56,873 nucleotides of DNA from Candidatus Nanoarchaeia archaeon (GTDB lineage: Archaea > Nanobdellota > Nanobdellia > SCGC-AAA011-G17 > GW2011-AR17): contig JBAZYQ010000003.1 in NCBI GenBank assembly GCA_041659245.1, positions 1 through 56,873 of the forward strand, read 5' to 3'. Below the pieces are notes generated by a model. That model did not search any database and was not told where the DNA came from. It saw only the letters and a program-made list of their open reading frames with translations. Both the position numbers and the translations under genes were made by a program. This document shows positions 1 to 56,873 of the stretch, in pieces. Positions within the stretch are counted from its first letter, which is position 1. Every line of letters starts with the position of its first letter.

Positions 1-77
1 CCTTAGTGCATGCCATTGGCAATTACGGCGCTGAATACCTGCCTACATACGGCGCAGCAAAGCCCAAGACAGAGTAA
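1..77 (+). CDS. 3' end of unidentified CDS entering from left edge (partial)
   Basis: Frame 3 is open from the window edge (LVHAIGNYGAEYLPTYGAAKPKTE) to TAA at 75-77. No motif recognised. Confidence 0.3.
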   Translation, partial: LVHAIGNYGAEYLPTYGAAKPKTE

Positions 78-121
78 AACTCTTTTTTCTTTTTTTATTT
101 TTATTTAATTTAAGGTAAAAA

Positions 122-1303
122 ATGAAAATCCTAATAGCTGCGGACCCGCATGTAAACTTTGCGGATAATCTGGATTCATTTAAGAAATTCTATGAATTTG
201 CAAAATCCAGGAATCCCGATGCAATTGCTTTGCTTGGCGACCTATCCGGCTTCTGTTTTGACAATGAGGATATTTTCAAATTGTATGACCAGCTTTATTC
301 CCGCATTCGCCCTATTGTCGAGCAAAGCATACCATTGAAATATGGCCTGGAATTTGACAATCTTTCTCCTTATGAAATTGTCTGCCAGACGCCTGCAATT
401 GCAGAATACATACACAGCGACAGCCCTTACGGCTTTCACAGGAAATGGAAGGAGGTTTCAGAGGTTTACATGGAGCTTTTGAGCATGTTTTCAAACCAGG
501 CAAGGCTTGCATATGTGCCAATTGCTGATGTCTTAAAAAACAATCGCGAAAAAACAATGGTCATTCCGGGAAACCATGATTTTGACCTGGATTTTACAGT
601 GCTAAAAGAGCTTAGTATTCACAAGCAATCTATTGAAAAAAACAGCTTAAAACTATCCGGCTACGGCGGCGCGGCAATGCGCGACGGGACGCCTGTATTC
701 TCAGGGCTTCCTCCGGAGCTTACCACTCCGTTCAATGAATATCCAATAACAAGCATGAACGAAGACGGAACTCTGGAAACAAGGCTTGTATCAGAGCCTA
801 TGGAATTCCTTGAGCAAGAGCAGCCTGACATAGCATTGCTGCACACCCCTATTTATGGATTGCTTGACTTGCCTGCTAATTTGAGAGATAATAATGAAAT
901 GCCTGAAGCCCAAAAGCATCTCGGAAGCCCGGGCATCAGGGAATATGCAATGACAGGCAAAACAAAAATATTCTTTTCAGGACATGTGCATAGTGACCCA
1001 GGAGTAAAATCATTTGAAGCTAAGAACGGAAGCATTGTTGTTGCAATGAATCCCGGCTGCCTTGGAAACACTGAAGTCAGGGGAGGGCATTTTGCAGAGG
1101 TTTTAATTGATGATAATACAAAGGAATTCCAGTCAGCAACATTCTATGAGATACTTCCCGGAGGGCTTGTTGCGCCTTCAGCGACTTATGTAAAGAGGGG
1201 AAGGACTATAGAGCCGATAATTGTGACAGGCGCAATGCCTTCAGATGATATGGCTGATTCATGGCTCATGGAAGAGCGCGCAAAGAAGATTAGGTTTAGA
1301 TAA
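122..1303 (+). CDS. calcineurin-like metallophosphoesterase
   Basis: Ordered phosphoesterase motifs: AADPHVNF, LGDLSG, IPGNHDF, SGHVHSD. Confidence 0.75.
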   Translation: MKILIAADPHVNFADNLDSFKKFYEFAKSRNPDAIALLGDLSGFCFDNEDIFKLYDQLYSRIRPIVEQSIPLKYGLEFDNLSPYEIVCQTPAIAEYIHSDSPYGFHRKWKEVSEVYMELLSMFSNQARLAYVPIADVLKNNREKTMVIPGNHDFDLDFTVLKELSIHKQSIEKNSLKLSGYGGAAMRDGTPVFSGLPPELTTPFNEYPITSMNEDGTLETRLVSEPMEFLEQEQPDIALLHTPIYGLLDLPANLRDNNEMPEAQKHLGSPGIREYAMTGKTKIFFSGHVHSDPGVKSFEAKNGSIVVAMNPGCLGNTEVRGGHFAEVLIDDNTKEFQSATFYEILPGGLVAPSATYVKRGRTIEPIIVTGAMPSDDMADSWLMEERAKKIRFR

Positions 1304-1345
1304 ATTCTTTTTTTAACTCCAATACAATTCGAAGATTGAATTCAT

Positions 1346-1364
1346 GCCGGAGGCCGGCTTTCTC
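1346..1364 (+). terminator. GC hairpin plus T-tract (recurrent GGCYGGCTTT 3'-end motif)
   Basis: GCCGG-AGG-CCGGC stem-loop followed by TTTCT, 43 nt after the stop of the 122-1303 gene. The same motif recurs after four other plus-strand genes. Confidence 0.35.
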
Positions 1365-1481
1365 ATCATTTCTCTCCAGGTATATACAGTACATAATTTA
1401 TATGGATTATTCTTAAATACCCTCTTTTGGGCTTTCTCTTTATTCCGGAAATCATGAAAGATTTGCGGGAAGGAGAAAACA

Positions 1482-1784
1482 ATGGAACCAAAAGACAAAA
1501 CCCTGCTGGAAAAAGAAGTGATGGACAAGAAGCTGGAAAATGACTCAGCGGCAAAGCTGTTCTCAAGATTTAATCTTGATTTCGACTATGCATCATGCTT
1601 GCAGTCAAGCCCGTCGTGCAAAGGCTCTGCTTATTCTTTTATGGCAAGAGAAAAGCCGTTGTACCAAAACGCTATTGACATCTCAGTCAACAGGATGGAA
1701 AACCCGCTGGGAAGCATATACGGAAGCCTGTTCGGAAGCTCTTCTTACGGATTGCCGTGCGATTTAGGATTGATGAGGAGATAA
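1482..1784 (+). CDS. hypothetical protein (first gene of orphan operon)
   Basis: First of seven same-strand ORFs (1482-3555) separated by 1-10 nt or overlapping start/stop. Ser/Gly-rich C-terminus (GSIYGSLFGSSSYG). No known domain recognised. Confidence 0.5.
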   Translation: MEPKDKTLLEKEVMDKKLENDSAAKLFSRFNLDFDYASCLQSSPSCKGSAYSFMAREKPLYQNAIDISVNRMENPLGSIYGSLFGSSSYGLPCDLGLMRR

Positions 1785-1785
1785 A

Positions 1786-2016
1786 ATGGCAAGAAGGGAC
1801 GAATCGACAGAGGCGTGCTTCAGCAGGATGTGCGAGGAGTCAACACAGAGCACTTACGAATCAGCACTGCATGAGATGGATGAGCAGCTTAAGGAGAAAT
1901 ACGGCATAAGCAGGCTCATGTTTCTTAACAGCACATCAAACTATGCGGATTATATTGAAGAATATGAATCTGAAAAAGACAGGATTCACAGGCAGTTTTA
2001 CGGAATGGGATACTGA
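1786..2016 (+). CDS. hypothetical acidic protein
   Basis: ATG lies 1 nt after the upstream TAA. No domain recognised. Confidence 0.5.
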   Translation: MARRDESTEACFSRMCEESTQSTYESALHEMDEQLKEKYGISRLMFLNSTSNYADYIEEYESEKDRIHRQFYGMGY

Positions 2017-2156
2017 TGGTGTTCAGCGCAGCAAGTATAATTGGCGTGCTTTTTCTTGTTCTTTTTGCAATGAGCTTCTGGAGCTATAATGCAATAGGCA
2101 TTTTGTTCCTTGCGATTGCAGGCACGTGTTTTATCAGATTTAAACAGGAGGACTAA
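2016..2156 (+). CDS. small two-TM membrane protein (46 aa, not in ORF track)
   Basis: TGATG stop/start overlap at 2014-2018. My translation is MVFSAASIIGVLFLVLFAMSFWSYNAIGILFLAIAGTCFIRFKQED, with two hydrophobic spans. It fills the only gap in the operon. Confidence 0.4.
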   Translation: MVFSAASIIGVLFLVLFAMSFWSYNAIGILFLAIAGTCFIRFKQED

Positions 2157-2160
2157 AAAA

Positions 2161-2466
2161 ATGAAATCATTGACAGAAACAGTTTTGGAAGACGCGCTCA
2201 ATCTGGAGTCATACAGCTATTCAGTGCTTTACTCGAGCAGCTTTGGGAACGGCGGGAATCCTAGCTCATTTGGAAATGCCGGCCAGTTGCCAGGATTAAA
2301 GGTGTCCTATAACGGCGGCGTAATACCCTATGGGAATCTTACAGAGCTTGGCGGGGATGTCCACGATACATTTAAAATAGACAGATATGATAATATATAC
2401 GGCGGACATACCACACTTGACATACCTGGTTATGAAAAGCTGCATCTTCCGTGGGAAAATGACTGA
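2161..2466 (+). CDS. hypothetical Gly/Ser-rich protein
   Basis: ATG at 2161 is preceded by AGGAGG; the ORF-track start at 2110 is TTG. Contains SSSFGNGGNPSSFGNAG low-complexity segment. Confidence 0.5.
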   Translation: MKSLTETVLEDALNLESYSYSVLYSSSFGNGGNPSSFGNAGQLPGLKVSYNGGVIPYGNLTELGGDVHDTFKIDRYDNIYGGHTTLDIPGYEKLHLPWEND

Positions 2467-2815
2467 AAAACTAAAGCTATTGGGACTTGGCAAAGAAGAA
2501 GGCAGGGTTTCGTTTACTTTCAAGAAAAACATTGCTTTTCTGGAAACATTTCCTGCTTTTCTGTTTGCTTTAGAGTTGGAAAAGACTGCCACATTTTACG
2601 GCTTTGAGGATAACCTGGGATTGTTCTCCACCATGAAACCAGAGGATGGGCTGAAGGACTTGTCAGATATCATTGAAAATACACGCAATGAAAAATATGA
2701 CCTGGATATTTTCTTCGGTTCTGAGAATATCATAGTGATTATCCGCACCAAAACCGATGAGCAGCAGTCGCTTCTTCAAATGCTAAAGAAGATAGCTGAG
2801 TTTCCGCAGCAATAA
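2459..2815 (+). CDS. hypothetical protein
   Basis: ATGACTGA start/stop overlap with the upstream gene (ATG 2459, TGA 2464-2466). The ORF-track start at 2387 would overlap by 80 nt. Confidence 0.5.
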   Translation: MTEKLKLLGLGKEEGRVSFTFKKNIAFLETFPAFLFALELEKTATFYGFEDNLGLFSTMKPEDGLKDLSDIIENTRNEKYDLDIFFGSENIIVIIRTKTDEQQSLLQMLKKIAEFPQQ

Positions 2816-2824
2816 ATTGCTAAA

Positions 2825-3178
2825 ATGGAAGCAATAGTCGCAGCGTCTGCAGTTCCTGAGAATAATCTTGCAGAAGAGAATGAATCAGTTGAATTGCAGC
2901 CTCTTTCTTTTCTTAGTTCGGATATTTCATTGGATACAAGGCAGCTTATAGAGATTATAGAAGAAAACAATACCGGCATTGAGAAAGCAGTCAGGCATAG
3001 CTTTTCAAAAGATGATAAAGAAGATGAAGAGCAGGAAGAATACGTTAAGGACTTTTCTTACGAATCAGAGAATTCCTACGTCCAGAAGAATCCCTATGCT
3101 CCAAAAAAGGATTATGAGAGAATAGAGCATATCAAGCCAAAAGAAGAGGAGGAAGAGAAGTCATTCCTGTGGAAATGA
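2825..3178 (+). CDS. hypothetical highly acidic protein
   Basis: ATG at 2825. Glu/Asp-rich (KDDKEDEEQEEY, KPKEEEEEKS). Confidence 0.5.
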   Translation: MEAIVAASAVPENNLAEENESVELQPLSFLSSDISLDTRQLIEIIEENNTGIEKAVRHSFSKDDKEDEEQEEYVKDFSYESENSYVQKNPYAPKKDYERIEHIKPKEEEEEKSFLWK

Positions 3179-3555
3179 GCTTTGCAATTTTATTCACAAG
3201 CATTGGGAATGCCGGATTCAAGGGAAGCTCTTTAGGCAGTTCAGGAAATTTTGACGGAGGAATATACGGCTTTGGAAGAGGCTCTCCTTATTACAGGGGA
3301 CCTCAAGAGCCTGAAGTAAGAATAACAAGAATGGAACTGCCTCCTTTGCCTCCTGTTCAGCAAATATATTTGCCGCCAAAGCCTGTTGAAATAGAAACAT
3401 ACAAGCTGGAATTAAGGGAAGAGGAAACAAGCCTGAGAATGAGATATGATTATTCATTTAAGGGTTTTGGAATTGAAGTTAAGGATTCTTTTGAGTATGA
3501 ATATAATAAGAAAACCAGTCTGCTGGATATAATAAGAGAAAGGAGGCGCCAGTAA
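3175..3555 (+). CDS. hypothetical Gly-rich / Pro-rich protein
   Basis: ATGA overlap with the upstream stop (ATG 3175, TGA 3176-3178). GNAGFKGSSLGSSGNFDGGIYGFGRGSPYY followed by LPPLPPVQQIYLPPKP. Confidence 0.5.
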   Translation: MSFAILFTSIGNAGFKGSSLGSSGNFDGGIYGFGRGSPYYRGPQEPEVRITRMELPPLPPVQQIYLPPKPVEIETYKLELREEETSLRMRYDYSFKGFGIEVKDSFEYEYNKKTSLLDIIRERRRQ

Positions 3556-3589
3556 GCTTTATATACTAATGGTATATATCTATATACTT

Positions 3590-4201
3590 ATGGTATATAA
3601 TGGAATAACTAAAAATGGGCTAAGGCTTTTAAGGCTTCTTGCAAGGCGCTTTTCAGAAAGATTCAGCATAAACCAGGTTGCAAGGCAGCTAAAACTAAGC
3701 CCAAGAGGCGCATACAAAATGCTAAAATCCATGGAATCAGAAGGAATATTGAAGCCTGAAAGAATAGGCAATTCTATATTCTATCATATAGATTTCAATT
3801 CTGATTTTGCAAGAAAAGCAGCAGAGCTTTCATTGTTTGAGGAAGTCAAATCTGCCTATGCAAGGGTGCAGGCGAAGGATTTGGAGACACTGAGAAATCG
3901 TGCATCTGCATTAATACTCTACGGCTCTGTGCTTGAAAAAGGCGAAAATGCAGAAGACATTGACATAATGGCTGTTGTGGAGCAGGAGAATTATGCATTT
4001 TTTAGGAATGGACTCAGCGAGCTGCAAAATAAGAAGCCGAAGCACATACACGCTGTTGTGATGTCAAAGCAGGATTTAGCCAAGAATCTTGCAAAGAAAG
4101 ATGCTGTTGCAATGGAAATTCTGAATAAAGGAAATATCCTGTGGGGGCAGGATGTGATTGTAAATGCTATAAAAGATTCATATGGTGCATTCGCGGAATA
4201 A
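3590..4201 (+). CDS. wHTH-fused minimal nucleotidyltransferase (MNT-type antitoxin-like)
   Basis: wHTH-like INQVARQLKLSPRGAYKMLKSMESEGIL, then the NT motif LYGSVLEKGENAEDIDIMAVV. The in-frame ATG at 3590 lies 24 nt after TATA-like CTTTATATAC (3557-3566). The ORF-track start at 3569 abuts that TATA box. Confidence 0.65.
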   Translation: MVYNGITKNGLRLLRLLARRFSERFSINQVARQLKLSPRGAYKMLKSMESEGILKPERIGNSIFYHIDFNSDFARKAAELSLFEEVKSAYARVQAKDLETLRNRASALILYGSVLEKGENAEDIDIMAVVEQENYAFFRNGLSELQNKKPKHIHAVVMSKQDLAKNLAKKDAVAMEILNKGNILWGQDVIVNAIKDSYGAFAE

Positions 4202-4697
4202 GGTAGAATGGTGCCTGAAAAAAGCATCAAATGAAGGGAAGAAGCACAGGGGTCTGACACTTATAAATCCGGATTATAATATTGCGCAGGCGCATCTGAA
4301 TAAGGCTGAACATAATCTTAATGTAATGAATTATCTGATTAAAGGAGATTTTGCAGACTGGGCTGTAAATGCCTCTTTCTATGCGCACTATCACTGCCTT
4401 CTTGCAATGCTTGCCTTGTTTGGCTATGAAAGCAGGAACCAGGAATGCACGTTTGCTGCTGTAATGAATTTAATCGAAGAAGGGAAGCTAAATTTGAAAG
4501 AGCAGGATATTTCATATATTTCTTCAAATGCCGGAGAGATGGATGATTCTTCAATTGTTGAATTAAGGGAAAGGTTTCAGTATGGAACTGAAACAAGCTA
4601 CGCAAAAACCAAGATGCACGAATTATTCTTTGAAACTCTTGAGTTTATTGAAAAGTCAAAGGTAATAATAGAAGAAATAAGGGAGACTGAACTATGA
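4182..4697 (+). CDS. HEPN-domain protein
   Basis: All-helical. ELRERFQYG resembles the HEPN R-x(4-6)-H/Y signature. Overlaps the upstream NT gene by 20 nt (a typical MNT-HEPN pair). Confidence 0.55.
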   Translation: MVHSRNKVEWCLKKASNEGKKHRGLTLINPDYNIAQAHLNKAEHNLNVMNYLIKGDFADWAVNASFYAHYHCLLAMLALFGYESRNQECTFAAVMNLIEEGKLNLKEQDISYISSNAGEMDDSSIVELRERFQYGTETSYAKTKMHELFFETLEFIEKSKVIIEEIRETEL

Positions 4698-5131
4698 AAA
4701 AGCACAAGGAGTTTAATGAGTGCCTTTATCAAAAGACGCTTGTTGAAACAGGAATAAAAGATAAAATGAAAGCAAGACAGCTTTTAGCGCTTGCAGAGCA
4801 CAGGGAGCAATTCTGGAAAGAGGCAGACCTTGCTGAGAAATATCCTTCGCTGTACCTTGAAGGGCATTACGAGATAATAAAAGAGCTTTGCACTGCTATC
4901 CTTGCTGCTGAAGGCTGGATTTCGTCAGACCATGAGTGCCTTTTTGCTTATATCCGCAAAAAGCAGGATATTGCAATTGACATTGACTATCTTCTGGAAC
5001 TGAAAGGCGCAAGGAATGACATTGATTATAAGGGCATGATAATAACTGCAAATATGTGGAAAGGCAATGAGATGCTGATAAGACTTACAATCGGGGCGTT
5101 GAAAGAATATCTTAAGCAGATTGTGCTATAA
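4694..5131 (+). CDS. HEPN-domain protein (second copy)
   Basis: ATGA overlap with the upstream gene. Helical, with LKGARNDIDYKG (an RN-x3-Y HEPN-like motif). Confidence 0.55.
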   Translation: MKKHKEFNECLYQKTLVETGIKDKMKARQLLALAEHREQFWKEADLAEKYPSLYLEGHYEIIKELCTAILAAEGWISSDHECLFAYIRKKQDIAIDIDYLLELKGARNDIDYKGMIITANMWKGNEMLIRLTIGALKEYLKQIVL

Positions 5132-5223
5132 TGTGGGATTTATTTCCTACAATAATGTAAAAAGAACTAACGCTTAATTTCCCATCCACAATGCTTATAA
5201 ATGTAGGAGATTTATCCTACACT

Positions 5224-5742
5224 ATGAATCCGCACGAACAAAAGATTATCAATCTGTTTTACTATGATTTGATGGGGCAGTTTCATATCAGGGAGATCGG
5301 AAGAAAAACAGGTTTAGACACAAAAACAGTGATGAAATACCTTAAGAAATTTACAAAAGAAAGGCTTATCACCCGCAGTAAGAAAAGGGGCGGCTTTCCT
5401 TATTATGAAGCAAACAGGCTCTGCCCTTTATATCGTCATAAGAAATCAATTGCCGCGCTTGAGAAAATATACGAAAGCGGTATAATAGAGCGTCTTGAGA
5501 AAGAGCTTAGCCCTAAAGTTATGGTAGTCTATGGCTCAATGAGAAAAGGCACTTACCATCCGAAGAGCGACATTGATATCTTTGTCCAGGCAAAATACAA
5601 GCTGGTTGGCTTATACGATATTGAAATGAAATTAGGGCACAAGGTTCATCTGCTCTTTGAGGAAGATCTTAAAAATCTTTCAAAAGGGCTTTTGCAGAAT
5701 ATCTATAATGGCATAGTGATTTCAGGCGAGCTGGAGCTTTAA
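5224..5742 (+). CDS. wHTH-fused minimal nucleotidyltransferase
   Basis: HIREIGRKTGLDTKTVMKYLKKFTKERLI (wHTH), then VYGSMRKGTYHPKSDIDIFV (NT motif). TATA-like CTTATAAATG (5194-5203) lies 21 nt before ATG 5224, so the track start at 5191 is probably too long. Confidence 0.65.
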   Translation: MNPHEQKIINLFYYDLMGQFHIREIGRKTGLDTKTVMKYLKKFTKERLITRSKKRGGFPYYEANRLCPLYRHKKSIAALEKIYESGIIERLEKELSPKVMVVYGSMRKGTYHPKSDIDIFVQAKYKLVGLYDIEMKLGHKVHLLFEEDLKNLSKGLLQNIYNGIVISGELEL

Positions 5743-6272
5743 CTTTCGGTAAAGTCAGCAATATCAGTCATAACATCGATAATATCTTCATCGCTTACCA
5801 AAGGGCAAAAATTACACTTAAATCCCTGAACTTTCATTGCGCTCTTGATTTTTGCATGCTGCATGCGATAATTATACATTTCATCTTTCCCTTCAGATAC
5901 TGCTGCTGTTTTGGTATCATAATTAATCATAATGTGATCCAACATGCTTCCCCTTATTTGGGAAAAAGGATTCCTGCGTTGGATTATATGGTCAACCGGG
6001 TGGTATTTCCATGGTTGTATCGACTTGCACCCAACTACGCCAATCCCATAATACTCCATGGGATGCCCAAGTTCATAGCCTGCATACCAATTAACAATCA
6101 CTAAATGTTCTGGTCTCATACTGGGAACAAGACTGATGAATCCCAGTAATTCTTTGTTTACTTTTTCCACGAGTTGTGACTTATCTGGGCAATTCTGTGC
6201 AGCAAAGCTTACCAGTAAAGAATGCTTCTTTCCATCATATTCTATTGTGTAGCCGCCAATATTGATTTCCAT
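5739..6272 (-). CDS. hypothetical protein
   Basis: 177-aa ORF convergent with the NT gene. No motif recognised. Confidence 0.5.
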   Translation of the reverse strand: MEINIGGYTIEYDGKKHSLLVSFAAQNCPDKSQLVEKVNKELLGFISLVPSMRPEHLVIVNWYAGYELGHPMEYYGIGVVGCKSIQPWKYHPVDHIIQRRNPFSQIRGSMLDHIMINYDTKTAAVSEGKDEMYNYRMQHAKIKSAMKVQGFKCNFCPLVSDEDIIDVMTDIADFTES

Positions 6273-6335
6273 GAAAAGCGGAAAACTGATTTATCTTTAT
6301 AAATCTATTGCCTGTTCATTAATCTCGAGGGGGAA

Positions 6336-7136
6336 TTAAGCCTTCTCTATATACTTCTTAATCTCTTCCACGAAGTCCTCGGCCATTCTCCTGTACTTGC
6401 TGTATTCCTCTCCGGTAACCTCGGGCTTTGTCCTGTTTGTTATCTCCTTGAACAGCTTGTAGAAAGCCCTCATTGTGTTCGCGGCTTTCTGGCTTACGTG
6501 CTTCTTGGCTATAAGTGTTTTTTCCATCATGTCAGCGACATGGTCAGGAGACGGGGGCACTTCGCCGTACTTCATCAAGGCGGCATGAGCTGAATCAATA
6601 ACAGCCCAATACAAGTCAACTGTTGCAGACAGCATCTGGTTCTTTGATTTTGCCAGTGCAGCAGGAGCCATTACGAAATAATTATAAACAGCCTCTTTTG
6701 ACGGCCTTATCCTGCCCTCGTCCAATAATGCCTGCAATGGGTCAAAAAAGCCGGTGTCAACCAGTGCAATTCCGTATCTTAAGATATTAATTGCAATCGG
6801 ATCCCCGACTCTTACATATTCCCAGAAGCTTGTGAATTTCATTGACTGCACGTGCAGTTTTTCCTTGTCAGTGTCAGCTACAATCTTCTCAACTATAACT
6901 CTATATGTCTGCACTATATCTTCTGAAAATGTTATTCTTACATCATCTAAGATTATTAAAACATCAACATCCTTTCTTTCCTTTCCCTGCTGTGTTGTTG
7001 AGCCGAAAAGAACTATTGCCTTTATGAAGTCCCCAAATTCTTTCCATAGCCTTTGCGAGAATTTCTGCGCCAATGCGAATTCTGCTTCAGGATAGGGTAT
7101 TTTCTTCTTTTCTTTTTTCTGGACTTTGAATTTCAT
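6336..7136 (-). CDS. nucleotidyltransferase domain protein with helical HEPN-like C-terminal half
   Basis: LFGSTTQQGKERKDVDVLIILDD is an NT motif. The C-terminal ~120 aa are helical (DLYWAVIDSAHAALMKYG). Calling it a fused NT-HEPN is inference. Confidence 0.6.
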   Translation of the reverse strand: MKFKVQKKEKKKIPYPEAEFALAQKFSQRLWKEFGDFIKAIVLFGSTTQQGKERKDVDVLIILDDVRITFSEDIVQTYRVIVEKIVADTDKEKLHVQSMKFTSFWEYVRVGDPIAINILRYGIALVDTGFFDPLQALLDEGRIRPSKEAVYNYFVMAPAALAKSKNQMLSATVDLYWAVIDSAHAALMKYGEVPPSPDHVADMMEKTLIAKKHVSQKAANTMRAFYKLFKEITNRTKPEVTGEEYSKYRRMAEDFVEEIKKYIEKA

Positions 7137-7195
7137 TGTTTCACCTTCTCTTTTATTGTATCTGCGAGTATTTATATTTTTACTCTGTGCTCATT

Positions 7196-9049
7196 TTACT
7201 CTATCGGCGTTCCTGACCACCAGTTGTCTTCCTGGTTCTGCGGGTTAACTAAATATCCGCCTGTCATGTATCTTGGAGTGTGAGTTGCGCCAAAATAGCT
7301 TCCCTGCACATCTGACCAAGAGCGGTCTATGTTTCCAACCCTGTAGATTGGGGAGTTTGCAACTTTTGCCCAGGCTCCGAACATTGAGCCGTAAATGCTT
7401 TCTCCCTCTCCCTGCGCGCCTGGCTCAATAACCATTTTGTCTTTAAGTCCTGCCTTGACAACTTCTTTCATGAATTCCTCAACAGGGACATTTCCTTCTC
7501 CAGGAGTAAGGTGCTCGTCATAATAGCCAAAATTGTCAGCAATATGAACGTGCCCTATGATGCCTTCCTGCAAAAGCTGCTTTGCCTGCTTTATGAACCA
7601 TGTCTTGAACTCTTCATCGCTTCCCTGGAAATACTTTCTCCATGTGTTTGCGTGCCCGATGTCAAATGTTGCCTTGATATGCTCTGCTGCAATCTTGGTT
7701 GCTTCTTCTTCCGAGACTTTCTTTTCCTTCAGCATTTCAACCATTGCCGCTCTTGATTCTTTTATAATAGTTCTTAATTCCTGCGGATGGCTGCCGTAGC
7801 TTTCCGGGAATACGTTTTCAGGAGCAATGTACAAAGGAGTCTTCAGCTTCTTGTCTTTTTCAACCTGGTATGCGTACATGCCTAATTGTGCTATGTTGCC
7901 TGCTGATTTCTTTGATGCAAATTCCTTGAGTGTTTGTATGCTGCCGTCCTTGATGCCCTTTTCCTCATTTCCTATTTCCAAATCAATTTCCCTTTCCTGC
8001 CTTGCGGCTGCTGCTGAGTTTTCATAGGCATAGCTTATTTCTTTCTTGATATGTTCTGTTGCCTTGCCCAAAAATTTCTGGGGATTATCCTGGAATTCCC
8101 TGAATTCTTCGGGAGAATCCATTGACGGTGCAAACCCGTGCTGCCTTGCATATTCTTTTGCAGCATAATCAGCTGCTTTTTTATCTTTTTTTGCCAAGTC
8201 AGCAACAGAATCCTGCATCAGCTTAATTGTTTCATATTTCTTCTTTGTCTCATCTGCCATTGTTTCCCATCTTTTCTTCTCAGCAGAAGCCCTTAATCTT
8301 TCCTTTGTCATGAATTCCTTGAAGAATAATTTCTCAGCTGGAATTCCTGTTTTGTCTGCCTTATCAAGAAACTGCTGGTAGCTCATGTCTTCATAGACAT
8401 AATCCATTTCACCAGTATTTGGGTTCTTTTTTGTCATTGGAACTTTTATCCCGTTCTTCTCTTCCCACTGGACAACCGGGACTGTGTAATCCCTTGTAAG
8501 CATTGTCTTGATTTTTCCGTTCTTGTCAACCAATCCCCACAGGGCTTTCTTATTCTCTTCCTTATGCGCTAAAAAGTCCTTTCCTGTTCCTGCTTCGCAG
8601 ATAGGCCTTGGGAATTCTCCTGTGTGCACAACAACTGCTCCGCCCTGCGCAGTGTCTGCCGCAAAGTCAATTGCCCTTTTTACTTCATATACTGCCTGTG
8701 CTGCTGCATTGTCGTCAAACCTGTCTTCCCTCAAGCCTGCAAAGCCCATTACATTGGCTGATGCGTGAGTGCTTAATGTGACATTGTTGATTTTTGCAAA
8801 CTGCCTGATATCCTCTCTTTTTGATTTTCCTATAATTTCAGGAGTAACGCTTGTGGGGCTGGATAGTGAGCCTTTCTGCATGCCCATAAAGCCCAGTTCA
8901 ACATGAGAAGCTCCTGCTGTGACAGCTGTTTTGATATTGGTCCAGGGATCCCCAATTCCCATGGAAATTCCTATGTCTTTTGCCGAGATGTCAACTCCCT
9001 CAACGCGCTTTTTTCCGCTGGTCCAGTAGTTGTCTCCGAAGTCCACCAT
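7196..9049 (-). CDS. xylose-isomerase-like TIM-barrel (AP endonuclease 2 fold) protein with ~300-aa charged insertion
   Basis: Barrel motifs ASHVELGF, STHAS, VVVHTGEF, then FDIGHANTW and GHVHIADNFGYYDEHLTPGEGNVP. A Lys/Glu-rich segment separates them. Confidence 0.5.
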   Translation of the reverse strand: MVDFGDNYWTSGKKRVEGVDISAKDIGISMGIGDPWTNIKTAVTAGASHVELGFMGMQKGSLSSPTSVTPEIIGKSKREDIRQFAKINNVTLSTHASANVMGFAGLREDRFDDNAAAQAVYEVKRAIDFAADTAQGGAVVVHTGEFPRPICEAGTGKDFLAHKEENKKALWGLVDKNGKIKTMLTRDYTVPVVQWEEKNGIKVPMTKKNPNTGEMDYVYEDMSYQQFLDKADKTGIPAEKLFFKEFMTKERLRASAEKKRWETMADETKKKYETIKLMQDSVADLAKKDKKAADYAAKEYARQHGFAPSMDSPEEFREFQDNPQKFLGKATEHIKKEISYAYENSAAAARQEREIDLEIGNEEKGIKDGSIQTLKEFASKKSAGNIAQLGMYAYQVEKDKKLKTPLYIAPENVFPESYGSHPQELRTIIKESRAAMVEMLKEKKVSEEEATKIAAEHIKATFDIGHANTWRKYFQGSDEEFKTWFIKQAKQLLQEGIIGHVHIADNFGYYDEHLTPGEGNVPVEEFMKEVVKAGLKDKMVIEPGAQGEGESIYGSMFGAWAKVANSPIYRVGNIDRSWSDVQGSYFGATHTPRYMTGGYLVNPQNQEDNWWSGTPIE

Positions 9050-9153
9050 TGTGTTTTACCCTCGTAAAATAGGTGTTTTTAGGGCTTATAAAGGTAATGG
9101 AATCTGGCTTGTGGCGGATGTTCCGTAGAAAAAGGAGGCAGCACTTTTGTGGT

Positions 9154-10008
9154 TTATTGGGCTTTATAGAACTCTAACTGCTTTATTTTGCCGCCTTCTA
9201 TCTCTAAAAGGACGTTCTTTTCAGGGCCAAAGCCTGCATTTACAACAACTGTCTTGCCAAGCATGCATTTGCCGAAGTGCTCGTGCATATGCCCGCCCAT
9301 GCAGATTACCGGCTGGTATTTTTCAATCATTTCTCTTGCAATCAAAGAGCCGTAGTGCCAGCCGTTTCTTGGAGATTCAGGGTTAACTATCATGTCCAAA
9401 TCTGTATTAAACGGCACATTATGGGAAAGAAAAATCAAGGGCTTTTTAGCTTTTTCAAAAAGAACAGTCAGCTTTTTTGTGTTTGATTCATATTCTTTTT
9501 CTATTTTCTTTAGCCTGTCTGGCTTTATCATTTTCTTGTCTTCATCATATTGCAGAAGTTCGGGACCAGAGCTTATTCCATAGCCTATTATCTGAGAATC
9601 ATCGATATTTTTTATCTTAAGATGGATGTTAATTATATTTTCAAGCCCTTCCACGAGCTTGCTAAAATGGTCCTGCGCATAAAATTTCCATTTTGAGTCA
9701 GGCATTGCCGTATAATCTCCATTGCCCGGAACAATGTATACTGGAACTTTCAATGAATTAAGGAATTCGAGTATCGCCTTTCCTGCTTTCAGCCCTTCAT
9801 TAATCATTTCTTTTGCTTTTTCCTTGCCTGTAATATCATACCACTCAATTTTTGAATTAGGATCTTTTTTTCTCTCATTTATTGCTTCAAACATGTAAGG
9901 CCTCATCGGCGTTGAGCAGAAATCTCCGATTGCTATGATTGCATCAAAACCTTTCAAATGGATTTTTGGCATTGTGCCGTGCATGTCGCCAAGTATTAAG
10001 TATTTCAT
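9154..10008 (-). CDS. metallophosphoesterase
   Basis: LGDMHG, AIGDF, VPGNGD, GGHMHEH. ATG 10008 lies 23 nt downstream of TTTATAAA (10031-10040). The track start at 10050 is GTG and spans that TATA box. Confidence 0.75.
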   Translation of the reverse strand: MKYLILGDMHGTMPKIHLKGFDAIIAIGDFCSTPMRPYMFEAINERKKDPNSKIEWYDITGKEKAKEMINEGLKAGKAILEFLNSLKVPVYIVPGNGDYTAMPDSKWKFYAQDHFSKLVEGLENIINIHLKIKNIDDSQIIGYGISSGPELLQYDEDKKMIKPDRLKKIEKEYESNTKKLTVLFEKAKKPLIFLSHNVPFNTDLDMIVNPESPRNGWHYGSLIAREMIEKYQPVICMGGHMHEHFGKCMLGKTVVVNAGFGPEKNVLLEIEGGKIKQLEFYKAQ

Positions 10009-10030
10009 ATAATTAATGGGAAATGCGCCT

Positions 10031-10040
10031 TTTATAAACC
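10031..10040 (-). promoter_or_regulatory. TATA box for leaderless metallophosphoesterase mRNA
   Basis: TTTATAAA 23 nt upstream of ATG 10008. This is the spacing seen at most first genes in this window. Confidence 0.45.
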
Positions 10041-10058
10041 TAATGGACACGCGGCTTT

Positions 10059-10892
10059 CTATATCCTCTTAACAGTCTTCAAATCCTCTATTCTCTTCTT
10101 CAAGGGGATTCCTGAGGCGAAGAAATGCCAGAACACTTTCTTTATCCACTCTATCCACTCTGCGTCATAAACCTCGTAGAATATGTATGTCTTCTTCTTG
10201 CCTGTCTCGTGCGGGTCCTTGATTTCTTTTAATTTTACAACCCTGTCGTCAATGACAAAAGCCCTTAAAGGCTGCTCAACATGCCTTATCTCAATCCTGT
10301 CTTTTCCTGAAAGGCTGTTTATCGCATTAATCCTCTTTGCATTGTCTATTGAGCTAATATTGATGTCTGCTATGAACTTGACAGGGATGTTTCTTTCTGC
10401 CAGCTCTGCAAATACGTCTGAGAGCTTCTTTTTTCCCTGCTGCAGATTAGCCCACGATAGATTTCCTGAGAAGATTAGGACTTGCTGCTGCGCTGATAAT
10501 AAAGAGCCAACCAAGTCCTGCTTTACATTGATTAATTCCTCTTCCTGCTCCTCAAAGAAAGCAGTTCTCTTGTCCTTGTCAACATACTGGTAGATGTCGA
10601 ATGCTGAGAAATCCTCTTTCTTTCTTCCCACTTCCAATCGCTTGAACAATAATTCCTGCGCGCCTGTTGCATTAACCTCGCCAATGCTGTTCCAGTACGC
10701 TATCTTTAAGGCGCCTCTTGTTCCTTCCCTGAAAGTCCTGAATGCAATCTGCCCTGTTTCTGCTGCAATCTTTTGCAGGTAAGCCTCTGCAGTGCGCCAG
10801 TTCTTTTTTAGTAATTGGGCTGATTCTTGTACAGTCCTTGGCTTCTCTTTTACAAAGCTCAGCAGCCTCTTTTCTGTTTTTGCATCTAGCAT
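10059..10892 (-). CDS. wHTH transcriptional regulator, TrmB-like with PLD-like C-terminal domain (left island boundary paralogue)
   Basis: N-terminal wHTH (PRTVQESAQLLKKNWRTAEAYLQKI). Clear paralogue of 27247-28074 (shared ...FR.GT+GALKIAYW..., IRH.EQPLR.F). The TrmB/PLD-like assignment is from memory of the family architecture. Confidence 0.55.
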   Translation of the reverse strand: MLDAKTEKRLLSFVKEKPRTVQESAQLLKKNWRTAEAYLQKIAAETGQIAFRTFREGTRGALKIAYWNSIGEVNATGAQELLFKRLEVGRKKEDFSAFDIYQYVDKDKRTAFFEEQEEELINVKQDLVGSLLSAQQQVLIFSGNLSWANLQQGKKKLSDVFAELAERNIPVKFIADINISSIDNAKRINAINSLSGKDRIEIRHVEQPLRAFVIDDRVVKLKEIKDPHETGKKKTYIFYEVYDAEWIEWIKKVFWHFFASGIPLKKRIEDLKTVKRI

Positions 10893-10923
10893 TAGGTTAT
10901 GGAAAAGATTACTTGCTTATATA

Positions 10924-10980
10924 TTTTTCTGCAACACTGGTGTAGGTTTTATGTAGAACTATTAGCCTTACATACAATAC
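10924..10980 (+). repeat. direct repeat R1 (left flank of M64-like gene)
   Basis: TTTTTCTGCAACACTGGTGTAGGTT (25/25 identical to 13528-13552), followed by about 32 nt of degenerate similarity. Confidence 0.8.
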
Positions 10981-11006
10981 TAGGCTTAAATATTTATTGA
11001 CAATAA

Positions 11007-11016
11007 CCTTTATATT
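11007..11016 (+). promoter_or_regulatory. TATA box for M64-like gene
   Basis: CCTTTATATT 23 nt before ATG 11039. Confidence 0.45.
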
Positions 11017-11038
11017 CTCTTATTAATCTCTTATTCTT

Positions 11039-13495
11039 ATGCGTAAACTCTTATTGTTAGTGGCTGCTGTATTGCTTGTCTGTGCTTTGCCTGCTTATGC
11101 AAACGTGATGGAAACAAGCCTTGCTGTCCGCGACAAGCTGCCTGCCGAAACGCTCGCAAGCCTCCCTGACTTTGTTTCACGGATGGAAGCAATGAACTCA
11201 AAAGTTTCTGTTGATGCTTCAAATGGATATTATGTTGTATATAATGAAAATGACTTAAAAGAGATATTCGGGGAAGATGCGCTCTTATTGCCTTCTCCGT
11301 CAGGGCTTTTGATGATTTCATACAAAAGAGGCGGAACTTACAGATATTGGGGCATGCTCCACGGCTTGGTTGTTGCTGATACTGCAAGAAAAGTGATTAC
11401 AATCACGAAAGGCGGGTTTATTTCAAACAGTGATTTGAATGTGAATATTGCAGGAGATGAAGTGCAGATAAATGTGAATGATCCTGCAAGAAGCTTATTT
11501 AAAATCTCAAGAGACGGCGTGTATTCGCAGAATGAGTATTTCTTGGGATGTGAATCCCTGCCATATAACAGAGATGAAGAAAGTTTTGAAAGATTCTGTC
11601 GCAGCTGGCTATCTTACAGTATAAATGAGAGAAGGGATTGCAATAGGGAAGAAAAAGAGCATTACATGGAATATTTAAAACAAACATATCCCTGTGTATT
11701 ATCTGGCATCATTATGCCTAATGGGGCATACCTTAATATTACAGGAGAGGCTGCCAGTCTGAGTAACATATTTCTTGAAAGATTTATAAAAGATGAGCAG
11801 TTTAGAATAGAAATTTTATATTCTCCTTCAGAGGAAGGGCAAACTCCCTTTAGTTTAACAAACATATCAGAATTAAGTGTTGAACCTGGCGAAGAATATG
11901 CTATTAAAGTGAAAGCGCAGGAAGGATTCTTCGGATCGGAATATAGGATTATAAGCAAAAGAATAAGATTTAAATCAAGCACAAGGCTAATAATTCATCC
12001 ACGTAATGAGGATATTATAGAAATAATTAGCCGTGAAGTAAAGTTAATTCCCGAACAGATAGATGTTTTGGTTAAAACATCTGAAACTGCAAGTGAATCC
12101 CAAGCAAGCATTCAAATCTTTGAAGGCGACTTTGAGATTAAGCTGATTGATATCCAAAATGGAGATGCTTTTGTGGCAAAAGATAGTGAATCATATTATA
12201 ACTGCCTTGGAGATTCTCTTGTGAGTACTTGCATATATAATGATTATTCACTAGATGGAAGTTTGCATATCGAACACAAATCAATAACAGAACCTGGAAT
12301 CCTGCCTTTTATCGCGGAGATTGAAACAGCACCTATTGAATATAGGGCGTCTATTAAAAAAGTAGAAATTGGAACATTTGAATCAAAAGATAGTTTAAGC
12401 AAGATAAAGCTGGTAAAGGAAGGCATAGAGACGGTAATTACATTTTCAGGGGAAAACATAACTATAGAACCCTTGGGCAGAAGTTGGACAGATTTAGGCG
12501 TAAGTTTCACAGCGAAATACTTTATTCCAAGTGAGATTGGAATAAGCGCACTTGGTGTTTATGATTTAATAGAATGCAAATTACCTGAGAGAAAATGTTA
12601 CCTTAATGGAGTTGAAGTAATGGGTCCTGCCGGGCTAATGGCTCAATTTACCCAGAGGTGCAATAGCGATTCGAATTGTAATAGCAACCAAAAATGTACC
12701 GAACATCTATGTGTGGCAAGGGCTAATTGCGAGCAGGTTTATGAAAATATAGCTTCCGGCAATATAGACGTCCTGTTGGTATCTGACAGTTATTCAAGAA
12801 AAGAAGATTTTGTAAATGATATTGAAAAAGCAATAGACCCTAATGGGTTATATGGAGGCATATTTTCTGTAGAGCCGTTTAAGGGCAATATAAACAAATT
12901 TAAATTCCATACAGTTTATGGCGGATTCGCTCCTTCAAATGTATTAGGGGGCGAACCTTGGAATACATATATTCGTTCATTTGTAAAGCAGTGCCCAACA
13001 GCAGAATATGGTATTGTTTTGTCCCAAAAAGAATTCAGAGCAACGACCTCACAAATTCGTGAGAACATAAGGTCAATTGCATGGGCAGAAATAGGACAAG
13101 TATGGATTTCTACGCAGAGCGATGATATATTCTCAGAGACATCATTACATGAATGGGGGCATGCATTTGGAGGATTATATGACGAATATTTTGAAGATAT
13201 TCAACGCACTATACCTGAAGGCTTTGAGGGAAAACCCAACTGCCTTCCGAAAGATAGAGCAATAAACGCATGGGAACAATTCCCTGATATAAAAAGAGAT
13301 GCCGAGCAGGAAAAATGGGAAGGGTGCGGTGGGTGGACATGCGGAAATAATTGTAAAAATTGGTTAAGGCCTAGTGAGAATTCCGTTATGAATCATGAAA
13401 ATGAATGGCTTGCCAAGCGCAGCGAGCCTGGCTGGAAAGCATTCAACGAGCCGAGCGAGGCGCAGCTGATTGAAAGGCTTAATGCATATTCCTAG
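11039..13495 (+). CDS. secreted multidomain protein with C-terminal M64 (IgA-peptidase-like) zinc metallopeptidase domain
   Basis: Signal peptide MRKLLLLVAAVLLVCALPAYA. HEWGHAFGGLYDEY matches the M64 HExxH...GL.DEY signature. It is preceded by a Cys-rich knot (CNSDSNCNSNQKCTEHLC). Confidence 0.6.
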   Translation: MRKLLLLVAAVLLVCALPAYANVMETSLAVRDKLPAETLASLPDFVSRMEAMNSKVSVDASNGYYVVYNENDLKEIFGEDALLLPSPSGLLMISYKRGGTYRYWGMLHGLVVADTARKVITITKGGFISNSDLNVNIAGDEVQINVNDPARSLFKISRDGVYSQNEYFLGCESLPYNRDEESFERFCRSWLSYSINERRDCNREEKEHYMEYLKQTYPCVLSGIIMPNGAYLNITGEAASLSNIFLERFIKDEQFRIEILYSPSEEGQTPFSLTNISELSVEPGEEYAIKVKAQEGFFGSEYRIISKRIRFKSSTRLIIHPRNEDIIEIISREVKLIPEQIDVLVKTSETASESQASIQIFEGDFEIKLIDIQNGDAFVAKDSESYYNCLGDSLVSTCIYNDYSLDGSLHIEHKSITEPGILPFIAEIETAPIEYRASIKKVEIGTFESKDSLSKIKLVKEGIETVITFSGENITIEPLGRSWTDLGVSFTAKYFIPSEIGISALGVYDLIECKLPERKCYLNGVEVMGPAGLMAQFTQRCNSDSNCNSNQKCTEHLCVARANCEQVYENIASGNIDVLLVSDSYSRKEDFVNDIEKAIDPNGLYGGIFSVEPFKGNINKFKFHTVYGGFAPSNVLGGEPWNTYIRSFVKQCPTAEYGIVLSQKEFRATTSQIRENIRSIAWAEIGQVWISTQSDDIFSETSLHEWGHAFGGLYDEYFEDIQRTIPEGFEGKPNCLPKDRAINAWEQFPDIKRDAEQEKWEGCGGWTCGNNCKNWLRPSENSVMNHENEWLAKRSEPGWKAFNEPSEAQLIERLNAYS

Positions 13496-13511
13496 CATTT
13501 ATTCAAATCAT

Positions 13512-13532
13512 CCCGGAGGGCGGCTTTTTTTT
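13512..13532 (+). terminator. hairpin plus T8 tract
   Basis: CCCGGAGGGCGG followed by TTTTTTTT, 17 nt after the stop. A variant of the GGCYGGCTTT motif. Confidence 0.35.
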
Positions 13533-13586
13533 CTGCAACACTGGTGTAGGTTATTTGTAGCAAAGCATTAACATTACTACAATGCA
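13528..13586 (+). repeat. direct repeat R2 (right flank of M64-like gene)
   Basis: The 25-nt core is identical to 10924-10948, followed by degenerate similarity (TGTAG..A..ATTA.C.TTAC.ACAAT.C). Confidence 0.8.
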
Positions 13587-13636
13587 TTGATAGATATAAG
13601 ACTTTGAATAAGGCTGAAAAAGAAGAGGTGATTGAA

Positions 13637-14023
13637 ATGACTCTTGCAAAAAAAATAGAAACTATTGAAGGGTTTAAAGAATTGAGCCTGACAACAAGAG
13701 ACGCGGCTTTAAAGGAGATAATAGAGCGCTATAAGTCAGAAACAATACGGGAGAAAGAGGTTATGGTAAAGATAGAGCCTTGTGTTGACGGCGCTGTTCC
13801 TGAAAGAAAATACAATCCTGCGATTAAAGACGTAATTTCCGGGAATACAACGTTCATGGCAGAATACAATAAGCTTGGCCCGCTTGAATTCATTTTACAG
13901 GGCAATGGTGGCGTAGCAGACTGCACATTTGATATGGGGCAGCAGATAGTGCTTGTTGACAGGACAATCCAACGGCTGTATGCAAAGCCGCTTCCGCCAA
14001 TATCTGCAGCAGACGATTATTAG
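13637..14023 (+). CDS. hypothetical protein, family A (copy 1 of 3)
   Basis: GAGGTG lies 7 nt before ATG 13637; the track start at 13604 is TTG. Paralogous to 15111-15527 and 17714-18043 (shared ..+DA.LKEII.SY+...., SG.TTF.E....L, .D.TI.+LY). Confidence 0.55.
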   Translation: MTLAKKIETIEGFKELSLTTRDAALKEIIERYKSETIREKEVMVKIEPCVDGAVPERKYNPAIKDVISGNTTFMAEYNKLGPLEFILQGNGGVADCTFDMGQQIVLVDRTIQRLYAKPLPPISAADDY

Positions 14024-14042
14024 GTTTCGGGGGTGAATAAAT

Positions 14043-14462
14043 ATGGTAATGCGATTGGATGAACTGAAAAAACAAGGGCAAGAGCAAAAAAAAGAAAGAA
14101 TCTCAGGGCTTGAGAAAGAGCTTGAAGATGACATTGACAGGGTGCTTGTTGAGAACCAGGACAGGCTGAAATACAATGATAATAATGGGAAAACGCATTA
14201 TGGCTGCATTCATTATTATCTCTCAAGGTTTTGCATAACAGACAGCAATTATGAACTTTACCCTGAGAAAAGAGGGGAAAAAATAATTCCGGCTGGTATT
14301 TTTCTTGCAGATAAAGAACGGGAAGGCATCATAAAAAACGTGGGCAAAAAATATGAAACTGCCGGCTGGCTGTGCTATGCTAATGTCAAGTCTCTTTCAT
14401 TTGCGCTGCCTGAATACAAAGACCATCACGACCCTTTTGATTGCTATTATAATTCGGATTGA
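14043..14462 (+). CDS. hypothetical protein, family C (single AGW unit)
   Basis: The charged N-terminus (MRLDELKKQGQEQKKERISGLEKELEDDIDRVL) and KYETAGWLCY match the 23308-23940 and 26111-26713 proteins. Confidence 0.55.
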   Translation: MVMRLDELKKQGQEQKKERISGLEKELEDDIDRVLVENQDRLKYNDNNGKTHYGCIHYYLSRFCITDSNYELYPEKRGEKIIPAGIFLADKEREGIIKNVGKKYETAGWLCYANVKSLSFALPEYKDHHDPFDCYYNSD

Positions 14463-14473
14463 GGTGAATGAAA

Positions 14474-14794
14474 ATGACAGATCTATACAAACTGCAAATA
14501 ACTGTAAGCGGAGACACGTGGGGCGTGCCTTCCAGCGGGCTGAATTTCTGGAATTACACTAAGGACGGGAAGAAAATAACCTTGCCTTACACTTTCAGCT
14601 GCATTGCAAAAGCTAATTCAAAAGAGGAGGCTGAAAAGAAGTGCATGAATGACAGGACGCTGAGAATGGTGTACAAGACGCATTATTTCCAGTATTTTGT
14701 TACAGGCATCGCAGAAGCAGAAGAAGGAAAAGACCTGCCGCTTGAAAAGCGGGTTGAAATGCTGAAAAAGAAGTTTATGGTGCTGGAGGAATAA
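14474..14794 (+). CDS. hypothetical protein, family B (copy 1)
   Basis: GAGGTG lies 8 nt upstream. The MTDLYKL N-terminus resembles MENLYRA, MTNLYEL and MTNRYNI in the other copies. The C-terminus EEGKDLPLEKRVEMLKKKFMVLEE is shared with the next gene. Confidence 0.55.
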   Translation: MTDLYKLQITVSGDTWGVPSSGLNFWNYTKDGKKITLPYTFSCIAKANSKEEAEKKCMNDRTLRMVYKTHYFQYFVTGIAEAEEGKDLPLEKRVEMLKKKFMVLEE

Positions 14795-14796
14795 AA

Positions 14797-15114
14797 ATGG
14801 AAAATCTATACCGGGCGCATATAGCTGTAAGAGGAGACGCGGATCATCGTAACTTAGAAACTTACCTGAATTATCCGGACATAAACGGAATGCACAGGAC
14901 ATTTCGCTATGACTTTTACTGCATTGTAAAGGCAGGATCTGAAAAAGAGGCTAAAAAGAAATGCAGGGATAACAGGAAATTGCAATTCTATTACAAGACT
15001 TGCTTTTATTCATATAAAGTTGCAGATGTAACAGAGCTTGAAGAAGGAAAAGACCTGCCGCTTGAACAACGGGTTGAAATGCTAAAAAAGAAGTTTATGG
15101 TGCTGGAGGAATGA
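14797..15114 (+). CDS. hypothetical protein, family B (copy 2)
   Basis: The last 75 nt are 71/75 identical to the last 75 nt of the upstream gene. The rest of the gene is divergent. Confidence 0.55.
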   Translation: MENLYRAHIAVRGDADHRNLETYLNYPDINGMHRTFRYDFYCIVKAGSEKEAKKKCRDNRKLQFYYKTCFYSYKVADVTELEEGKDLPLEQRVEMLKKKFMVLEE

Positions 15115-15527
15115 AAATGAAAAAAAAGTTAGGATATACGGACTTTAGCGAAGATCATATTAGCGAGCTTTATCAAGAATTACAGGCAGTAGCGGGTTTC
15201 AAGAAGATAGGAGATAAAACAAAAGATGCAATGCTTAAAGAAATTATTGATTCTTATAGGGAATGTGAACGAATCGGAAACAAGTGCAAAGGCATTAACC
15301 TCTGTAAGCATTATCCTTTGCTTTGCCATAAATTTCCTTTGCTTGAAGAAGTGGTAAGCGGCAGGACAACATTTAGCGAGCAGCTTAAATCTCTTCCGGG
15401 CACATTCTATATGGAAAAGGATAGAAGGCTGGAATCTGCTGTTTACAGCTATAATTATGCAATAGGGAAAATTGTGATATTTTTGGACAGCACTATTGAA
15501 AAATTGTATAGAGAGGTAACAAAATGA
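15111..15527 (+). CDS. hypothetical protein, family A (copy 2)
   Basis: ATGA overlap with the upstream gene. Contains KTKDAMLKEIIDSYRE, VSGRTTFSEQLKSL, LDSTIEKLY. Confidence 0.55.
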   Translation: MKMKKKLGYTDFSEDHISELYQELQAVAGFKKIGDKTKDAMLKEIIDSYRECERIGNKCKGINLCKHYPLLCHKFPLLEEVVSGRTTFSEQLKSLPGTFYMEKDRRLESAVYSYNYAIGKIVIFLDSTIEKLYREVTK

Positions 15528-15829
15528 CGAATCTATACGAACTATCAGCATCAAGGTGGGTTGAATACGGACCTGCTGAAGGCATGGCTGGTCCGGAATA
15601 CTCAGGCGATTATTACGTGCTTGGAGATACAAGAGAAGAAGCGCAAAAGGTTCTTGAAAGCTATCTTGGCACAGGATGGGAAGCAAAAAAAGATGCAAGG
15701 GAATTGAAAGAGCTGAATAACCTGCCTCTTGAGCAAAGACTTGTGCTGCTTGCTGAATTAAGGCGCGAAATAATCGGAAAAGACGGGAAGAAAGTCAGGT
15801 TTGAAACAAAATTAGTTCCAAAATTATGA
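15524..15829 (+). CDS. hypothetical protein, family B (copy 3, divergent)
   Basis: ATGA overlap. Contains MTNLYEL..., LNNLPLEQRLVLLAELRREI. Confidence 0.5.
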   Translation: MTNLYELSASRWVEYGPAEGMAGPEYSGDYYVLGDTREEAQKVLESYLGTGWEAKKDARELKELNNLPLEQRLVLLAELRREIIGKDGKKVRFETKLVPKL

Positions 15830-15840
15830 GGTGAAATAAA

Positions 15841-16200
15841 ATGGAAAATAATATTACGAAGGATAAACTTGAAATGAAGATTGGATTTACAGACGAGGAG
15901 CTTAATATTGCAAAAACACTAAAGGGGGCTTCGGCTGGGGCTTTAAGCAGCAACTTTCGCACCGGCTGCCCCTTTCTTTGCACTTACATCCATATTGTTA
16001 GAAGGGCAGAGAACATACTTGGGCTGTCTTATGATAAGGCGCAGGATTTTGTAATGGATATGGTGAAAAGGGGTTACGCATCTCTCCGAGATCCGGGGAA
16101 AGGTCAAGATAATTATCCTGGCTCTCTAACACTGGAGTTCACGCCGATGTCTTTTAATCTGATAGAAAGATATAATGCAAAAGAGGAGGTAACAAAATGA
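15841..16200 (+). CDS. hypothetical protein
   Basis: Same-strand ORF packed 11 nt after the upstream stop. No domain recognised. Confidence 0.5.
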   Translation: MENNITKDKLEMKIGFTDEELNIAKTLKGASAGALSSNFRTGCPFLCTYIHIVRRAENILGLSYDKAQDFVMDMVKRGYASLRDPGKGQDNYPGSLTLEFTPMSFNLIERYNAKEEVTK

Positions 16201-16502
16201 CAAACAGATACAATATCCTGATGAGAGACGACTTCCCGAATACGAAAGCCATGGTTTACAGGCTTGAGCTTGGCAAGCATAATATTTGCACTGAAGCAAC
16301 ATTCTGCTCTCCTGAGATAAAAGAGCTTTACAACTATATTGCATATGCAATGTCTGTAGATTATTTTGATGACGCAGAGATTGTCTCGGATGCTACATAC
16401 GCTCCAAGGTGCAGGGAAATGACAAAAGAGGAAAGAAAAGGGCTTGAGCATTTTTTGGCTTATGAGTCAGAATGGAATGACTGGAGATGGGGAAAGCAAT
16501 AG
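16197..16502 (+). CDS. hypothetical protein, possible family B (copy 4)
   Basis: ATGA overlap. The MTNRYNIL N-terminus is like the B copies; the rest is divergent. Confidence 0.45.
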   Translation: MTNRYNILMRDDFPNTKAMVYRLELGKHNICTEATFCSPEIKELYNYIAYAMSVDYFDDAEIVSDATYAPRCREMTKEERKGLEHFLAYESEWNDWRWGKQ

Positions 16503-16513
16503 CTGGAGGAAAA

Positions 16514-17146
16514 ATGGAATTTGACAACATAGAAAAGCTCATTGCAGAGCTGATGGCAAAGGAAGACAGGAAAGACGTGGAGTTCAGGCATATAATAGCT
16601 GTGACAGAGGTTGGGGACATAGGAAAATACATCACGCATGATCCCAAGTTGAATCCTAATGCACGCCCGCACGGAACAAAGGATGATGAAGTGCTTGCTT
16701 ATGGCCAGGCGTTTGTGCAATTGGCGGCTTTGGCTTACTTAAGGGGCATATCATTCAAGGAAGCGTTTGACAAAGGCATGCAGAACTGGATTGATGCTGA
16801 CTGGAAAAAGGCTGCCAAGCAAGCTCCGGAAAAGAAGACGTTGAATGGACTTGCAGCATCCCCTGGCTATGCATCAGGAATCGCGGAAGTTGTAACCGGC
16901 TTAAGCGATGTAAAAAAGTCAGGCTCAATACTTGTTGTCAGGTATGCAACGCCTGAGTTTGCAGCTGTTTTAAAAGATTATTCAGGCTGTGTTTCAGACC
17001 ACGGTGGGAAAACGTGCCATCTTGCGAATATTGCAAGAGAGATGAATCTGCCTTGTGTTGTGGGGACAGGAAACGCGACAGAGCTGATTAAGACAGGGCA
17101 GGTAATCTCTTTGGATGGAGACAAGGGCGAAGTGTATTTGGAGTGA
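16514..17146 (+). CDS. MazG-like all-alpha NTP pyrophosphohydrolase domain fused to PEP-utilising-enzyme mobile (phosphohistidine swivel) domain
   Basis: GGAGG lies 5 nt before ATG 16514. The N-terminal half (AVTEVGDIGKYI ... DEVLAYGQAFVQLAALAYLRGISFKEAF) is MazG-like. The C-terminal half (GLAASPGYASGIAEVV ... DHGGKTCHLANIAREMNLPCVVG) matches the swivel-domain consensus GG.tSHaAIvARE.giP.VvG, including the His. Confidence 0.6.
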   Translation: MEFDNIEKLIAELMAKEDRKDVEFRHIIAVTEVGDIGKYITHDPKLNPNARPHGTKDDEVLAYGQAFVQLAALAYLRGISFKEAFDKGMQNWIDADWKKAAKQAPEKKTLNGLAASPGYASGIAEVVTGLSDVKKSGSILVVRYATPEFAAVLKDYSGCVSDHGGKTCHLANIAREMNLPCVVGTGNATELIKTGQVISLDGDKGEVYLE

Positions 17147-17151
17147 TAAAA

Positions 17152-17370
17152 ATGGAAAAAGAAAAAAACAAGAAAGATTTGGAAAAAAGAATAGCATACA
17201 GGGAGCATATTGTCACGGATATGGGAAATGGGGGCGCTTTTTGCAGCCACTGCCAGTATGATTTGGGCTCAGACCCTTTTGAGATAATCAAGATTAAGAA
17301 ATGCCCTGGCTGCGGCTATACCCTTTATGAAGGAGGCATGTACATAAACGGAGGTGGTTCTGATTTCTGA
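17152..17370 (+). CDS. zinc-ribbon protein
   Basis: CSHCQY ... CPGCGY form a four-Cys ribbon. ATG 17152 lies just after the upstream TGA. Confidence 0.5.
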   Translation: MEKEKNKKDLEKRIAYREHIVTDMGNGGAFCSHCQYDLGSDPFEIIKIKKCPGCGYTLYEGGMYINGGGSDF

Positions 17371-17680
17371 AATAAAAAAAGAATGGGAAAAAGAAGACGG
17401 GAGCATTGACTTGGGCAATCCAATGGTTATTGCTTTTAGAAAGGCCAATCTTGAAACTTTGGCAAAAGAGCAGAAATCAAATCTTCACTGCCCTTTCTGC
17501 GAAATTCACCTGCCATATACTATGGGAACTCTTGGAGGGCAGGCGCCCACTGGAAAGAAGGATGCATATGGGCAGCAGATATTCAGGAACGCATTGTATT
17601 GCCCATTGTGCGAGAGGTATTTTGACAAGGAGCCGGAGCAGCTAAGCCTTTTCACGGAGAAAAACTTATATACACAATAG
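17354..17680 (+). CDS. zinc-finger protein
   Basis: CPFCEIH ... CPLCERY. GTG start preceded by GGAGG, overlapping the upstream gene by 17 nt. Confidence 0.45.
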   Translation: MVLISEIKKEWEKEDGSIDLGNPMVIAFRKANLETLAKEQKSNLHCPFCEIHLPYTMGTLGGQAPTGKKDAYGQQIFRNALYCPLCERYFDKEPEQLSLFTEKNLYTQ

Positions 17681-17713
17681 CTTTTATTCAAAGAAAGCAC
17701 TTGGAGGTGCAAA

Positions 17714-18043
17714 ATGACATTAGCATCTATAATAGAAGACATAAACAAACTATCTAACACAGGAAGAATAAGTCTTGAAACAAGGCAAAACGCGTTAAGA
17801 GAGGTAATAAACTCTTATAGGGTTTGCAATCAACCAAAAGGATATGAAACTTTGGGTTGTGCACTTCTTGAAAAAGTCATAAATGGGCAAACAACTTTTG
17901 CTGATGAGCTTAACAACGCAAGAATGCAGAGGCAGGATGCGAAGTTTATAATAGATAACATAAGCATTTTAAGCGGCAATTATGATGTTTCCGGACAGGT
18001 TCAGACAATAGATGCGGCTGTAAAATACGCTTATACGATATAA
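17714..18043 (+). CDS. hypothetical protein, family A (copy 3, short)
   Basis: Contains ETRQNALREVINSYR, INGQTTFADELNNA, IDAAVKYAY. GGAGGTG lies upstream. Confidence 0.55.
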   Translation: MTLASIIEDINKLSNTGRISLETRQNALREVINSYRVCNQPKGYETLGCALLEKVINGQTTFADELNNARMQRQDAKFIIDNISILSGNYDVSGQVQTIDAAVKYAYTI

Positions 18044-18082
18044 ATCGCTTTTCACGGAGAAACAATAATAGCTTTGCCTTCG

Positions 18083-18496
18083 TCAACAAGCGTGACGTCT
18101 TTTTTTTGCTATCCAATAAAATATTCCAAATCCTGCGAAAAGAGCAAAAGCCAATCCGACGAAAGCGGCTTTTATTGTTTTTGTCAAATAATTCTTCCCG
18201 CATCCCTTCACGCCTATGTCAATTGAATTAATCACGTCCGTGCTTTCAGGGGAAATCTCCTCTATCGAGGCATCGCCTTCTTTAGTGATATACAATCCTC
18301 TTCTCTTACCCGGCTCCAGAGAGAAAGAAAACACTCTCTCTTCATTGTTATACACAATATATTCTGCTGTTTCCATCAGGTTATTCTCAACATATACCTT
18401 GTTATTCCTGCACAAGTCAATCTGCGAAGGCATTACAGCAACTGCACTAACATAAGGCACTAATAAGAATAATAAAAATAAAAAAACATATTTCAT
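18083..18496 (-). CDS. secreted protein with C-terminal TM anchor
   Basis: Signal peptide MKYVFLFLLFLLVPYVSA. C-terminal AAFVGLAFALFAGFGIFYWIAKKRR. Its start abuts the stop of the LTD gene. Confidence 0.55.
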   Translation of the reverse strand: MKYVFLFLLFLLVPYVSAVAVMPSQIDLCRNNKVYVENNLMETAEYIVYNNEERVFSFSLEPGKRRGLYITKEGDASIEEISPESTDVINSIDIGVKGCGKNYLTKTIKAAFVGLAFALFAGFGIFYWIAKKRRHAC

Positions 18497-19690
18497 CTAA
18501 GCCGCCTTTGCAATTATCTTAAGCTTTCCCTTAAACAAGCCTGCTTTTTTCTTTGGAGCAAAAGCCCTTACTTTAATCTCTTGCCTTTCTCCTGCATTTA
18601 CCAGGATATTTGCATCCTTCAATGCAACCCATTCGCCGTTAAAAGCTTCAATAATAATGCCTGTGTTTGCGGAAAAGCTTACCTTTACTTTGTCAATGCC
18701 TGTGTTTCTTACTGCGATAGTTGTCTCTTTGGTTTCTCCTGGCTTTAATTTTCCAAAATTAACGCTTTTTGTCTCAAGCACAGTCGCAATCCTGCTCACA
18801 TATTCTATTTTTCTTGATTCTGTTATGTTTGTTATTGAATCAAACGCAGTTATTGCCAGGTTGTATGCTTTTTTATCGTCAGACGGCTGGAAATTAAAGC
18901 TTGCTTCAAATAATGCTGTTTCATTGGTTCCATTTACTTTGCTCATTTTTATTTCACGCCCGTCAAGAAAAGCGGTGATGTTAGCAATATCTTCAATGCC
19001 ATTATCATCAGCAACACTTACTTCAATCTTAACTGTCTTGTTGCCTGCAATTATCTGTATTCCCTCTGCATCCATCTCATCAGGAGTTATGTTTATTGAA
19101 ATAATCCTTGGTGTGATATTTTCCAGTTCAAGCTCATATTCCAATTCATCTTTTTCCAGCGCTGTTTGAAAAGCCCCTTGTCCCGGACTAGCTTCTCCTT
19201 CTTCCCAGCCAAGCTCCAATGTTCTCTGCAGCGAATAGCTGTTTCCGTTTGCGCCCATTGAAGATGCGTATGAGAAGATGTCGCTTTCATTGCCATTGGT
19301 AAGATTTACAACGCCTGCGCTGTTTGCCAAGGAGATAGACAATTGCATTGCATTGAATCCGTCTGTTTCGTCCCAAACACCATCATTGTTTCCCCAGAAT
19401 TTCTCAAAGCTGTCAGTGTCTGCGTCTGTTCCGTCAACAAGCTCTTTTGCAATTACCAAATATTGCATTGAGCCAAGAGTTCCTTCCAATGGTTTGTTGT
19501 TCAAAAGCCACCGGCTTAAGTCAACTGCTTCTTCTGCATTGTTGTATATCTCAATCCATTCGCCGTCAGTGTCATCGCACTGGCTTGGATTGTACATCAC
19601 TTCTGTAACCAGAAGCCCTGCAGCAGCCATTCTGCAAGATGCCAATAATAAAGATGCCAATAGGATTAGCATCCACGTCTTTTTTTCCAT
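18497..19690 (-). CDS. secreted lamin-tail-domain (LTD) protein with Ig-like C-terminal region
   Basis: Signal peptide, then LLVTEVMYNPSQCDDTDGEWIEIYNNAEEAVDLSRWLL (LTD consensus). AAGGAGGT SD. Confidence 0.6.
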   Translation of the reverse strand: MEKKTWMLILLASLLLASCRMAAAGLLVTEVMYNPSQCDDTDGEWIEIYNNAEEAVDLSRWLLNNKPLEGTLGSMQYLVIAKELVDGTDADTDSFEKFWGNNDGVWDETDGFNAMQLSISLANSAGVVNLTNGNESDIFSYASSMGANGNSYSLQRTLELGWEEGEASPGQGAFQTALEKDELEYELELENITPRIISINITPDEMDAEGIQIIAGNKTVKIEVSVADDNGIEDIANITAFLDGREIKMSKVNGTNETALFEASFNFQPSDDKKAYNLAITAFDSITNITESRKIEYVSRIATVLETKSVNFGKLKPGETKETTIAVRNTGIDKVKVSFSANTGIIIEAFNGEWVALKDANILVNAGERQEIKVRAFAPKKKAGLFKGKLKIIAKAA

Positions 19691-19728
19691 TTTAATTACC
19701 TCCTTTCATACTATATTTCGGTTCTAGG

Positions 19729-19838
19729 CGCCGGGAGCGGGACTTCCACCGCATAGAACGGATTTGAACCCGCATAGCGGGTGGTTACCGCTTATCTGGT
19801 CATCAGCCAGACGCAATGCCTGGTTATGCCATCCCGGC
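19729..19838 (-). tRNA. type-II (Ser-like, long variable arm, G73) tRNA with anticodon loop CUGAUGA (GAU) and putative 20-nt intron in the T-arm
   Basis: Hand fold on the minus strand. Acceptor stem GCCGGGA/TCCCGGC is 7/7 paired. D arm is GCA/TGC. Anticodon stem is TCTGG/CCAGA. Variable arm is AGCGG-TAACCAC-CCGCT. The T arm GCGGG-TTCAAAT-CC[20 nt]CGC becomes perfect (GCGGG/CCCGC) only after removing about 20 nt. TATA-like TTTATAAAAA begins 24 nt upstream. Confidence 0.55.
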
Positions 19839-19884
19839 TTTGCCCACCGATATTTTTATAAACCTGTTAAGCATTTTTAATTAC

Positions 19885-19918
19885 GGGTGGTTACCGTTTG
19901 TCTGGCTATCAACCAGAC
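19885..19918 (-). repeat. partial duplicate of the tRNA anticodon arm plus variable arm
   Basis: 29/34 identical to 19779-19812. Both hairpins and the central GAT are retained. Confidence 0.7.
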
Positions 19919-20152
19919 TTTTTCTTTTATCTTTTATTGCGACTTCAGACTTTCACTTCCCCTTCATAAAGCTTTCTGACAAAAAACACGTGAATTTTCA
20001 CAGAAATTGAAAATTCAATTGATTTGATTGAAAGCTTTCCGGATTTTAATAGAAGTTTTAGTCCTTTTTCCAACATTGCCGAAAGCCATTTTTAACAACC
20101 GTCGTCAAAGCTGTGCAGAGGTTTTTTAAATCCTAATGCCTTTGATTTAAGC

Positions 20153-20566
20153 ATGGTAAGAGTGAATCTAATCAGCCCAAAACTGCTTTCTGACCAGCAT
20201 TTATTGGCAGAGCATTTGGAGATAATGATGCTTATAGATTATGCAAGAAAGCATCCTTCAGGAGATATTCCTTCAAGATACTGCCTGGGAAAAGGGCATA
20301 TCAGGTTCTTCAGGAACAAGATAAAATATTTGCAGAAGAGATTTGCATTGATTCAGAAGGAGATGAGAGCAAGGGGATTCAAGCCAAAAGCTAAATTGTC
20401 TGTGAAAGGTGTTTCAAGGAAGCTGCTTAATGACTGGGCTCCTGTTGCAGGGGATAAAAAACTAATCAAGGAAAGAATCATGTGGAAAATAAGGAAGAAG
20501 CCTTCTTATTACAGGTATTATGGCGAGAAGAAGCCGCTTTCATTCTTTCAAAAGATTCTGAAGTAA
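20153..20566 (+). CDS. denV: pyrimidine-dimer DNA glycosylase (T4 endonuclease V family)
   Basis: MVRVNLISPKLLSDQHLLAEH...LGKGHIRFF...YLQKRF...RGF...YYRYYG aligns along its whole 137 aa with T4 endoV ([21 protein letters not shown]...LGAGHVTFF...FLRKRQ...RGF...WYKYYG). A TATA-like box lies 22 nt upstream. Confidence 0.85.
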   Translation: MVRVNLISPKLLSDQHLLAEHLEIMMLIDYARKHPSGDIPSRYCLGKGHIRFFRNKIKYLQKRFALIQKEMRARGFKPKAKLSVKGVSRKLLNDWAPVAGDKKLIKERIMWKIRKKPSYYRYYGEKKPLSFFQKILK

Positions 20567-20567
20567 A

Positions 20568-21434
20568 TTACTTCATGCATAAGGCGCCTTCTTTTATCCA
20601 CGAATATGCGACTGTGCCATCCTGGAATACAACCAATTGCCTCACGAAATCTTTCTTCGGGTCGTGTTTTGTGACGTAATCAGTTATTCTAAGAATAGAA
20701 CCTTTGTAATCATATACTCCCCCGCCCCAGACATGCCCGTGGCAGAGCTTTGCATTTTTGTGCAGCCATCTTCTGATTTGAAATAAGCCGTATCTTGATG
20801 GCGTGTATTCATTCCTTGTTGAATCAGGATTTCCTATGGGCCAGGAAGTGATGTTGTCAATGCCTTTGCTGATTAAAGTGTGGATTGCATCTTCGTATTT
20901 AATTGCGTCATCAACTCCGCCTTTTCTTAATAATAGTGTCCCTCTTACTCCGACGCCGTGCTCTTCAATATTGCTGACTATTGTTTCAAGCTTTGGATAT
21001 TCTTTTATCCCGTACACTTTTGCCTGCTCTTTCTCACCAACTGCGTGTATTGATAATGCAATGTTGGTTAATCCTAATTCTCTCCACGAATCAAGGTATT
21101 TGTTGCAGAATTCCTTGTCTCCAAATAGTATTCCGTTTGTGAACAAGTTTACGTTCGGAAAGAAAGCCCCTTGGCTTGCGCACTTGTCATAGACTTCCAA
21201 TGCTCTTGTCACAGATTCAGGGTCGCACGTTGGCTCTCCGCTGCCTGTCAATGACAATGACCAGCCTCCGTATCTTGCTGACAATTTGATTGCAGATTCC
21301 AGGTTCCTGTCATAGAGCTTGTTTTCTCTTGCGTCTTTTCTCAGGTATTTTCCTGCGCAAAAAGAGCAGTTTGCATTGCACGCGCCGTTTCCTATGAGTG
21401 CGGATACGCTGTAGATTTTCTCAATGCATGCCAT
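20568..21434 (-). CDS. radical SAM enzyme (MoaA/viperin-like branch), 288 aa
   Basis: CNANCSFC (CX3CX2C), LTGSGEP (GGE-type SAM motif), LFTNG. GGAGGT SD. Last gene of the kinase-rSAM-Dcd-rSAM unit. Confidence 0.7.
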   Translation of the reverse strand: MACIEKIYSVSALIGNGACNANCSFCAGKYLRKDARENKLYDRNLESAIKLSARYGGWSLSLTGSGEPTCDPESVTRALEVYDKCASQGAFFPNVNLFTNGILFGDKEFCNKYLDSWRELGLTNIALSIHAVGEKEQAKVYGIKEYPKLETIVSNIEEHGVGVRGTLLLRKGGVDDAIKYEDAIHTLISKGIDNITSWPIGNPDSTRNEYTPSRYGLFQIRRWLHKNAKLCHGHVWGGGVYDYKGSILRITDYVTKHDPKKDFVRQLVVFQDGTVAYSWIKEGALCMK

Positions 21435-21443
21435 TTTTACCTC

Positions 21444-21965
21444 CTATTTTTTGAAATCCATCCATATCTTGCTTGTCTGCGCACCTACGGCATTCTTGTA
21501 TTTGCCATTGTACAGCACAATCTTTCCCTGCGGCTTCCAGAACAGCATCTGCCCCACTTTCATCCCTTCGTAAACCCTTAGATTATGTATTGACTGCAAT
21601 TCAAGCGTCCACTGCCTTTTGAATCCTATATCGCCCAATCCGGAATTAAGATATATGTAAAGCCCCAGCCTGCCTACGGAGCTTCTTGCCTGCATTGTTG
21701 GGACATAATAATCAGAGCCCATTTCTTCAATCGTGTGCCCGATGTAAAGCTGGTTGGGCTTCAAAACATATCCTGCTTTTGGTATTTCTATCTCCCTGTA
21801 TTTCATCTCTTTTGCAGAGTCGAGTGTTTTATTCCTGTAAACCTTGAGTGTCTTGCCAAGCCTGAAATTATAGCTGTTGGGATTGAGATTTTCTTCAATA
21901 AAAGGAGTTATATGGATTCTTTTGAGATTTACCTGCCTTTTTATTTCAGAGCCTGTAAGTATCAT
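21444..21965 (-). CDS. dcd: dCTP deaminase / Dcd-Dut family protein
   Basis: MILTGSEI, NPNSYNFRLG, ARSSVGRLGL, WTLELQS, GMKVGQMLF are all Dcd hallmarks. ATGA overlap with the upstream rSAM stop (ATG at 21965). Confidence 0.8.
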   Translation of the reverse strand: MILTGSEIKRQVNLKRIHITPFIEENLNPNSYNFRLGKTLKVYRNKTLDSAKEMKYREIEIPKAGYVLKPNQLYIGHTIEEMGSDYYVPTMQARSSVGRLGLYIYLNSGLGDIGFKRQWTLELQSIHNLRVYEGMKVGQMLFWKPQGKIVLYNGKYKNAVGAQTSKIWMDFKK

Positions 21966-22681
21966 TTGTCCCACCCCCCTGCAACAAATCCGTCAGCATG
22001 TATTACCGGATTTCCTGATTCGCATGAGCATTCCCTTGTTTCTATTTCAACTTCAACGCCTTCATAAGAATAAACTTTGTTTCCGTGATTGTCTTTTATT
22101 ACGGGCCAGTCTAATTTTAATCCTTCTGTCGGCACAAATTCTTTTTCATATATTTTCATGTAATCTTTATTGTTGTGCTTCAAAAGCTGCCTCACAACTA
22201 CTTTTTTAATGCCTGTTGCTTTTGCCCATTCAAGATATTTTTCAAGCATTTTTTTTGTTGATATGCCTGATTTCAGGAGAAGGAGGCTGAGCTTGATATC
22301 GCATTTCACATTTTTGCAAAGTTCTGCAAGATTGTAGCTTATGCCCATTAATCTTTTATTTTCTTTGCCCTCATAATGGTGCCTTGATATGCAGAGTGTT
22401 GACAGCAGGTTTATTTCAGGAAAAAAGCCGAATGAGCCATTTGTATACATCTGGGTTTCTGCTTTTTCAGCACACACTTTTATTATCTCCCCTATGAATG
22501 AATTAAGAGTGGGCTCTCCTCCGCCTGTTATCTCTATCTTGCTTATGTCCATCAGCTTCAGCGTATTCTCAAGAAAGAGCGGGCTCATCGGGCTTTTGCA
22601 TTTCATCTGCCTGTATTTAGTAATACAAAAAGGGCATCTTGCATTGCACGCGTTTTCAATGGGGATTACATACGCTTTCAT
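21962..22681 (-). CDS. radical SAM enzyme, 239 aa
   Basis: CNARCPFC (CX3CX2C), ITGGGEPTLN, MYTNGS. ATGA overlap with the kinase stop. Confidence 0.7.
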   Translation of the reverse strand: MKAYVIPIENACNARCPFCITKYRQMKCKSPMSPLFLENTLKLMDISKIEITGGGEPTLNSFIGEIIKVCAEKAETQMYTNGSFGFFPEINLLSTLCISRHHYEGKENKRLMGISYNLAELCKNVKCDIKLSLLLLKSGISTKKMLEKYLEWAKATGIKKVVVRQLLKHNNKDYMKIYEKEFVPTEGLKLDWPVIKDNHGNKVYSYEGVEVEIETRECSCESGNPVIHADGFVAGGWDK

Positions 22682-23163
22682 TTTACTCTCTCTTTTACCT
22701 CTCTTATAAGCTCTTCAAGCTCTCCATAATTTTTTGACAGGTACAGCCTGTGCGGGATTCCATTAAATTCGCTGCAGAACAATTCCCTTGACTTCTCAAG
22801 CTCTTCAAGCCTTATCTGCTGCTCATAGCCCCTTTTCAGGTAGCGCTCTTTCAGCACTTCTGCTGGCGGGCATGTGAAAATTATCAGCGTATCAATTGAG
22901 CATATCCCGTCAAGTATCTGCTTTTCCGGCTTTGAGAAAGGCGAGCCTCCTCTCCACAGGTTTGAATAAACCTCTTCTGAGAAATGGCTCCTGTCAAAGA
23001 CTATGTTTTCGTTGGTTGCATATTCTTTCAGGTATCTTGCAAATTGGCTTCCTTCCCTGTGATGCAGGGACTTTGAGTCCCAATGCAGGGCGTTCTTTAC
23101 CCTGTCAACAACAGTTGATTTTCCTGAGCAGTCAGAGCCTTCGACTATGATGCGGGTTATCAT
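22678..23163 (-). CDS. thymidylate-kinase-like P-loop (d)NMP kinase
   Basis: IIVEGSDCSGKST (Tmk-type Walker A, EG.DG.GKST) and FDRSHFSEEVYS (compare Tmk DRY..S..AYQ). GGAGG SD. Confidence 0.6.
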   Translation of the reverse strand: MITRIIVEGSDCSGKSTVVDRVKNALHWDSKSLHHREGSQFARYLKEYATNENIVFDRSHFSEEVYSNLWRGGSPFSKPEKQILDGICSIDTLIIFTCPPAEVLKERYLKRGYEQQIRLEELEKSRELFCSEFNGIPHRLYLSKNYGELEELIREVKERVK

Positions 23164-23191
23164 CGTGGTTTTCCTCCTCTTGTTTATCTCT

Positions 23192-23213
23192 AATATACTT
23201 ATAGTGTTGTATA
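23192..23213 (-). promoter_or_regulatory. island promoter motif (copy 1) upstream of kinase operon
   Basis: The plus strand AATATACTTATAGTGTTGTATA is 17/22 identical to 27149-27170, at a similar distance (29-50 nt versus 33-54 nt) from the first ATG. A second partial copy (CTTATGTGTTGTATAATA) lies at 23243-23260. Confidence 0.4.
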
Positions 23214-23307
23214 AAGAATAAGCATTATTGTATATATTCTGTCTTATGTGTTGTATAATACGGGCTTTAGAACAATATGGCTATTTTAAAATAAAAAAGA
23301 AAAAGGA

Positions 23308-23940
23308 TTATTCCTGCCTTTTGAATACAATGCACGGAATCCTGTCTACACGCCCGCTTTGCCACGGCATTTCTCTTATTCTGTACCTGACTTGCCATCC
23401 TGCCTGCTCATAAATAGTTTTGATTCTCTCTTTCATTTTTGCGTCCATGAATCCTGTTTCCTCATACCATATTTCAGCATCTTCGCAGTCTCTCTTTAAT
23501 CTTCCGTCTATCTCTTCCTCGCATTTTTTCACTTCTCTCTCGAACTTTTCCGCTTCATCAGCTATTACTTTCTCTTCGATTGTGCTTGCATGTATAACCC
23601 TGCCGCTTTCATTTTTTTGACTGCTTCTATTTTGAATGCTTAGCACGAGAAGATTGCTGTAATGCCTTGTGCCGTTCCATCTTTCATACACATCGCCTCC
23701 CTCGGGCTTATATTCCACGTTCCATCCTGCCTGCCTGTAATGCTCCATCACTGTATCAAGCACTTCTTTGTCTACTCCGTTTGGGGCGCATTTGCATAAT
23801 GGAATTCTATACCCCTTGGCCGGTAAATTTTCGCGTATTTCCCTGCCAATGGCATTTTCAAGGCTTGTAACTTTTCTTTCAAACCTTTCTTTTTTCTGCT
23901 CGTCCGCTCTTTTCTTCATATCTTCTGCTTTTACAACCAT
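23308..23940 (-). CDS. hypothetical protein, family C (two AGW units)
   Basis: Paralogue of 26111-26713. Internal duplication: HYRQAGWNVEY and IYEQAGWQVRY. GGAGG SD. Confidence 0.6.
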   Translation of the reverse strand: MVVKAEDMKKRADEQKKERFERKVTSLENAIGREIRENLPAKGYRIPLCKCAPNGVDKEVLDTVMEHYRQAGWNVEYKPEGGDVYERWNGTRHYSNLLVLSIQNRSSQKNESGRVIHASTIEEKVIADEAEKFEREVKKCEEEIDGRLKRDCEDAEIWYEETGFMDAKMKERIKTIYEQAGWQVRYRIREMPWQSGRVDRIPCIVFKRQE

Positions 23941-24001
23941 TTTGCCTGCCTCCCTTGCTGATTAATACTTAATTGGAGCTATTCTCTGCAGATTTATAAG
24001 T

Positions 24002-24421
24002 TTATTCCCTTTCATCAAGGAAATCCTGCAATGAAAGCCCCAGCGGCTTGTTTGTCTCTGCCTTCACTGCTTTCATGCCGTGCCTTATTGCCTCTTCTAT
24101 ATTGATTAGCGTATCGTCAATGAGCCAGCTGCCTTTAAGATTGAACATGCCTGAGAGCTCTTTTATTTTTTCTTTTGTCGTGTACAGGCAGGGAATTTCA
24201 ATGCTGTAATGCTGAAGCCATATCTCATTCAGCAAAGTGTAGGGGCAGCTTGTTGCAATTATCACATTGTCAATTTTTTTCAACTCATTCACAAGTGCTA
24301 CATTCTCAGGTATTGCAGGATACTTTTCAATATACTGCCTGTAGTTCATGAACCACTTGAATGCCTTCCAGTCATCCCCTTTTACCCTTAATACCCCGTC
24401 CAAGTCACAGAAGATGGTCAA
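24002..24421 (-). CDS. HAD-superfamily phosphatase (5'(3')-deoxyribonucleotidase-like)
   Basis: N-terminal DxD motif FCDLDGVL and distal WLIDD. TTG start. The nucleotidase subtype is inference. Confidence 0.55.
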   Translation of the reverse strand: MTIFCDLDGVLRVKGDDWKAFKWFMNYRQYIEKYPAIPENVALVNELKKIDNVIIATSCPYTLLNEIWLQHYSIEIPCLYTTKEKIKELSGMFNLKGSWLIDDTLINIEEAIRHGMKAVKAETNKPLGLSLQDFLDERE

Positions 24422-25520
24422 GTATTGTCACCTCGGAGCTTTCTGCAATGTCTGCCTTTGCCATTGCGCCCGAAACCCATTTGATTATTGATTCATCTCC
24501 TCTTGTTATTTTTCCCATGTTTACAAATGTTGATTTCATATTATGGCATTCTGCTGAAGGCCTGCTGCATTTTGCAATTGAAGGGCAGATTCCTTTTTCT
24601 GTTTTTTCAACTGATTCATATTTTATTCCGTGCGAATCAAGAATGGCTTTTGCGCTTTCTTCTGTCACAGATTCCTTAAATGATTTGCATTTGCTATACA
24701 TTGTACATTCACCGCAGTTATACTGCTCAGGCTTGTAAAAATGGTTGTTGTAATCGTGGCTTAATCCTGCTGTGAAAGAGGCGAGGCATGATGTCTTCAT
24801 GAATGCATTCAATCCAAGCTCTTTTGCTTTTGCAAGAAGAAACTGCTTTTTGTCTTTTGGCATCAGCTTTTTGTCCTCTAGCCATTTTTCGTGCCCGTTT
24901 GGAATCTTCGGAAAATATCCGTTCATTTTTAGTAGGTTAAGAACAGATTTTTTACCCATCAGCCCTGCATAAGAAAATGCCTTTCCCCCTACTGCCTTGT
25001 AATCCTCAAGAACCTGCTTTATCATTTCTTCTGAGTCATTTATGCCTGCAATTATCGGCCTGTAATAAAGGCTTGCATTTATCCCTGCATTGATGAGCCT
25101 TTCAAGGCTTTCAACCTTCTTTTTGTAGCTTACTCCGTCAAAATTGTCTTTTGTGCCTGAAACAGAATATAATACCTGGAGCTTTAGCTGCGTATCAGAA
25201 AGCCTTTGCGCAATCTCTTCAGTGATGTATGATTTTGTTATTATTGCAACTATTCCCTTATGCCCTGCTCTCTCAAGAATTTTCATTTTTTTGAAAGTGT
25301 CTTCCTTTTGTATGAAAGGGTCCCCGAAATAATTGTTTATGCTTACCGGAAGGGTATTTATCGGCGGAGGCATGTTATTGTCATATTCAAAAGAATGCTC
25401 AAGATTTGATTCAATCAGGTCTTCCCTGCATGACAGCACGCAGTATGGGCACCTGTAGCAGTTCCTCTCATTGTGCGCCATTATGTAAAATGACTTCAGC
25501 GCCTGCGGCCTCTTTTCCAT
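24405..25520 (-). CDS. SplB/COG1533-like radical-SAM-type Fe-S enzyme with non-canonical Cys triad and Cys-rich C-terminus
   Basis: NCYRCPYCVLSC has CX2CX2C(X3C) spacing rather than CX3CX2C. The barrel-like stretch FGDPF...IITKS...YSVSG...YYRPII resembles the spore-photoproduct-lyase family. An extra CGECTMYSKC...CPSIAKCSRPSAEC cluster is present. Confidence 0.4.
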   Translation of the reverse strand: MEKRPQALKSFYIMAHNERNCYRCPYCVLSCREDLIESNLEHSFEYDNNMPPPINTLPVSINNYFGDPFIQKEDTFKKMKILERAGHKGIVAIITKSYITEEIAQRLSDTQLKLQVLYSVSGTKDNFDGVSYKKKVESLERLINAGINASLYYRPIIAGINDSEEMIKQVLEDYKAVGGKAFSYAGLMGKKSVLNLLKMNGYFPKIPNGHEKWLEDKKLMPKDKKQFLLAKAKELGLNAFMKTSCLASFTAGLSHDYNNHFYKPEQYNCGECTMYSKCKSFKESVTEESAKAILDSHGIKYESVEKTEKGICPSIAKCSRPSAECHNMKSTFVNMGKITRGDESIIKWVSGAMAKADIAESSEVTILDHLL

Positions 25521-25586
25521 TAGACACCTCCATTGTGTTTATGTATTTAACACTTTCTGGCGTTTGCTTGCTGCAGTGTTATATTG

Positions 25587-26099
25587 CTATTTCTTTATTC
25601 CCAGCCTATCCTCTAGTTCCTTCAATTCATTCTCCGAAACCTCAGGATCCTTGGCAAGGGCTTCCTCTTTTTCTTTTTCCTGCTTTCTTGCCTCAAGAGT
25701 CTTGCTTATGCCATTGTATAAATCATCAATTCTTTTTGTCCACGGGCCGGGCTTGTACTCCAATATCTCATAATAGCGTCTGTCGTCCTTTACAAATAAT
25801 GGATGTGCGGGTTGTGGCTGCGTTGAGCCTTCTTTTGCATGAAATACCCTATCATATGTATGATAATGGTCGTCGTTTATGCAAGTGATATCAACCTCGC
25901 TGTCTCCCATTGCATACACTTCGTAATGGATTCTCAGCGATTCGTCCTGAAAAACATAATCTTCGCTTGCCCACTCCCTTGAGCGGTACTTGCATTCGCC
26001 TAATTTCTCAGCTATTTCCCTTGACTTTGGAATAATGCCTAATCCTTCAATCTTCTCGCCCTGCTCTTTTACCAGCTTTTCAAGCTCTGATTTTCTCAT
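25587..26099 (-). CDS. hypothetical protein
   Basis: 170-aa ORF within the co-oriented unit. No motif recognised. Charged C-terminal tail. Confidence 0.5.
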   Translation of the reverse strand: MRKSELEKLVKEQGEKIEGLGIIPKSREIAEKLGECKYRSREWASEDYVFQDESLRIHYEVYAMGDSEVDITCINDDHYHTYDRVFHAKEGSTQPQPAHPLFVKDDRRYYEILEYKPGPWTKRIDDLYNGISKTLEARKQEKEKEEALAKDPEVSENELKELEDRLGIKK

Positions 26100-26110
26100 T
26101 TTGTCCCTCC

Positions 26111-26713
26111 TTATTCCCTTTCAAACACAAGATACTTATTTTTTTCCTGCCTCCAGTCCCGCGTTTGGTCATAGCGCTCCTTGACGCTGACTTTCCATCC
26201 TGCTGCTGCATACCTCTCTAAAAGCATATCCCTTACGCCTTCTTCAATTTCTTTTATGCAATACCACACAGCTTTTTCACTGCATCTGTTTACCAGTGTT
26301 GCGTCAATTTTTGCCTCATGCTTGTTTGCCTCAGTTTCCTCATAAGCCAGCACCCTTTGCTCAACTGTCTTTGCAGGCAAAATATTCCCTTCACTTTTTG
26401 CTGTTACATCCTTTCCTATCTTAAGCGTAATGCGCGTTTTCACAACATATCCATTGTCCCATTTTTCTTCCTTGTAATCAGCTTCCCATCCCGCATTTCT
26501 GTAATCCTGTATTACAGTGTCCATAATTTTTTCATACAACGGGTCGGAAGACTTTATATCTGCATATTGGATATATGCCCTTGAAAGCCGTCTTTGAACT
26601 GCTTCCTTCAAGTCCCTGTCCAATACTTCCTCAAGGTTTCTTGCCCTGTATTTCACATGTGCTTGCTCGCTTTCCTCTGCCTTCTTTTTTGCCTCTTCCG
26701 GCTTGATTACCAT
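26111..26713 (-). CDS. hypothetical protein, family C (two AGW units)
   Basis: AAGGAGGG lies 8 nt before ATG 26713; the track start at 26734 overlaps the upstream gene. Contains DYRNAGWEADY and RYAAAGWKVSV. Confidence 0.6.
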   Translation of the reverse strand: MVIKPEEAKKKAEESEQAHVKYRARNLEEVLDRDLKEAVQRRLSRAYIQYADIKSSDPLYEKIMDTVIQDYRNAGWEADYKEEKWDNGYVVKTRITLKIGKDVTAKSEGNILPAKTVEQRVLAYEETEANKHEAKIDATLVNRCSEKAVWYCIKEIEEGVRDMLLERYAAAGWKVSVKERYDQTRDWRQEKNKYLVFERE

Positions 26714-26726
26714 TTTTATTCCCTCC

Positions 26727-27116
26727 TTAGTCATACGGTGTTAATTCCCTTTCTTCATACTCTTCATACAAATCATGAAATTTATTGCATTCCATGCAAA
26801 GTGTTGCCATTGTGCGCGGGGGAGTCGGAAAACCAAAAATCCTTGTTCTCTGCGTTCCATCGGGCTTTGTATAGGCAATGCCCGGATTTATGGCAATTCT
26901 ATTTCCGCCGCAGCTGCAGCGCCTGTCAGATTCTGTTACAAATTCTCCTCGCGGGTATACTAATTTGATAACAAGCTCGTAATCACGGCTGAGATGCTCC
27001 TCTATTAGTTTGCGCTCCGGCCATCTGTATTCCCTTGCGTAGCGCCTGACTGCAGCCAGCTTCTTCCTGTCTTCAGTTACTAGCTCAATTAGCGTCTGGT
27101 TTCCTATCAGCCTCAT
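26727..27116 (-). CDS. hypothetical protein with CxC...CxxC zinc-binding motif
   Basis: First gene of the minus-strand unit. Contains RRCSCGG and LCMECN. Confidence 0.5.
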   Translation of the reverse strand: MRLIGNQTLIELVTEDRKKLAAVRRYAREYRWPERKLIEEHLSRDYELVIKLVYPRGEFVTESDRRCSCGGNRIAINPGIAYTKPDGTQRTRIFGFPTPPRTMATLCMECNKFHDLYEEYEERELTPYD

Positions 27117-27148
27117 TGTTTACCCCTCCTTTGTCTCTTAATACTTCC

Positions 27149-27170
27149 AATATACTATAAGCGTTGTATT
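27149..27170 (-). promoter_or_regulatory. island promoter motif (copy 2)
   Basis: AATATACTATAAGCGTTGTATT on the plus strand. The minus strand reads AATACAACGCTTATAGTATATT, 33 nt upstream of ATG 27116. Confidence 0.4.
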
Positions 27171-27217
27171 TGGCTTATCTATTACTCACACCATTCTGTC
27201 CTGAGCGTTGCACAAGG

Positions 27218-27227
27218 CTTATAAATT
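27218..27227 (+). promoter_or_regulatory. TATA box for right-boundary regulator
   Basis: CTTATAAATT 20 nt before ATG 27247. Confidence 0.45.
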
Positions 27228-27246
27228 ACCATTTTATTACATCCGT

Positions 27247-28074
27247 ATGCTCGATACTTCAATAATCAAGAAAATAAATGAGTTTGTCTATCTCCAGCCA
27301 AGGACAATACAGGAAATATCACTTCTTCTGAAAATAAACTGGAGGACAGCTGACAGGTATGTTGACAGAATAAGTGAAGAGCAGGGAACAATTGCGACAA
27401 AAACCTTCCGCGGCGGAACAAAAGGCGCCTTAAAGATTGCTTATTGGTGCAACATAGAAAAAATCCATTCAACAACATTCCAGGAAAAGCTCTACAAGAA
27501 AATAGAGGCAGGAAGAGTGAAGACAGACTTCTCGCCTTTTGACATATTCCAGTATGTTGATGAAAAGAAAAGGAGCGCAAAAGCATCATACGAATCATCA
27601 AAATCAGACCCGTTAACACATTTTATGAGCGCAACAAAAGAGGAATTCCTCTGCTTCTCTGGAAATCTTTCGTGGCTTAATTCCGGCTCTGCTTTGGAAG
27701 AAATCAGGGAAATGCTCAAGAGGAATGTCCAGATTAAAATCCTCACAAGAATTGACGTTGCATCAATCAGCAATATTAAGAAGCTGCTTGAATTAGAATC
27801 AAAGATGGGAAAGAAGCTTGTTGACATAAGGCACTGCGAGCAGCCGCTAAGGGGCTTTATCTCTGACGGCAAGATAGCAAGGCTCACAGAGAAGAAAGAC
27901 CCTGCAATATACAAGGCAGGGGAATTAAAAAAAGAAGTCACATTGAAATACGAGATAAGGGACGAGGAATGGGTGCAGTGGCTTCAGAAAGTTTTCTATA
28001 ACCTCTTCAGGACTTCCATCGAATGCGAGAAGAGAATGAAGGACATGAAGCAGATTGAGAATATTGAGCCGTAA
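27247..28074 (+). CDS. wHTH transcriptional regulator, TrmB-like (right island boundary paralogue)
   Basis: The MLDTSIIKKINEFVYLQPRTIQEISLLLKINWRTADRYVDRI... protein is a paralogue of 10059-10892 along its full length. The track start at 27208 (TTG) spans the TATA box. Confidence 0.55.
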   Translation: MLDTSIIKKINEFVYLQPRTIQEISLLLKINWRTADRYVDRISEEQGTIATKTFRGGTKGALKIAYWCNIEKIHSTTFQEKLYKKIEAGRVKTDFSPFDIFQYVDEKKRSAKASYESSKSDPLTHFMSATKEEFLCFSGNLSWLNSGSALEEIREMLKRNVQIKILTRIDVASISNIKKLLELESKMGKKLVDIRHCEQPLRGFISDGKIARLTEKKDPAIYKAGELKKEVTLKYEIRDEEWVQWLQKVFYNLFRTSIECEKRMKDMKQIENIEP

Positions 28075-28083
28075 TTCAGGAAC

Positions 28084-28093
28084 CTTTATATAC
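28084..28093 (+). promoter_or_regulatory. TATA box
   Basis: CTTTATATAC 22 nt before ATG 28115. Confidence 0.4.
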
Positions 28094-28114
28094 ATCTATT
28101 AATTCGCTTCGCTT

Positions 28115-28459
28115 ATGTACAATGGCTTAGAACTTCATTATCGTGCCTCTTCTCCGGAAGAGATGGATTGGCTGGATTCTTTGATGGAAAAATTTAAGGA
28201 CAAATATCAGCTAATAGCAACAGGACCTGTGCTTGTCACAAAAGGCGAGGAAAATGATGTTGTTTTGCGCCCTGAATCAAAAGGCACAATAGAAGCCTTG
28301 GTGTCTGAGTCTACAGGCGAGGTGCTTCCTGTGCCCGACAATAATCCACTGAAAATCAGGAAGTGGGTTCTGCAGTCTGCTTCAATGCATGGAAAAGAAA
28401 TATCGCGCAATACATTTGAAAGAAATTATACTATATTTCATTCTTATCTTCTTAATTGA
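28115..28459 (+). CDS. hypothetical protein
   Basis: 114-aa ORF with a leaderless-type promoter. No domain recognised. Confidence 0.5.
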   Translation: MYNGLELHYRASSPEEMDWLDSLMEKFKDKYQLIATGPVLVTKGEENDVVLRPESKGTIEALVSESTGEVLPVPDNNPLKIRKWVLQSASMHGKEISRNTFERNYTIFHSYLLN

Positions 28460-28509
28460 AAGTTTTGAAAAAGAAATCTTAATATACCCCCAATACATCA
28501 AAAACCATA

Positions 28510-28965
28510 TTGAAAAGAGGTGCTAGTGCAGGCTTTGTAATAATAGGTTCTATTCTATTAATTGTTTTACTCTTGTCAGGATGCTCTGATAATGCAATAA
28601 CAGGCAAAACAATTGTTGCGCCTGAAAGGGTTGTTTTCTCAACTGAGAAAGAGGGATGCAATTACAAATTATTAGACAATTCAGTGACTCTTGAGAATGT
28701 AACCTTGGCAAAAGCCCTTGGAAGCAGCATGCGCCCAAGCATTGAAACAGGCGACACAATGCTCATTAAGCCCTACACAAAAGACACTCCATTAAGGGAA
28801 GGCATGATTGTTTCTTACACAAAGGACGGAAAGGAATTAGTCCACAGGATAGATGCATTATATATAGACTACTTCACGGCAAAAGGGGATAATGCAGATG
28901 TGGCAGAAGATGTTCCTTATTCTGCTATTAATGGAATTGTCGTTGGCGTGCTGTTTAACAAATAG
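28510..28965 (+). CDS. signal peptidase I (archaeal S26/Sec11 type)
   Basis: N-terminal TM segment, then GSSMRPSIETGD (catalytic Ser box), VHRI and KGDNADV boxes. TTG start. Confidence 0.6.
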   Translation: MKRGASAGFVIIGSILLIVLLLSGCSDNAITGKTIVAPERVVFSTEKEGCNYKLLDNSVTLENVTLAKALGSSMRPSIETGDTMLIKPYTKDTPLREGMIVSYTKDGKELVHRIDALYIDYFTAKGDNADVAEDVPYSAINGIVVGVLFNK

Positions 28966-29134
28966 ATCATCACAAATTTAAATTTTTCATATTCACTGAT
29001 TCCTTTCAAAAGATTTATAAATATTACAGGGGATTAGGGCATTTGTTGGGAATGATAAGCCAAGATGAAGATGCAAAAACTATCTGAAGCCCCCTGTGTG
29101 CATCGAAAAGCCTGTTCAAAATGCGGAGAAAAAC

Positions 29135-31390
29135 ATGAATCATGATAAAATCATAATAACAAATGCAAATACCCACAATCTTAAAGGCATATCTCTGGAA
29201 ATTCCCAAGAATAAGCTGGTGGTTTTTACAGGGGTTTCCGGTTCCGGAAAATCATCCCTGGTTTTTGATACAATATATACAGAATCCCAAAGGCAGCTTA
29301 TTGAGACTTTTTCTTCTTTTGCAAGGGCAAGAATGCCAAAGCTGTCAAAGCCGCCGGTAGACGAAATTAAGAATATTTCAACTGCAATTGTGATAGACCA
29401 AAAGAGGATGGGGACAACACTAAGAAGCACTGTTGGAACAGCAACCGAATTATACACTTATTTAAGGCTTCTTTTTTCAAGATGCGGGGATAATTTCATA
29501 GGCCCCTCATTTGTTTTTGGGTTTAACCATCCCCTGGGGATGTGCCCAAATTGCAAGGGGCTGGGAAAACAAATCAAAGTTGATGTAAATTTGCTGTTGG
29601 ATAAGGAAAAAACCATCAGGGAAGGGGCAATCAATCACCCGGACCACAAGGTTGGGGGCTGGAACTGGAGAGAGATGGTTGCAATAGGGTTGTTTGATGT
29701 TGATAAAAAGATTAAGGATTTTTCAGAAAAAGAATTAAATGACCTGCTATATGCAAAAGCAATCCCTGTTGAGAAAAAACACGGGGCAGGAACATATTCA
29801 AAGAATTTTGAAGGGATTGCCAGAAAACTTGAGAGAATATATGTAAACAAGGCAAAAGAAGAACAATCAAAAGCCAGAAGAGATGCTTATCAAAGATATT
29901 TTGTATATGCCGATTGTGAATCCTGCAAGGGTTCGAGGATTAATGAAAAAGCCAGAAGTGTTAAAGTTAATGGCAAAACTATTCCTGAGTTAATAAATAT
30001 GGAATTTAGTGAACTTTACGGGTTTCTAAGTACAATTAAAGGGGACATTGCAAAGCCAATTGTCCGGAAAATGCAGCAAATTATGTCTCACCTGATTGAA
30101 ATAGGGGTTGGCTATCTCTCTTTGAACCGCTCAGTGGCTACTTTGTCCGGGGGGGAAAGCCAAAGGATCAAAATGGCGAGGCAGCTTGATTGTGATTTGG
30201 TTGATATGGCATATATTATGGATGAGCCTACAATTGGACTTCATCCAAGGGACATTAACAAACTGATTGAAATGCTCAAGAAACTTAAGGAAAAAGGGAA
30301 TAGTGTTTTTGTTGTTGAACACGACCCTGCCTTGATTAAATGCGCAGAATATATCATTGATATTGGGCCCAAAGCGGGAAGCCTGGGCGGAAAAATAGTT
30401 TATTCCGGAACATTTGAAGGGCTAAAAAAGTCAAGCGGGCTTACTGCGGAGTACTTGAATAAAAAAGAGAAAGTCAGCAGTAATCGAAAAAAATGGAAAG
30501 ATTGCATTGAAATTAAAAATGCCTCCTTGCACAATTTAAAAAATGTTTCCGCTAAACTGCCTCTTGGAATCTTAACTTGCATTACAGGGGTTGCGGGCTC
30601 CGGGAAAAGCAGCCTGATTAACGATGTTTTTTTGAAAGAAAACAAAGAAGCCATTATAATAGACCAGTCTGCTGTGGGAAAGTCTTCCAGGTCTAATCCC
30701 GCAACATATGTGGGCATTTTTGATGATATTAGAAAGGAATTAGCAATAAAAACCAAAACAAACCCTTCGTTATTTAGCTTTAATTCAAAAGGGGCTTGCC
30801 CAAAATGCAAGGGCCTTGGGGCAATAACTTATGAAATGAGCTTTATGGATGAAGTGAAAGTAACCTGTGATGAATGCAATGGCAAAAGATATACAGGGGA
30901 AGTCTTGGAATTAAAGTACAAAGATAAAAATATTTTTGATGTTCTCAACATGACCATAATCGAAGCCAGGAATTTTTTTGAAAATCCAGGGATTAAACAT
31001 AAATTTCAGATTTTGTGCGATGTTGGGCTTGAATATCTGGAAATTGGGCAGCCACTCAGCACTTTATCCGGGGGAGAATGCCAAAGGATAAAGCTTGCAT
31101 CTGAATTGCATAAAAAAGGAAACTTTTATGTTATGGACGAGCCAACAACCGGATTGCATATGGCGGACATTGACAAGCTAATGGGAATAATAAAACGTTT
31201 GGTGGATAATCACAATACCGTTGTTGTAATTGAGCATAACCTTGATGTTATAAAGCATGCTGATTGGGTGATAGATTTAGGCCCTGAAGGCGGTTCAAAG
31301 GGAGGGGAAATATTGTTTGAAGGCATTCCTGAAGATTTGGTAAAATGTGAGAAAAGCTATACCGGCAAGTATTTGAAAGAGTTTTTATAA
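29135..31390 (+). CDS. UvrA-family ABC ATPase lacking the UvrB-binding domain (class II UvrA paralogue)
   Basis: Two ABC modules ([22 protein letters not shown]; [22 protein letters not shown]) and CPNCKGLG / CPKCKGLG zinc modules. At 752 aa it is about 190 aa shorter than canonical Uvr[12 protein letters not shown] follows the first module directly. GGAG lies before ATG 29135. Confidence 0.8.
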
Positions 31391-31415
31391 ACTTATTTTT
31401 CACAGAAAAATATTT

Positions 31416-32312
31416 TTATGCGCTTTCTGCAGGCGCTTCGCTTCTAGTTTCTTCCTGCGGAGCTTCTTCAGCAACAGGTGATTCTACGACTTCTCCGGGA
31501 GCTTCTTCCTCTCCAATTCCAAACAATCCCCTGAAGAAATTGCCAACCCTGCCAAACACATTTCCAATTCTTTCTGTTGTTCTTGAAACAATGCCTTCCC
31601 CTGTTCCCGGCTCATCTCCAAACTCTCCGGACGCATCCTTGCAAATAACATCAACAATGCAGTCATATCCTTCGCCTGAATCACCCATTACAGGCTCGCC
31701 ATAGCAGTGCTCGCAGGTAACGCAAGCCTGCTTTTTCTCTTCAAGCTTTTCTTCCCCAAGGCAGGGCCCTGCATAGAAATGAACGCATTCAGCTGCGCAT
31801 TTTTGGCATATTTCATTGCCTGTTTCTCCGCCTTCTCCTCCGCTGCATCTTATTGTCGGATCAATAAATCTTACGCATTCTCTTATGCAAATTTCCTCTT
31901 CTGACTTCGGCTCTGGCTCTTCCACCATGCCGCATTCTTTGTCGCAATCTGCCTGATTTCTAGCCTGGCATTCAAAATCAAACCTGTCGCATCCTTTCAT
32001 TGCGCATGTTTCAACACAGCTTTCTTCTTCAGTCTGCTCCGGTTTTTGCACATTGCATTTAGTCATGCATTCATTCTGTTTTGCCATCATGCAGTCCATG
32101 TCTCCGGGAGTGCATCCGGTAGAGGCGCATGTCATCATGCACGCTCTTTCTTCTGCGCTTGGGCCATAGGAAGGTATTCCTCCTTCGGGAATCTCAAGAT
32201 CTCCCGGCAGGTCAGACACAGTCATTCCTGTCACATTATTCTCAATCATGACAAAGGATAGTAGCAAAAGCGACGGCAAAAGTGTGATTGCCAGAATGGA
32301 TGTTTTTTTCAT
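31416..32312 (-). CDS. secreted Cys-rich protein (repeated CX3C-containing units)
   Basis: Signal/TM segment MKKTSILAITLLPSLLLLSF. Two copies of a C-x3-C-x4-C-x6-C-x7-C-x3-C unit. Acidic C-terminal tail. Confidence 0.6.
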   Translation of the reverse strand: MKKTSILAITLLPSLLLLSFVMIENNVTGMTVSDLPGDLEIPEGGIPSYGPSAEERACMMTCASTGCTPGDMDCMMAKQNECMTKCNVQKPEQTEEESCVETCAMKGCDRFDFECQARNQADCDKECGMVEEPEPKSEEEICIRECVRFIDPTIRCSGGEGGETGNEICQKCAAECVHFYAGPCLGEEKLEEKKQACVTCEHCYGEPVMGDSGEGYDCIVDVICKDASGEFGDEPGTGEGIVSRTTERIGNVFGRVGNFFRGLFGIGEEEAPGEVVESPVAEEAPQEETRSEAPAESA

Positions 32313-32396
32313 GGAATATATTACGCATTACAAGTTTAAATATTTTTGTTTCTGCCTAAAGCAATATTTATATAGTATTATCGCCAATATTTTAAT

Positions 32397-33554
32397 GTGA
32401 AATTAATAAATTTAATTTTTGTATTGCTTGCAGTATTAATTTTAATGACTGCGTGCGAACAGTCTTCAGGAAGCAATGAGGACAATCCATGGGGCGATTC
32501 TTCTCCGGATTCTACTCCGGATTCAGGCGATTCTTCAGAGCCTTCGGCTGATTCAGGAACCGCTTCAGGAGCTGACAGTGAAAGTGCATTAAGGGATGCA
32601 TTGGGTGAGCTGGGCGATTCGCAAAATAAAGGGGAAGGCGATGGAGCAGGATCTGCGGAAGCGCAAAAAAAAGTGAATGATGCCGCGGCTGAATTAGTTG
32701 AATGGACTATAAATGATCCCACTGCTTTGCCTCAGAGAATCCTGGATGTTTTGGAAATAGTGCAAAAGCTCGGGCTTGAAAAGTCATATGAAAAGCAGTT
32801 GATGGACAAGCTAAAGGAGCATTACAAGAAAGAGGTTATAAATCACGTGTATTGTAAGAGGGAGTGGCTTGACCTTCTTTCAAAATGCCAGGCTTTGGGA
32901 TTTGCTGACCTTGCTGATTATTCAAATGAGCATGCAAAGAGAGCCCCTTGGTGCGACAGCAAGGTTGAAAGGATTTATTCGTATAAATCAACGGCATTTG
33001 GTACAACTATGGATTTTAAGATTACTGCGCAGGGTATGCTGAAGCAATATACCTTGTTTGGATTTGAGAATCCGGATGTAAGGACATTTTATTTTACAAT
33101 GGGCGCTTTAAACTGGGATTATGCTGAAGAAGTGAAGGAAACCTGCCTTATTACAAGAAAAATAAGCTCTGGCTCAGAGAACCTGTCCAGCATGAATGAT
33201 GGTTCATTTGAAATTTCAAATGACGGCAGCTATTGGGGCTCAATCATACACAAGCAGGTTAAATTCAAGGTTGAAAAAATAAAAGTCCCGCCTCCGCCGC
33301 CTAACCCTGGCGAAGAGCCTTATGATCCCTGCGAAGGAATCCAGTCTGAAATATATGAGGAAGATGGTTCTATAGAAATTCCAATTGAGGGCAAGACAGA
33401 CAATCCTAAGAAATTTTCAGGCAGCTATTCGCCCAAGGCAGACCCTTTTGATGAGGATACAGAACATCTGGCTGAGATAAGCGACGTCACTACCTGGGAC
33501 ATAAACATAAACTATCTTGTTGACGAAATGAAAAAAATAGCAATGGGCGAGTAA
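32397..33554 (+). CDS. putative lipoprotein, unknown function
   Basis: GTG start 22 nt after TTTATATAG. MKLINLIFVLLAVLILMTAC is a lipobox-like Cys. Followed by a Ser/Asp/Gly-rich linker. Confidence 0.55.
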   Translation: MKLINLIFVLLAVLILMTACEQSSGSNEDNPWGDSSPDSTPDSGDSSEPSADSGTASGADSESALRDALGELGDSQNKGEGDGAGSAEAQKKVNDAAAELVEWTINDPTALPQRILDVLEIVQKLGLEKSYEKQLMDKLKEHYKKEVINHVYCKREWLDLLSKCQALGFADLADYSNEHAKRAPWCDSKVERIYSYKSTAFGTTMDFKITAQGMLKQYTLFGFENPDVRTFYFTMGALNWDYAEEVKETCLITRKISSGSENLSSMNDGSFEISNDGSYWGSIIHKQVKFKVEKIKVPPPPPNPGEEPYDPCEGIQSEIYEEDGSIEIPIEGKTDNPKKFSGSYSPKADPFDEDTEHLAEISDVTTWDININYLVDEMKKIAMGE

Positions 33555-33608
33555 TCTTCATAAGCCTTATTCTTTTTGTTTTCAAAGCAATGGATTATAC
33601 CTATTAAT

Positions 33609-33627
33609 GCCGAAGGCTGGCTTTCTC
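33609..33627 (+). terminator. hairpin plus TTTCT (GGCYGGCTTT motif)
   Basis: GCCGAAGGCTGGCTTTCTC, 55 nt after the stop at 33554. Confidence 0.35.
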
Positions 33628-33643
33628 TGCTTTACCATAACCA

Positions 33644-33653
33644 TTATATATAC
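33644..33653 (+). promoter_or_regulatory. TATA box for asnS
   Basis: TTATATATAC 20 nt before ATG 33673. Confidence 0.45.
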
Positions 33654-33672
33654 TGACTTTTTTACTAATCCT

Positions 33673-34965
33673 ATGTTTATCTCAATTCAGGATGCGATGA
33701 AGCAGGGTTCCGGCTTAGTCTCAATAAGGGGCTGGGTTTACAGGGAAAGGAAGTCAAAGGAATTGGCTTTTATTGTATTAAGAGATTCTTCTAACATTAT
33801 TCAGTGCGTTGTGAAGAAAGGCAATGTATCAGAGAAGGAATGGGCTGATGCTGAAAAAGTCCTGATTGAAAGCTCTGCTGAAATAGAGGGAGAAATCAAG
33901 GAAGACAAGAGAGCCCCTACCGGCTATGAGATTTCTGTGAAAAAGATAAACGTGATTCATTTTGCAGACGTGTTTCCAATCAACAAGGACCAGAGCACTG
34001 AGTTTCTTGCAGATAACAGGCATTTGTGGCTTCGTTCAAGAAAGATGACTGCAATTCTTAAAATAAGAAGCACTGTGTTTGGCGCAATTCACGAGTATTT
34101 CAGGAGCAACGGCTTTTACGAATACCAATCACCAATATTCCAGGGCGTGCAGTGCGAGGGCGGCTCGACATTATTTTCAGTTAATTACTTTGGAAAGCCT
34201 GTGTTTCTTGCGCAGACATGGCAGCTGTATGCAGAGCCTGCGATATTTGCATTGGAAAAAATCTATTGCATTGCGCCGTCATTCAGGGCAGAGAAATCAA
34301 AAACATCAAGGCATCTGACAGAATACTGGCACGCTGAGATGGAAGCTGCGTGGGCATCTTTTGCAGACATTCAGAATCATGCAGAAGGAGTTATGAAATT
34401 TGCATTGAATAAAGTGCTTGAGAATAATTTTGAAGAATTAAAGATTCTTGAAAGAAATGTTGAGAAATTAAAGCCTGCTGCCGAGAAGCCGTTCCCCAGA
34501 ATTACATATACTAATGCATTAAATATTTTGAAAGAGAAGAACAAGATGGATATTGAGTGGGGCAAGGACTTGAGAACAATTGAAGAGGATGAATTGGTTA
34601 AGAATTTTGACACTCCTGTTATTGTCACGCATTATCCAAAGATTGTGAAAGCATTTTATATGAAAGAGGATCCTACGAATCCGGAAGTAGTTTTTGGCTG
34701 CGATGTATTGGCACCTGAAGGATACGGGGAGATAATTGGCGGCTCTGAGAGAGAGCCTGATTTGGAAAAAATTAAGCAAAGGCTTGTTGACCAGGGAGAA
34801 GACCCTTCGCAGTATGAATTCTATTTGGATACAAGAAAGTACGGCAGCGTGCCTCACGGCGGATTTGGCATGGGCGTTGAGAGATTGGTTTCCTGGATTT
34901 GCGGGCTTGAGAGCATAAAGGACGCAATCCCTTTCCCGAGGACAATGCTGAGATATAAGCCGTAA
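33673..34965 (+). CDS. asnS: asparaginyl-tRNA synthetase
   Basis: Class IIb motifs: FRAEKSKTSRHLTEYWHAEMEAAW (AsnRS-type KSKT..RHL.E.W) and GGSEREPD...YGSVPHGGFGMGVERLV. The track start at 33607 spans the terminator and TATA box. Confidence 0.75.
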   Translation: MFISIQDAMKQGSGLVSIRGWVYRERKSKELAFIVLRDSSNIIQCVVKKGNVSEKEWADAEKVLIESSAEIEGEIKEDKRAPTGYEISVKKINVIHFADVFPINKDQSTEFLADNRHLWLRSRKMTAILKIRSTVFGAIHEYFRSNGFYEYQSPIFQGVQCEGGSTLFSVNYFGKPVFLAQTWQLYAEPAIFALEKIYCIAPSFRAEKSKTSRHLTEYWHAEMEAAWASFADIQNHAEGVMKFALNKVLENNFEELKILERNVEKLKPAAEKPFPRITYTNALNILKEKNKMDIEWGKDLRTIEEDELVKNFDTPVIVTHYPKIVKAFYMKEDPTNPEVVFGCDVLAPEGYGEIIGGSEREPDLEKIKQRLVDQGEDPSQYEFYLDTRKYGSVPHGGFGMGVERLVSWICGLESIKDAIPFPRTMLRYKP

Positions 34966-35056
34966 CAATATATTCTAACTCTTTCCAATTAAACATTTAA
35001 ATAAAATAGCAAAAACAATAAAAACAAAATAATAATACCAAAGGCTGGCTTTACAC

Positions 35057-35072
35057 TATATATATATATATA
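35057..35072. repeat. (TA)8 microsatellite
   Basis: TATATATATATATATA lies between the asnS terminator motif and the stop of the minus-strand 91-aa gene. Confidence 0.9.
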
Positions 35073-35075
35073 TTA

Positions 35076-35351
35076 CTATGCGCTGCAGCAGCACGAGCAT
35101 CCGCCTGATGCCTTGTACACTTCAAACCCTGCTTTCACAGGCTTGTCTGTCTTCATGCCGATTTCCATGCCTGCTTTTGCTTCAGGTATTTCCTTGTGCT
35201 CAACCTGCATTGAAACAACAACCTGCTCAAATTGCTCATCGCCGTGCTTGAATTTTATTTTCTCTCCTTTCTTCAGCCCGTGCGCCAATTTAATTACGCA
35301 GACACTTATTTTCGGAAAAAAGTGCGTTACTGTTCCTATTAATTCTCCCAT
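35076..35351 (-). CDS. EF-Tu-domain-2-like beta-barrel protein with Cys-rich tail
   Basis: GTVTHFFPKISVCVIKLAHGLKKGEKIKF...VSMQVEHKEIPEAKAGMEIGMK resembles the translation-factor domain II barrel. The C-terminus is GGCSCCCSA. Confidence 0.5.
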   Translation of the reverse strand: MGELIGTVTHFFPKISVCVIKLAHGLKKGEKIKFKHGDEQFEQVVVSMQVEHKEIPEAKAGMEIGMKTDKPVKAGFEVYKASGGCSCCCSA

Positions 35352-35601
35352 ATTCAGTACCTCCTGATTTTATGATTAGTGTTAAACTTCAAGTGCTAAC
35401 ACGCTCATTAATGGCTATAACCTATGAATATTTAATTTTTTCCATAAATCTATATACTGGAATATATATTTTGCAGTATAGCTTTATTTAAAAAGAGAAA
35501 TAACCCCTTTATAGAAAGCATATTTACATAGAGTTGGGAATAGAGGCGTGGATTGGGAAGTCCATGCTTGATAAATAATAAAACAAAGAGGTGTTTGAAA
35601 C

Positions 35602-37566
35602 ATGAAACAAGGAAAATTTTTACCAGGATTATTAATAATCGGCGCGATATTGGTTGCTATTTTTGCTGTATATACTTTTGCAGGAATTTTGTCTGTAACG
35701 CAGAATTCTCCTGCTGCTGTTAATTGGTCTTCGTCAAGGAATAATACATTTAGCTGCACTCCTGTGACAGATGCAGAAGAAACAGATGTGGCAAATATAA
35801 GTTTGCAATTAGGTACGACTGCTGCAAAATTTGCTTTAATAAATGCTTCTAATATAAGCAGGGCAGCGAATGCTACTGCATATATATTTACAGTGTCAAA
35901 TATGCCTGACGGCAATTATACCTGGTCATGCCGTGCTTCAAACGCTTCCGGTAATACAACTCTTGCTTTGACAAATAGGACATTTTATGTAGACACTGCA
36001 AAGCCAGTTATAACCTTAAACAATAGTGCAATATTAGCCAACGGCTTTAATACTACTGCACTAAATATTACTTTTAACTGGACTGCAACTGATAATCTGG
36101 CTCTTGCATTTTATTGTAACTTTACACTTGACGGCAAAGTTAATAATACCGGAGGCAATACGTCAGGAATATTGGTTTCGAGCGGTGCATTGGTAAATGT
36201 GGATATATTAGATATTCCCGACGGAACACACTACTGGAACGTAACCTGCTGGGATCCGACGAATGCAACATCAAACAGGAATACGTCTGAAACAAGAAGG
36301 TTTACTGTAGATAATGTTAAGCCAAGTAACATAGCACCAAATACAGCAAACAACACAAACTTCAGTTCAAGCACAGTAACTATTAACTGGACAGCAACTG
36401 ATGCAACAAGCAGTGTTGTGAACTGCAGTTTGGTTGTTGACGGTGTTAGAAACTTGACAGGGTTGTATACAGCAAGCCCAACAGGCGCAACAGTGACAAG
36501 TCAGAGCGTGTTAGGGCTTTCAGGAGAGTGGCATACGTGGTATGTTAACTGCACTGACATGGCTGGAAATGCTAATACAACCGGCTCTTTGTCGCCTTCG
36601 ATGAATGCATTCTATGTTGATCTGACAGACCCAGTGCCAACATTGGTTCTTTCATCTACATCAATTAATGTACGTGCTACTGAAACCATAACATGTTCTG
36701 CAACTGATACCAGAGATGTGTCATCATCTACAAGTTTTACAGTGAAACTGCCTAATGGACTTTACTCAAATGATCTTGATGACAGTAATTTTGAAGACAC
36801 AAGTATTATAGGAACTTATACTGTAGCTTGTACCGCAACTGATAATTCAGGGAGAACTGCAATAGATACAGAAACATTTACTGTAAGTTCTGGAGAAGTT
36901 TCTGGTGGCTCAAGCAGCGGTTCATCATCATCATCAACTGCATCATCAAGCACTACATTATCTGTATCGCCTGATGTTCCCGGAATCGTGACTGTGAGCA
37001 ATTCAAACATTGCAGTTAATCAGGTTGCATTGGATGTAAGTGAAGCAGCATCCGGAGTAAAGATTACTGTGGCTGCAGTTAATACACTGCCTTCAACCAC
37101 GCCTGCTTCAGAAGGCACAGTATACAAGTATGTGCAGATTACAAAGACAAACCTGGATGATGCAAAATTAAGCAGCGCAAAGATTGGCTTCTTTGTGACA
37201 AAAGCATGGCTTACTGAGAAAGGGCTTGACTCATCTGCTGTTGAATTAAAGAGATATACAACACAGTGGATATCACTGCCTACAATCGTGAAGTCATCTG
37301 ATGCAACAAAAGTTTACTTTGAAGCAACAACGCCAGGATTCAGCTACTTCGCAATCAGTGTGAAAGAAGCAGCAGAAACGCCCGTAGAGGAAGCGCCTGT
37401 TGAAGAAGCTCCTGCAGAGGAAGCGCCTGTTGAAGAAGCTCCTGCAGAAGAAGCGCCTGTTGAACCGGTTGCCGAGAAGAGCAATACATGGATGTTTGTG
37501 CTTCTTGGATTGGTTGTAGTAGGCGTTATTGTAGCGCTTGTTGTGATGAAAAAGAAGAAGAAATAA
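35602..37566 (+). CDS. surface glycoprotein with Ig-like repeats, PGF-pre-PGF domain and C-terminal TM anchor
   Basis: N-terminal TM/signal segment and very dense N-x-S/T sequons. VYKYVQITKTN...LKRYTTQWISLPT...TTPGFSYFAISV is the PGF-pre-PGF signature. A PVEEAPAEEA linker, a TM segment and KKKKK follow. Confidence 0.65.
   Translation: MKQGKFLPGLLIIGAILVAIFAVYTFAGILSVTQNSPAAVNWSSSRNNTFSCTPVTDAEETDVANISLQLGTTAAKFALINASNISRAANATAYIFTVSNMPDGNYTWSCRASNASGNTTLALTNRTFYVDTAKPVITLNNSAILANGFNTTALNITFNWTATDNLALAFYCNFTLDGKVNNTGGNTSGILVSSGALVNVDILDIPDGTHYWNVTCWDPTNATSNRNTSETRRFTVDNVKPSNIAPNTANNTNFSSSTVTINWTATDATSSVVNCSLVVDGVRNLTGLYTASPTGATVTSQSVLGLSGEWHTWYVNCTDMAGNANTTGSLSPSMNAFYVDLTDPVPTLVLSSTSINVRATETITCSATDTRDVSSSTSFTVKLPNGLYSNDLDDSNFEDTSIIGTYTVACTATDNSGRTAIDTETFTVSSGEVSGGSSSGSSSSSTASSSTTLSVSPDVPGIVTVSNSNIAVNQVALDVSEAASGVKITVAAVNTLPSTTPASEGTVYKYVQITKTNLDDAKLSSAKIGFFVTKAWLTEKGLDSSAVELKRYTTQWISLPTIVKSSDATKVYFEATTPGFSYFAISVKEAAETPVEEAPVEEAPAEEAPVEEAPAEEAPVEPVAEKSNTWMFVLLGLVVVGVIVALVVMKKKKK
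37387..37466 (+). repeat. 30-bp tandem repeat (2.7 copies) encoding the EEAPVEEAPA linker
   Basis: GAGGAAGCGCCTGTTGAAGAAGCTCCTGCA occurs twice, plus a partial third copy, inside the CDS. Confidence 0.85.
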
Positions 37567-37567
37567 A

Positions 37568-37610
37568 TCTTCTTTTTTTCTTTTATTTTTTAATTCTTTT
37601 ATTGTTTTTT
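37568..37610 (+). terminator. oligo-T terminator region
   Basis: Several T5-T7 tracts lie immediately after the stop at 37566. Confidence 0.4.
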
Positions 37611-37715
37611 AATGTGCAGCCAGTTAGTTGTTTTATTTAAGGGAATTTAGGGCTTAATGGCTTTCAGCAGTCTGCAAGCAAAAGGTTTTTAATACTTTAA
37701 TGCTAATGAGGAGTT

Positions 37716-38276
37716 ATGCTTGATAAAATAAGCGGAATTCACGGGTTGAAAGAGAAGCTTGAGCTTGTTGAGAAGAAATTGTATGAGCTTGAAGCGCAGA
37801 TGGAAAATCATCATAATGCCGTAATCTCTGCCTTGCAAAAAGAAATGGAAGAAATCAAGCATTCGCAGCACGGCTATGTTGAATCATTCTCAAAGGATTT
37901 AGAGAAGATTAAGGACTTGCAAAAGGAATTTGAAAAGGCTTTGAGGACATTCCAGCAGAATCACACGCAGCTTTATGACTCTATTTACACAAAACTGCAT
38001 AATGAGGTTAAGGAGCATATCATTCCTCTAAAAGACGTTGTAAATGAGTTTAATGCGCTTAAGCCTGAGGCAAAGAAGCTGATTGAATCATTCGGGCTTG
38101 CAAATCAGGGCATTGCAAAGCTCAATGCTGTTGCGCAGGGCATTAAGAAAGAGGATTTTGAGCTTAAGGAGTATGCAAAGGAGCTTTTGAAGGCAGACTC
38201 TGAGAAACTGCGCCTGATGAAAGAGATAGAAACACTTAAAAAGATAATCTCTTTTGAAAGACGAAGGCAGAGATAG
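37716..38276 (+). CDS. coiled-coil protein
   Basis: 186 aa with heptad-like Lys/Glu/Leu-rich sequence throughout. GAGGAG SD. Confidence 0.5.
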   Translation: MLDKISGIHGLKEKLELVEKKLYELEAQMENHHNAVISALQKEMEEIKHSQHGYVESFSKDLEKIKDLQKEFEKALRTFQQNHTQLYDSIYTKLHNEVKEHIIPLKDVVNEFNALKPEAKKLIESFGLANQGIAKLNAVAQGIKKEDFELKEYAKELLKADSEKLRLMKEIETLKKIISFERRRQR

Positions 38277-38293
38277 GAAATCTATTTATGGTT

Positions 38294-38335
38294 TGCGAGC
38301 CTTTGGCGAAGTGAACCTTCGAACGATAGTGAGAA
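38294..38335 (+). repeat. repeat U (TGCGAGC...GTGA..TTCGAA....AGTGAGAA), immediately 5' of tRNA-Pro
   Basis: Matches the reverse complement of 38954-38991 block for block. Its 3' part matches 38459-38488. Confidence 0.7.
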
Positions 38336-38336
38336 T

Positions 38337-38409
38337 GGGATCGTAGTCTAGTCTGGTAGGACTCAAGGTTCGGGGCCTTGTAACCGGGGTTCAAATCCTC
38401 GCGATCTCA
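38337..38409 (+). tRNA. tRNA-Pro (anticodon CGG)
   Basis: Hand fold. Acceptor GGGATCG/CGATCTC (one G-U pair), D stem GTCT/GGAC, anticodon stem CAAGG/CCTTG with loop TTCGGGG, T arm CGGGG-TTCAAAT-CCTCG, discriminator A. No encoded CCA. A T6 tract follows. Confidence 0.85.
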
Positions 38410-38458
38410 TTTTTTAATTCTAATTACAGATACTCTAAGTAATAATGCTAAAATTAAA

Positions 38459-38488
38459 GCTATCGTGAGGCTTCGAACGAAGTGAGAT
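38459..38488 (+). repeat. repeat D (partial direct copy of U)
   Basis: GCTATCGTGAGGCTTCGAACGAAGTGAGAT. Lies about 20-50 nt upstream of the TATA-like box (38509-38520) of the wHTH gene. Confidence 0.65.
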
Positions 38489-38543
38489 TGCCTCGCGCTC
38501 CATTTCAGTAAATTATTTAAGCTCTGCACTGCATTCTATTCAT

Positions 38544-38942
38544 ATGGCTTTAAAGAAAATCACTATATACAGGCTTCAAAGGCCGAAAGCCCCTGATGTT
38601 AACAAGCAGGTCATGTGGTTCTCTGGCACAATGGGGCTTTTCACATGCAGGGACAAGAGCAAATCTTGTTATAGGATATTTCTTGAATTATTAAAAGCTG
38701 CAAAGCACGGCAAGGCGCTTTCAAGCGACGAGATTGCATACAGGCTTCATCTTTCAAGGGGCGCTGTTGTGCATCATTTGAACAATCTCATTGATTCAGG
38801 CTTGGTTATAGCTCAGAAGAACACATATTCATTAAGGGAAGCAAGCCTTGATGTTCTTGTAAAAGACCTTAAGAAAGAAATGGATGAAATGTTTGCTGAG
38901 ATGAATTCTGTCGCAGAAGAGATAGACAGGGCGCTGGATTAG
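38544..38942 (+). CDS. wHTH transcriptional regulator (ArsR/MarR-like)
   Basis: SSDEIAYRLHLSRGAVVHHLNNLIDSGLVI is an HTH plus wing. Leaderless-type spacing to the upstream A/T box. Confidence 0.6.
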   Translation: MALKKITIYRLQRPKAPDVNKQVMWFSGTMGLFTCRDKSKSCYRIFLELLKAAKHGKALSSDEIAYRLHLSRGAVVHHLNNLIDSGLVIAQKNTYSLREASLDVLVKDLKKEMDEMFAEMNSVAEEIDRALD

Positions 38943-38953
38943 AAAGCCGGGAT

Positions 38954-38991
38954 TTCTCACTCCCATTCGAATCTCCACTCGCAAGCTCGCA
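38954..38991 (-). repeat. repeat I (inverted copy of U)
   Basis: The reverse complement reads TGCGAGCTTGCGAGTGGAGATTCGAATGGGAGTGAGAA. Starts 12 nt after the wHTH stop. Confidence 0.7.
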
Positions 38992-39143
38992 GAGCGCCGC
39001 CATTAAATAAATTAAGAGACTATTTTTAAAAAATAAATATAATTGCAATAAACACTGGAGAAAGGATATCACCTTGCAGTTAAGTTTATATAGAAATCGA
39101 GCTTATAATTGTATTAGCTATCGGTTGGAAAGAGGTGTATTGT

Positions 39144-42100
39144 ATGAAATTTATAATTAGTCTAGATAATAGGGGTGCGCTGAAGCGCGGTTTCAGTGTT
39201 ATTGCAATTGTAATGTTCGTGTTTGCCGTATTTATGGCAAGTTATGCTCTTTCTGAAACCAGTGTTTATGATAAGGTTTCTACCGGAGACTATATTGATA
39301 CGGGGCTTGACAAGACAAAAGGAATTTCAATGGACTTTGTTGAGAAAGGGCTTACGCACAAGGTTTTGGAGTTTGATATAGCTTCTGAGATTTCTTCGCA
39401 GGACATACAATTGCTTATCGCAGAGAACAATTTTGACGCAAAAGAAGGCTCTTTAACAAAACTTAACATTGTTTCAAAGGAAGAGCAGGTTTATGAGGCT
39501 ATTTGCAATCCCTATAATCTTGAAGACCCTGTTAATCACAGCGTAAATACCGTGCAGAATTGCACTGCAATTCAAACAGGCACGAAAACAGTTTATGAGA
39601 ACCAGTGGCTGCCTGTTGAGATGAAGGCAGCTGAGAAAGCTGATACTGCTTCTTTATCCACATTTAATATCCTTGGAAAAGGCAAGTATAGATATTCTTT
39701 TGATACTCCCATTATCCAAACAGCCGGCGGCTGGGGCAATACAGGAACAGTGTTTCTGAAAGTGGGAAGCGACTTGTTTGCTGACAAGCAGCATAGCAGC
39801 TGGTGGAATTTTGATTTTCCAAACAGGAAAGCAATACAAATTAATGCTTCTGCTGAAATGATAAGAAAATGGTATACAGCAGAAGTCAGTGGATTTGATA
39901 CAACAAACAATGCAAAATTCAATCAAACAAACCCAAATAATTTTGCAGTCGTATGTGATGAAACAGAAGTTGATAAGCTAATAGGCAATACAACTGATTT
40001 GAAATCATCGGGCAATACAATGAAATATCCTGCTTCCACTGGCTGGGGAACAACAAATACTACCTTCCTGTTTAGAATTTTGCAGAATGTTACTGGCATA
40101 AATAATACACTTTGCTATATCTATTACGGAGGTAGCTTAGATTATAGCTCAACAATGAATAACAAAAGTAATATAGCACTTTTTTATGATGATTTTGATA
40201 GGGCTGACAGTGCTACTGTTGGCGAGAGGTGGGTTGAAAACGAGGGGCAAGATGGCGGGACAATTAAAAACAACCGATTTTTATGCCCGTCTGCTACTTG
40301 CCATATGGTTTCTACGTTGGATACAGGCAATTGTTCTGACTGTGAAAGATATTCTATAGAAACAACATATTCACAAAGTGGGAATGATAATGGTTGTAAC
40401 TGGGGTGGATTTTTAGATACATCCGAATTTTGCGGTTATGGCAGATGTGCAGGTTCAAAAGGAGTAGCCATTGCATCATATCCAAATGCCAAAGGTGGAA
40501 AAAATATTTATGCGGCAGATAATATATTAGATACATCATTTAAAAGAACAACTTTAGGAACAGATATATCATTAAGCACAAATTATACATTTAAGGTTGA
40601 GGCTATAGATGATAGTGTCGGAGAATATTATAATATGTACCAAGACGGAAGTAGAGCAACATGGGCTACAACAAATGGAACTTCAGCACAAACAGGATTT
40701 AAAACAACAGTGAAATTTATAGAATATAATGGTTGGACAGGAAATACTTATATGGATTATCTTTATATAACGAGGTATATGGCTAATCTGCCAACAATCG
40801 TTCTTGGCTCAGAGGAAACTTCAAACACAGCACCAGCAGTGAACATAAGCACCATATTACCAACAACAGCATACACAAACGACGACTTAAACTGCTCTTT
40901 CACAGTTACTGATGCAGAGCAAACAGAATTGACTGCAAATGTTTCGTGGTACAAGGATGAGATATTACATTTTTCGTTTGTCATTCCTGTATCAAGCGGC
41001 GCTTCTGCAAGCAATATGCTGCATAACTTGAATACAACAAAAGGCGAGACATGGAACTGTTCTGTAATTGCTTATGATGGGGAGTTGTATTCAAACGTAT
41101 CAAGCACAGTTAGAGTAGTAAGCAATTCTGAGCCTGTTATTGACAGCTATAATGTAAGCAGTCTGAACAGGACAGATGTCGAATACACTGCAAATGTAAC
41201 ATATCGGGAAAATGAGACAATACGCTTTGCAATTGAAATTACTGATGCAGATAATGATGAAGTGTGGTATTCCTGGTTTGTGGACAGTATTTTCCAAACC
41301 CTTACACAAAGTTCATGGTTTGACTATGCATGGGGCTGGCTGTCTTCAGATCTGCACACTGTAAGGGTTGATGTGAATGACAGCGATAATGCAATAACAA
41401 CGCAGGCGTGGAATGTGGATATAGCAAACGTGCCGAACATATTCTGGACTATCGGGTTTGTGTTTCCGACGCCCGCAGATGAAGAGATATTGTCTTCAGA
41501 TGCTGTAAACATATCAGTGCAAATAACTCCCAGAGTTGCTGTTGAAGGAGAAAGCGCAGAGATTTTTAACAATGCAACGGACTTCACAGGCACGTTTGAA
41601 AACACGCAGCTGAATGCAACATCAAAAGCAATACAGCTTACATACCCGCAGACTACGGGTTCTTATACCTCTCCGGTGTATGACGCAGGAGAAGCAATTG
41701 TATGGGACAATATAAGGTGGAGCGAGTTTATTCCGACAGACGGGGAATTAGAGGCACAGTCTGGTTTAGTTGGTGCATGGCACATGAATGAGGGGACAGG
41801 GGATATTATGGATTCTTCCGGTGAAGGGAATAACGGCGCAGCTTATGGGAATGTTGTATATGGAGTAAATGGCACTTTTAGCACAGCTTTGCAGTTTGCA
41901 GAAGAAGGTTATGTAACATTGCCTGATGCAAACAGCCTGGATTTGACAAACAATCTGACAATACAGGCATGGATAAAAACTTCAACACCAAATAGGGGAA
42001 TTTTGTTCAAAGGAGTTGATGGTACATATGGCGATTATGCAATAGGGCTTAATAGTGTTGGAAGAATGACTTTATACTTTAGAAATGTGCTTGTTGCAAC

Positions 42101-43766
42101 AGGCACAGGCTCTTCATTAGCGAATAACAATTGGCACCATGTTGCAGCCACCTATAACGGAATCAATGTAAAGCTGTATGTGGATGGTACTTTGCAGACT
42201 ACAAATGCCTATACAAATACATTGAATCAAAGCATGGAACCATTGAGGATAGGTTATTACCACGACACTGCCGCGCGCAACTTTGATGGCGTTATAGATG
42301 AAGTGGGCATATGGAACTATGCTCTGAACTCAACACAGGTTTTGAAGCAGTACAATGCAAAGCTGGTTAATTTAACATTCCAGGTAAAGATGTGTGATGA
42401 TGCATCTTGTGTTGGGGAATCTTTTACAGGGCCTTTGGGTGCTTCAAGCTATTACTCTGGCGAAAGCGGAGAAACGCTGAATACAGCAAACAACAGGTAT
42501 CTGCAGTATAAGGCATTCTTTGAGACAAACAAGGCCAATTTAACTGCATCACTGTATAACGTGACGTTTGCAGCGCATACAGAGCCGGTGTATGAGAATG
42601 TGTCTATTACCAATGTCTGGCTCAGCATGAACGGCGCGAACACAAGCATGTCTGGCTCTGGCTACAATTGGAACTATGTGAATAGTTCACTGCTTGTTGG
42701 CTCGTATACCTACAAAGTGTATGCAAATGACTCTTACGGCAACGTGAACGTGACTGAGACGAGGAGCTTTAGTGTTCCGTCTTATAATATCACGTTTAAC
42801 GTGACGAGCGGAGAGGATGGGAGCGTAAAGAATAATGTAGTGATTACGTGCGACTACTCTGGTTTCGGTCAAGGTGGGGATACGACGAACATGTATGGGT
42901 CTTATGCATTCCCCGTGGGTAGCTGGAGTTGTACGTTTGAATTGGCTGGATTTTATTCTAAAACTAAGATATTTACGGCAGACGCAGATAAGGCTATTAA
43001 TGTTGGGATAGAAGAAGAATTTAGTTTGACCAATCAAGAGCACGATTGGTTAGCATCTCTCTATAATTGCGTAATAACTGGAGACTGCACAGCATATAAT
43101 CTGTTGCAAACAATAAATAGAACCACAGCCAAAATATGGCAGCAATACCTACCAACAGACGAAAATGTAGTATTACAGGAAGACACATTAAGTAGCGTAT
43201 TAACAGCAACGAACGACATCAGCATCAACTACACGATAGCAGTGCCATACAAGGAGAGTTATGCGATTGATGCTTCATTACCTATAATGATTTCGTTCTG
43301 GTTTACAGGCGCTGAAGGAAAATGCTACAATCAGGACAAACAGACAGATGGCAATAGGGCTGAAAGCCCATACTGCATACCACTGATTGCAGAATATTTA
43401 GGACCAAACAACGGAACAATCAGTTTTAAGGTGGATTTGCACCCCAACCTTGCAGATGGGACTTACAATATTGTGAGAAGCATTGACATTGACCCGCCTG
43501 TGAACGGGAAACCAGTATGGATAAATCATGGGAGAGACATAATTGGGACAATTACTGCAAATAACGCAGTAAAATCATCTGAAAGTATCGAACCTGCAAC
43601 AGTAGACGGAAAGGTGCCCCCTTCCCCTTCTTTAAATCCTATAACTGGCATGGCGGTCAGTGATGCAAACAATGTGAACATATCTTTAGCTAAGTCTACA
43701 TTGATAGGATTAGCGATGATGTGTATTACAATATTAGGCATGGCTTACCTGCGGAAAAAGCCATAA
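39144..43766 (+). CDS. giant surface protein with LamG (concanavalin-like) domain and C-terminal TM anchor
   Basis: N-terminal TM segment. LDLTNNLTIQAWIKT...NNNWHHVAATYNGINVKLYVDG...FDGVIDEVGIWNYAL is a Laminin-G_3-type signature. Dense N-x-S/T sequons. Terminal LIGLAMMCITILGMAYLRKKP. ATG 39144 follows GAGGTG. Confidence 0.65.
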   Translation: MKFIISLDNRGALKRGFSVIAIVMFVFAVFMASYALSETSVYDKVSTGDYIDTGLDKTKGISMDFVEKGLTHKVLEFDIASEISSQDIQLLIAENNFDAKEGSLTKLNIVSKEEQVYEAICNPYNLEDPVNHSVNTVQNCTAIQTGTKTVYENQWLPVEMKAAEKADTASLSTFNILGKGKYRYSFDTPIIQTAGGWGNTGTVFLKVGSDLFADKQHSSWWNFDFPNRKAIQINASAEMIRKWYTAEVSGFDTTNNAKFNQTNPNNFAVVCDETEVDKLIGNTTDLKSSGNTMKYPASTGWGTTNTTFLFRILQNVTGINNTLCYIYYGGSLDYSSTMNNKSNIALFYDDFDRADSATVGERWVENEGQDGGTIKNNRFLCPSATCHMVSTLDTGNCSDCERYSIETTYSQSGNDNGCNWGGFLDTSEFCGYGRCAGSKGVAIASYPNAKGGKNIYAADNILDTSFKRTTLGTDISLSTNYTFKVEAIDDSVGEYYNMYQDGSRATWATTNGTSAQTGFKTTVKFIEYNGWTGNTYMDYLYITRYMANLPTIVLGSEETSNTAPAVNISTILPTTAYTNDDLNCSFTVTDAEQTELTANVSWYKDEILHFSFVIPVSSGASASNMLHNLNTTKGETWNCSVIAYDGELYSNVSSTVRVVSNSEPVIDSYNVSSLNRTDVEYTANVTYRENETIRFAIEITDADNDEVWYSWFVDSIFQTLTQSSWFDYAWGWLSSDLHTVRVDVNDSDNAITTQAWNVDIANVPNIFWTIGFVFPTPADEEILSSDAVNISVQITPRVAVEGESAEIFNNATDFTGTFENTQLNATSKAIQLTYPQTTGSYTSPVYDAGEAIVWDNIRWSEFIPTDGELEAQSGLVGAWHMNEGTGDIMDSSGEGNNGAAYGNVVYGVNGTFSTALQFAEEGYVTLPDANSLDLTNNLTIQAWIKTSTPNRGILFKGVDGTYGDYAIGLNSVGRMTLYFRNVLVATGTGSSLANNNWHHVAATYNGINVKLYVDGTLQTTNAYTNTLNQSMEPLRIGYYHDTAARNFDGVIDEVGIWNYALNSTQVLKQYNAKLVNLTFQVKMCDDASCVGESFTGPLGASSYYSGESGETLNTANNRYLQYKAFFETNKANLTASLYNVTFAAHTEPVYENVSITNVWLSMNGANTSMSGSGYNWNYVNSSLLVGSYTYKVYANDSYGNVNVTETRSFSVPSYNITFNVTSGEDGSVKNNVVITCDYSGFGQGGDTTNMYGSYAFPVGSWSCTFELAGFYSKTKIFTADADKAINVGIEEEFSLTNQEHDWLASLYNCVITGDCTAYNLLQTINRTTAKIWQQYLPTDENVVLQEDTLSSVLTATNDISINYTIAVPYKESYAIDASLPIMISFWFTGAEGKCYNQDKQTDGNRAESPYCIPLIAEYLGPNNGTISFKVDLHPNLADGTYNIVRSIDIDPPVNGKPVWINHGRDIIGTITANNAVKSSESIEPATVDGKVPPSPSLNPITGMAVSDANNVNISLAKSTLIGLAMMCITILGMAYLRKKP

Positions 43767-43786
43767 TCGAACTTGAGGGTAGAGAG

Positions 43787-45055
43787 ATGGCAAAACTAAG
43801 AAGCTTTTTATTTTTTGCCAGTATTCTTTTTTTATTGATCATTATTCTCTTATGTATTGTATTTGCTGTAGGATTAACGGAAAATGTTCCTTGGGAAGCC
43901 AATCTTACAGCAGTTAGATTTAGCAGTGTAGCGTTTGGAGATGTGGATAATGATAATCGTTCGGATTTAGTTGTTACTGGTTGCTTAAACGACGGCAGTC
44001 AAGATTGTGAAAATGGAGTAATTGCTAAAGTCTATACAAATAACGGTACTGGACTAAATGAGAATATAACTTGGGGACAGAATCTAACAGGTATTGGGCA
44101 TGGAAGCACAGCATGGGGTGATATAAACAGCGATGGAAATTTAGATTTGGTATTAAGTGGCTGTACAAATGCAAGGGATCTTAGTTGTAATGGTCAGCTA
44201 TTATCTAAAGTTTATATAAATAACGGTACGGTATTGGTAGAAAACATATCTTGGCAACAAAATTTGACGGGTGTTTGGAAGGGGAATCTTGCTCTTACAG
44301 ATATTGATAATGATGGTAGACTTGATTTGGGATTAATTGGTATTACAAGCACTTCTAAAATTGCCAAGATATATATAAACAATGGCAGTTCATTAATAGA
44401 AAATAGTAATTGGCAGAATAATTTAACAGGATTAGATGATGCTTCTTTAACCTTTAGCGATATAAGCAATGATGGAAATATAGATATAGGAATAACTGGA
44501 GAAGATACTAATTCCAATAAAAAAACAATTATTTATATCAATAATGGTTCTTCCTTTATTGAGACCCCTGCATGGAGCCAAGATTTAAAACAAGCGTCTC
44601 AAAGTGGGATGATTTTTGGTGATTATGACAATGACGGGGATATGGATTCTGTTCTTATGGGCTGTTGCGATTTTCTCTATACCTATAAGAATAATGGTTC
44701 GACATTAGAAGAATTTCAAGAAGATACAACAGATAATGGTGTATTAATAGGCATTTTTGCTGGTTCCATTGCTTTTGGCGATTATGACAATGATGGCTTT
44801 TTAGATTTTGTTGTTATTGGAAGAGAAGGAACAAACGGAGGGCGTAACCGAATTTATCAAAATAATAAAAGCGGTTATTTCATTGCCAATAGCACAACGG
44901 GAAATGAACTTCAAAGTGATAATTTTCAACATGGTGCTTTAGCATGGGATGATTTAGAACAAGATGGAGATCTAGACTTAATAGTTATAGGCTTTAATTA
45001 TAATGAGACTATTCTTGACAAAAAGATTTACATTAGTAATTCCTCTTATATATAA
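43787..45055 (+). CDS. FG-GAP/VCBS-repeat surface protein, N-terminal fragment of a frameshift-split gene
   Basis: Signal/TM segment, then seven FG-GAP-type repeats (FGDVDNDNRSDLVV, WGDINSDGNLDLVL, DIDNDGRLDLGL, FSDISNDGNIDIGI, FGDYDNDGDMDSVL, FGDYDNDGFLDFVV, WDDLEQDGDLDLIV). Ends at a TAA inside a (TA)4 run. Confidence 0.7.
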   Translation: MAKLRSFLFFASILFLLIIILLCIVFAVGLTENVPWEANLTAVRFSSVAFGDVDNDNRSDLVVTGCLNDGSQDCENGVIAKVYTNNGTGLNENITWGQNLTGIGHGSTAWGDINSDGNLDLVLSGCTNARDLSCNGQLLSKVYINNGTVLVENISWQQNLTGVWKGNLALTDIDNDGRLDLGLIGITSTSKIAKIYINNGSSLIENSNWQNNLTGLDDASLTFSDISNDGNIDIGITGEDTNSNKKTIIYINNGSSFIETPAWSQDLKQASQSGMIFGDYDNDGDMDSVLMGCCDFLYTYKNNGSTLEEFQEDTTDNGVLIGIFAGSIAFGDYDNDGFLDFVVIGREGTNGGRNRIYQNNKSGYFIANSTTGNELQSDNFQHGALAWDDLEQDGDLDLIVIGFNYNETILDKKIYISNSSYI

Positions 45056-45288
45056 ATAATTCTTCTCCTTATGCACCATCAACATTTAACAATCATTCTT
45101 TAGCAAACGGCGATCTCTTTCTCGGCTGGAACAACGGAAGCGACAATGAAACAACAAGCCCAGGATTATACTATAATCTGCGCGTTGGAACATCAAGCAG
45201 CGGGAATCAGATTGTAAGTGGCGTCTTTGGCGGCTCCTCTGGTGGAGAATGGCGCGGCGGTGGCCCTGCGTCGGGTTATTTCGGCAAC

Positions 45289-46719
45289 ATGATGCAACGA
45301 CGGAACATCTCTTTGGCAGGAACGAGATTTCAAGTGAATACAACATATTACTGGAGCGTCCAGACGATTGACACTGGATTGGCGAAGAGTGCTTGGAGCA
45401 CTGAACAGACGTTTACACTGACATCTGACTTCACGCCGCCAACAATTACACTTAATGCTCCAAGCTCGGGTTTGGTTGCAAACCAAACCTTGGATATTGT
45501 GTTTAATGCGACCGTTTATGATGATTACAACCTGACGAATGTGAGCTTGTATGGAAATTGGAGCGGCTGGCACTTGAATGTGACAAATAGCTCTGGAATT
45601 AATAACACCGACTATCTTTTCAAGGCAAACCTCACAGAAGGAAGCTGGCTGTGGGGAATAAGAGCCTGTGATGCTACAAGCAACTGCCGCAGCTCAAACA
45701 GCACTTTCAGGATTGATATTACATATCCTGTTATTGCGCTTGTAAGTCCTGTAAACGGAACAAGCCAGACGTCTTCAAATAGTATTACTTTCACTTACAA
45801 TGTCTCGGATATAGCAATCAATAATTGCACTTTGTATCTGAATGGTGTTGTGAATGAAACAGACACTTCTATCACTGTAAACACTTCACAGACATTCGCT
45901 GAAAACGTGCCTAACGGGAATTATAATTGGAGCGTAAAATGCGCAGACGCTGCGAACAATATAAACACTACCGCCAATTTCAGCCTGACTGTAAGCTATA
46001 CGCCGTCTGAGACACTCGCATCAACGTCTGGCGGCGGAGGGAGTGGCGGCGGCGGAGCTGTTTCAGTAGCGGTCACAAAAGTAACAAGAATTATAGCTGC
46101 AATCGCAGAAGGCAACAACCTGATTGAGTTTGCAGAAAGCGAAAAAGCATTTGTTGGCGTTGAAGAAATCATGCTGGATTCTGCAGCTGCCGCTTTAAAT
46201 GTGAAAATCACAATTGAGAAACTAACTGCAATGCCTGCGAGCATTGCGTCGGCGCCATCTGGCGAGATTTATACTTATCTGCAATTTAATAAAACTGTTT
46301 TGAAAGATGAGGATGTCAAAGAAGCAAAAATCACTTTCAGCGTTGGAAAAGACTGGGTCACAAGGAATATGTATGATTACAATAAGATTGTTTTGCAGCG
46401 TTACACAACAAAATGGGATGCGCTTCCCACAACTTATTTGAAGCAGAATGCTTCAAACTATTATTATGAAGCTTCAACGCCCGGCTTTTCAGTGTTCGCA
46501 ATAACAGCAGAGAAAAAGCAGGAAGAACAGCCAATAACCGCAGAAAAGCAAAACAAGATACAAGAAAAGCCCGTGATTCCTGCTGAGGGAGCGCCTGCGA
46601 AGCAGGAAGAGCCAAGAAAAAAGCTAATAGGCTATGTTTTCTCTGTATTGATTGCTACAGCAATCATAGCATTGATTATAATATTGGGATTGAAAAGAAA
46701 GAAAAACTTGAAGAAATGA
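45289..46719 (+). CDS. C-terminal fragment of the same surface protein (Ig-like repeats, PGF-pre-PGF domain, TM anchor); homologous frame is open from 45040 without a start codon
   Basis: IYTYLQFNKTV...LQRYTTKWDALPT...STPGFSVFAITA is the PGF-pre-PGF signature, followed by a TM segment and KRKKNLKK. A conserved module (LYYNLRVGTSSSGNQIVS...TYYWSVQTIDTGLAKSAWS) straddles the first ATG. Confidence 0.6.
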   Translation: MMQRRNISLAGTRFQVNTTYYWSVQTIDTGLAKSAWSTEQTFTLTSDFTPPTITLNAPSSGLVANQTLDIVFNATVYDDYNLTNVSLYGNWSGWHLNVTNSSGINNTDYLFKANLTEGSWLWGIRACDATSNCRSSNSTFRIDITYPVIALVSPVNGTSQTSSNSITFTYNVSDIAINNCTLYLNGVVNETDTSITVNTSQTFAENVPNGNYNWSVKCADAANNINTTANFSLTVSYTPSETLASTSGGGGSGGGGAVSVAVTKVTRIIAAIAEGNNLIEFAESEKAFVGVEEIMLDSAAAALNVKITIEKLTAMPASIASAPSGEIYTYLQFNKTVLKDEDVKEAKITFSVGKDWVTRNMYDYNKIVLQRYTTKWDALPTTYLKQNASNYYYEASTPGFSVFAITAEKKQEEQPITAEKQNKIQEKPVIPAEGAPAKQEEPRKKLIGYVFSVLIATAIIALIIILGLKRKKNLKK

Positions 46720-46756
46720 AATATATTGATTTAATGATGGCGGCTTTCCTGGCTTT

Positions 46757-47236
46757 TCAAAGAACATGCCTGTCATGTGAGGCTTCATACTCATACAGCT
46801 CTGCCTCTGAGAACCACAAGCCTACTTCTTGGTCTGCTTCCTCTTTATTTCCAGATGCATGAACAAGATTCTTGACGCTTATCTGCTTCTCGTCAGCATA
46901 ATCATATGAAACATGCGCATAATCTCCTCTTATGGTTCCAATAGGAGCTGACTTTGGCTCTGTGCTGCCGACAACTTTTCTTACAAGCTCAACAGCGTGT
47001 ATGCCTTCAATAGCCATTGCAACAACAGGAGCTGATGTTATGAACTTCTCAAGCAAAGGATACATCTTCTTGCCAACGTGCGCTGAATAGTGCTTTTTTG
47101 AGAATTTTTCGTCTATCCACACCATCTTCATGCCGACTATCTTTAGCCCGCGCTGCTCAAATCTTCCGATTATATCGCCGATAAGCCCTCTCTGGACGCC
47201 GTCGGGCTTTACAAGAACAAGTGTCCTTTCAATCAT
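46757..47236 (-). CDS. ndk: nucleoside diphosphate kinase
   Basis: ERTLVLVKPDGVQRGLIGDIIGRFEQRGLKIVGMK, RGDY, NLVHAS (catalytic His). Confidence 0.9.
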   Translation of the reverse strand: MIERTLVLVKPDGVQRGLIGDIIGRFEQRGLKIVGMKMVWIDEKFSKKHYSAHVGKKMYPLLEKFITSAPVVAMAIEGIHAVELVRKVVGSTEPKSAPIGTIRGDYAHVSYDYADEKQISVKNLVHASGNKEEADQEVGLWFSEAELYEYEASHDRHVL

Positions 47237-47237
47237 T

Positions 47238-47414
47238 TTATTTCTTCTTTTTTGCTGAGGTTACCCACTTCATCTTTCTTGATTTCCTGCCAAGCTTAAT
47301 CATGTTCTTTTCGCATTTGCTTGAGCAAAAAAATAAAATTCTTCCGTCAGCTTTTATGTATTTCTTGCCTGTTCCTTTTTCAAGCTCTTTTGAGCAGAAT
47401 GTGCACTTGTTCAT
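47238..47414 (-). CDS. rpl24e: 50S ribosomal protein L24e (58 aa, below ORF-track cut-off)
   Basis: My translation is [58 protein letters not shown], with the C..C...C..C zinc ribbon typical of L24e. ATGA overlap with the S28e stop. Stop lies 1 nt before the ndk ATG. Confidence 0.85.
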
Positions 47415-47737
47415 TTGTTGCTCCCGCCCTTGCCGATTCTTCTTGCCTCAGATTCTGTTTCCCTGAGCATCAAGACATCGCCTACTCTTACCGGGCCTTT
47501 GACGTTTCTTGTAAGCACCTTGCTTGCATCCCTTCCTTCAAGAACCCTGCACCTTACATAAAGCAATTCGCCCCTAACTCCTGTTCTTCCTGCCAATTCT
47601 TCTACTTTTGCAGGATATGCGTTTGAGAAAAGGGTTTTTGAATCCAGCTTTTTTTCAGGCTGCTGGGCTACTACTGCTGCCGCTGCTGCCTCAGGCTGCT
47701 TTTCGTGCTTTCCTTTTTTATTTTTGTCTTCTGCCAT
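47411..47737 (-). CDS. rps28e: 30S ribosomal protein S28e with ~35-aa N-terminal extension
   Basis: The core [59 protein letters not shown] is S28e. It is preceded by [30 protein letters not shown]. Confidence 0.85.
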
Positions 47738-47745
47738 TTTGAACC

Positions 47746-48075
47746 TTACTGTGACATTTCAGAAATGCGTTTAATTATGTCTTTTGCCTCTCCTTCCTGG
47801 AGAACTGCAACTGCTGAAGTTCCAACAGGCAATCCTGCTGATGCTCCCAGCTCTTCTTTTGTTGCAACTGTAACAAGCGGGATTTTCTTTTCAGCGCAAA
47901 GCGGCTTGAACGGCATGATAATCTCTGGTGGATTAACATCTTTTGCCACGACAACTAGCTTTGCAGCGCCTTTTTCTATTGCCTTTATTGCCTCGTTGGC
48001 GCCTTTCTTTATCTTGCCTGTCTTTCTTGCCTTTTCAATTGCCTCAAGGGCCATGTCTGATAATTCGTCTGTCAT
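47746..48075 (-). CDS. rpl7ae: 50S ribosomal protein L7Ae
   Basis: [48 protein letters not shown] is the L7Ae/L30e kink-turn binder signature. GGAGGT SD. Confidence 0.9.
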
Positions 48076-48127
48076 TTTAATAACCTCCTATAAGTCATTG
48101 GTTGTTATAGGGTAGAATTCAGGGGGG

Positions 48128-48137
48128 TTTATAAAGG
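48128..48137 (-). promoter_or_regulatory. TATA box for rpl7ae-rps28e-rpl24e-ndk operon
   Basis: The minus strand reads CCTTTATAAA, about 53 nt upstream of ATG 48075. Confidence 0.4.
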
Positions 48138-48222
48138 TTTCGTCGTAGACTCCTTGGGAAAGCAGTAAGGCTGCTTTGCCCCTTACATTTATAGACATTA
48201 AAAAGAAAAAATAAAAAGAGGT

Positions 48223-48969
48223 TTACTCAATTTCATATACTAAAGTTGCAGTTGCCCTTACTTCCAAAGCCTGCGGCATTATTGAAGTGCCTGCATCTTT
48301 TGGGCTGGCAGATGCCATTTCCATTCTTGCGCCGTAGTATATGTAAGGCATGTAGCTGCTTCCGCCTTCAACAGATGTCAGCTTTTTCAATGAAACGCCT
48401 GATGCGTCAGCCATTGCCTCTGCCCTTGATTTTGCAAGCTCAGTAGCCTTTGCCAATGCATCCTTGTCAACTACTTGCTTTTTCTCAGTCGTAAGCCCGA
48501 AATTAACATTCTCAACAGAGTTTGCCCCTGCTTTTATTGCAACATCTATCAATTCACCTGATTCTTCTGCCTTGTTTGTTGTTGCTTTAATCACATTTCT
48601 TACAACATATCCTGTTGTTATGTATTCCTGCGTGTCTTCATCATATCTTTGCTCAGGGTATATTGTGAATGAGCTTGTTTCAATGTCCTCTTTCTTAAGC
48701 CCTGCTGTTTTCAATGCAACAATCACTGCATTTGACGCTTCTGAATTAAGAATCCTTGCGCCGTCAGCTGTCTCTGCTTTCTTTTGAATATTCAGGTAAA
48801 TCTCTGCCTTGTCAGGGGCGGTTGTTATTGTTGATTCTCCTGAAACAGTCAGCACATTCTTCGCAGGCTGCATATTCAGAGTATAGTCCGGCCTTATGGC
48901 TGCAGTCAAAACCACAGCTGCGACTAAGCCGATAATCACAATGTACGATAGTATTCCTTTGATTTCCAT
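48223..48969 (-). CDS. SIMPL/DUF541-family secreted protein
   Basis: N-terminal TM segment. VSGESTITTAPDKAEIYLNI ... TGYVVRN ... GANSVENVNFGL follows the SIMPL pattern. Confidence 0.55.
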   Translation of the reverse strand: MEIKGILSYIVIIGLVAAVVLTAAIRPDYTLNMQPAKNVLTVSGESTITTAPDKAEIYLNIQKKAETADGARILNSEASNAVIVALKTAGLKKEDIETSSFTIYPEQRYDEDTQEYITTGYVVRNVIKATTNKAEESGELIDVAIKAGANSVENVNFGLTTEKKQVVDKDALAKATELAKSRAEAMADASGVSLKKLTSVEGGSSYMPYIYYGARMEMASASPKDAGTSIMPQALEVRATATLVYEIE

Positions 48970-49138
48970 GTTAATACGCTCCCGCCTTTCTCAAGGCATA
49001 AAAGTATAATGCCCTAGCTTATTATTAAAGCTTATTAATTGCTTAGGCAGGCGCCTAAGTGCGGAAATAAGAAACTAATCTGAACCATAAGCTTTATATC
49101 GGGGTTTTGCCTTTTTATATTTATTAAAAGGGGAATAA

Positions 49139-49867
49139 ATGGCAAGAACACTAATCGAACTGCAGGATGTATGGAAGACATACAAGATGGAAGAAACAGA
49201 GGTTAATGCTCTAAGAGGCATTACTCTTAAATTCAATGAAGGGGATTTTGCAAGCATTCAGGGGCCTTCAGGCTCAGGCAAAAGCACATTGATGCATCTT
49301 GTTGGATGCCTTGACTTGCCTTCAAAAGGAAAAATACTTCTTGACGGGCACGACATCTCAAAGATGAGTGAAAGCCAGCTTGCCACAATAAGGGGAAAGA
49401 AAATAGGGTTTGTATTCCAGGCATTTAACCTTATTCCATCGCTTACTGCAATGGAAAATGTGATGCTTCCGATGATTTTTAACAATGTGCCAAAAGAAAT
49501 AAGGCTTAAGACAGCGCGTGAGCTGCTTGAAGACATGGGGCTTCAGCACAGATTAGACCACAAGCCAAACCAAATGTCAGGCGGAGAGCAGCAGAGAGTT
49601 GCAATCGCAAGGGCTTTGTCAAATGACCCTGAAGTTATTCTTGCTGATGAGCCAACTGGCAATCTTGACTCAACAACAGGCAAGCACATACTGGATATAA
49701 TAGAGCATCTTTACAAGGAGCACAAGAAAACAATCATAATGGTCACCCACGACCCCTACATTGCGAACTTTGCTGAAAAAAAAGTTGTAATAGTTGACGG
49801 CAAGCTGGGGCATGACCATGAATATTTGAAAAAAGTGCTTTGGAAGAATGGAGGTAGTCGAAAATGA
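49139..49867 (+). CDS. ABC transporter ATP-binding protein (MacB/LolD type)
   Basis: GPSGSGKST (Walker A), [15 protein letters not shown] (signature), [11 protein letters not shown] (Walker B). Confidence 0.85.
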
Positions 49868-51081
49868 AAAGAACAATATTAGTTTTGTTGGCTTTGTTTT
49901 TGTTGCTGTCATCAGCAGCGTACGCAAGGCAGACAGTCGTGACAAGCGCAAATGAAATGAAGATAGACCTTTTAAGGTATGATCCCTCGCCTGTGCAGCC
50001 CGGCGACACAACTGACATATGGTTTGAAATCATAAACCTGAAAGATGTTCCCATGAATGACTTTGATGTCACTTTTGTGGAAGACTATCCTTTCAAAATG
50101 TTGTCAGACAAAATAATACACTTCAGCAGGCTGGACGCAGGGGGAAAGATTCAGTTCAAGTTTCAGGTTGAAGTGAATGCAAACGCCAATGAGGCAGCAC
50201 ATAATGTGTTCATACAATATTATTCAAGGACTTCCGGAACAATAACAAGCGAGCCATTTGCGGTTACAGTAAAAAGACTGGGCTCTATTGTTTCAACAGC
50301 CATCAGCGTAACGCAGTCTGAAGGGGAGATTGCAAGAATTGCGCCAGGCAGTGTCGCTGATGTTGAAGTTTCAATAAAAAATTCAGCTGACTCGGTGATG
50401 AGGGATGTAATTGTTTCGCTTGACTTATCTTCCGCAACAATGCCTTTTGCTCCGGTTGGCATGACAACTGAGCAGAAAATAAGAAGCATAGCTGCTGGCA
50501 GTGAGGAAAGTGTTATATACAAGCTTATTGCAACGCCTGACGCAGCTGCAGGAGTCTATAAAATACCCTTGAAAATAAAATATTATGATGAAGTAGGAGA
50601 TCTCCATAACACTTCAGACATTGTCGGAATTACAGTGGGAGCAGAGCCAAAGCTGATGGTTGTGCTTGACAGCACTGAGCTGACAAAATCAAACACTAAG
50701 GGCAAGGTGATTTTGAAGGTAATAAACTACGGCACAACTGACGTTAAGTTTGCAATGCTTAAGGTGCTTGACGGTGAGAATTTCAAGAAATTTACTTCAG
50801 GCGAGAATTATATAGGCAATGTTGACTCTGACGACTATGAAACAGTTGAATTCAGGGTTGAAGCAAGCGCAGACAGCATTACAATACCTGTTTCCTTGGA
50901 ATACATGGATGCAAACAATGTGCAGTATTCTGAAACCCGGAATGTTGAGATAATGCTTTATACGCCAAGCGATTTGGGAGTAACGCAGAGCAGCACGTGG
51001 GCTTATGTGCTTGTTATTATTGTATTGATTGGCGCATATATCGGCTACAGGAAGTATAAGCATAAAAAACAGCAGAAATGA
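49864..51081 (+). CDS. secreted beta-rich protein with C-terminal TM anchor, co-transcribed with ABC transporter
   Basis: ATGA overlaps on both sides. Signal peptide, repeated Ig/CARDB-like segments, terminal WAYVLVIIVLIGAYIGYRKYKHKK. Confidence 0.5.
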   Translation: MKRTILVLLALFLLLSSAAYARQTVVTSANEMKIDLLRYDPSPVQPGDTTDIWFEIINLKDVPMNDFDVTFVEDYPFKMLSDKIIHFSRLDAGGKIQFKFQVEVNANANEAAHNVFIQYYSRTSGTITSEPFAVTVKRLGSIVSTAISVTQSEGEIARIAPGSVADVEVSIKNSADSVMRDVIVSLDLSSATMPFAPVGMTTEQKIRSIAAGSEESVIYKLIATPDAAAGVYKIPLKIKYYDEVGDLHNTSDIVGITVGAEPKLMVVLDSTELTKSNTKGKVILKVINYGTTDVKFAMLKVLDGENFKKFTSGENYIGNVDSDDYETVEFRVEASADSITIPVSLEYMDANNVQYSETRNVEIMLYTPSDLGVTQSSTWAYVLVIIVLIGAYIGYRKYKHKKQQK

Positions 51082-52289
51082 TAGCTGATTATTTTTCCCT
51101 TGCCGTTAAGGGGATTACGAGGAGAAAGCTGAGAAGCTGGCTCACCCTTATAGGCATTTTTATAGGGATTACTGCCGTTGTATCGCTGATTACATTAAGC
51201 CAGGCAATGCAGGATGCTGTCACAGGGGAGTTCTCGAAATTAGGCACAAACAGGATAATGGTAAGCCCCGGCGGAAAGAGCTTTGGCCCGACTGCCGGCA
51301 GCATTACAAATGCAAAATTCTTTGACAAGGATGTTGAATCAGTGAGAAATGTGAGGGGTGTGGATGAAGTCATAGGCCCCCTTATAAGGACCGCCACTGT
51401 TGAATTCCGCAAGGAGAAAAAGTCCATTATGGCCTTCTCTTATCCCACTGATGCGTCATTCATACGCATTCTTGAGAAACAGGGCTTTCTTGACATTGAA
51501 GACGGAAGGCTGTTTAAGCCGTCAGACAAATATGTCGTGATATTAAGCTATCCAAATGCATACGACACTTTTGAAAAGGATGTAAAAGTCGGGGATAAAG
51601 TTAAAATCAATGAGTATGATTTTGAGGTAATAGGCATAAGAAAGAAAACAGGCTCATTGCAGGACATGGCAATGGGCATCCCCCTTGAGACAGGCAGGGA
51701 AATATTCGGGGAAAAAGAGGAAGTCTCTTCTATTTTTGCAGTGATAAAAGAAGGATTTGACACAAGCCTTGTTGCTGATGACATAAAAAAAGAATTGGGG
51801 AAAGAAAGAAATGTTGAGGAAGGCGAGGAGGATTTCACAGTGAATAACCCTGCAAAGCTCATGGAAACATTCACTTCGATAACAGACGCGATAAAAGCAG
51901 TGCTTATAGGAATTGCAGCAATTTCAATAATTGTCGGCGGAATAGGGATAACAAACACAATGTACACTTCTGTCGCGGAAAGGACAAGGGAAATAGGCAT
52001 AATGAAGGCAACAGGAGCAAGGAACTCTTCAATATTAACACTCTTCCTTATTGAGTCAGGGCTTTTGGGATTGATTGGCGGCGTGTTCGGGCTTTTGGCA
52101 GGCTATGGGATAAGCCTTGTTGCAAGCTATGCCGCAATGCAGGCAGCAGGCATAGAGATTAATGCAGCGCTTTCGCTTGCCATGATTATCGGCTCTTTAT
52201 TATTTTCATTCACAATTGGGGCTGTCTCAGGAATAACTCCTGCAAGGGCGGCTGCAAGGCTTCAGCCTGTGGAGGCTTTGAGAAAATGA
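51078..52289 (+). CDS. ABC transporter permease (FtsX/MacB type)
   Basis: N-terminal TM segment, large extracytoplasmic domain, then three C-terminal TM segments with RTREIGIMKATGA (FtsX box). Confidence 0.8.
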   Translation: MIADYFSLAVKGITRRKLRSWLTLIGIFIGITAVVSLITLSQAMQDAVTGEFSKLGTNRIMVSPGGKSFGPTAGSITNAKFFDKDVESVRNVRGVDEVIGPLIRTATVEFRKEKKSIMAFSYPTDASFIRILEKQGFLDIEDGRLFKPSDKYVVILSYPNAYDTFEKDVKVGDKVKINEYDFEVIGIRKKTGSLQDMAMGIPLETGREIFGEKEEVSSIFAVIKEGFDTSLVADDIKKELGKERNVEEGEEDFTVNNPAKLMETFTSITDAIKAVLIGIAAISIIVGGIGITNTMYTSVAERTREIGIMKATGARNSSILTLFLIESGLLGLIGGVFGLLAGYGISLVASYAAMQAAGIEINAALSLAMIIGSLLFSFTIGAVSGITPARAAARLQPVEALRK

Positions 52290-52317
52290 AGCGCCATAGT
52301 GAAAAGAGGGGCGGGCT

Positions 52318-53529
52318 ATGATCAAGGATTTCATCTGGTTCAGCATTTCCTCGTTCAAGACAAGAAGAGTGCGCTCGCTGCTTACAATGCTGGGCATTGT
52401 AATAGGCGTTGCCCTGCTTGTCACGCTTGTTTCTTTAGGGCAGGGGCTTGAGGATTCAATCACTGCGCAGTTTGAAACTCTTGGCACAGACAAGATTTAC
52501 ATTTATCCGGGCTCAAACGTTGTTTCAGCTACTGTTTCAGACCTGTATTTTTCTGAAAAGGAGAAAGATGCAATAGGCAAAGTGAGCGGGGTAAAGTATG
52601 TTGCTGTAATGGTATACAAAATTGCAAGAGTCGAGCATGATGATGAAGTTAAGTACACGCAGGTTATGGGCATGCCTCTTGATGAGACAAGGGAAGTTTT
52701 CAAGACAGTGCATAACATGGAAGTTGTTGAAGGAAGGGATTTGAAAAATGGGGACAAGTCAAAGGCAGTCATGGGCATCAGCCTGACGGAAGACAAAACA
52801 GTGTTTGCAAAGGGCATTCCGGTTGGCTCCAAAATGCTTATTGAAGGGCAGGAATTTGAGATTATAGGCTCATTGGACAGAATAGGAAATCCTGATGATG
52901 ACAGCATGCTGATAATTCCGCTTGACACTGCAAAAACCCTTTTTAATCAGGAAGGGAAATATAATTTCCTTCTTGCGCAGGTGGATGAAGGGGCTTCCCC
53001 AAAAGTTGTTGCTGCAAAAATCAAGAAAGAATTGCGTTCTATGAGGGGATTGGATGAAGGTGATGAGGATTTCAGCGTACAGACAACTGATGACTTAATG
53101 GACTCATTTTCAACGATTCTTTCTGTTGTGCAGGCTGTTGTCCTTGGCCTGGCTTTGATTTCACTTATTGTAGGGGCAATAGGCATTATGAACACAATGT
53201 ACACTGCAATCATTGAAAGGACAAGGCAGATTGGCGTTATGAAAGCGATAGGGGCAACTAATTTTAACATTGCATTCATATTCCAGGTTGAATCAGGGCT
53301 TTTGGGATTTGCAGGCGGGGTTGTAGGCGTGCTTATAGGCATGGGAATAGGCAAGCTGGTTGAAGTTGTTGCGCATTATGCAAATATCACATTCTTTAAT
53401 ATTTCATTTCCATGGTGGCTTCTTTTGGGGGCTTTGGCATTTTCAACCATTGTAGGGATATTGTCGGGATTGTTTCCCTCGCTGCAGGCTGCGAAGATGA
53501 AGCCGGTGGATGCTTTACGTTACGAGTAA
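52318..53529 (+). CDS. ABC transporter permease (FtsX/MacB type), second copy
   Basis: Same architecture as the upstream permease, with RTRQIGVMKAIGA. Confidence 0.8.
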   Translation: MIKDFIWFSISSFKTRRVRSLLTMLGIVIGVALLVTLVSLGQGLEDSITAQFETLGTDKIYIYPGSNVVSATVSDLYFSEKEKDAIGKVSGVKYVAVMVYKIARVEHDDEVKYTQVMGMPLDETREVFKTVHNMEVVEGRDLKNGDKSKAVMGISLTEDKTVFAKGIPVGSKMLIEGQEFEIIGSLDRIGNPDDDSMLIIPLDTAKTLFNQEGKYNFLLAQVDEGASPKVVAAKIKKELRSMRGLDEGDEDFSVQTTDDLMDSFSTILSVVQAVVLGLALISLIVGAIGIMNTMYTAIIERTRQIGVMKAIGATNFNIAFIFQVESGLLGFAGGVVGVLIGMGIGKLVEVVAHYANITFFNISFPWWLLLGALAFSTIVGILSGLFPSLQAAKMKPVDALRYE

Positions 53530-53600
53530 AAGGCGGAAACTATAAAAACAGGGCTTGCTTTTGGTTATATTAACAATAAGTTAACTTGGAGGTTAAAAAC

Positions 53601-54596
53601 ATGAGAAAAATATTAATAGCTATTTTGTGCGCGGTTATCCTGCTGGTTTCAACAGCAGCTGCGCCAGCTTTAGACACGGCGAAGGAAAAAGCTGTTCCTA
53701 CGCAGGCTAACGCATTTGGCTTGACAGCAGACAAAAGCCAGTGCACATGCTCGGCAGACACTCTTGCCAAGATAGAGCAGATTAAGAAGATTCTTGCAGA
53801 GCTTGAGAACAGCTGCATGATTGTCGAGAATCCGGGAAGAGACACTGAAAAGCCGGTTGCAATTGGATGCGTTGACAAGTGCATGACAGATCAGAACGCA
53901 AAGGATTTTTGCACAAAGAACTGCTTGAGTTCTTCAGATTCAAAGTGCTTTAGTGGTTGCTACGAAGGAATAAAGGTAAAGTGCGAGAATTCATGCAATC
54001 TTCAGTCTACTGAGCAAAAGCCTTCAGAGCCAGTAGGGTGCCTTGATACCTGCTATCAGAAGACAAAGAAAATGTGCATAGATGCAGGCTGCACAGACCC
54101 TAACAGTGATTATAATGAGGGATGCAAGAAGTTTGACTGCGGAAATTACATGGAAAACTGCCAGAAGCAATGTGGTGTGCAAGAGACTACTTCGACACAA
54201 GCTTCTGATGTCTTAGGGCAATGCTCTTCTTCATGCGAGCTAAAATATGGAGATTGCAAGAACAGCTGCTATGCCAGCGCAGGAACTGATTTTAAGGCTG
54301 CAGAAGATTGCACAGTGAATACGTGCATGCCTCTTTTGAAGCAGTGCAGCACAAGCTGCAATTCGCAGTATGCGCCAAAGGCAACATTTGTTGAGAAAGT
54401 GGTAAACGTGTTCAAGCCTACATTAAACCAGGGCGCCAAATGGCAGTGCTATGACGGCACTTGGGGAGATGCAGCAGGAACATGCCTGCCTTCGTCTGAT
54501 TTGCAGGCAAAGGCAAAAGCGTTCTGCGACGGCAAATGCAGCACTGAGACAAACAAGTGCGGCGTAAATTCATTCATGGCATACGGCGAGTGCTAA
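53601..54596 (+). CDS. secreted Cys-rich protein (tandem twin-CX3C-like units)
   Basis: GGAGGT lies before ATG 53601. Signal peptide. Repeated C-x3-C-x(6-9)-C-x3-C units (CVDKC..CTKNC, CFSGC..CENSC, CSSSC..CKNSC and others). Confidence 0.6.
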   Translation: MRKILIAILCAVILLVSTAAAPALDTAKEKAVPTQANAFGLTADKSQCTCSADTLAKIEQIKKILAELENSCMIVENPGRDTEKPVAIGCVDKCMTDQNAKDFCTKNCLSSSDSKCFSGCYEGIKVKCENSCNLQSTEQKPSEPVGCLDTCYQKTKKMCIDAGCTDPNSDYNEGCKKFDCGNYMENCQKQCGVQETTSTQASDVLGQCSSSCELKYGDCKNSCYASAGTDFKAAEDCTVNTCMPLLKQCSTSCNSQYAPKATFVEKVVNVFKPTLNQGAKWQCYDGTWGDAAGTCLPSSDLQAKAKAFCDGKCSTETNKCGVNSFMAYGEC

Positions 54597-54643
54597 GGCA
54601 CTCTTTTTTTCTTTTTTATATTTCCTTCTTTTAATTCAAAACC

Positions 54644-54653
54644 CTTATAAATA
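54644..54653 (+). promoter_or_regulatory. TATA box for srp54
   Basis: CTTATAAATA 21 nt before ATG 54674. Confidence 0.45.
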
Positions 54654-54673
54654 CCCTATTCTGCCTCTATACT

Positions 54674-56035
54674 ATGGTTTTAGAGAAATTAGGCGAATCA
54701 CTGAAAGGCACTTTAGCTAAGATAGCAAGAAGCCTGACTGTTGATGAAAAGCTGATAGATGAATTAGTGCGTGATATCCAGAGGGCTCTTCTTCAGGCTG
54801 ATGTCAATGTCCAATTAGTGTTTGATTTGACTAAAAGGATTAAGAAAAGAGCTCTTGAGGAAAAAGCTCCTGCTGGTGTTTCGCAAAAGGAATTCATTGT
54901 AAAGGTTGTTTATGATGAATTGGTTAAGTTCTTAGGCGGAGAGAAGACAACCATTGAGATTACCAAAAAGCCGTTCAAGATAATGATGGTTGGCTTGTTT
55001 GGCTCCGGGAAGACAACAACCATTGGAAAGATTCTGAAATTTTACCAGAAGAGGGGATTTAATGTTGGCGCAATTGGGCTTGATGTTCATAGGCCGGCTG
55101 CGCCTGAGCAATTAGAGCAGATATGCAAGAGAATAGAGGCAAAGTGCTTTATAATGAAAGGGGAGAAAGACCCTCTGAAGATATACAAAGCATTTGAGAA
55201 AGACATTGCAAAGCTTGATGTTCTGCTTATAGATACTGCAGGAAGAGATGCATTAAGCGCAGACTTGATTAAAGAGATTGAGGATTTGAATAATTATATC
55301 AAGCCTGATGAGAATCTTTTGGTTATCTCTGCTGACATTGGGCAGGCTGCTTTAAAGCAGGCTCAGCAGTTCCATGATTCATGCCATGTTACAGGCGTTG
55401 TTGCTACAAAGATGGATGGCACTGCAAAAGGCGGAGGGGCTTTGACTGCGTGCGCTGTTACCGGAGCTCCTGTGAAATTCTTGGGTGTTGGGGAGCGTGT
55501 TGATGATTTGGAGCAGTTTAATCCTTCAGGATTTGTTGGAAGATTATTGGGAATGGGTGATATTGAACTGCTTCTTGAGAAAGCCCGCGATGCCATTTCA
55601 GAAGAAGACGCAGAAGATATGGGAAGGAAGCTTTTGAAAGGAGAATTTAACTTCATTGACTTGTATGAGCAGATGTCTGCGATGAAAAAAATGGGCTCAC
55701 TTTCTAAATTGGTTGAGATGATTCCAGGCATGGGCAATTTGAAGATTCCCAAAGACATGCTGGAAGGCCAGGAAGGCAAGATAGAGGTTTGGAAGCACAT
55801 AATGCAGAGCATGACTAAAGAGGAATTGGAAGACCCTGAATTGATTGACGGCGCTCGTGTTGAAAGGATTGCAAAAGGCTCTGGAACTTCCACAGGCAAT
55901 GTAAGGGAATTGTTAAAGCAGTACAAGATGAGCAGGAAGATGATTAAGGGAATGAAAGGCATGGACAGCGAGCAGGACATCGGCAAGATGATGAAGAAGA
56001 TGAAGGGCAGGATGCCGAAAGGGTTTGGGATGTAG
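54674..56035 (+). CDS. srp54: signal recognition particle protein SRP54
   Basis: GLFGSGKTTT, DTAGR, TKMDGTAKGGGAL (SRP GTPase motifs) and a Met-rich M domain (MGSLSKLVEMIPGMG). Confidence 0.9.
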   Translation: MVLEKLGESLKGTLAKIARSLTVDEKLIDELVRDIQRALLQADVNVQLVFDLTKRIKKRALEEKAPAGVSQKEFIVKVVYDELVKFLGGEKTTIEITKKPFKIMMVGLFGSGKTTTIGKILKFYQKRGFNVGAIGLDVHRPAAPEQLEQICKRIEAKCFIMKGEKDPLKIYKAFEKDIAKLDVLLIDTAGRDALSADLIKEIEDLNNYIKPDENLLVISADIGQAALKQAQQFHDSCHVTGVVATKMDGTAKGGGALTACAVTGAPVKFLGVGERVDDLEQFNPSGFVGRLLGMGDIELLLEKARDAISEEDAEDMGRKLLKGEFNFIDLYEQMSAMKKMGSLSKLVEMIPGMGNLKIPKDMLEGQEGKIEVWKHIMQSMTKEELEDPELIDGARVERIAKGSGTSTGNVRELLKQYKMSRKMIKGMKGMDSEQDIGKMMKKMKGRMPKGFGM

Positions 56036-56047
56036 TTCGGGAGCAAT

Positions 56048-56873
56048 ATGAACGAAATAACAGAATTTGTAAAATCAGCCTTTAAATTTACTAGAAATCC
56101 TCTGGGAATTATTGGCTTATTTATTGTATTGCTCTATGGTTTTGCAGCTTTAGTACTAGGCTTTTCACAGTATCTCGATGCCTCTCAACGGTGGCCATTA
56201 ATCTGGTTTTTAATAATTTTTCCAGTTATTATCCTTGCAAGTTTTTTATGGTTAGTTATTAAACATCATACTAAATTATATGGTCCTAATGATTTTAGTG
56301 ATGAAAGATGGTTCGCAAAATTGGCTAGTCCAGAAGAGCTAGTAAAACAAAAACATGAGGACTATACAAAACAAGAGAGTTCCCAAAAAGTATCTCAATC
56401 AGAAACACAAACAAATAAATCTATGAATCGAAAAATGAATTCTGAATCTCCTACTAGCTATAAAGAATTCATGAAAAAATCTTTTTTATCTGAAGAATTG
56501 GTAATAAAACAAATAGAGAGTGAATATGGGCAATCTGTTAAAAGGGGCATTAAGATTATTATGGGCTCAAATAAGAAGGTATTTGATGGAATTCTTACAT
56601 TAAAAGATAGAACTATTTTTATCGAAGTAAAATATCTACGGAATATTTCTTCGATTTCTAAAAATTTAATTTTTATTACTAAATTATTAGTAGGGAAATT
56701 AGCCTCATTTTTTTCTTATACTAATGGAGAACCTAATGCTAAACCCTCTTCCTTATTATTAGCTATAGTAACTGAAGGAAATATTGAAAAAGATCTTTCT
56801 TTAATTAATCCTCTCATTGAAGAAGCCAAACAGTCCCATATTTCTTTGGAAATACGATTTTTTAATATACGGG
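56048..56873 (+). CDS. membrane protein with C-terminal PD-(D/E)xK-like motif (partial, runs off right edge; not in ORF track)
   Basis: My translation from ATG 56048 has no stop to the window end. Two TM segments (IIGLFIVLLYGFAALVLGF, LIWFLIIFPVIILASFLWLVI). FDGILTLKDRTIFIEVKY resembles a D...E-x-K nuclease core. Markedly AT-richer than its neighbours. Confidence 0.5.
   Translation, partial: MNEITEFVKSAFKFTRNPLGIIGLFIVLLYGFAALVLGFSQYLDASQRWPLIWFLIIFPVIILASFLWLVIKHHTKLYGPNDFSDERWFAKLASPEELVKQKHEDYTKQESSQKVSQSETQTNKSMNRKMNSESPTSYKEFMKKSFLSEELVIKQIESEYGQSVKRGIKIIMGSNKKVFDGILTLKDRTIFIEVKYLRNISSISKNLIFITKLLVGKLASFFSYTNGEPNAKPSSLLLAIVTEGNIEKDLSLINPLIEEAKQSHISLEIRFFNIR

Follow-up and report, generated by a model that had tools for sequence, protein, structure and literature searches.

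A predicted class II tRNA with an isoleucine anticodon, enclosed by a bulge-helix-bulge motif, in a nanoarchaeal genome

Disagreement between the body of a tRNA and its anticodon is rare in nature, and the instructive cases come from CTG-clade yeasts, the nev-tRNAs of nematodes and the bacterial allo-tRNAs. In CTG-clade yeasts, tRNA-Ser(CAG) joins a serine-type body, G73, A35 and G37 to a Leu-family anticodon, with Ser/Leu ambiguity as the outcome. The archaeal tRNAs considered here likewise combine a serine-type body and G73 with A35 and G37 in the anticodon loop. However, the yeast case concerns a single anticodon in one eukaryotic clade in which the codon has been captured, whereas the archaeal family has many anticodons, the canonical decoders are kept and the sign of reassignment is absent from the IleRS columns of this genome. 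Allo-tRNAs are reportedly seryl-charged and carry non-Ser anticodons. Their acceptor/T stems are 8/4 or 9/3, which separates them from the 7/5 archaeal family, and they are described as long-variable-arm tRNAs from metagenomes (PMC5389517). The nev-tRNAs are reported to be class II molecules in which body and anticodon disagree, Ile(UAU) included, and which exist beside normal class I tRNAs that share their anticodon (PMC3333845). The mismatched class II body, the coexistence with class I tRNAs and the variation of anticodons within a family are shared with our archaeal sequences, whereas nev-tRNAs as described there have A73 and are charged with Leu, and the archaeal family has a Ser-type G73 (PMC3333845). 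Thus, the tRNA studied here has the class II body and the non-Leu, non-Ser anticodon of a nev-tRNA but not its A73, and BHB introns, a bracketing BHB and an upstream antisense-oriented unit are features of the archaeal family. A full-text literature search returned no report of a mismatched-tRNA family in archaea. Since this family is widespread (21/151 sampled genomes of the phylum), conserved and redundant with the normal decoders, it would allow mistranslation, whether deliberate or tolerated, to be tested directly in a major lineage that is uncultured.

In archaea, processing at bulge-helix-bulge (BHB) motifs acts on rRNA processing stems, among other substrates. These further include non-canonical tRNA introns and split and permuted tRNAs, and the motif is defined by a 4-bp central helix, 3-nt bulges on opposite strands and helices on both outer sides (PMC4090602). 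Our locus has the same 4-bp helix and two 3-nt bulges, and its leader and trailer form a BHB of the kind that, when cut and joined, would release the tRNA as a circular intermediate and link the two flanks (PMC4090602). Unlike in those cases, the tRNA inside the BHB is complete and unpermuted, and it apparently lies in the leader of a protein-coding mRNA, an arrangement of which we found no description in the literature searched. In type I toxin-antitoxin systems such as tisB/istR-1 and zorO/orzO, the antisense RNA, whose transcription may run towards the toxin gene or away from it, is complementary to that gene through a short duplicated stretch. The present cassette is similar in having a neighbouring duplicate that, read on the other strand, would give a small RNA with a seed, and in its patchy, often multi-copy occurrence; it is different in that the putative 'toxin' is a tRNA and not a peptide mRNA, and both RNAs are predicted. 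The intron-like excision of a whole tRNA from an mRNA leader and the targeting of a tRNA by an antisense RNA would possibly be new uses of known machinery.

The tRNA gene and its T-arm intron

The window, which is the whole stretch of DNA analysed (56,873 nt of contig JBAZYQ010000003.1 of a small Candidatus Nanoarchaeia archaeon from groundwater), contains at 19729-19838 on the minus strand what, judged from its sequence, is a conserved archaeal class II tRNA gene with the anticodon GAU. The gene spans 110 nt with an intron, and the mature tRNA would be 90 nt long without CCA. The acceptor stem is GCCGGGA/TCCCGGC, with its 3' strand at 19736-19730 and G73, the Ser-type discriminator, at 19729. 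The D stem has 3 bp and the anticodon arm reads TCTGG-CTGATGA-CCAGA, in which the anticodon (19802-19804, minus strand) has U33, G37 and A38 as neighbours. The variable region is 21 nt long with a 5-bp stem; it thus exceeds 10 nt and forms a stem-loop on a 7/5 cloverleaf, as in class II tRNAs. This anatomy is the one given in the initial annotation, which had described a Ser-like class II body with G73 and a long variable arm, and its fold, using the far acceptor strand and taking about 20 nt out of the T arm, is favoured by covariation among 46 relatives (see below) over the fold called by ARAGORN and Rfam.

ARAGORN reports a tRNA-Ile(gat) at 19750-19838 (minus strand), in agreement with the anticodon GAU that had been read from the loop CTGATGA. 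The locus also passes the Rfam RF00005 covariance model (32.0 bits for a gathering score of 29), though with two acceptor mismatches and at the wrong T arm: the calls of both programs end at the same pseudo T arm. A model of the family (R1) gives the window tRNA 123.6 bits, a score to which the gene itself contributed as one of the training sequences. Genes of this kind are mis-folded or missed by standard tools, which matters for annotation; indeed, neither the relative in genome G158 nor that in G003 appears among the Rfam matches for those genomes. Weak Rfam matches in the region (PK1-TEV, STnc300, GlsR9 and U4) lie far under their thresholds and were ignored.

The intron had been proposed as about 20 nt within the T arm, and at its junctions we find a canonical hBHBh' motif that places it precisely: 20 nt at 59/60, at 19743-19762 on the minus strand. 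The motif consists of the T stem GCGGG/CCCGC, a central helix TTCA/TGGA, the bulges AAT and AGT and an inner helix CCGT/GCGG, and removal of the intron gives the mature T loop TTCAAAT. Across 46 sequences, pairing reaches 97.6% in the central helix and 92.4% in the inner one, with double changes in both.

Relatives, anticodons and identity elements

Genomes of Woesearchaeota/Nanoarchaeota yielded 46 distinct relatives. The distribution is patchy, with 13 loci in nine of the 37 genomes of the family, and occurrence in 9/151 genomes of an order sample and 21/151 of a phylum sample, and the whole cassette is kept, with compensatory changes, in many species and several orders. In an alignment (A2) that had been fitted to the structure of the model, pairing holds in 97.8% of base-pair cells, and both sides have changed in 20 of the 27 pairs, which contradicts the decayed gene suggested in the initial annotation. 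The covariation score is 0.495 compared with 0.204 for shuffles, none of 500 scoring as high, and at most 0.10 for slid controls. The acceptor stem has seven pairs and the T stem five, and the variable region ranges from 15 to 24 nt with 4-9 bp.

The anticodons found are UAA, GAU, GAA, UAU, CAA, UAG, GAG, CAG, AAG, CAU and CUC, those for Leu accounting for 23 of the 46 members. U33 is invariant (46/46), A35 nearly so (45/46), and G37 and the G30-C40 pair occur in 37/46 and 39/46, respectively. Where G73 was not forced in the search, 18 of 19 members have it; the other 27 come from a collection scan that demanded ...CG at the 3' end, so that their G73 is partly by construction. Neither the GAU of the window nor the anticodons of the 46 relatives (NAA, NAG, NAU or CUC) belong to the Ser set (NGA or GCU), with the proviso that collection-scan matches with Ser anticodons were removed before the 46-member set was made. 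Ser anticodons are absent all the same from the 19 members found without forcing G73 and from eight new loci. At the level of sequence, this is a Woesearchaeota/Nanoarchaeota tRNA family whose anticodons match codons for Leu, Phe, Ile and Met and not for Ser.

A second copy of the tRNA lies on another contig of the same genome (C60). It reaches 49.9 bits with Rfam when the far acceptor strand is used and shows compensatory changes, its discriminator is A73, and no ORF was found near it. Over its first 27 nt, the window tRNA matches each of three tRNA-Ser genes at 21/27 positions and tRNA-Leu genes at 15-18/27, whereas the C60 copy agrees with tRNA-Leu(GAG) in 22/27, as closely as it does with tRNA-Ser. 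The body of the window tRNA is therefore Ser-like only modestly on this comparison.

The genome also holds a canonical tRNA-Ile(GAU), on contig C31, with a class I body, the loop CTGATA-A and A73; the window tRNA, with its class II body, G73 and G37, departs from this type at each of the class I body, A73 and A37. Across the genomes compared, the canonical A73 partners with the same anticodon are Ile(GAU) in G000, G090, G137 and G003 and Leu(UAA) in G179, G158 and G210. We considered a change of the genetic code in which AUY would mean Ser, and rejected it: in conserved IleRS columns compared with 102 homologues, ATT stands for Ile in 15/16 and ATC in 4/5, TTA/TTG for Leu in 18/18 and TTT/TTC for Phe in 24/26. 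The comparison with the tRNA complement of the genome thus yields a normal tRNA-Ile(GAU) coexisting with the window tRNA, with AUY still read as Ile. One SerRS gene was found, with an N-terminal arm (one Seryl_tRNA_N match), and no dedicated second SerRS or LeuRS was seen in this genome, which is 89.6% complete and has four class Ia synthetase genes with five PF00133 segments. Modified A37 (t6A) counts in IleRS identity, and A35 and G37 are LeuRS determinants in yeast. As for position 73, G73 is reported to be an antideterminant for the LeuRS of H. volcanii, the change from A73 to G73 turning Leu identity into Ser, and A73 is among the IleRS identity elements tabulated for bacteria (PMC9976931).

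The bracketing motif, the upstream copy and their promoters

Leader and trailer of the tRNA form a second BHB that has the whole tRNA inside and is canonical in the window. Its 5' half (19839-19850, minus strand) comprises the outer helix TCGGT (19850-19846), the central GGGC (19845-19842) and the bulge AAA (19841-19839). In its 3' half (19718-19729, minus strand), G73-CCU (19729-19726) pairs with the GGGC and is followed by the bulge AGA (19725-19723) and the outer helix ACCGA (19722-19718). Among the 46 members, leader positions -7 to -4 pair with positions 73-76 in 43, 39, 42 and 41 cases, with several pair types, and all four pairs are present in 37/46 compared with 3/38 canonical tRNAs taken as a control. 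A strict bracketing hBHBh' is found in only nine of 46 members (null mean 3.4, maximum 8), and a relaxed one in 28 (null mean 11.1). EndA, RtcB and RNase P RNA were all found in the genome.

The downstream gene (18497-19690, minus strand) encodes a secreted lamin-tail-domain protein. Its AAGGAGG and ATG lie only 24-39 nt past G73, and it therefore has no space for a promoter of its own. This gene is syntenic downstream of the cassette in three genera, whereas the cassette precedes different genes in other genomes; within family f1, a strong SD and an ATG follow within 21-68 nt in nine of 13 members.

Upstream of the tRNA, at 19884-19918 on the minus strand, lies a sense copy of tRNA positions 27-61 with 30/35 identical positions, by one nucleotide longer than the duplicated anticodon/variable-arm piece noticed initially (19885-19918, 29/34). 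The copy is present in most relatives and tracks the tRNA of its own genome: for 35 of 45 it scores higher against that tRNA than against any of 45 foreign ones. We also considered whether the roughly 107 nt upstream could be a degenerate tandem gene copy whose T loop had become the TATA element. This was rejected, as alignment of -46 to -1 with the 3' part of the tRNA yields z values that have a median of 0.03 and exceed 2 in only three of 46 members.

Between copy and tRNA lies a BRE/TATA-like element, TTTATAAAAAT (19851-19868), that scores well both ways with a matrix derived from the tRNA promoters of this genome. In the window it reaches 13.8 bits forward, towards the tRNA, and 10.8 in reverse, and the element of G137 is likewise higher towards the tRNA; over the family, however, the median is 10.8 bits in reverse compared with 4.7 forward, and the reverse score is the higher one in 41/46. 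The copy ends 20-26 nt (about 24 nt) from the TATA in 32/36, with a spacer that is constant in length but variable in sequence, whereas the TATA lies 8-37 nt from the tRNA. This steady spacing could also reflect inheritance as one block. A conserved TTTCG beside the TATA can be read as a reverse BRE, but in f1 it also supplies the 5' side of the outer helix of the BHB. It may serve in both ways, and the promoter argument is somewhat weaker for f1 because of this overlap. Further upstream of the copy, a sense BRE+TATA match, GAAAGCTTTATGAA (19963-19976, minus strand; 12.9 bits, start -138), is likely to be the promoter of a precursor carrying the leader, the tRNA and the downstream gene.

Read on the plus strand, the copy gives a hairpin, GTCTGG-CTATCAA-CCAGAC (19900-19918), followed by TTTTTCTTTT, hairpin and T-run together occupying 19900-19928. 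From this terminator-like site, the orientation of the promoter and the 24-nt spacing, we predict an antisense small RNA of about 40 nt (19885-19928, plus strand), the 5' single-stranded stretch of which would be complementary to the variable arm of the tRNA. The seed part of the copy follows the tRNA sequence, whereas the hairpin keeps its pairing while its stem or loop differs from the tRNA arm; a perfect hairpin is formed by only 18 of the 41 members tested. In L093 the copy lacks the 37/38 intron of its tRNA, and in two species (L146 and L148) the genes resemble deletions between the repeats. For the window locus, four DNA data sets, all of them contigs and as such unable to prove absence, gave no joint or deletion across the repeats.

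A candidate mistranslating tRNA and its rivals

Our leading explanation, held tentatively and at slightly less than even chances, is a spliced Ser-identity tRNA that decodes Ile codons, is released by BHB cleavage from an mRNA leader and has an antisense RNA as its partner. Transcription from a promoter some 100 nt upstream would give a long precursor, in which the splicing endonuclease would cut both BHBs and RtcB would join the ends. This would free the tRNA and would probably link the leader to the lamin-tail-domain mRNA. The mature tRNA would most likely be charged with serine, since SerRS is known to recognise the class II body, G73 and G30-C40, and archaeal LeuRS is repelled by G73, identity rules that were measured in other organisms (PMC9976931). 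Ser-charged tRNA would compete with the normal tRNA-Ile for AUU/AUC, where some Ser would be incorporated. The upstream copy is most likely the body of the short antisense RNA, with its promoter facing away from the tRNA. The free 5' end of this RNA would pair with the variable arm, which is the handle of SerRS, and the RNA would thereby restrain the tRNA in an antitoxin-like manner. What seems to be a regulated cassette may misinsert Ser on purpose. Of the recoding or mistranslating tRNA put forward initially, mistranslation accordingly stands as the leading, unproven reading, whereas recoding as a code change fails on AUU/AUC being Ile in 19/21 columns. It should be noted that Ile, Leu and Phe codons are abundant and that steady insertion of Ser at them should harm the cell, with no evident benefit. 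The stronger proposal of a toxin-antitoxin-like cassette, in which a Ser-accepting tRNA for Ile, Leu and Phe codons would be the 'toxin' and the variable-arm antisense RNA the 'antitoxin', we regard as unlikely, at about one chance in five; if it were true, expression of the tRNA would cause Ser to be misincorporated throughout the proteome, as a regulated response in stress, dormancy or defence against viruses.

About equally improbable is that the tRNA shape is a mere processing module, a BHB-bounded 'intron' through which EndA, RNase P and RNase Z would shape the downstream mRNA, the RNA remaining uncharged and off the ribosome. The bracketing BHB, the close SD and ATG of f1, the syntenic lamin-tail gene and the different genes that follow the cassette elsewhere would all suit such a module. 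Yet it would need neither a 7-nt anticodon loop with U33 in 46/46 and A35 in 45/46 nor G37, G73, the D-loop GG or a T loop TTCRAAT exactly restored by splicing; a harmless Ser anticodon would suffice, but is missing from the 19 members and eight new loci outside the filtered scan set, and the C60 copy has no ORF nearby. A further rival, which we rate slightly lower still, keeps the tRNA on the ribosome but charges it with Leu or Ile, so that it would be an additional decoder, conservative or harmless, of the type of the Leu-charged nev-tRNAs of nematodes. It would account for the Leu anticodons of half the members, for the retention of A35 and G37 and for A73 in the C60 copy, and a class II nev-tRNA(Ile,UAU) is indeed reported to take Leu (PMC3333845). 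On the other hand, G73 occurs in 18/19 unforced members and is reported to bar the LeuRS of H. volcanii (PMC9976931), whereas A73 is reported for all 115 nev-tRNAs (PMC3333845); moreover, position 37 is a G, A73 belongs to IleRS identity as tabulated for bacteria (PMC9976931) and the genomes already hold canonical Leu and Ile tRNAs.

That the locus is an att scar left by integration, or a pseudogene in decay, is barely credible. Its weak standard-tool score (32 bits) and the partial repeat nearby would suit this reading, which is contradicted by conservation with compensatory changes across orders; no integrase-like family was detected among the 27 neighbouring ORFs scanned, and, as regards a viral origin, the T-arm/intron pattern matched 18 viral contigs, none of which fits model R1. 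Less remote, though we still find it doubtful, is that the upstream copy is a partial tandem DNA duplication maintained by gene conversion and without an RNA of its own, the TATA being the promoter of the tRNA. The copy and its source are direct repeats about 107 nt apart, the sequence of the copy tracks the tRNA, the genes L146 and L148 look like inter-repeat deletions, and the promoter elements of the window and of G137 score better towards the tRNA. However, the forward site lies at -30, compared with a median of -42 for canonical tRNAs, so that transcription would start inside the tRNA, yet leader positions -12 to -4 are paired and covary. In addition, the promoter is oriented in reverse in 41/46 and the spacer is fixed in length and not in sequence. 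Finally, the antisense strand reads as a hairpin followed by a U-run, and in at least G209a, G210b, L082 and L099, as judged from stems read by eye, the stem of the copy differs from that of the tRNA by changes that keep the pairing.

Fold, intron and likely charge of the tRNA

The odd tRNA is encoded on the minus strand at 19838-19729, where the acceptor strands GCCGGGA and TCCCGGC, the latter followed by G73, enclose a D arm with a 3-bp stem and GG in its loop, an anticodon arm (TCTGG-CTGATGA-CCAGA), a 21-nt variable region with the stem AGCGG/CCGCT and a T arm made up of GCGGG, TTCAAA, a 20-nt insert, T and CCCGC. ARAGORN reports a tRNA-Ile(gat) at 19750..19838 and the Rfam tRNA model gives the gene 32.0 bits (gathering score 29); both close the gene too soon, on a pseudo T arm, and tolerate two acceptor mismatches. 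The longer fold of the initial annotation is the correct one, as judged from a second copy of the approximately 215-nt module on contig C60 of the same assembly (G000; 1.26 Mb, 118 contigs, 89.6% complete, 3.8% contamination). This copy, 78% identical to that of the window, carries compensatory changes in the acceptor, T and variable stems, and in it Rfam itself picks the far acceptor strand (49.9 bits). The description as a Ser-like class II tRNA with a GAU anticodon also holds, and the ARAGORN call has this anticodon too. We consider that the gene very probably yields a real, processed, tRNA-like RNA. The C60 copy is flanked by three short intergenic repeat families (C60:1242-1279, 1507-1565 and 1561-1709), namely a GGGG-TTTT-CCCC hairpin, a palindromic TTCGAAAAC...GTTTTCGGATATCC unit and an element of about 150 nt with the end GAAGAGTTTAT, each of which is found on 3-7 other contigs.

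The junctions of the T-arm intron proposed initially do carry a canonical bulge-helix-bulge (BHB): the T stem GCGGG/CCCGC runs into a 4-bp helix (TTCA/TGGA) with the 3-nt bulges AAT and AGT beside it and an inner helix, CCGT/GCGG, beyond, in line with the hBHBh' motif as defined in PMC4090602. Because the site of this BHB is the counterpart, in the T arm, of the canonical one, we place the intron at 59/60 (window 19743-19762). Its predicted splicing restores the T loop TTCAAAT, and both helices covary among 46 distinct family sequences. G000 encodes a splicing endonuclease, an RtcB ligase and RNase P RNA. In a same-genus orthologue (L035; G090:C6:5506-5660, minus strand), an extra insert of about 48 nt lies in the 5' strand of the T stem besides the 59/60 intron.

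According to PMC9976931, bacterial-type as well as archaeal SerRS have strong identity elements in G73 and G30-C40, an A73 to G73 change turns leucine identity into serine, and G73 works against LeuRS in Haloferax. The discriminator is G in the odd tRNA and in all three tRNA-Ser of G000 and A in all four tRNA-Leu; G30-C40 is present in the window tRNA, and the single SerRS of the genome has its N-terminal arm. Given the class II body, G73, G30-C40, these published rules and this SerRS, serine is most likely the charge, although the likeness of the body to tRNA-Ser is modest (over its first 27 nt it shares 21 positions with each tRNA-Ser, 15-18 with the tRNA-Leu genes and 14 with tRNA-Ile) and the C60 copy has A73 rather than G73. 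That the tRNA is both charged with serine and used in decoding we rate slightly short of an even prospect.

A family with variable anticodons

A covariance model of the odd tRNA (R1) was built on six copies and then used for searching. Of 37 genomes in the window's own family, 9 held a total of 13 matching loci, all with lengths of 107-155 nt and scores of at least 64 bits, compared with 40-57 bits for ordinary 84-nt tRNA-Ser genes. At E <= 1e-9, nine of the 151 genomes of the order sample matched, one of which, G018, did so through a true tRNA-Ser(GCU) that carries an intron of this type; in the phylum sample R1 matched 21 of 151 genomes, 17 of which belong to different orders of the class. 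A pattern scan for the T arm, intron and acceptor, with one genome per species, gave at least 80 loci and, among the matches listed, brought in further members, with Woesearchaeota or Nanoarchaeota in the record titles; the organisms of the IleRS homologues used below bear these names too. In the R1 alignment of the 46 distinct sequences, standard pairs fill 97.8% of the pair cells and 20 of 27 pairs show double-sided changes. The covariation score is 0.495 versus 0.204 in shuffles (0/500 as high) and at most 0.10 with slid partners, in an alignment that is fitted to the structure of the model. The initial annotation had also offered an att-site scar or a decayed gene as readings; we reject both because the gene is conserved with covariation across orders. 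None of the 18 pattern matches in viral contigs fits R1.

The anticodons of the 46 sequences are UAA (14), GAU (9), GAA (7), UAU and CAA (4 each), UAG and GAG (2 each) and CAG, AAG, CAU and CUC (once each), in a tally that excludes pattern-scan matches with serine anticodons, dropped beforehand. The latter were ordinary-looking tRNA-Ser(GCU) from Asgard-type (Hodarchaeota, Promethearchaeota), Micrarchaeota, Bathyarchaeota and Nanoarchaeota records and from three titled only 'archaeon'. U33 is found in 46/46, A35 in 45/46, G37 in 37/46 and G73 in 45/46, the last being partly forced because the collection pattern ended ...CG; among members found by the model or BLAST, 18/19 have G73. Seven genomes contain two members, with differing anticodons in six (for example GAU and UAA in G044 and G209) and GAU in both in G000. 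The gene preceding a lamin-tail-domain protein has GAU in G000, G137 and G202 and UAA in G158; since the downstream proteins are full-length homologues (84%, 33% and 31% identity), this is a syntenic locus whose anticodon has changed. Two tandem members with the anticodons GAA and CAA lie about 320 nt apart at L066 of genome G094 (1179-1284 and 1501-1602).

G000 also has a canonical class I tRNA-Ile(GAU) (locus L032; C31:367-463, minus strand) with A73 and, as its anticodon loop, CTGATA|intron|A. Other genomes likewise have, beside the family member, a canonical tRNA with A73 and the matching anticodon: Ile(GAU) in G090, G137 and G003, Leu(UAA) in G179, G158 and G210. The odd tRNA would be an extra decoder beside the canonical one and not the decoder itself. 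ARAGORN wrongly labels C31:367-463 as a tRNA-Ser(gga) with an intron, and likewise the tRNA-Leu(UAA) on C82 as Ser(tga). Many tRNA genes of the lineage are heavily interrupted. G158 and G003, rated 100% complete, show only 24 and 31 tRNAs with the Rfam tRNA model at E <= 0.01 over the whole genome, and these lists do not include the odd tRNA of either. A change of genetic code in G000 was rejected by comparing the codons of its IleRS gene with 102 homologues at conserved columns, where ATT stands for I in 15/16 cases, ATC for I in 4/5, TTA/TTG for L in 18/18 and TTT/TTC for F in 24/26, as in the standard code.

The tRNA-Ser(CAG) of CTG-clade yeasts is among the closest analogues of this family. 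So are the bacterial allo-tRNAs (PMC5389517) and the nematode nev-tRNAs, which belong to class II, have Gly or Ile anticodons together with A73, and are charged with leucine (PMC3333845). The present family differs from these in being archaeal, with G73 on a normal 7/5 frame, in its varied hydrophobic-codon anticodons alongside intact canonical decoders, and in its bracketing BHB and antisense-oriented unit, both described below. Full-text searches of freely accessible articles, main texts only, gave no account of it.

A second BHB bracketing the tRNA

Leader positions -7 to -4 pair with positions 73-76 in 43, 39, 42 and 41 of the 46 members, with several pair types at each leader position (-6:75 is AT in 23, GC in 14, TA in 4 and CG in 1) and far less pairing in slid registers; positions -3 to -1 form a conserved AAA bulge. 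The complete four-pair helix is present in 37/46 members compared with 3/38 canonical tRNAs of G000. In the window (minus strand) these elements form a canonical BHB with the outer helix TCGGT/ACCGA, the central helix GGGC/GCCU and the bulges AAA and AGA, which is present, like the cloverleaf, in the RNAfold structure (-75.9 kcal/mol, z = -3.6). A strict outer helix occurs in only 9/46 members (null mean 3.4, maximum 8) and a relaxed one in 28/46 (null mean 11.1, maximum 20). The motif geometry predicts endonuclease cleavage after -2 and after 78. This would free the tRNA with short tails, and ligation of the flanks would join the leader to the downstream sequence. In the window, the gene for a secreted protein with a lamin-tail domain comes next; its AAGGAGG and ATG lie 24-39 nt past G73, too close for a separate promoter. 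A strong SD and ATG are found 21-68 nt downstream in 9 of the 13 members of the window's family.

Two loci in 'uncultured Methanosarcinales' records also place an ORF after the tRNA. At L147 (about 401-437, minus strand), where the 5' part of the tRNA was not found, a T arm with the 59/60 intron and the acceptor 3' end stand 8 nt before the ATG of what we take to be a peptidyl-tRNA hydrolase. At L093 (about 320-450), a UAA member with introns at 37/38 and 59/60 is directly followed by an ORF, presumably ribosomal protein uS2.

The upstream copy and a candidate antisense unit

The duplicated anticodon/variable-arm fragment noticed initially (window 19884-19918) recurs in most members: upstream of the gene and in sense orientation, they repeat roughly positions 27-60 of their own tRNA, and in some of them the copy begins as early as position 5. 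Extending it to the whole upstream 107 nt as a degenerate gene copy failed its test. Copies score a median of 39 against their own tRNA and 25 against the best of the 45 others, the own tRNA scoring higher in 35/45 cases, and they track it most closely in the 3' strand of the anticodon stem and, within the variable arm, in the 5' strand and the loop. Of 41 members, 18 have an intact anticodon hairpin in the copy, and in 16 of these 18 its stem or loop is unlike that of the tRNA. Copies of G209a, G210b, L082 and L099 show pairing-preserving changes relative to the tRNA arm (stems read by eye), and that of L093 is without the 37/38 intron of its tRNA.

The copy ends 20-26 nt from a TATA element in 32/36 members (median 24), and the distance from this element to the tRNA ranges from 8 to 37 nt with no conserved spacer sequence. 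With a BRE+TATA matrix derived from 31 canonical tRNA promoters of G000, the element scores 10.8 bits (median) when read away from the tRNA and 4.7 bits when read towards it, the reverse score being higher in 41/46 members. The window and G137 are exceptions (13.8 bits forward, 10.8 reverse). The forward site starts at -30 compared with a median of -42 for canonical tRNA genes, so that transcription from it would start inside the tRNA. On the plus strand, the copy presents a 15-nt unpaired stretch complementary to the variable arm of the tRNA, a hairpin (19900-19918) and then TTTTTCTTTT; to the left of the copy, 32/45 members have five or more consecutive A. Further upstream, in the sense direction, the matrix matches GAAAGCTTTATGAA at 19976-19963 (minus strand; 12.9 bits), and sites of at least 8 bits occur between -150 and -51 in 14/45 members, 13 of them at -122 to -145.

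The main rival explanation of the copy is gene conversion between direct repeats. Two loci resemble products of a deletion between copy and gene: L146 (401-447; 'uncultured Methanosarcinales' record) and L148 (401-437; 'archaeon' record) have an A-run in place of the 5' acceptor strand and keep a D-like hairpin, the anticodon and variable arms, the T arm with its intron and the 3' acceptor strand. The constant gap between copy and TATA element, the reverse-scoring element and the plus-strand hairpin and run together suggest that the opposite strand is transcribed. The simplest model from these sequence features would be two facing promoters, the first driving a leader-tRNA-mRNA precursor and the other an antisense RNA of about 40 nt complementary to the leader copy and to tRNA positions of about 27-60. 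We would give this predicted antisense RNA even chances.

On the plus strand of the window, an 818-aa ORF is followed at 11039-18043 by about a dozen mostly overlapping ORFs of 100-140 aa; Pfam gave no match for these except one PEP-utilizers domain, and the run may be the 'island' named in the initial annotation.

What the first reader, a model, noticed from the sequence alone, without database searches (positions are those of the whole stretch)
20568..27116. Candidate undescribed nucleotide-targeting module: Dcd-like deaminase, Tmk-like kinase, HAD nucleotidase and three radical-SAM-type enzymes
Ten co-oriented minus-strand genes form two SD-coupled units (27116 to 23308 and 23163 to 20568). 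ATGA start/stop overlaps occur at 22678-22681 and 21962-21965. Recognisable members are: a Dcd-type dCTP deaminase (ARSSVGRLGL, WTLELQS); a Tmk-like P-loop kinase (EGSDCSGKST); a HAD DxD phosphatase (FCDLDGVL); two MoaA/viperin-branch radical SAM proteins (CNANCSFC + SGEP + FTNG, and CNARCPFC + GGEP + YTNG); and an SplB/COG1533-like enzyme with an unusual CYRCPYC triad plus an extra Cys cluster. Three unknown proteins, including two AGW-repeat paralogues, are interleaved. I know of no described pathway with this combination. Viperin-like rSAM enzymes next to nucleotide kinases are the signature of pVip chain-terminator synthesis, and Dcd-family enzymes are used in dCTP-depletion defence. Alternatives are DNA hypermodification by a mobile element or a non-ThyA/ThyX route to dTMP. 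The choice between these is inference.
Basis: partly seen in the sequence, partly recalled or inferred. Interest (0 to 1): 0.85.

Follow-up and report, generated by a model that had tools for sequence, protein, structure and literature searches.

The report
Uncharacterised radical-SAM deoxynucleotide operon of DPANN archaea
The ten genes are real but are not one system: they fill a variable operon slot in tiny symbiotic archaea, and its conserved core is two unstudied radical-SAM enzyme families tied to DNA-building-block genes rather than to virus defence.

Summary
The ten genes are a composite, not one conserved module.

(1) g10 (20568-21434) is a 288-aa radical-SAM protein found in DPANN archaea, CPR bacteria and viral contigs. 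It is 66-88% identical across them, well above SerRS or TopA from the same genome pairs (46-49%). In CPR it sits beside NrdR with NrdR-box pairs.

(2) The cassette Tmk-like kinase, rSAM g8 and Dcd (23163-21444) recurs. Dcd was adjacent to g8 in all 10 contexts examined. In some genomes the cassette replaces g10 and its paralogue g10' in the same syntenic slot.

(3) g1-g6 occur only in a few close relatives. The g4 family has 9 proteins among 5.8 billion.

g8 folds like MoaA and viperin but fails every curated family cut-off. PADLOC gives no convincing defence-model match, only weak partial pVip hits.

Best reading: a deoxynucleotide-supply operon with an unknown radical step on an NTP or dNTP. 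I favour an RNR-like 2'-deoxygenation (about 0.3). A folate-independent thymidylate-type step (about 0.15) and pVip-like defence (about 0.1) remain possible. I found no literature on it.

The parts
27247..28074 (+). c1: divergent wHTH protein (about 275 aa), the conserved left anchor of the operon slot and presumably its regulator
   Evidence: Homologues (37-59% identity) lie divergently upstream of the cassette in 28 of 42 g10 loci and in most g8 loci. No Pfam, PDB or PADLOC hit apart from faint HTH matches. The start was moved to the ATG at 27247 to match the length of the homologues.
26727..27116 (-). g1: 129-aa Cys-rich protein of unknown function, lineage-specific
   Evidence: No family hit. 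Found only in the identical contig L001.
26111..26734 (-). g2: 207-aa unknown protein with two AGW motifs, paralogue of g6
   Evidence: 28% identical to g6, E 2e-21. No family hit.
25587..26099 (-). g3: 170-aa protein of unknown function
   Evidence: Homologues only in the close relatives L055 (69%) and L069 (91%).
24405..25520 (-). g4: rare SplB/PA0069-like putative radical-SAM protein with a CxxCxxC triad and a C-terminal Cys-rich domain
   Evidence: Only 9 proteins in a 5.8-billion-protein database. C21, C24, C27 and seven more Cys are invariant. Hits are weak: PA0069 1.6e-5, Radical_SAM 0.017, phrog_13321 1.8e-7. No PDB sequence hit.
24002..24421 (-). g5: 139-aa DxD-motif protein (HAD-like, unconfirmed), constant partner of g4
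   Evidence: Overlaps g4 by 17 nt. A g5 homologue follows g4 in L055, L068 and L069. Only weak PHROG hits, including 5'-3' deoxyribonucleotidase at E 0.0024.
23308..23940 (-). g6: 210-aa AGW-motif paralogue of g2
   Evidence: 56% homologue in L055.
23164..23307 (-). 144-bp AT-rich spacer with GAGGAGG before g7; probable internal promoter separating the two units
   Evidence: In the relatives L055 and L069 an NTP_transf_2 pair is inserted at this position.
22678..23163 (-). g7: Tmk-like P-loop (d)NMP kinase
   Evidence: Thymidylate_kin 26.2 bits (cut-off 27); phrog_761 E 2.7e-14; closest PDB entry is SPbeta YorR 2axp. Homologues (56-81%) precede g8 in 9 of 10 contexts.
21962..22681 (-). g8: 239-aa radical-SAM enzyme of a new MoaA/viperin-like clade
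   Evidence: 51 homologues. AF2 pLDDT 94. Foldseek: MoaA TM 0.74, viperin-like 0.66. Profile against PDB: viperin-like 1.8e-9. Invariant: C12/C16/C19, GGGEP, S99, H102, N108, K130, R164.
21444..21965 (-). g9: Dcd-family dCTP deaminase (173 aa), constant partner of g8
   Evidence: PF22769 E 4.6e-36. Best PDB hit 4xjc, E 9e-20. Adjacent to g8 in 10 of 10 contexts. 72-76% identical between DPANN and Patescibacteria.
20568..21434 (-). g10: 288-aa super-conserved radical-SAM enzyme, the right anchor of the slot
   Evidence: 605 homologues, the listed top 120 all 76% identical or more. 42 genome loci and 10 viral loci. Median 73-79% identity against 44-49% for SerRS, TopA and c1 in the same genome pairs. 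Nine conserved Cys including the CHGHVWGGG motif. NrdR-adjacent in CPR.

Best explanation
The window shows one lineage's filling of a variable operon slot that DPANN archaea keep between a divergent wHTH regulator (c1) and a super-conserved radical-SAM gene (g10).

Two parts are conserved functional units. The first is g10, which elsewhere is often followed by a paralogue, g10'. The second is the translationally coupled cassette of Tmk-like kinase, rSAM g8 and Dcd. Both serve deoxynucleotide supply.

For the cassette, the Dcd step (dCTP to dUTP or dUMP) and the Tmk-like kinase step (a dTMP-like dNMP to dNDP) follow from family membership. The rSAM enzymes g8 and g10 are related to the NTP-binding MoaA and viperin. 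They are inferred to start a 5'-deoxyadenosyl-radical reaction on the sugar of an NTP or dNTP.

The step I favour is an RNR-like loss of the 2'-OH: g8 would make dCTP for Dcd, and g10 would reduce NTPs more generally.

g1-g6, including the rare g4-g5 pair, are lineage-specific passengers of the same slot. They are not part of that pathway.

Likelihoods: a deoxynucleotide-metabolism operon about 0.55-0.6; the specific RNR-like step about 0.3.
For: Shown by tool results:
- g10 is 66-88% identical across DPANN, CPR and viral contigs. It evolves far more slowly than SerRS, TopA or c1 in the same genome pairs.
- In CPR loci g10 lies next to NrdR (Zn-ribbon plus ATP-cone), in 8 loci divergently and in Dojkabacteria L026 directly downstream on the same strand. 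Starting from NrdR instead, all six metagenome NrdR loci with enough flank carry g10.
- The NrdR-box core occurs 8 times in 10 x 200 bp upstream of g10, against 0.2 expected. In an independent set it occurs 5 times in 817 bp, against 0.07 expected. Box pairs 42 bp apart match the 24-27 bp 'long spacer' class.
- NrdR is described as an RNR-specific repressor (PMC9110341 abstract).
- Dcd is adjacent to g8 in 10 of 10 contexts and the Tmk-like kinase in 9 of 10. Other neighbours are AAA_28 kinase, CYTH, nucleoside 2-deoxyribosyltransferase, glutaredoxin and a NUDIX-NrtR-like regulator.
- L065 and L056 carry kinase-g8-Dcd in exactly the TopA-c1 ... metallophosphoesterase-SerRS frame where L007 and L008 carry AAA_28-CYTH-g10-g10'.
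- The g8 model (pLDDT 94) is closest to MoaA and viperin-like enzymes. g8, g10 and g10' share a basic residue on strand beta5. By my recollection of the viperin sequence, this matches its NTP-binding FKINS motif; the printed alignment runs through that region but places the g8 lysine one residue off.
- g10, sometimes with g10', sits among replication genes in viral contigs, for example between PolB halves in L054.
- No PADLOC hit for any conserved partner other than a generic metallophosphoesterase match to candidate model PDC-S10; the module's own hits are weak and partial.

Inferred: the substrate and the chemistry of g8 and g10.
Against:
- One g10/g10' genome (L021) also encodes a protein with class II RNR hallmarks (SNCF, NPCGE) 4.3 kb away. 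So g10 is not simply a replacement for canonical RNR.
- A review states that CPR bacteria generally carry RNR and ThyA.
- The interval between c1 and g10 differs between 88%-identical relatives and accepts HEPN/MNT-like insertions. That resembles a hotspot for accessory or defence genes.
- NrdR boxes in a divergent spacer could serve nrdR autoregulation only.
- The NrdR evidence comes from bacterial homologues, not from this archaeal window.
- g8 and g10 co-occur here and in L005 and L055, so they are probably not fully equivalent.
Confidence: 0.5

Rival explanations
1. Folate-independent thymidylate-type pathway. Dcd (possibly the bifunctional dUMP-forming type) makes dUMP or dUTP. g8 adds a methyl or other C5 group using SAM. 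The Tmk-like kinase phosphorylates the product. g10 does the same job in genomes that lack the cassette.
For: The three cassette genes would form a gap-free linear path, dCTP to dUMP to dTMP to dTDP, and they are translationally coupled. g9's best solved relative is B. halodurans 4xjc, which I recall being the dUMP-forming bifunctional enzyme. In L060 a PF05014 member sits between the kinase and g8; from my own knowledge that family includes dNMP and 5-hmdUMP glycosidases. ThyA-like extreme conservation would fit g10. By general knowledge, DPANN and CPR often lack folate synthesis.
Against: g8's structural neighbours are sugar-radical or peptide-modifying rSAM enzymes. No RlmN/Cfr-type or HemN-like methylase appears among the listed hits, and only a B12-dependent methylase (Mmp10) at low rank. 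No Cys pair is conserved across g8, g10 and g10' of the kind class A methylases need. NrdR is known to control RNR genes, not thymidylate synthase. A review lists ThyA as conserved in CPR.
Confidence: 0.15
2. pVip-like antiviral module. The kinase supplies an NTP, the viperin-like rSAM converts it to a chain-terminating nucleotide, and Dcd depletes dCTP or edits the product. The c1-g10 interval is a defence hotspot.
For: The best profile hits of the g8 family among solved structures are viperin-like enzymes. There are weak PADLOC pVip hits. A Tmk-family kinase next to a viperin-like gene mirrors viperin-CMPK2 (own knowledge). The interval is hypervariable and holds HEPN/MNT-like genes in relatives.
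Against: The viperin equivalog scores 24 and 23 bits against a cut-off of 180. The alignment to viperin covers only the N-terminal 140 or so residues and not the C-terminal part, which I recall as the CTP-binding extension. No PADLOC hit for Dcd, c1, AAA_28, CYTH, g10' or the PF05014 protein. g10 and the cassette Dcd are more conserved than housekeeping genes. There is NrdR linkage. Viruses themselves carry g10 among replication genes.
Confidence: 0.1
3. The small rSAM proteins are activases (of the NrdG or PFL-AE kind). They would install a protein radical on a partner encoded elsewhere, such as a class III RNR, or on the adjacent Dcd-fold or g10' protein.
For: NrdR control would fit an nrdG-like gene. 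PFL-AE is among the structural hits (rank 15). Some sources name relatives 'organic radical activating enzyme'. g8 always has a fixed protein partner.
Against: NrdG models score 20 bits against 131 for g8 and nothing for g10. No NrdD or other glycyl-radical enzyme lies next to g10 or g8 in about 70 loci. g10 stands alone beside NrdR in several CPR genomes. In my experience activases are usually less conserved than their targets, whereas g10 is extreme.
Confidence: 0.1
4. A precursor pathway for a non-canonical DNA base (hypermodified dU or dC) used by DPANN, CPR and their viruses, spread by a mobile element.
For: g10/g10' and a Dcd-g8 pair occur on viral or virus-like contigs. From my own knowledge, Dcd plus a kinase plus a base- or sugar-modifying enzyme is the logic of phage thymidine hypermodification. 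A tRNA-Ile with a nearby partial repeat lies next to the module.
Against: The module's GC content equals that of the window. It lies in a chromosomal frame syntenic across many genomes. No integrase, DNA glycosylase/transferase or DpdA-like gene is linked. No g8 or g10 homologue exists in 50,697 deposited phage genomes.
Confidence: 0.08

Closest known systems
Viperin / prokaryotic viperins (pVip) with an adjacent nucleotide kinase (CMPK2-like)
   Same: Small single-domain rSAM with CNxxCxFC, GGEP, TNG and S-x-D/H...N motifs. It gives the best profile match among solved structures (E 1.8e-9). TM is 0.62-0.66. There is a Tmk-family kinase next door. The conserved beta5 Lys and beta6 Arg of g8 sit where I recall viperin binding the NTP phosphates.
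   Different: Fails the viperin family model (24 bits against 180). The C-terminal third is unrelated to what I recall as viperin's CTP-binding extension. It is always paired with a Dcd-fold protein. It lies in a conserved operon frame, and its paralogue g10 is NrdR-linked. No defence-model support.
MoaA (GTP 3',8-cyclase)
   Same: Top structural neighbour (TM 0.74). Has a twitch-like C-terminal beta-hairpin region with extra Cys. MoaA abstracts the 3'-H of an NTP (own knowledge), which is the first step an RNR-like reaction would need.
   Different: Scores 31 bits against cut-offs of 231-325. No MoaC or Moco genes nearby. The extra Cys of g8 are not universal in its family.
Deoxypyrimidine pathway Dcd (or DCD:DUT) to thymidylate synthase to Tmk, and NrdR-controlled RNR operons
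   Same: g9 is a bona fide Dcd-fold enzyme with the ARSS..R..G and LEL motifs. g7 is Tmk-like. g10 homologues carry paired NrdR boxes as nrd operons do.
   Different: No ThyA, ThyX or RNR homologue is in the operon. An uncharacterised rSAM sits where such an enzyme would be expected.
SplB / COG1533 (PA0069, Rv2578c) 'DNA repair photolyase' radical-SAM family (applies to g4 only)
   Same: Weak full-barrel similarity (PA0069 E 1.6e-5). By my recollection of that family, the GDP..Q, ITKS and RP.I.G.ND motifs are COG1533-like.
   Different: CxxCxxC instead of CxxxCxxC. Has an added Cys-rich C-terminal domain. Scores 24 bits against 360. Only 9 members are known.

Membership tests
Viperin / pVip | Scores above the curated viperin family model (NF038283, cut-off 180 bits) | tested here: not met
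   g8 scores 24.2 bits and g10 23.0 bits. PADLOC pVip hits have E 1.5e-7 to 1.9e-4 and cover only the shared rSAM core: g8 residues 8-84, g10 residues 18-159.
Viperin / pVip | Conserved C-terminal extension that closes over CTP (recalled from the viperin structures) | tested here: not met
   The profile alignment to viperin-like structures ends at about residue 146 of 239. The C-terminal third is beta-hairpin, twitch-like.
Viperin / pVip | Canonical CxxxCxxC cluster plus GGE SAM motif | tested here: met
   C12/C16/C19 and GGGEP are invariant in 49 g8 sequences. The same holds in g10.
Viperin / pVip | Produces ddhNTP and protects against viruses | not testable with these tools
   Needs enzymology and challenge assays.
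MoaA | Scores above the MoaA equivalog models | tested here: not met
   Best scores are 31.3 bits (g8) and 30.6 bits (g10), against cut-offs of 231-325.
MoaA | C-terminal three-Cys auxiliary [4Fe-4S] cluster | tested here: inconclusive
   In g8, C70, C97, C218 and C220 are conserved in 84-98% of members and are absent in some. g10 has six extra conserved Cys.
Dcd (dCTP deaminase, dUTPase fold) | Pfam DCD domain above cut-off and catalytic motifs | tested here: met
   PF22769 scores 124.6 bits against 27. ARSSVGRLGL and WTLELQ are present. Best PDB hit 4xjc, E 9e-20. The NCBIfam equivalog falls just short (84.8 against 92.8).
Thymidylate kinase (Tmk) | Scores above the Tmk models; has the lid and DR(Y/H) motifs | tested here: not met
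   PF02223 scores 26.2 against 27. TIGR00041 scores 28.8 against 83. The P-loop and FDRSHF are present, but the protein is about 40 aa shorter than a typical Tmk (about 200 aa, own knowledge). Closest PDB entry is YorR 2axp. It is best called Tmk-like.
HAD phosphatase | HAD profile match with motifs I-IV | tested here: not met
   Only motif I (DLDGV) is visible. No Pfam, NCBIfam or PDB hit. Weak PHROG hits only.
SplB / COG1533 radical SAM | CxxxCxxC cluster motif and a family model score | tested here: not met
   The triad is an invariant CxxCxxC. PA0069 scores 24 bits against 360.
NrdG-type activase | NrdG model score and adjacency to nrdD | tested here: not met
   TIGR02495 scores 20 bits against 131 for g8 and nothing for g10. 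No NrdD-like neighbour in about 70 loci.
NrdR regulon | Paired 16-bp NrdR boxes with 14-17 or 24-27 bp spacers upstream of the gene | tested here: met
   Met for CPR homologues of g10 only. Enrichment is P of about 1e-10, and P of about 1.6e-8 in an independent set. Pairs 42 bp apart are seen in L034 and L074. Spacer classes are from PMC12051234. This does not apply to the archaeal window itself.
Known anti-phage defence systems (PADLOC v2) | Any component matches a defence model | tested here: not met
   Only weak partial pVip or P-loop hits for g7, g8 and g10. None for c1, AAA_28, CYTH, c7, g10' or the PF05014 protein. The flanking metallophosphoesterase (c3) gives a generic match to candidate model PDC-S10, and the 250-aa L069 ORF a weak one to PDC-M39B.

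The most novel reading that the evidence does not exclude
g10, and g8 together with Dcd, are radical-SAM enzymes that make DNA precursors directly. They would be either a fourth kind of ribonucleotide reductase, in which the 5'-deoxyadenosyl radical acts on the NTP sugar without a thiyl- or glycyl-radical protein, or a folate-independent thymidylate synthase. They would have been spread between DPANN archaea, CPR bacteria and their viruses.
Probability: 0.35. Interest if true: 0.95.

Novelty: new variant of a known kind. Interest (0 to 1): 0.8.

Why it matters
Ribonucleotide reduction and thymidylate synthesis are thought to rest on three RNR classes and on two enzyme families (ThyA, ThyX). 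A small rSAM enzyme that does either job would change textbook nucleotide biochemistry. It would also affect ideas on how the most reduced cells and their viruses make DNA.

Even if the chemistry turns out different, g10 is a striking target. It is a 288-aa protein more conserved than tRNA synthetases. It is shared across two domains and viruses, it is wired to the dNTP sensor NrdR, and it has no known function.

The ten-gene run is a mosaic, and the experiments should focus on g10 (with g10') and on the kinase-g8-Dcd cassette.

Tried and rejected
- Single-sequence AF2 of g10 gave pLDDT 35 and was unusable. That used one of the two structure jobs, so only g8 has a model.
- Scans for g8 and g4 in IMG/VR, for g8 and g10 in INPHARED phages, and for g4 in JGI metagenomes found nothing. 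A profile scan of IMG/VR with the g8 alignment returned only generic rSAM N-termini.
- Large ORFs near NrdR-g10 in CPR loci were checked as possible RNRs. Read by eye from their N-termini or full sequences, they look like DnaE, GatA/B, an ABC transporter, SecA, a copper ATPase, a tRNA synthetase and NusA.
- Fusion proteins of the wider g10 family (438-666 aa) carry no recognisable extra domain.
- The BFVD fold search gave only generic viral rSAM proteins.
- Rfam found no riboswitch, only the two tRNAs.
- An integrated-element reading (tRNA-Ile nearby) was rejected, because the frame is syntenic in many genomes and its composition is native.
- Literature searches on rSAM with RNR, Dcd or thymidylate in DPANN/CPR found nothing relevant.

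Full report
**1. Observation**

The window has ten co-oriented minus-strand ORFs between 27116 and 20568, exactly as described.

- Packing: g1/g2 overlap by 8 nt, g4/g5 by 17 nt, and g7/g8 and g8/g9 each by ATGA. A 144-bp AT-rich spacer with GAGGAGG precedes g7.
- The g8/g9 overlap fixes the Dcd start at the ATG at 21965 (173 aa). This agrees with gene calls on the identical contigs L001 and L002.
- Dcd is PF22769 (E 4.6e-36). g8 and g10 pass the Radical_SAM cut-off. g7 is a P-loop kinase 0.8 bit below the Thymidylate_kin cut-off, with phrog_761 'thymidylate kinase' at E 2.7e-14.
- g4 has only weak rSAM/PA0069 similarity. Its CxxCxxC triad and seven further Cys are invariant in its family.
- g2 and g6 are paralogues.
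- g5 shows a DxD motif but no HAD profile hit.
- GC content is uniform across the window. Rfam finds only the two tRNAs.

**2. The ten genes are a mosaic**

tblastn of all ten proteins against 42 genome loci that carry a g10 homologue found g7-g8-g9-g10 together only in L005. It found g1-g6 nowhere. Later look-ups add three relatives.

- L055 (81-89% identity for most shared genes) has g3-g6, an inserted NTP_transf_2 pair, and g7-g10.
- L069 (88%) has g3-g5, the NTP_transf_2 pair, an unrelated 250-aa ORF and g10, but no kinase-g8-Dcd cassette.
- L068 has AAA_28, two unknown ORFs and g4-g5 behind a c1 gene.

The g4 family has nine members in 5.8 billion proteins. So g1-g6 are lineage-specific passengers, and g4-g5 is a small rare cassette of its own.

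**3. g10**

*Distribution and conservation.* g10 has 605 homologues. The 120 best are all full-length and at least 76% identical. Genome loci come from Woese-, Nano-, Pace- and Parvarchaeota, and at 66-75% identity from CPR bacteria: Dojkabacteria, Moranii-, Paceibacterota, Collierbacteria and unclassified Patescibacteria. Ten IMG/VR contigs carry it at 61-73%. Deposited phage genomes do not. On the same genome pairs the median identity is 73-79% for g10. It is 46% for SerRS, 49% for TopA and 44% for c1.

*Sequence features.* g10 has nine conserved Cys, including MAC(3)IE, C231-H-G-H-V-W-G-G-G and C286 two residues from the end. It has no close solved relative; the best is PqqE at E 2.8e-4. 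The wider family has 291 representatives (50%-identity clusters) at E 1e-10 or better. None of the ten looked up has an informative name, and Pfam found no extra domain in the seven longer ones scanned.

*Neighbourhood in archaea.*
- A divergent c1 gene lies upstream in 28 of 42 loci.
- Between c1 and g10 there is a variable set: an AAA_28 kinase, a CYTH protein and unknown ORFs.
- g10 is followed by a 30-38% identical paralogue, g10', in 20 of 42 loci.
- A convergent metallophosphoesterase comes next.

*Neighbourhood in CPR.* The neighbour is NrdR, with Zn_ribbon_NrdR at E 4.5e-14 and ATP-cone at E 8.8e-8. It is adjacent in eight CPR loci and lies one gene away in a Parvarchaeota contig. Searching from NrdR instead gave ten metagenome loci. 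All six with enough upstream sequence carry g10 divergently, two of them with g10'.

*NrdR boxes.* The core C-W-A-N-A-T-N-T-W-G occurs 8 times in 2 kb upstream of g10, against 0.2 expected. That pattern was partly shaped on those data. In the independent second set it occurs 5 times in 817 bp, against 0.07 expected. L034 and L074 have two boxes 42 bp apart, which means 26-bp spacers. This is the 'long spacer' class shown to bind NrdR (PMC12051234). NrdR is described as RNR-specific and often autoregulated (PMC9110341 abstract).

No classical RNR lies next to NrdR-g10 in these loci. One archaeal locus (L021) has an ORF with class II RNR hallmarks 4.3 kb from g10/g10'. That was recognised by motif and not tested with an HMM.

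**4. The cassette**

*The g8 family.* It has 51 members at 36-81% identity, from DPANN and Patescibacteria. I examined ten distinct contexts: the window, L005, L055, L056, L058, L060, L063, L064, L065 and L066.

- Dcd is adjacent in all ten.
- A g7-type kinase is present in nine.
- Other neighbours are AAA_28, CYTH, a PF05014 nucleoside deoxyribosyltransferase-family protein, glutaredoxin, YjbQ and, in Patescibacteria, a NUDIX-NrtR-like regulator.

L064 is virus-like (rIIB, NAPRTase, GIY-YIG) and carries Dcd-g8 without the kinase. The cassette Dcd is itself 72-76% identical between DPANN and Patescibacteria, while g8 is only 38-48%.

*Same slot, different content.* L065 and L056 keep the flanks TopA and c1 on one side, and the metallophosphoesterase on the other, followed in L065 by SerRS and in both by the small c10 ORF. 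These flanks are 45-60% identical to those of L007. Between them L065 and L056 hold kinase-g8-Dcd, where L007 and L008 hold AAA_28-CYTH-g10-g10'. The two sets therefore occupy the same regulated slot. The window, L005 and L055 carry both sets.

**5. What the rSAM proteins look like**

- With a 49-sequence alignment, AF2 gives g8 a pLDDT of 94.
- Foldseek ranks MoaA first (TM 0.74). SuiB, viperin-like enzymes (0.62-0.66), SkfB, NifB and PFL-AE follow.
- The family profile hits viperin-like structures best (E 1.8e-9) and then MoaA (1e-6), but only over the first 146 or so residues.
- All curated models fail by a wide margin: viperin 24 against 180, MoaA 31 against 231-325, NrdG 20 against 131.
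- g8 and g10 are 24% identical (E 4e-8).
- g8, g10 and g10' share CNxxCxxC, GEP, (F/Y)TNG, a Ser/Thr on beta4, a Gln/Asn, a Lys/Arg plus Ser/Thr/Asn on beta5, and a C-terminal Gly...Trp. By my recollection of the viperin sequence, the beta5 pair matches viperin's FKINS motif, and g8's R164 on beta6 matches viperin's R/K pair. I recall both as NTP contacts. The printed alignment runs through the FKINS-like region but places the g8 lysine one residue off, and it does not reach beta6.

I conclude that these three are subfamilies of one new clade of small rSAM enzymes that probably bind NTPs. They are not members of the viperin, MoaA or NrdG families.

**6. Mechanism**

Shown by the data:
- a Dcd-fold deaminase and a Tmk-like kinase fixed to g8;
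- NrdR operators at g10 in CPR;
- deoxynucleotide-type neighbours;
- viral copies among replication genes, such as the PolB halves in L054;
- no convincing defence-model hit.

Inferred:
- The operon supplies deoxynucleotides.
- The rSAM step is a 5'-dA-radical reaction on the sugar of an NTP or dNTP.

*Favoured step.* I favour RNR-like 2'-deoxygenation (about 0.3). NrdR is RNR-specific. The nearest enzymes abstract 3'-H (MoaA) or 4'-H (viperin) of NTPs. dCTP would also be the substrate the ever-present Dcd needs.

*Rivals.*
- A C5 methylation or other modification of dUMP, which would make the cassette a gap-free path from dCTP to dTDP (about 0.15).
- pVip-like defence (about 0.1).
- An activase role (about 0.1).
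- A DNA-hypermodification precursor pathway (about 0.08).

*Points against the favoured reading.*
- An RNR co-exists with g10/g10' in L021.
- CPR bacteria are reported to carry RNR and ThyA generally.
- The slot is hypervariable and accepts HEPN/MNT-like inserts.
- The NrdR evidence is bacterial, while the window is archaeal and uses the unrelated c1 regulator.

**7. Comparison and novelty**

The closest known systems are viperin with CMPK2-type kinases, MoaA, the Dcd-ThyA/X-Tmk pathway, and NrdR-controlled nrd operons. For g4 the closest is SplB/COG1533. Each defining family test that could be run failed, except Dcd (Pfam) and the NrdR-box test for the CPR homologues of g10. I found no paper describing these proteins.

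I rate the finding as a new variant of a known kind: nucleotide-acting rSAM enzymes linked to kinases. There is about a one-in-three chance that the chemistry is categorically new.

**8. Verdict**

- Observation: confirmed.
- Interpretation: partly supported.
- Interest: high (0.8).
- Focus: g10 (20568-21434) and the cassette 23163-21444, rather than the whole ten-gene run.

Noticed in passing
window 10059-10892 (-) and 11039-17146 (+): A second c1-family wHTH gene (42% identical to L007 c1) lies divergent from an 818-aa ORF with no Pfam hit and a run of nine small plus-strand ORFs that ends in a PEP-utilizers-domain protein. The c1 family may be a general regulator of divergent operons in DPANN.
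   Followed up: partly
window 19750-19838 and 19884-19918: tRNA-Ile(GAT) is 89 nt long, so it may contain an intron. A 35-nt piece of it (19778-19812) is repeated at 86% identity 106 nt away. This is either a partial tRNA duplication or a second tRNA that ARAGORN and Rfam missed.
   Followed up: partly
window 20153-20566 (+): A T4 endonuclease V-type pyrimidine-dimer DNA glycosylase (PF03013, E 1.4e-12) converges on g10, with 1 nt between the stop codons. The same neighbour is seen in L001, L002 and L069 only. A short UvrA-like ABC protein (764 aa) lies at 29096-31390.
   Followed up: partly
L054 6328-11414 (IMG/VR UViG_3300033074_001413): g10, g10' and a 222-aa ORF sit between two halves of a family-B DNA polymerase: a 557-aa exonuclease and N-terminal part, and a 368-aa C-terminal part.
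   Followed up: partly
L055 7690-9254; L069 10713-11694: In two close relatives an NTP_transf_2 (MNT-like) gene with a small partner ORF is inserted on the opposite strand at the position of the window's g6-g7 spacer. This marks the slot as a hotspot for insertions.
   Followed up: no
window 21358-21384 and 22626-22652: The DNA encoding the CxxxCxxC motifs of g10 and g8 is 89% identical over 27 nt, although the proteins are only 24% identical. This could be chance or local gene conversion.
   Followed up: no
L021 15215-16402: An ORF with class II RNR hallmarks (SNCF, NPCGE) lies 4.3 kb downstream of g10/g10' in a Woesearchaeota MAG. It is cut off by the end of the locus and was not tested with an HMM.
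   Followed up: partly
L006, L009, L013, L036, L039 (record titles): Several g10 contigs are labelled Methanosarcinales, Pseudomonadota or Pseudomonadales. Their gene content looks like DPANN or CPR, so these are probably binning or labelling errors.
   Followed up: no
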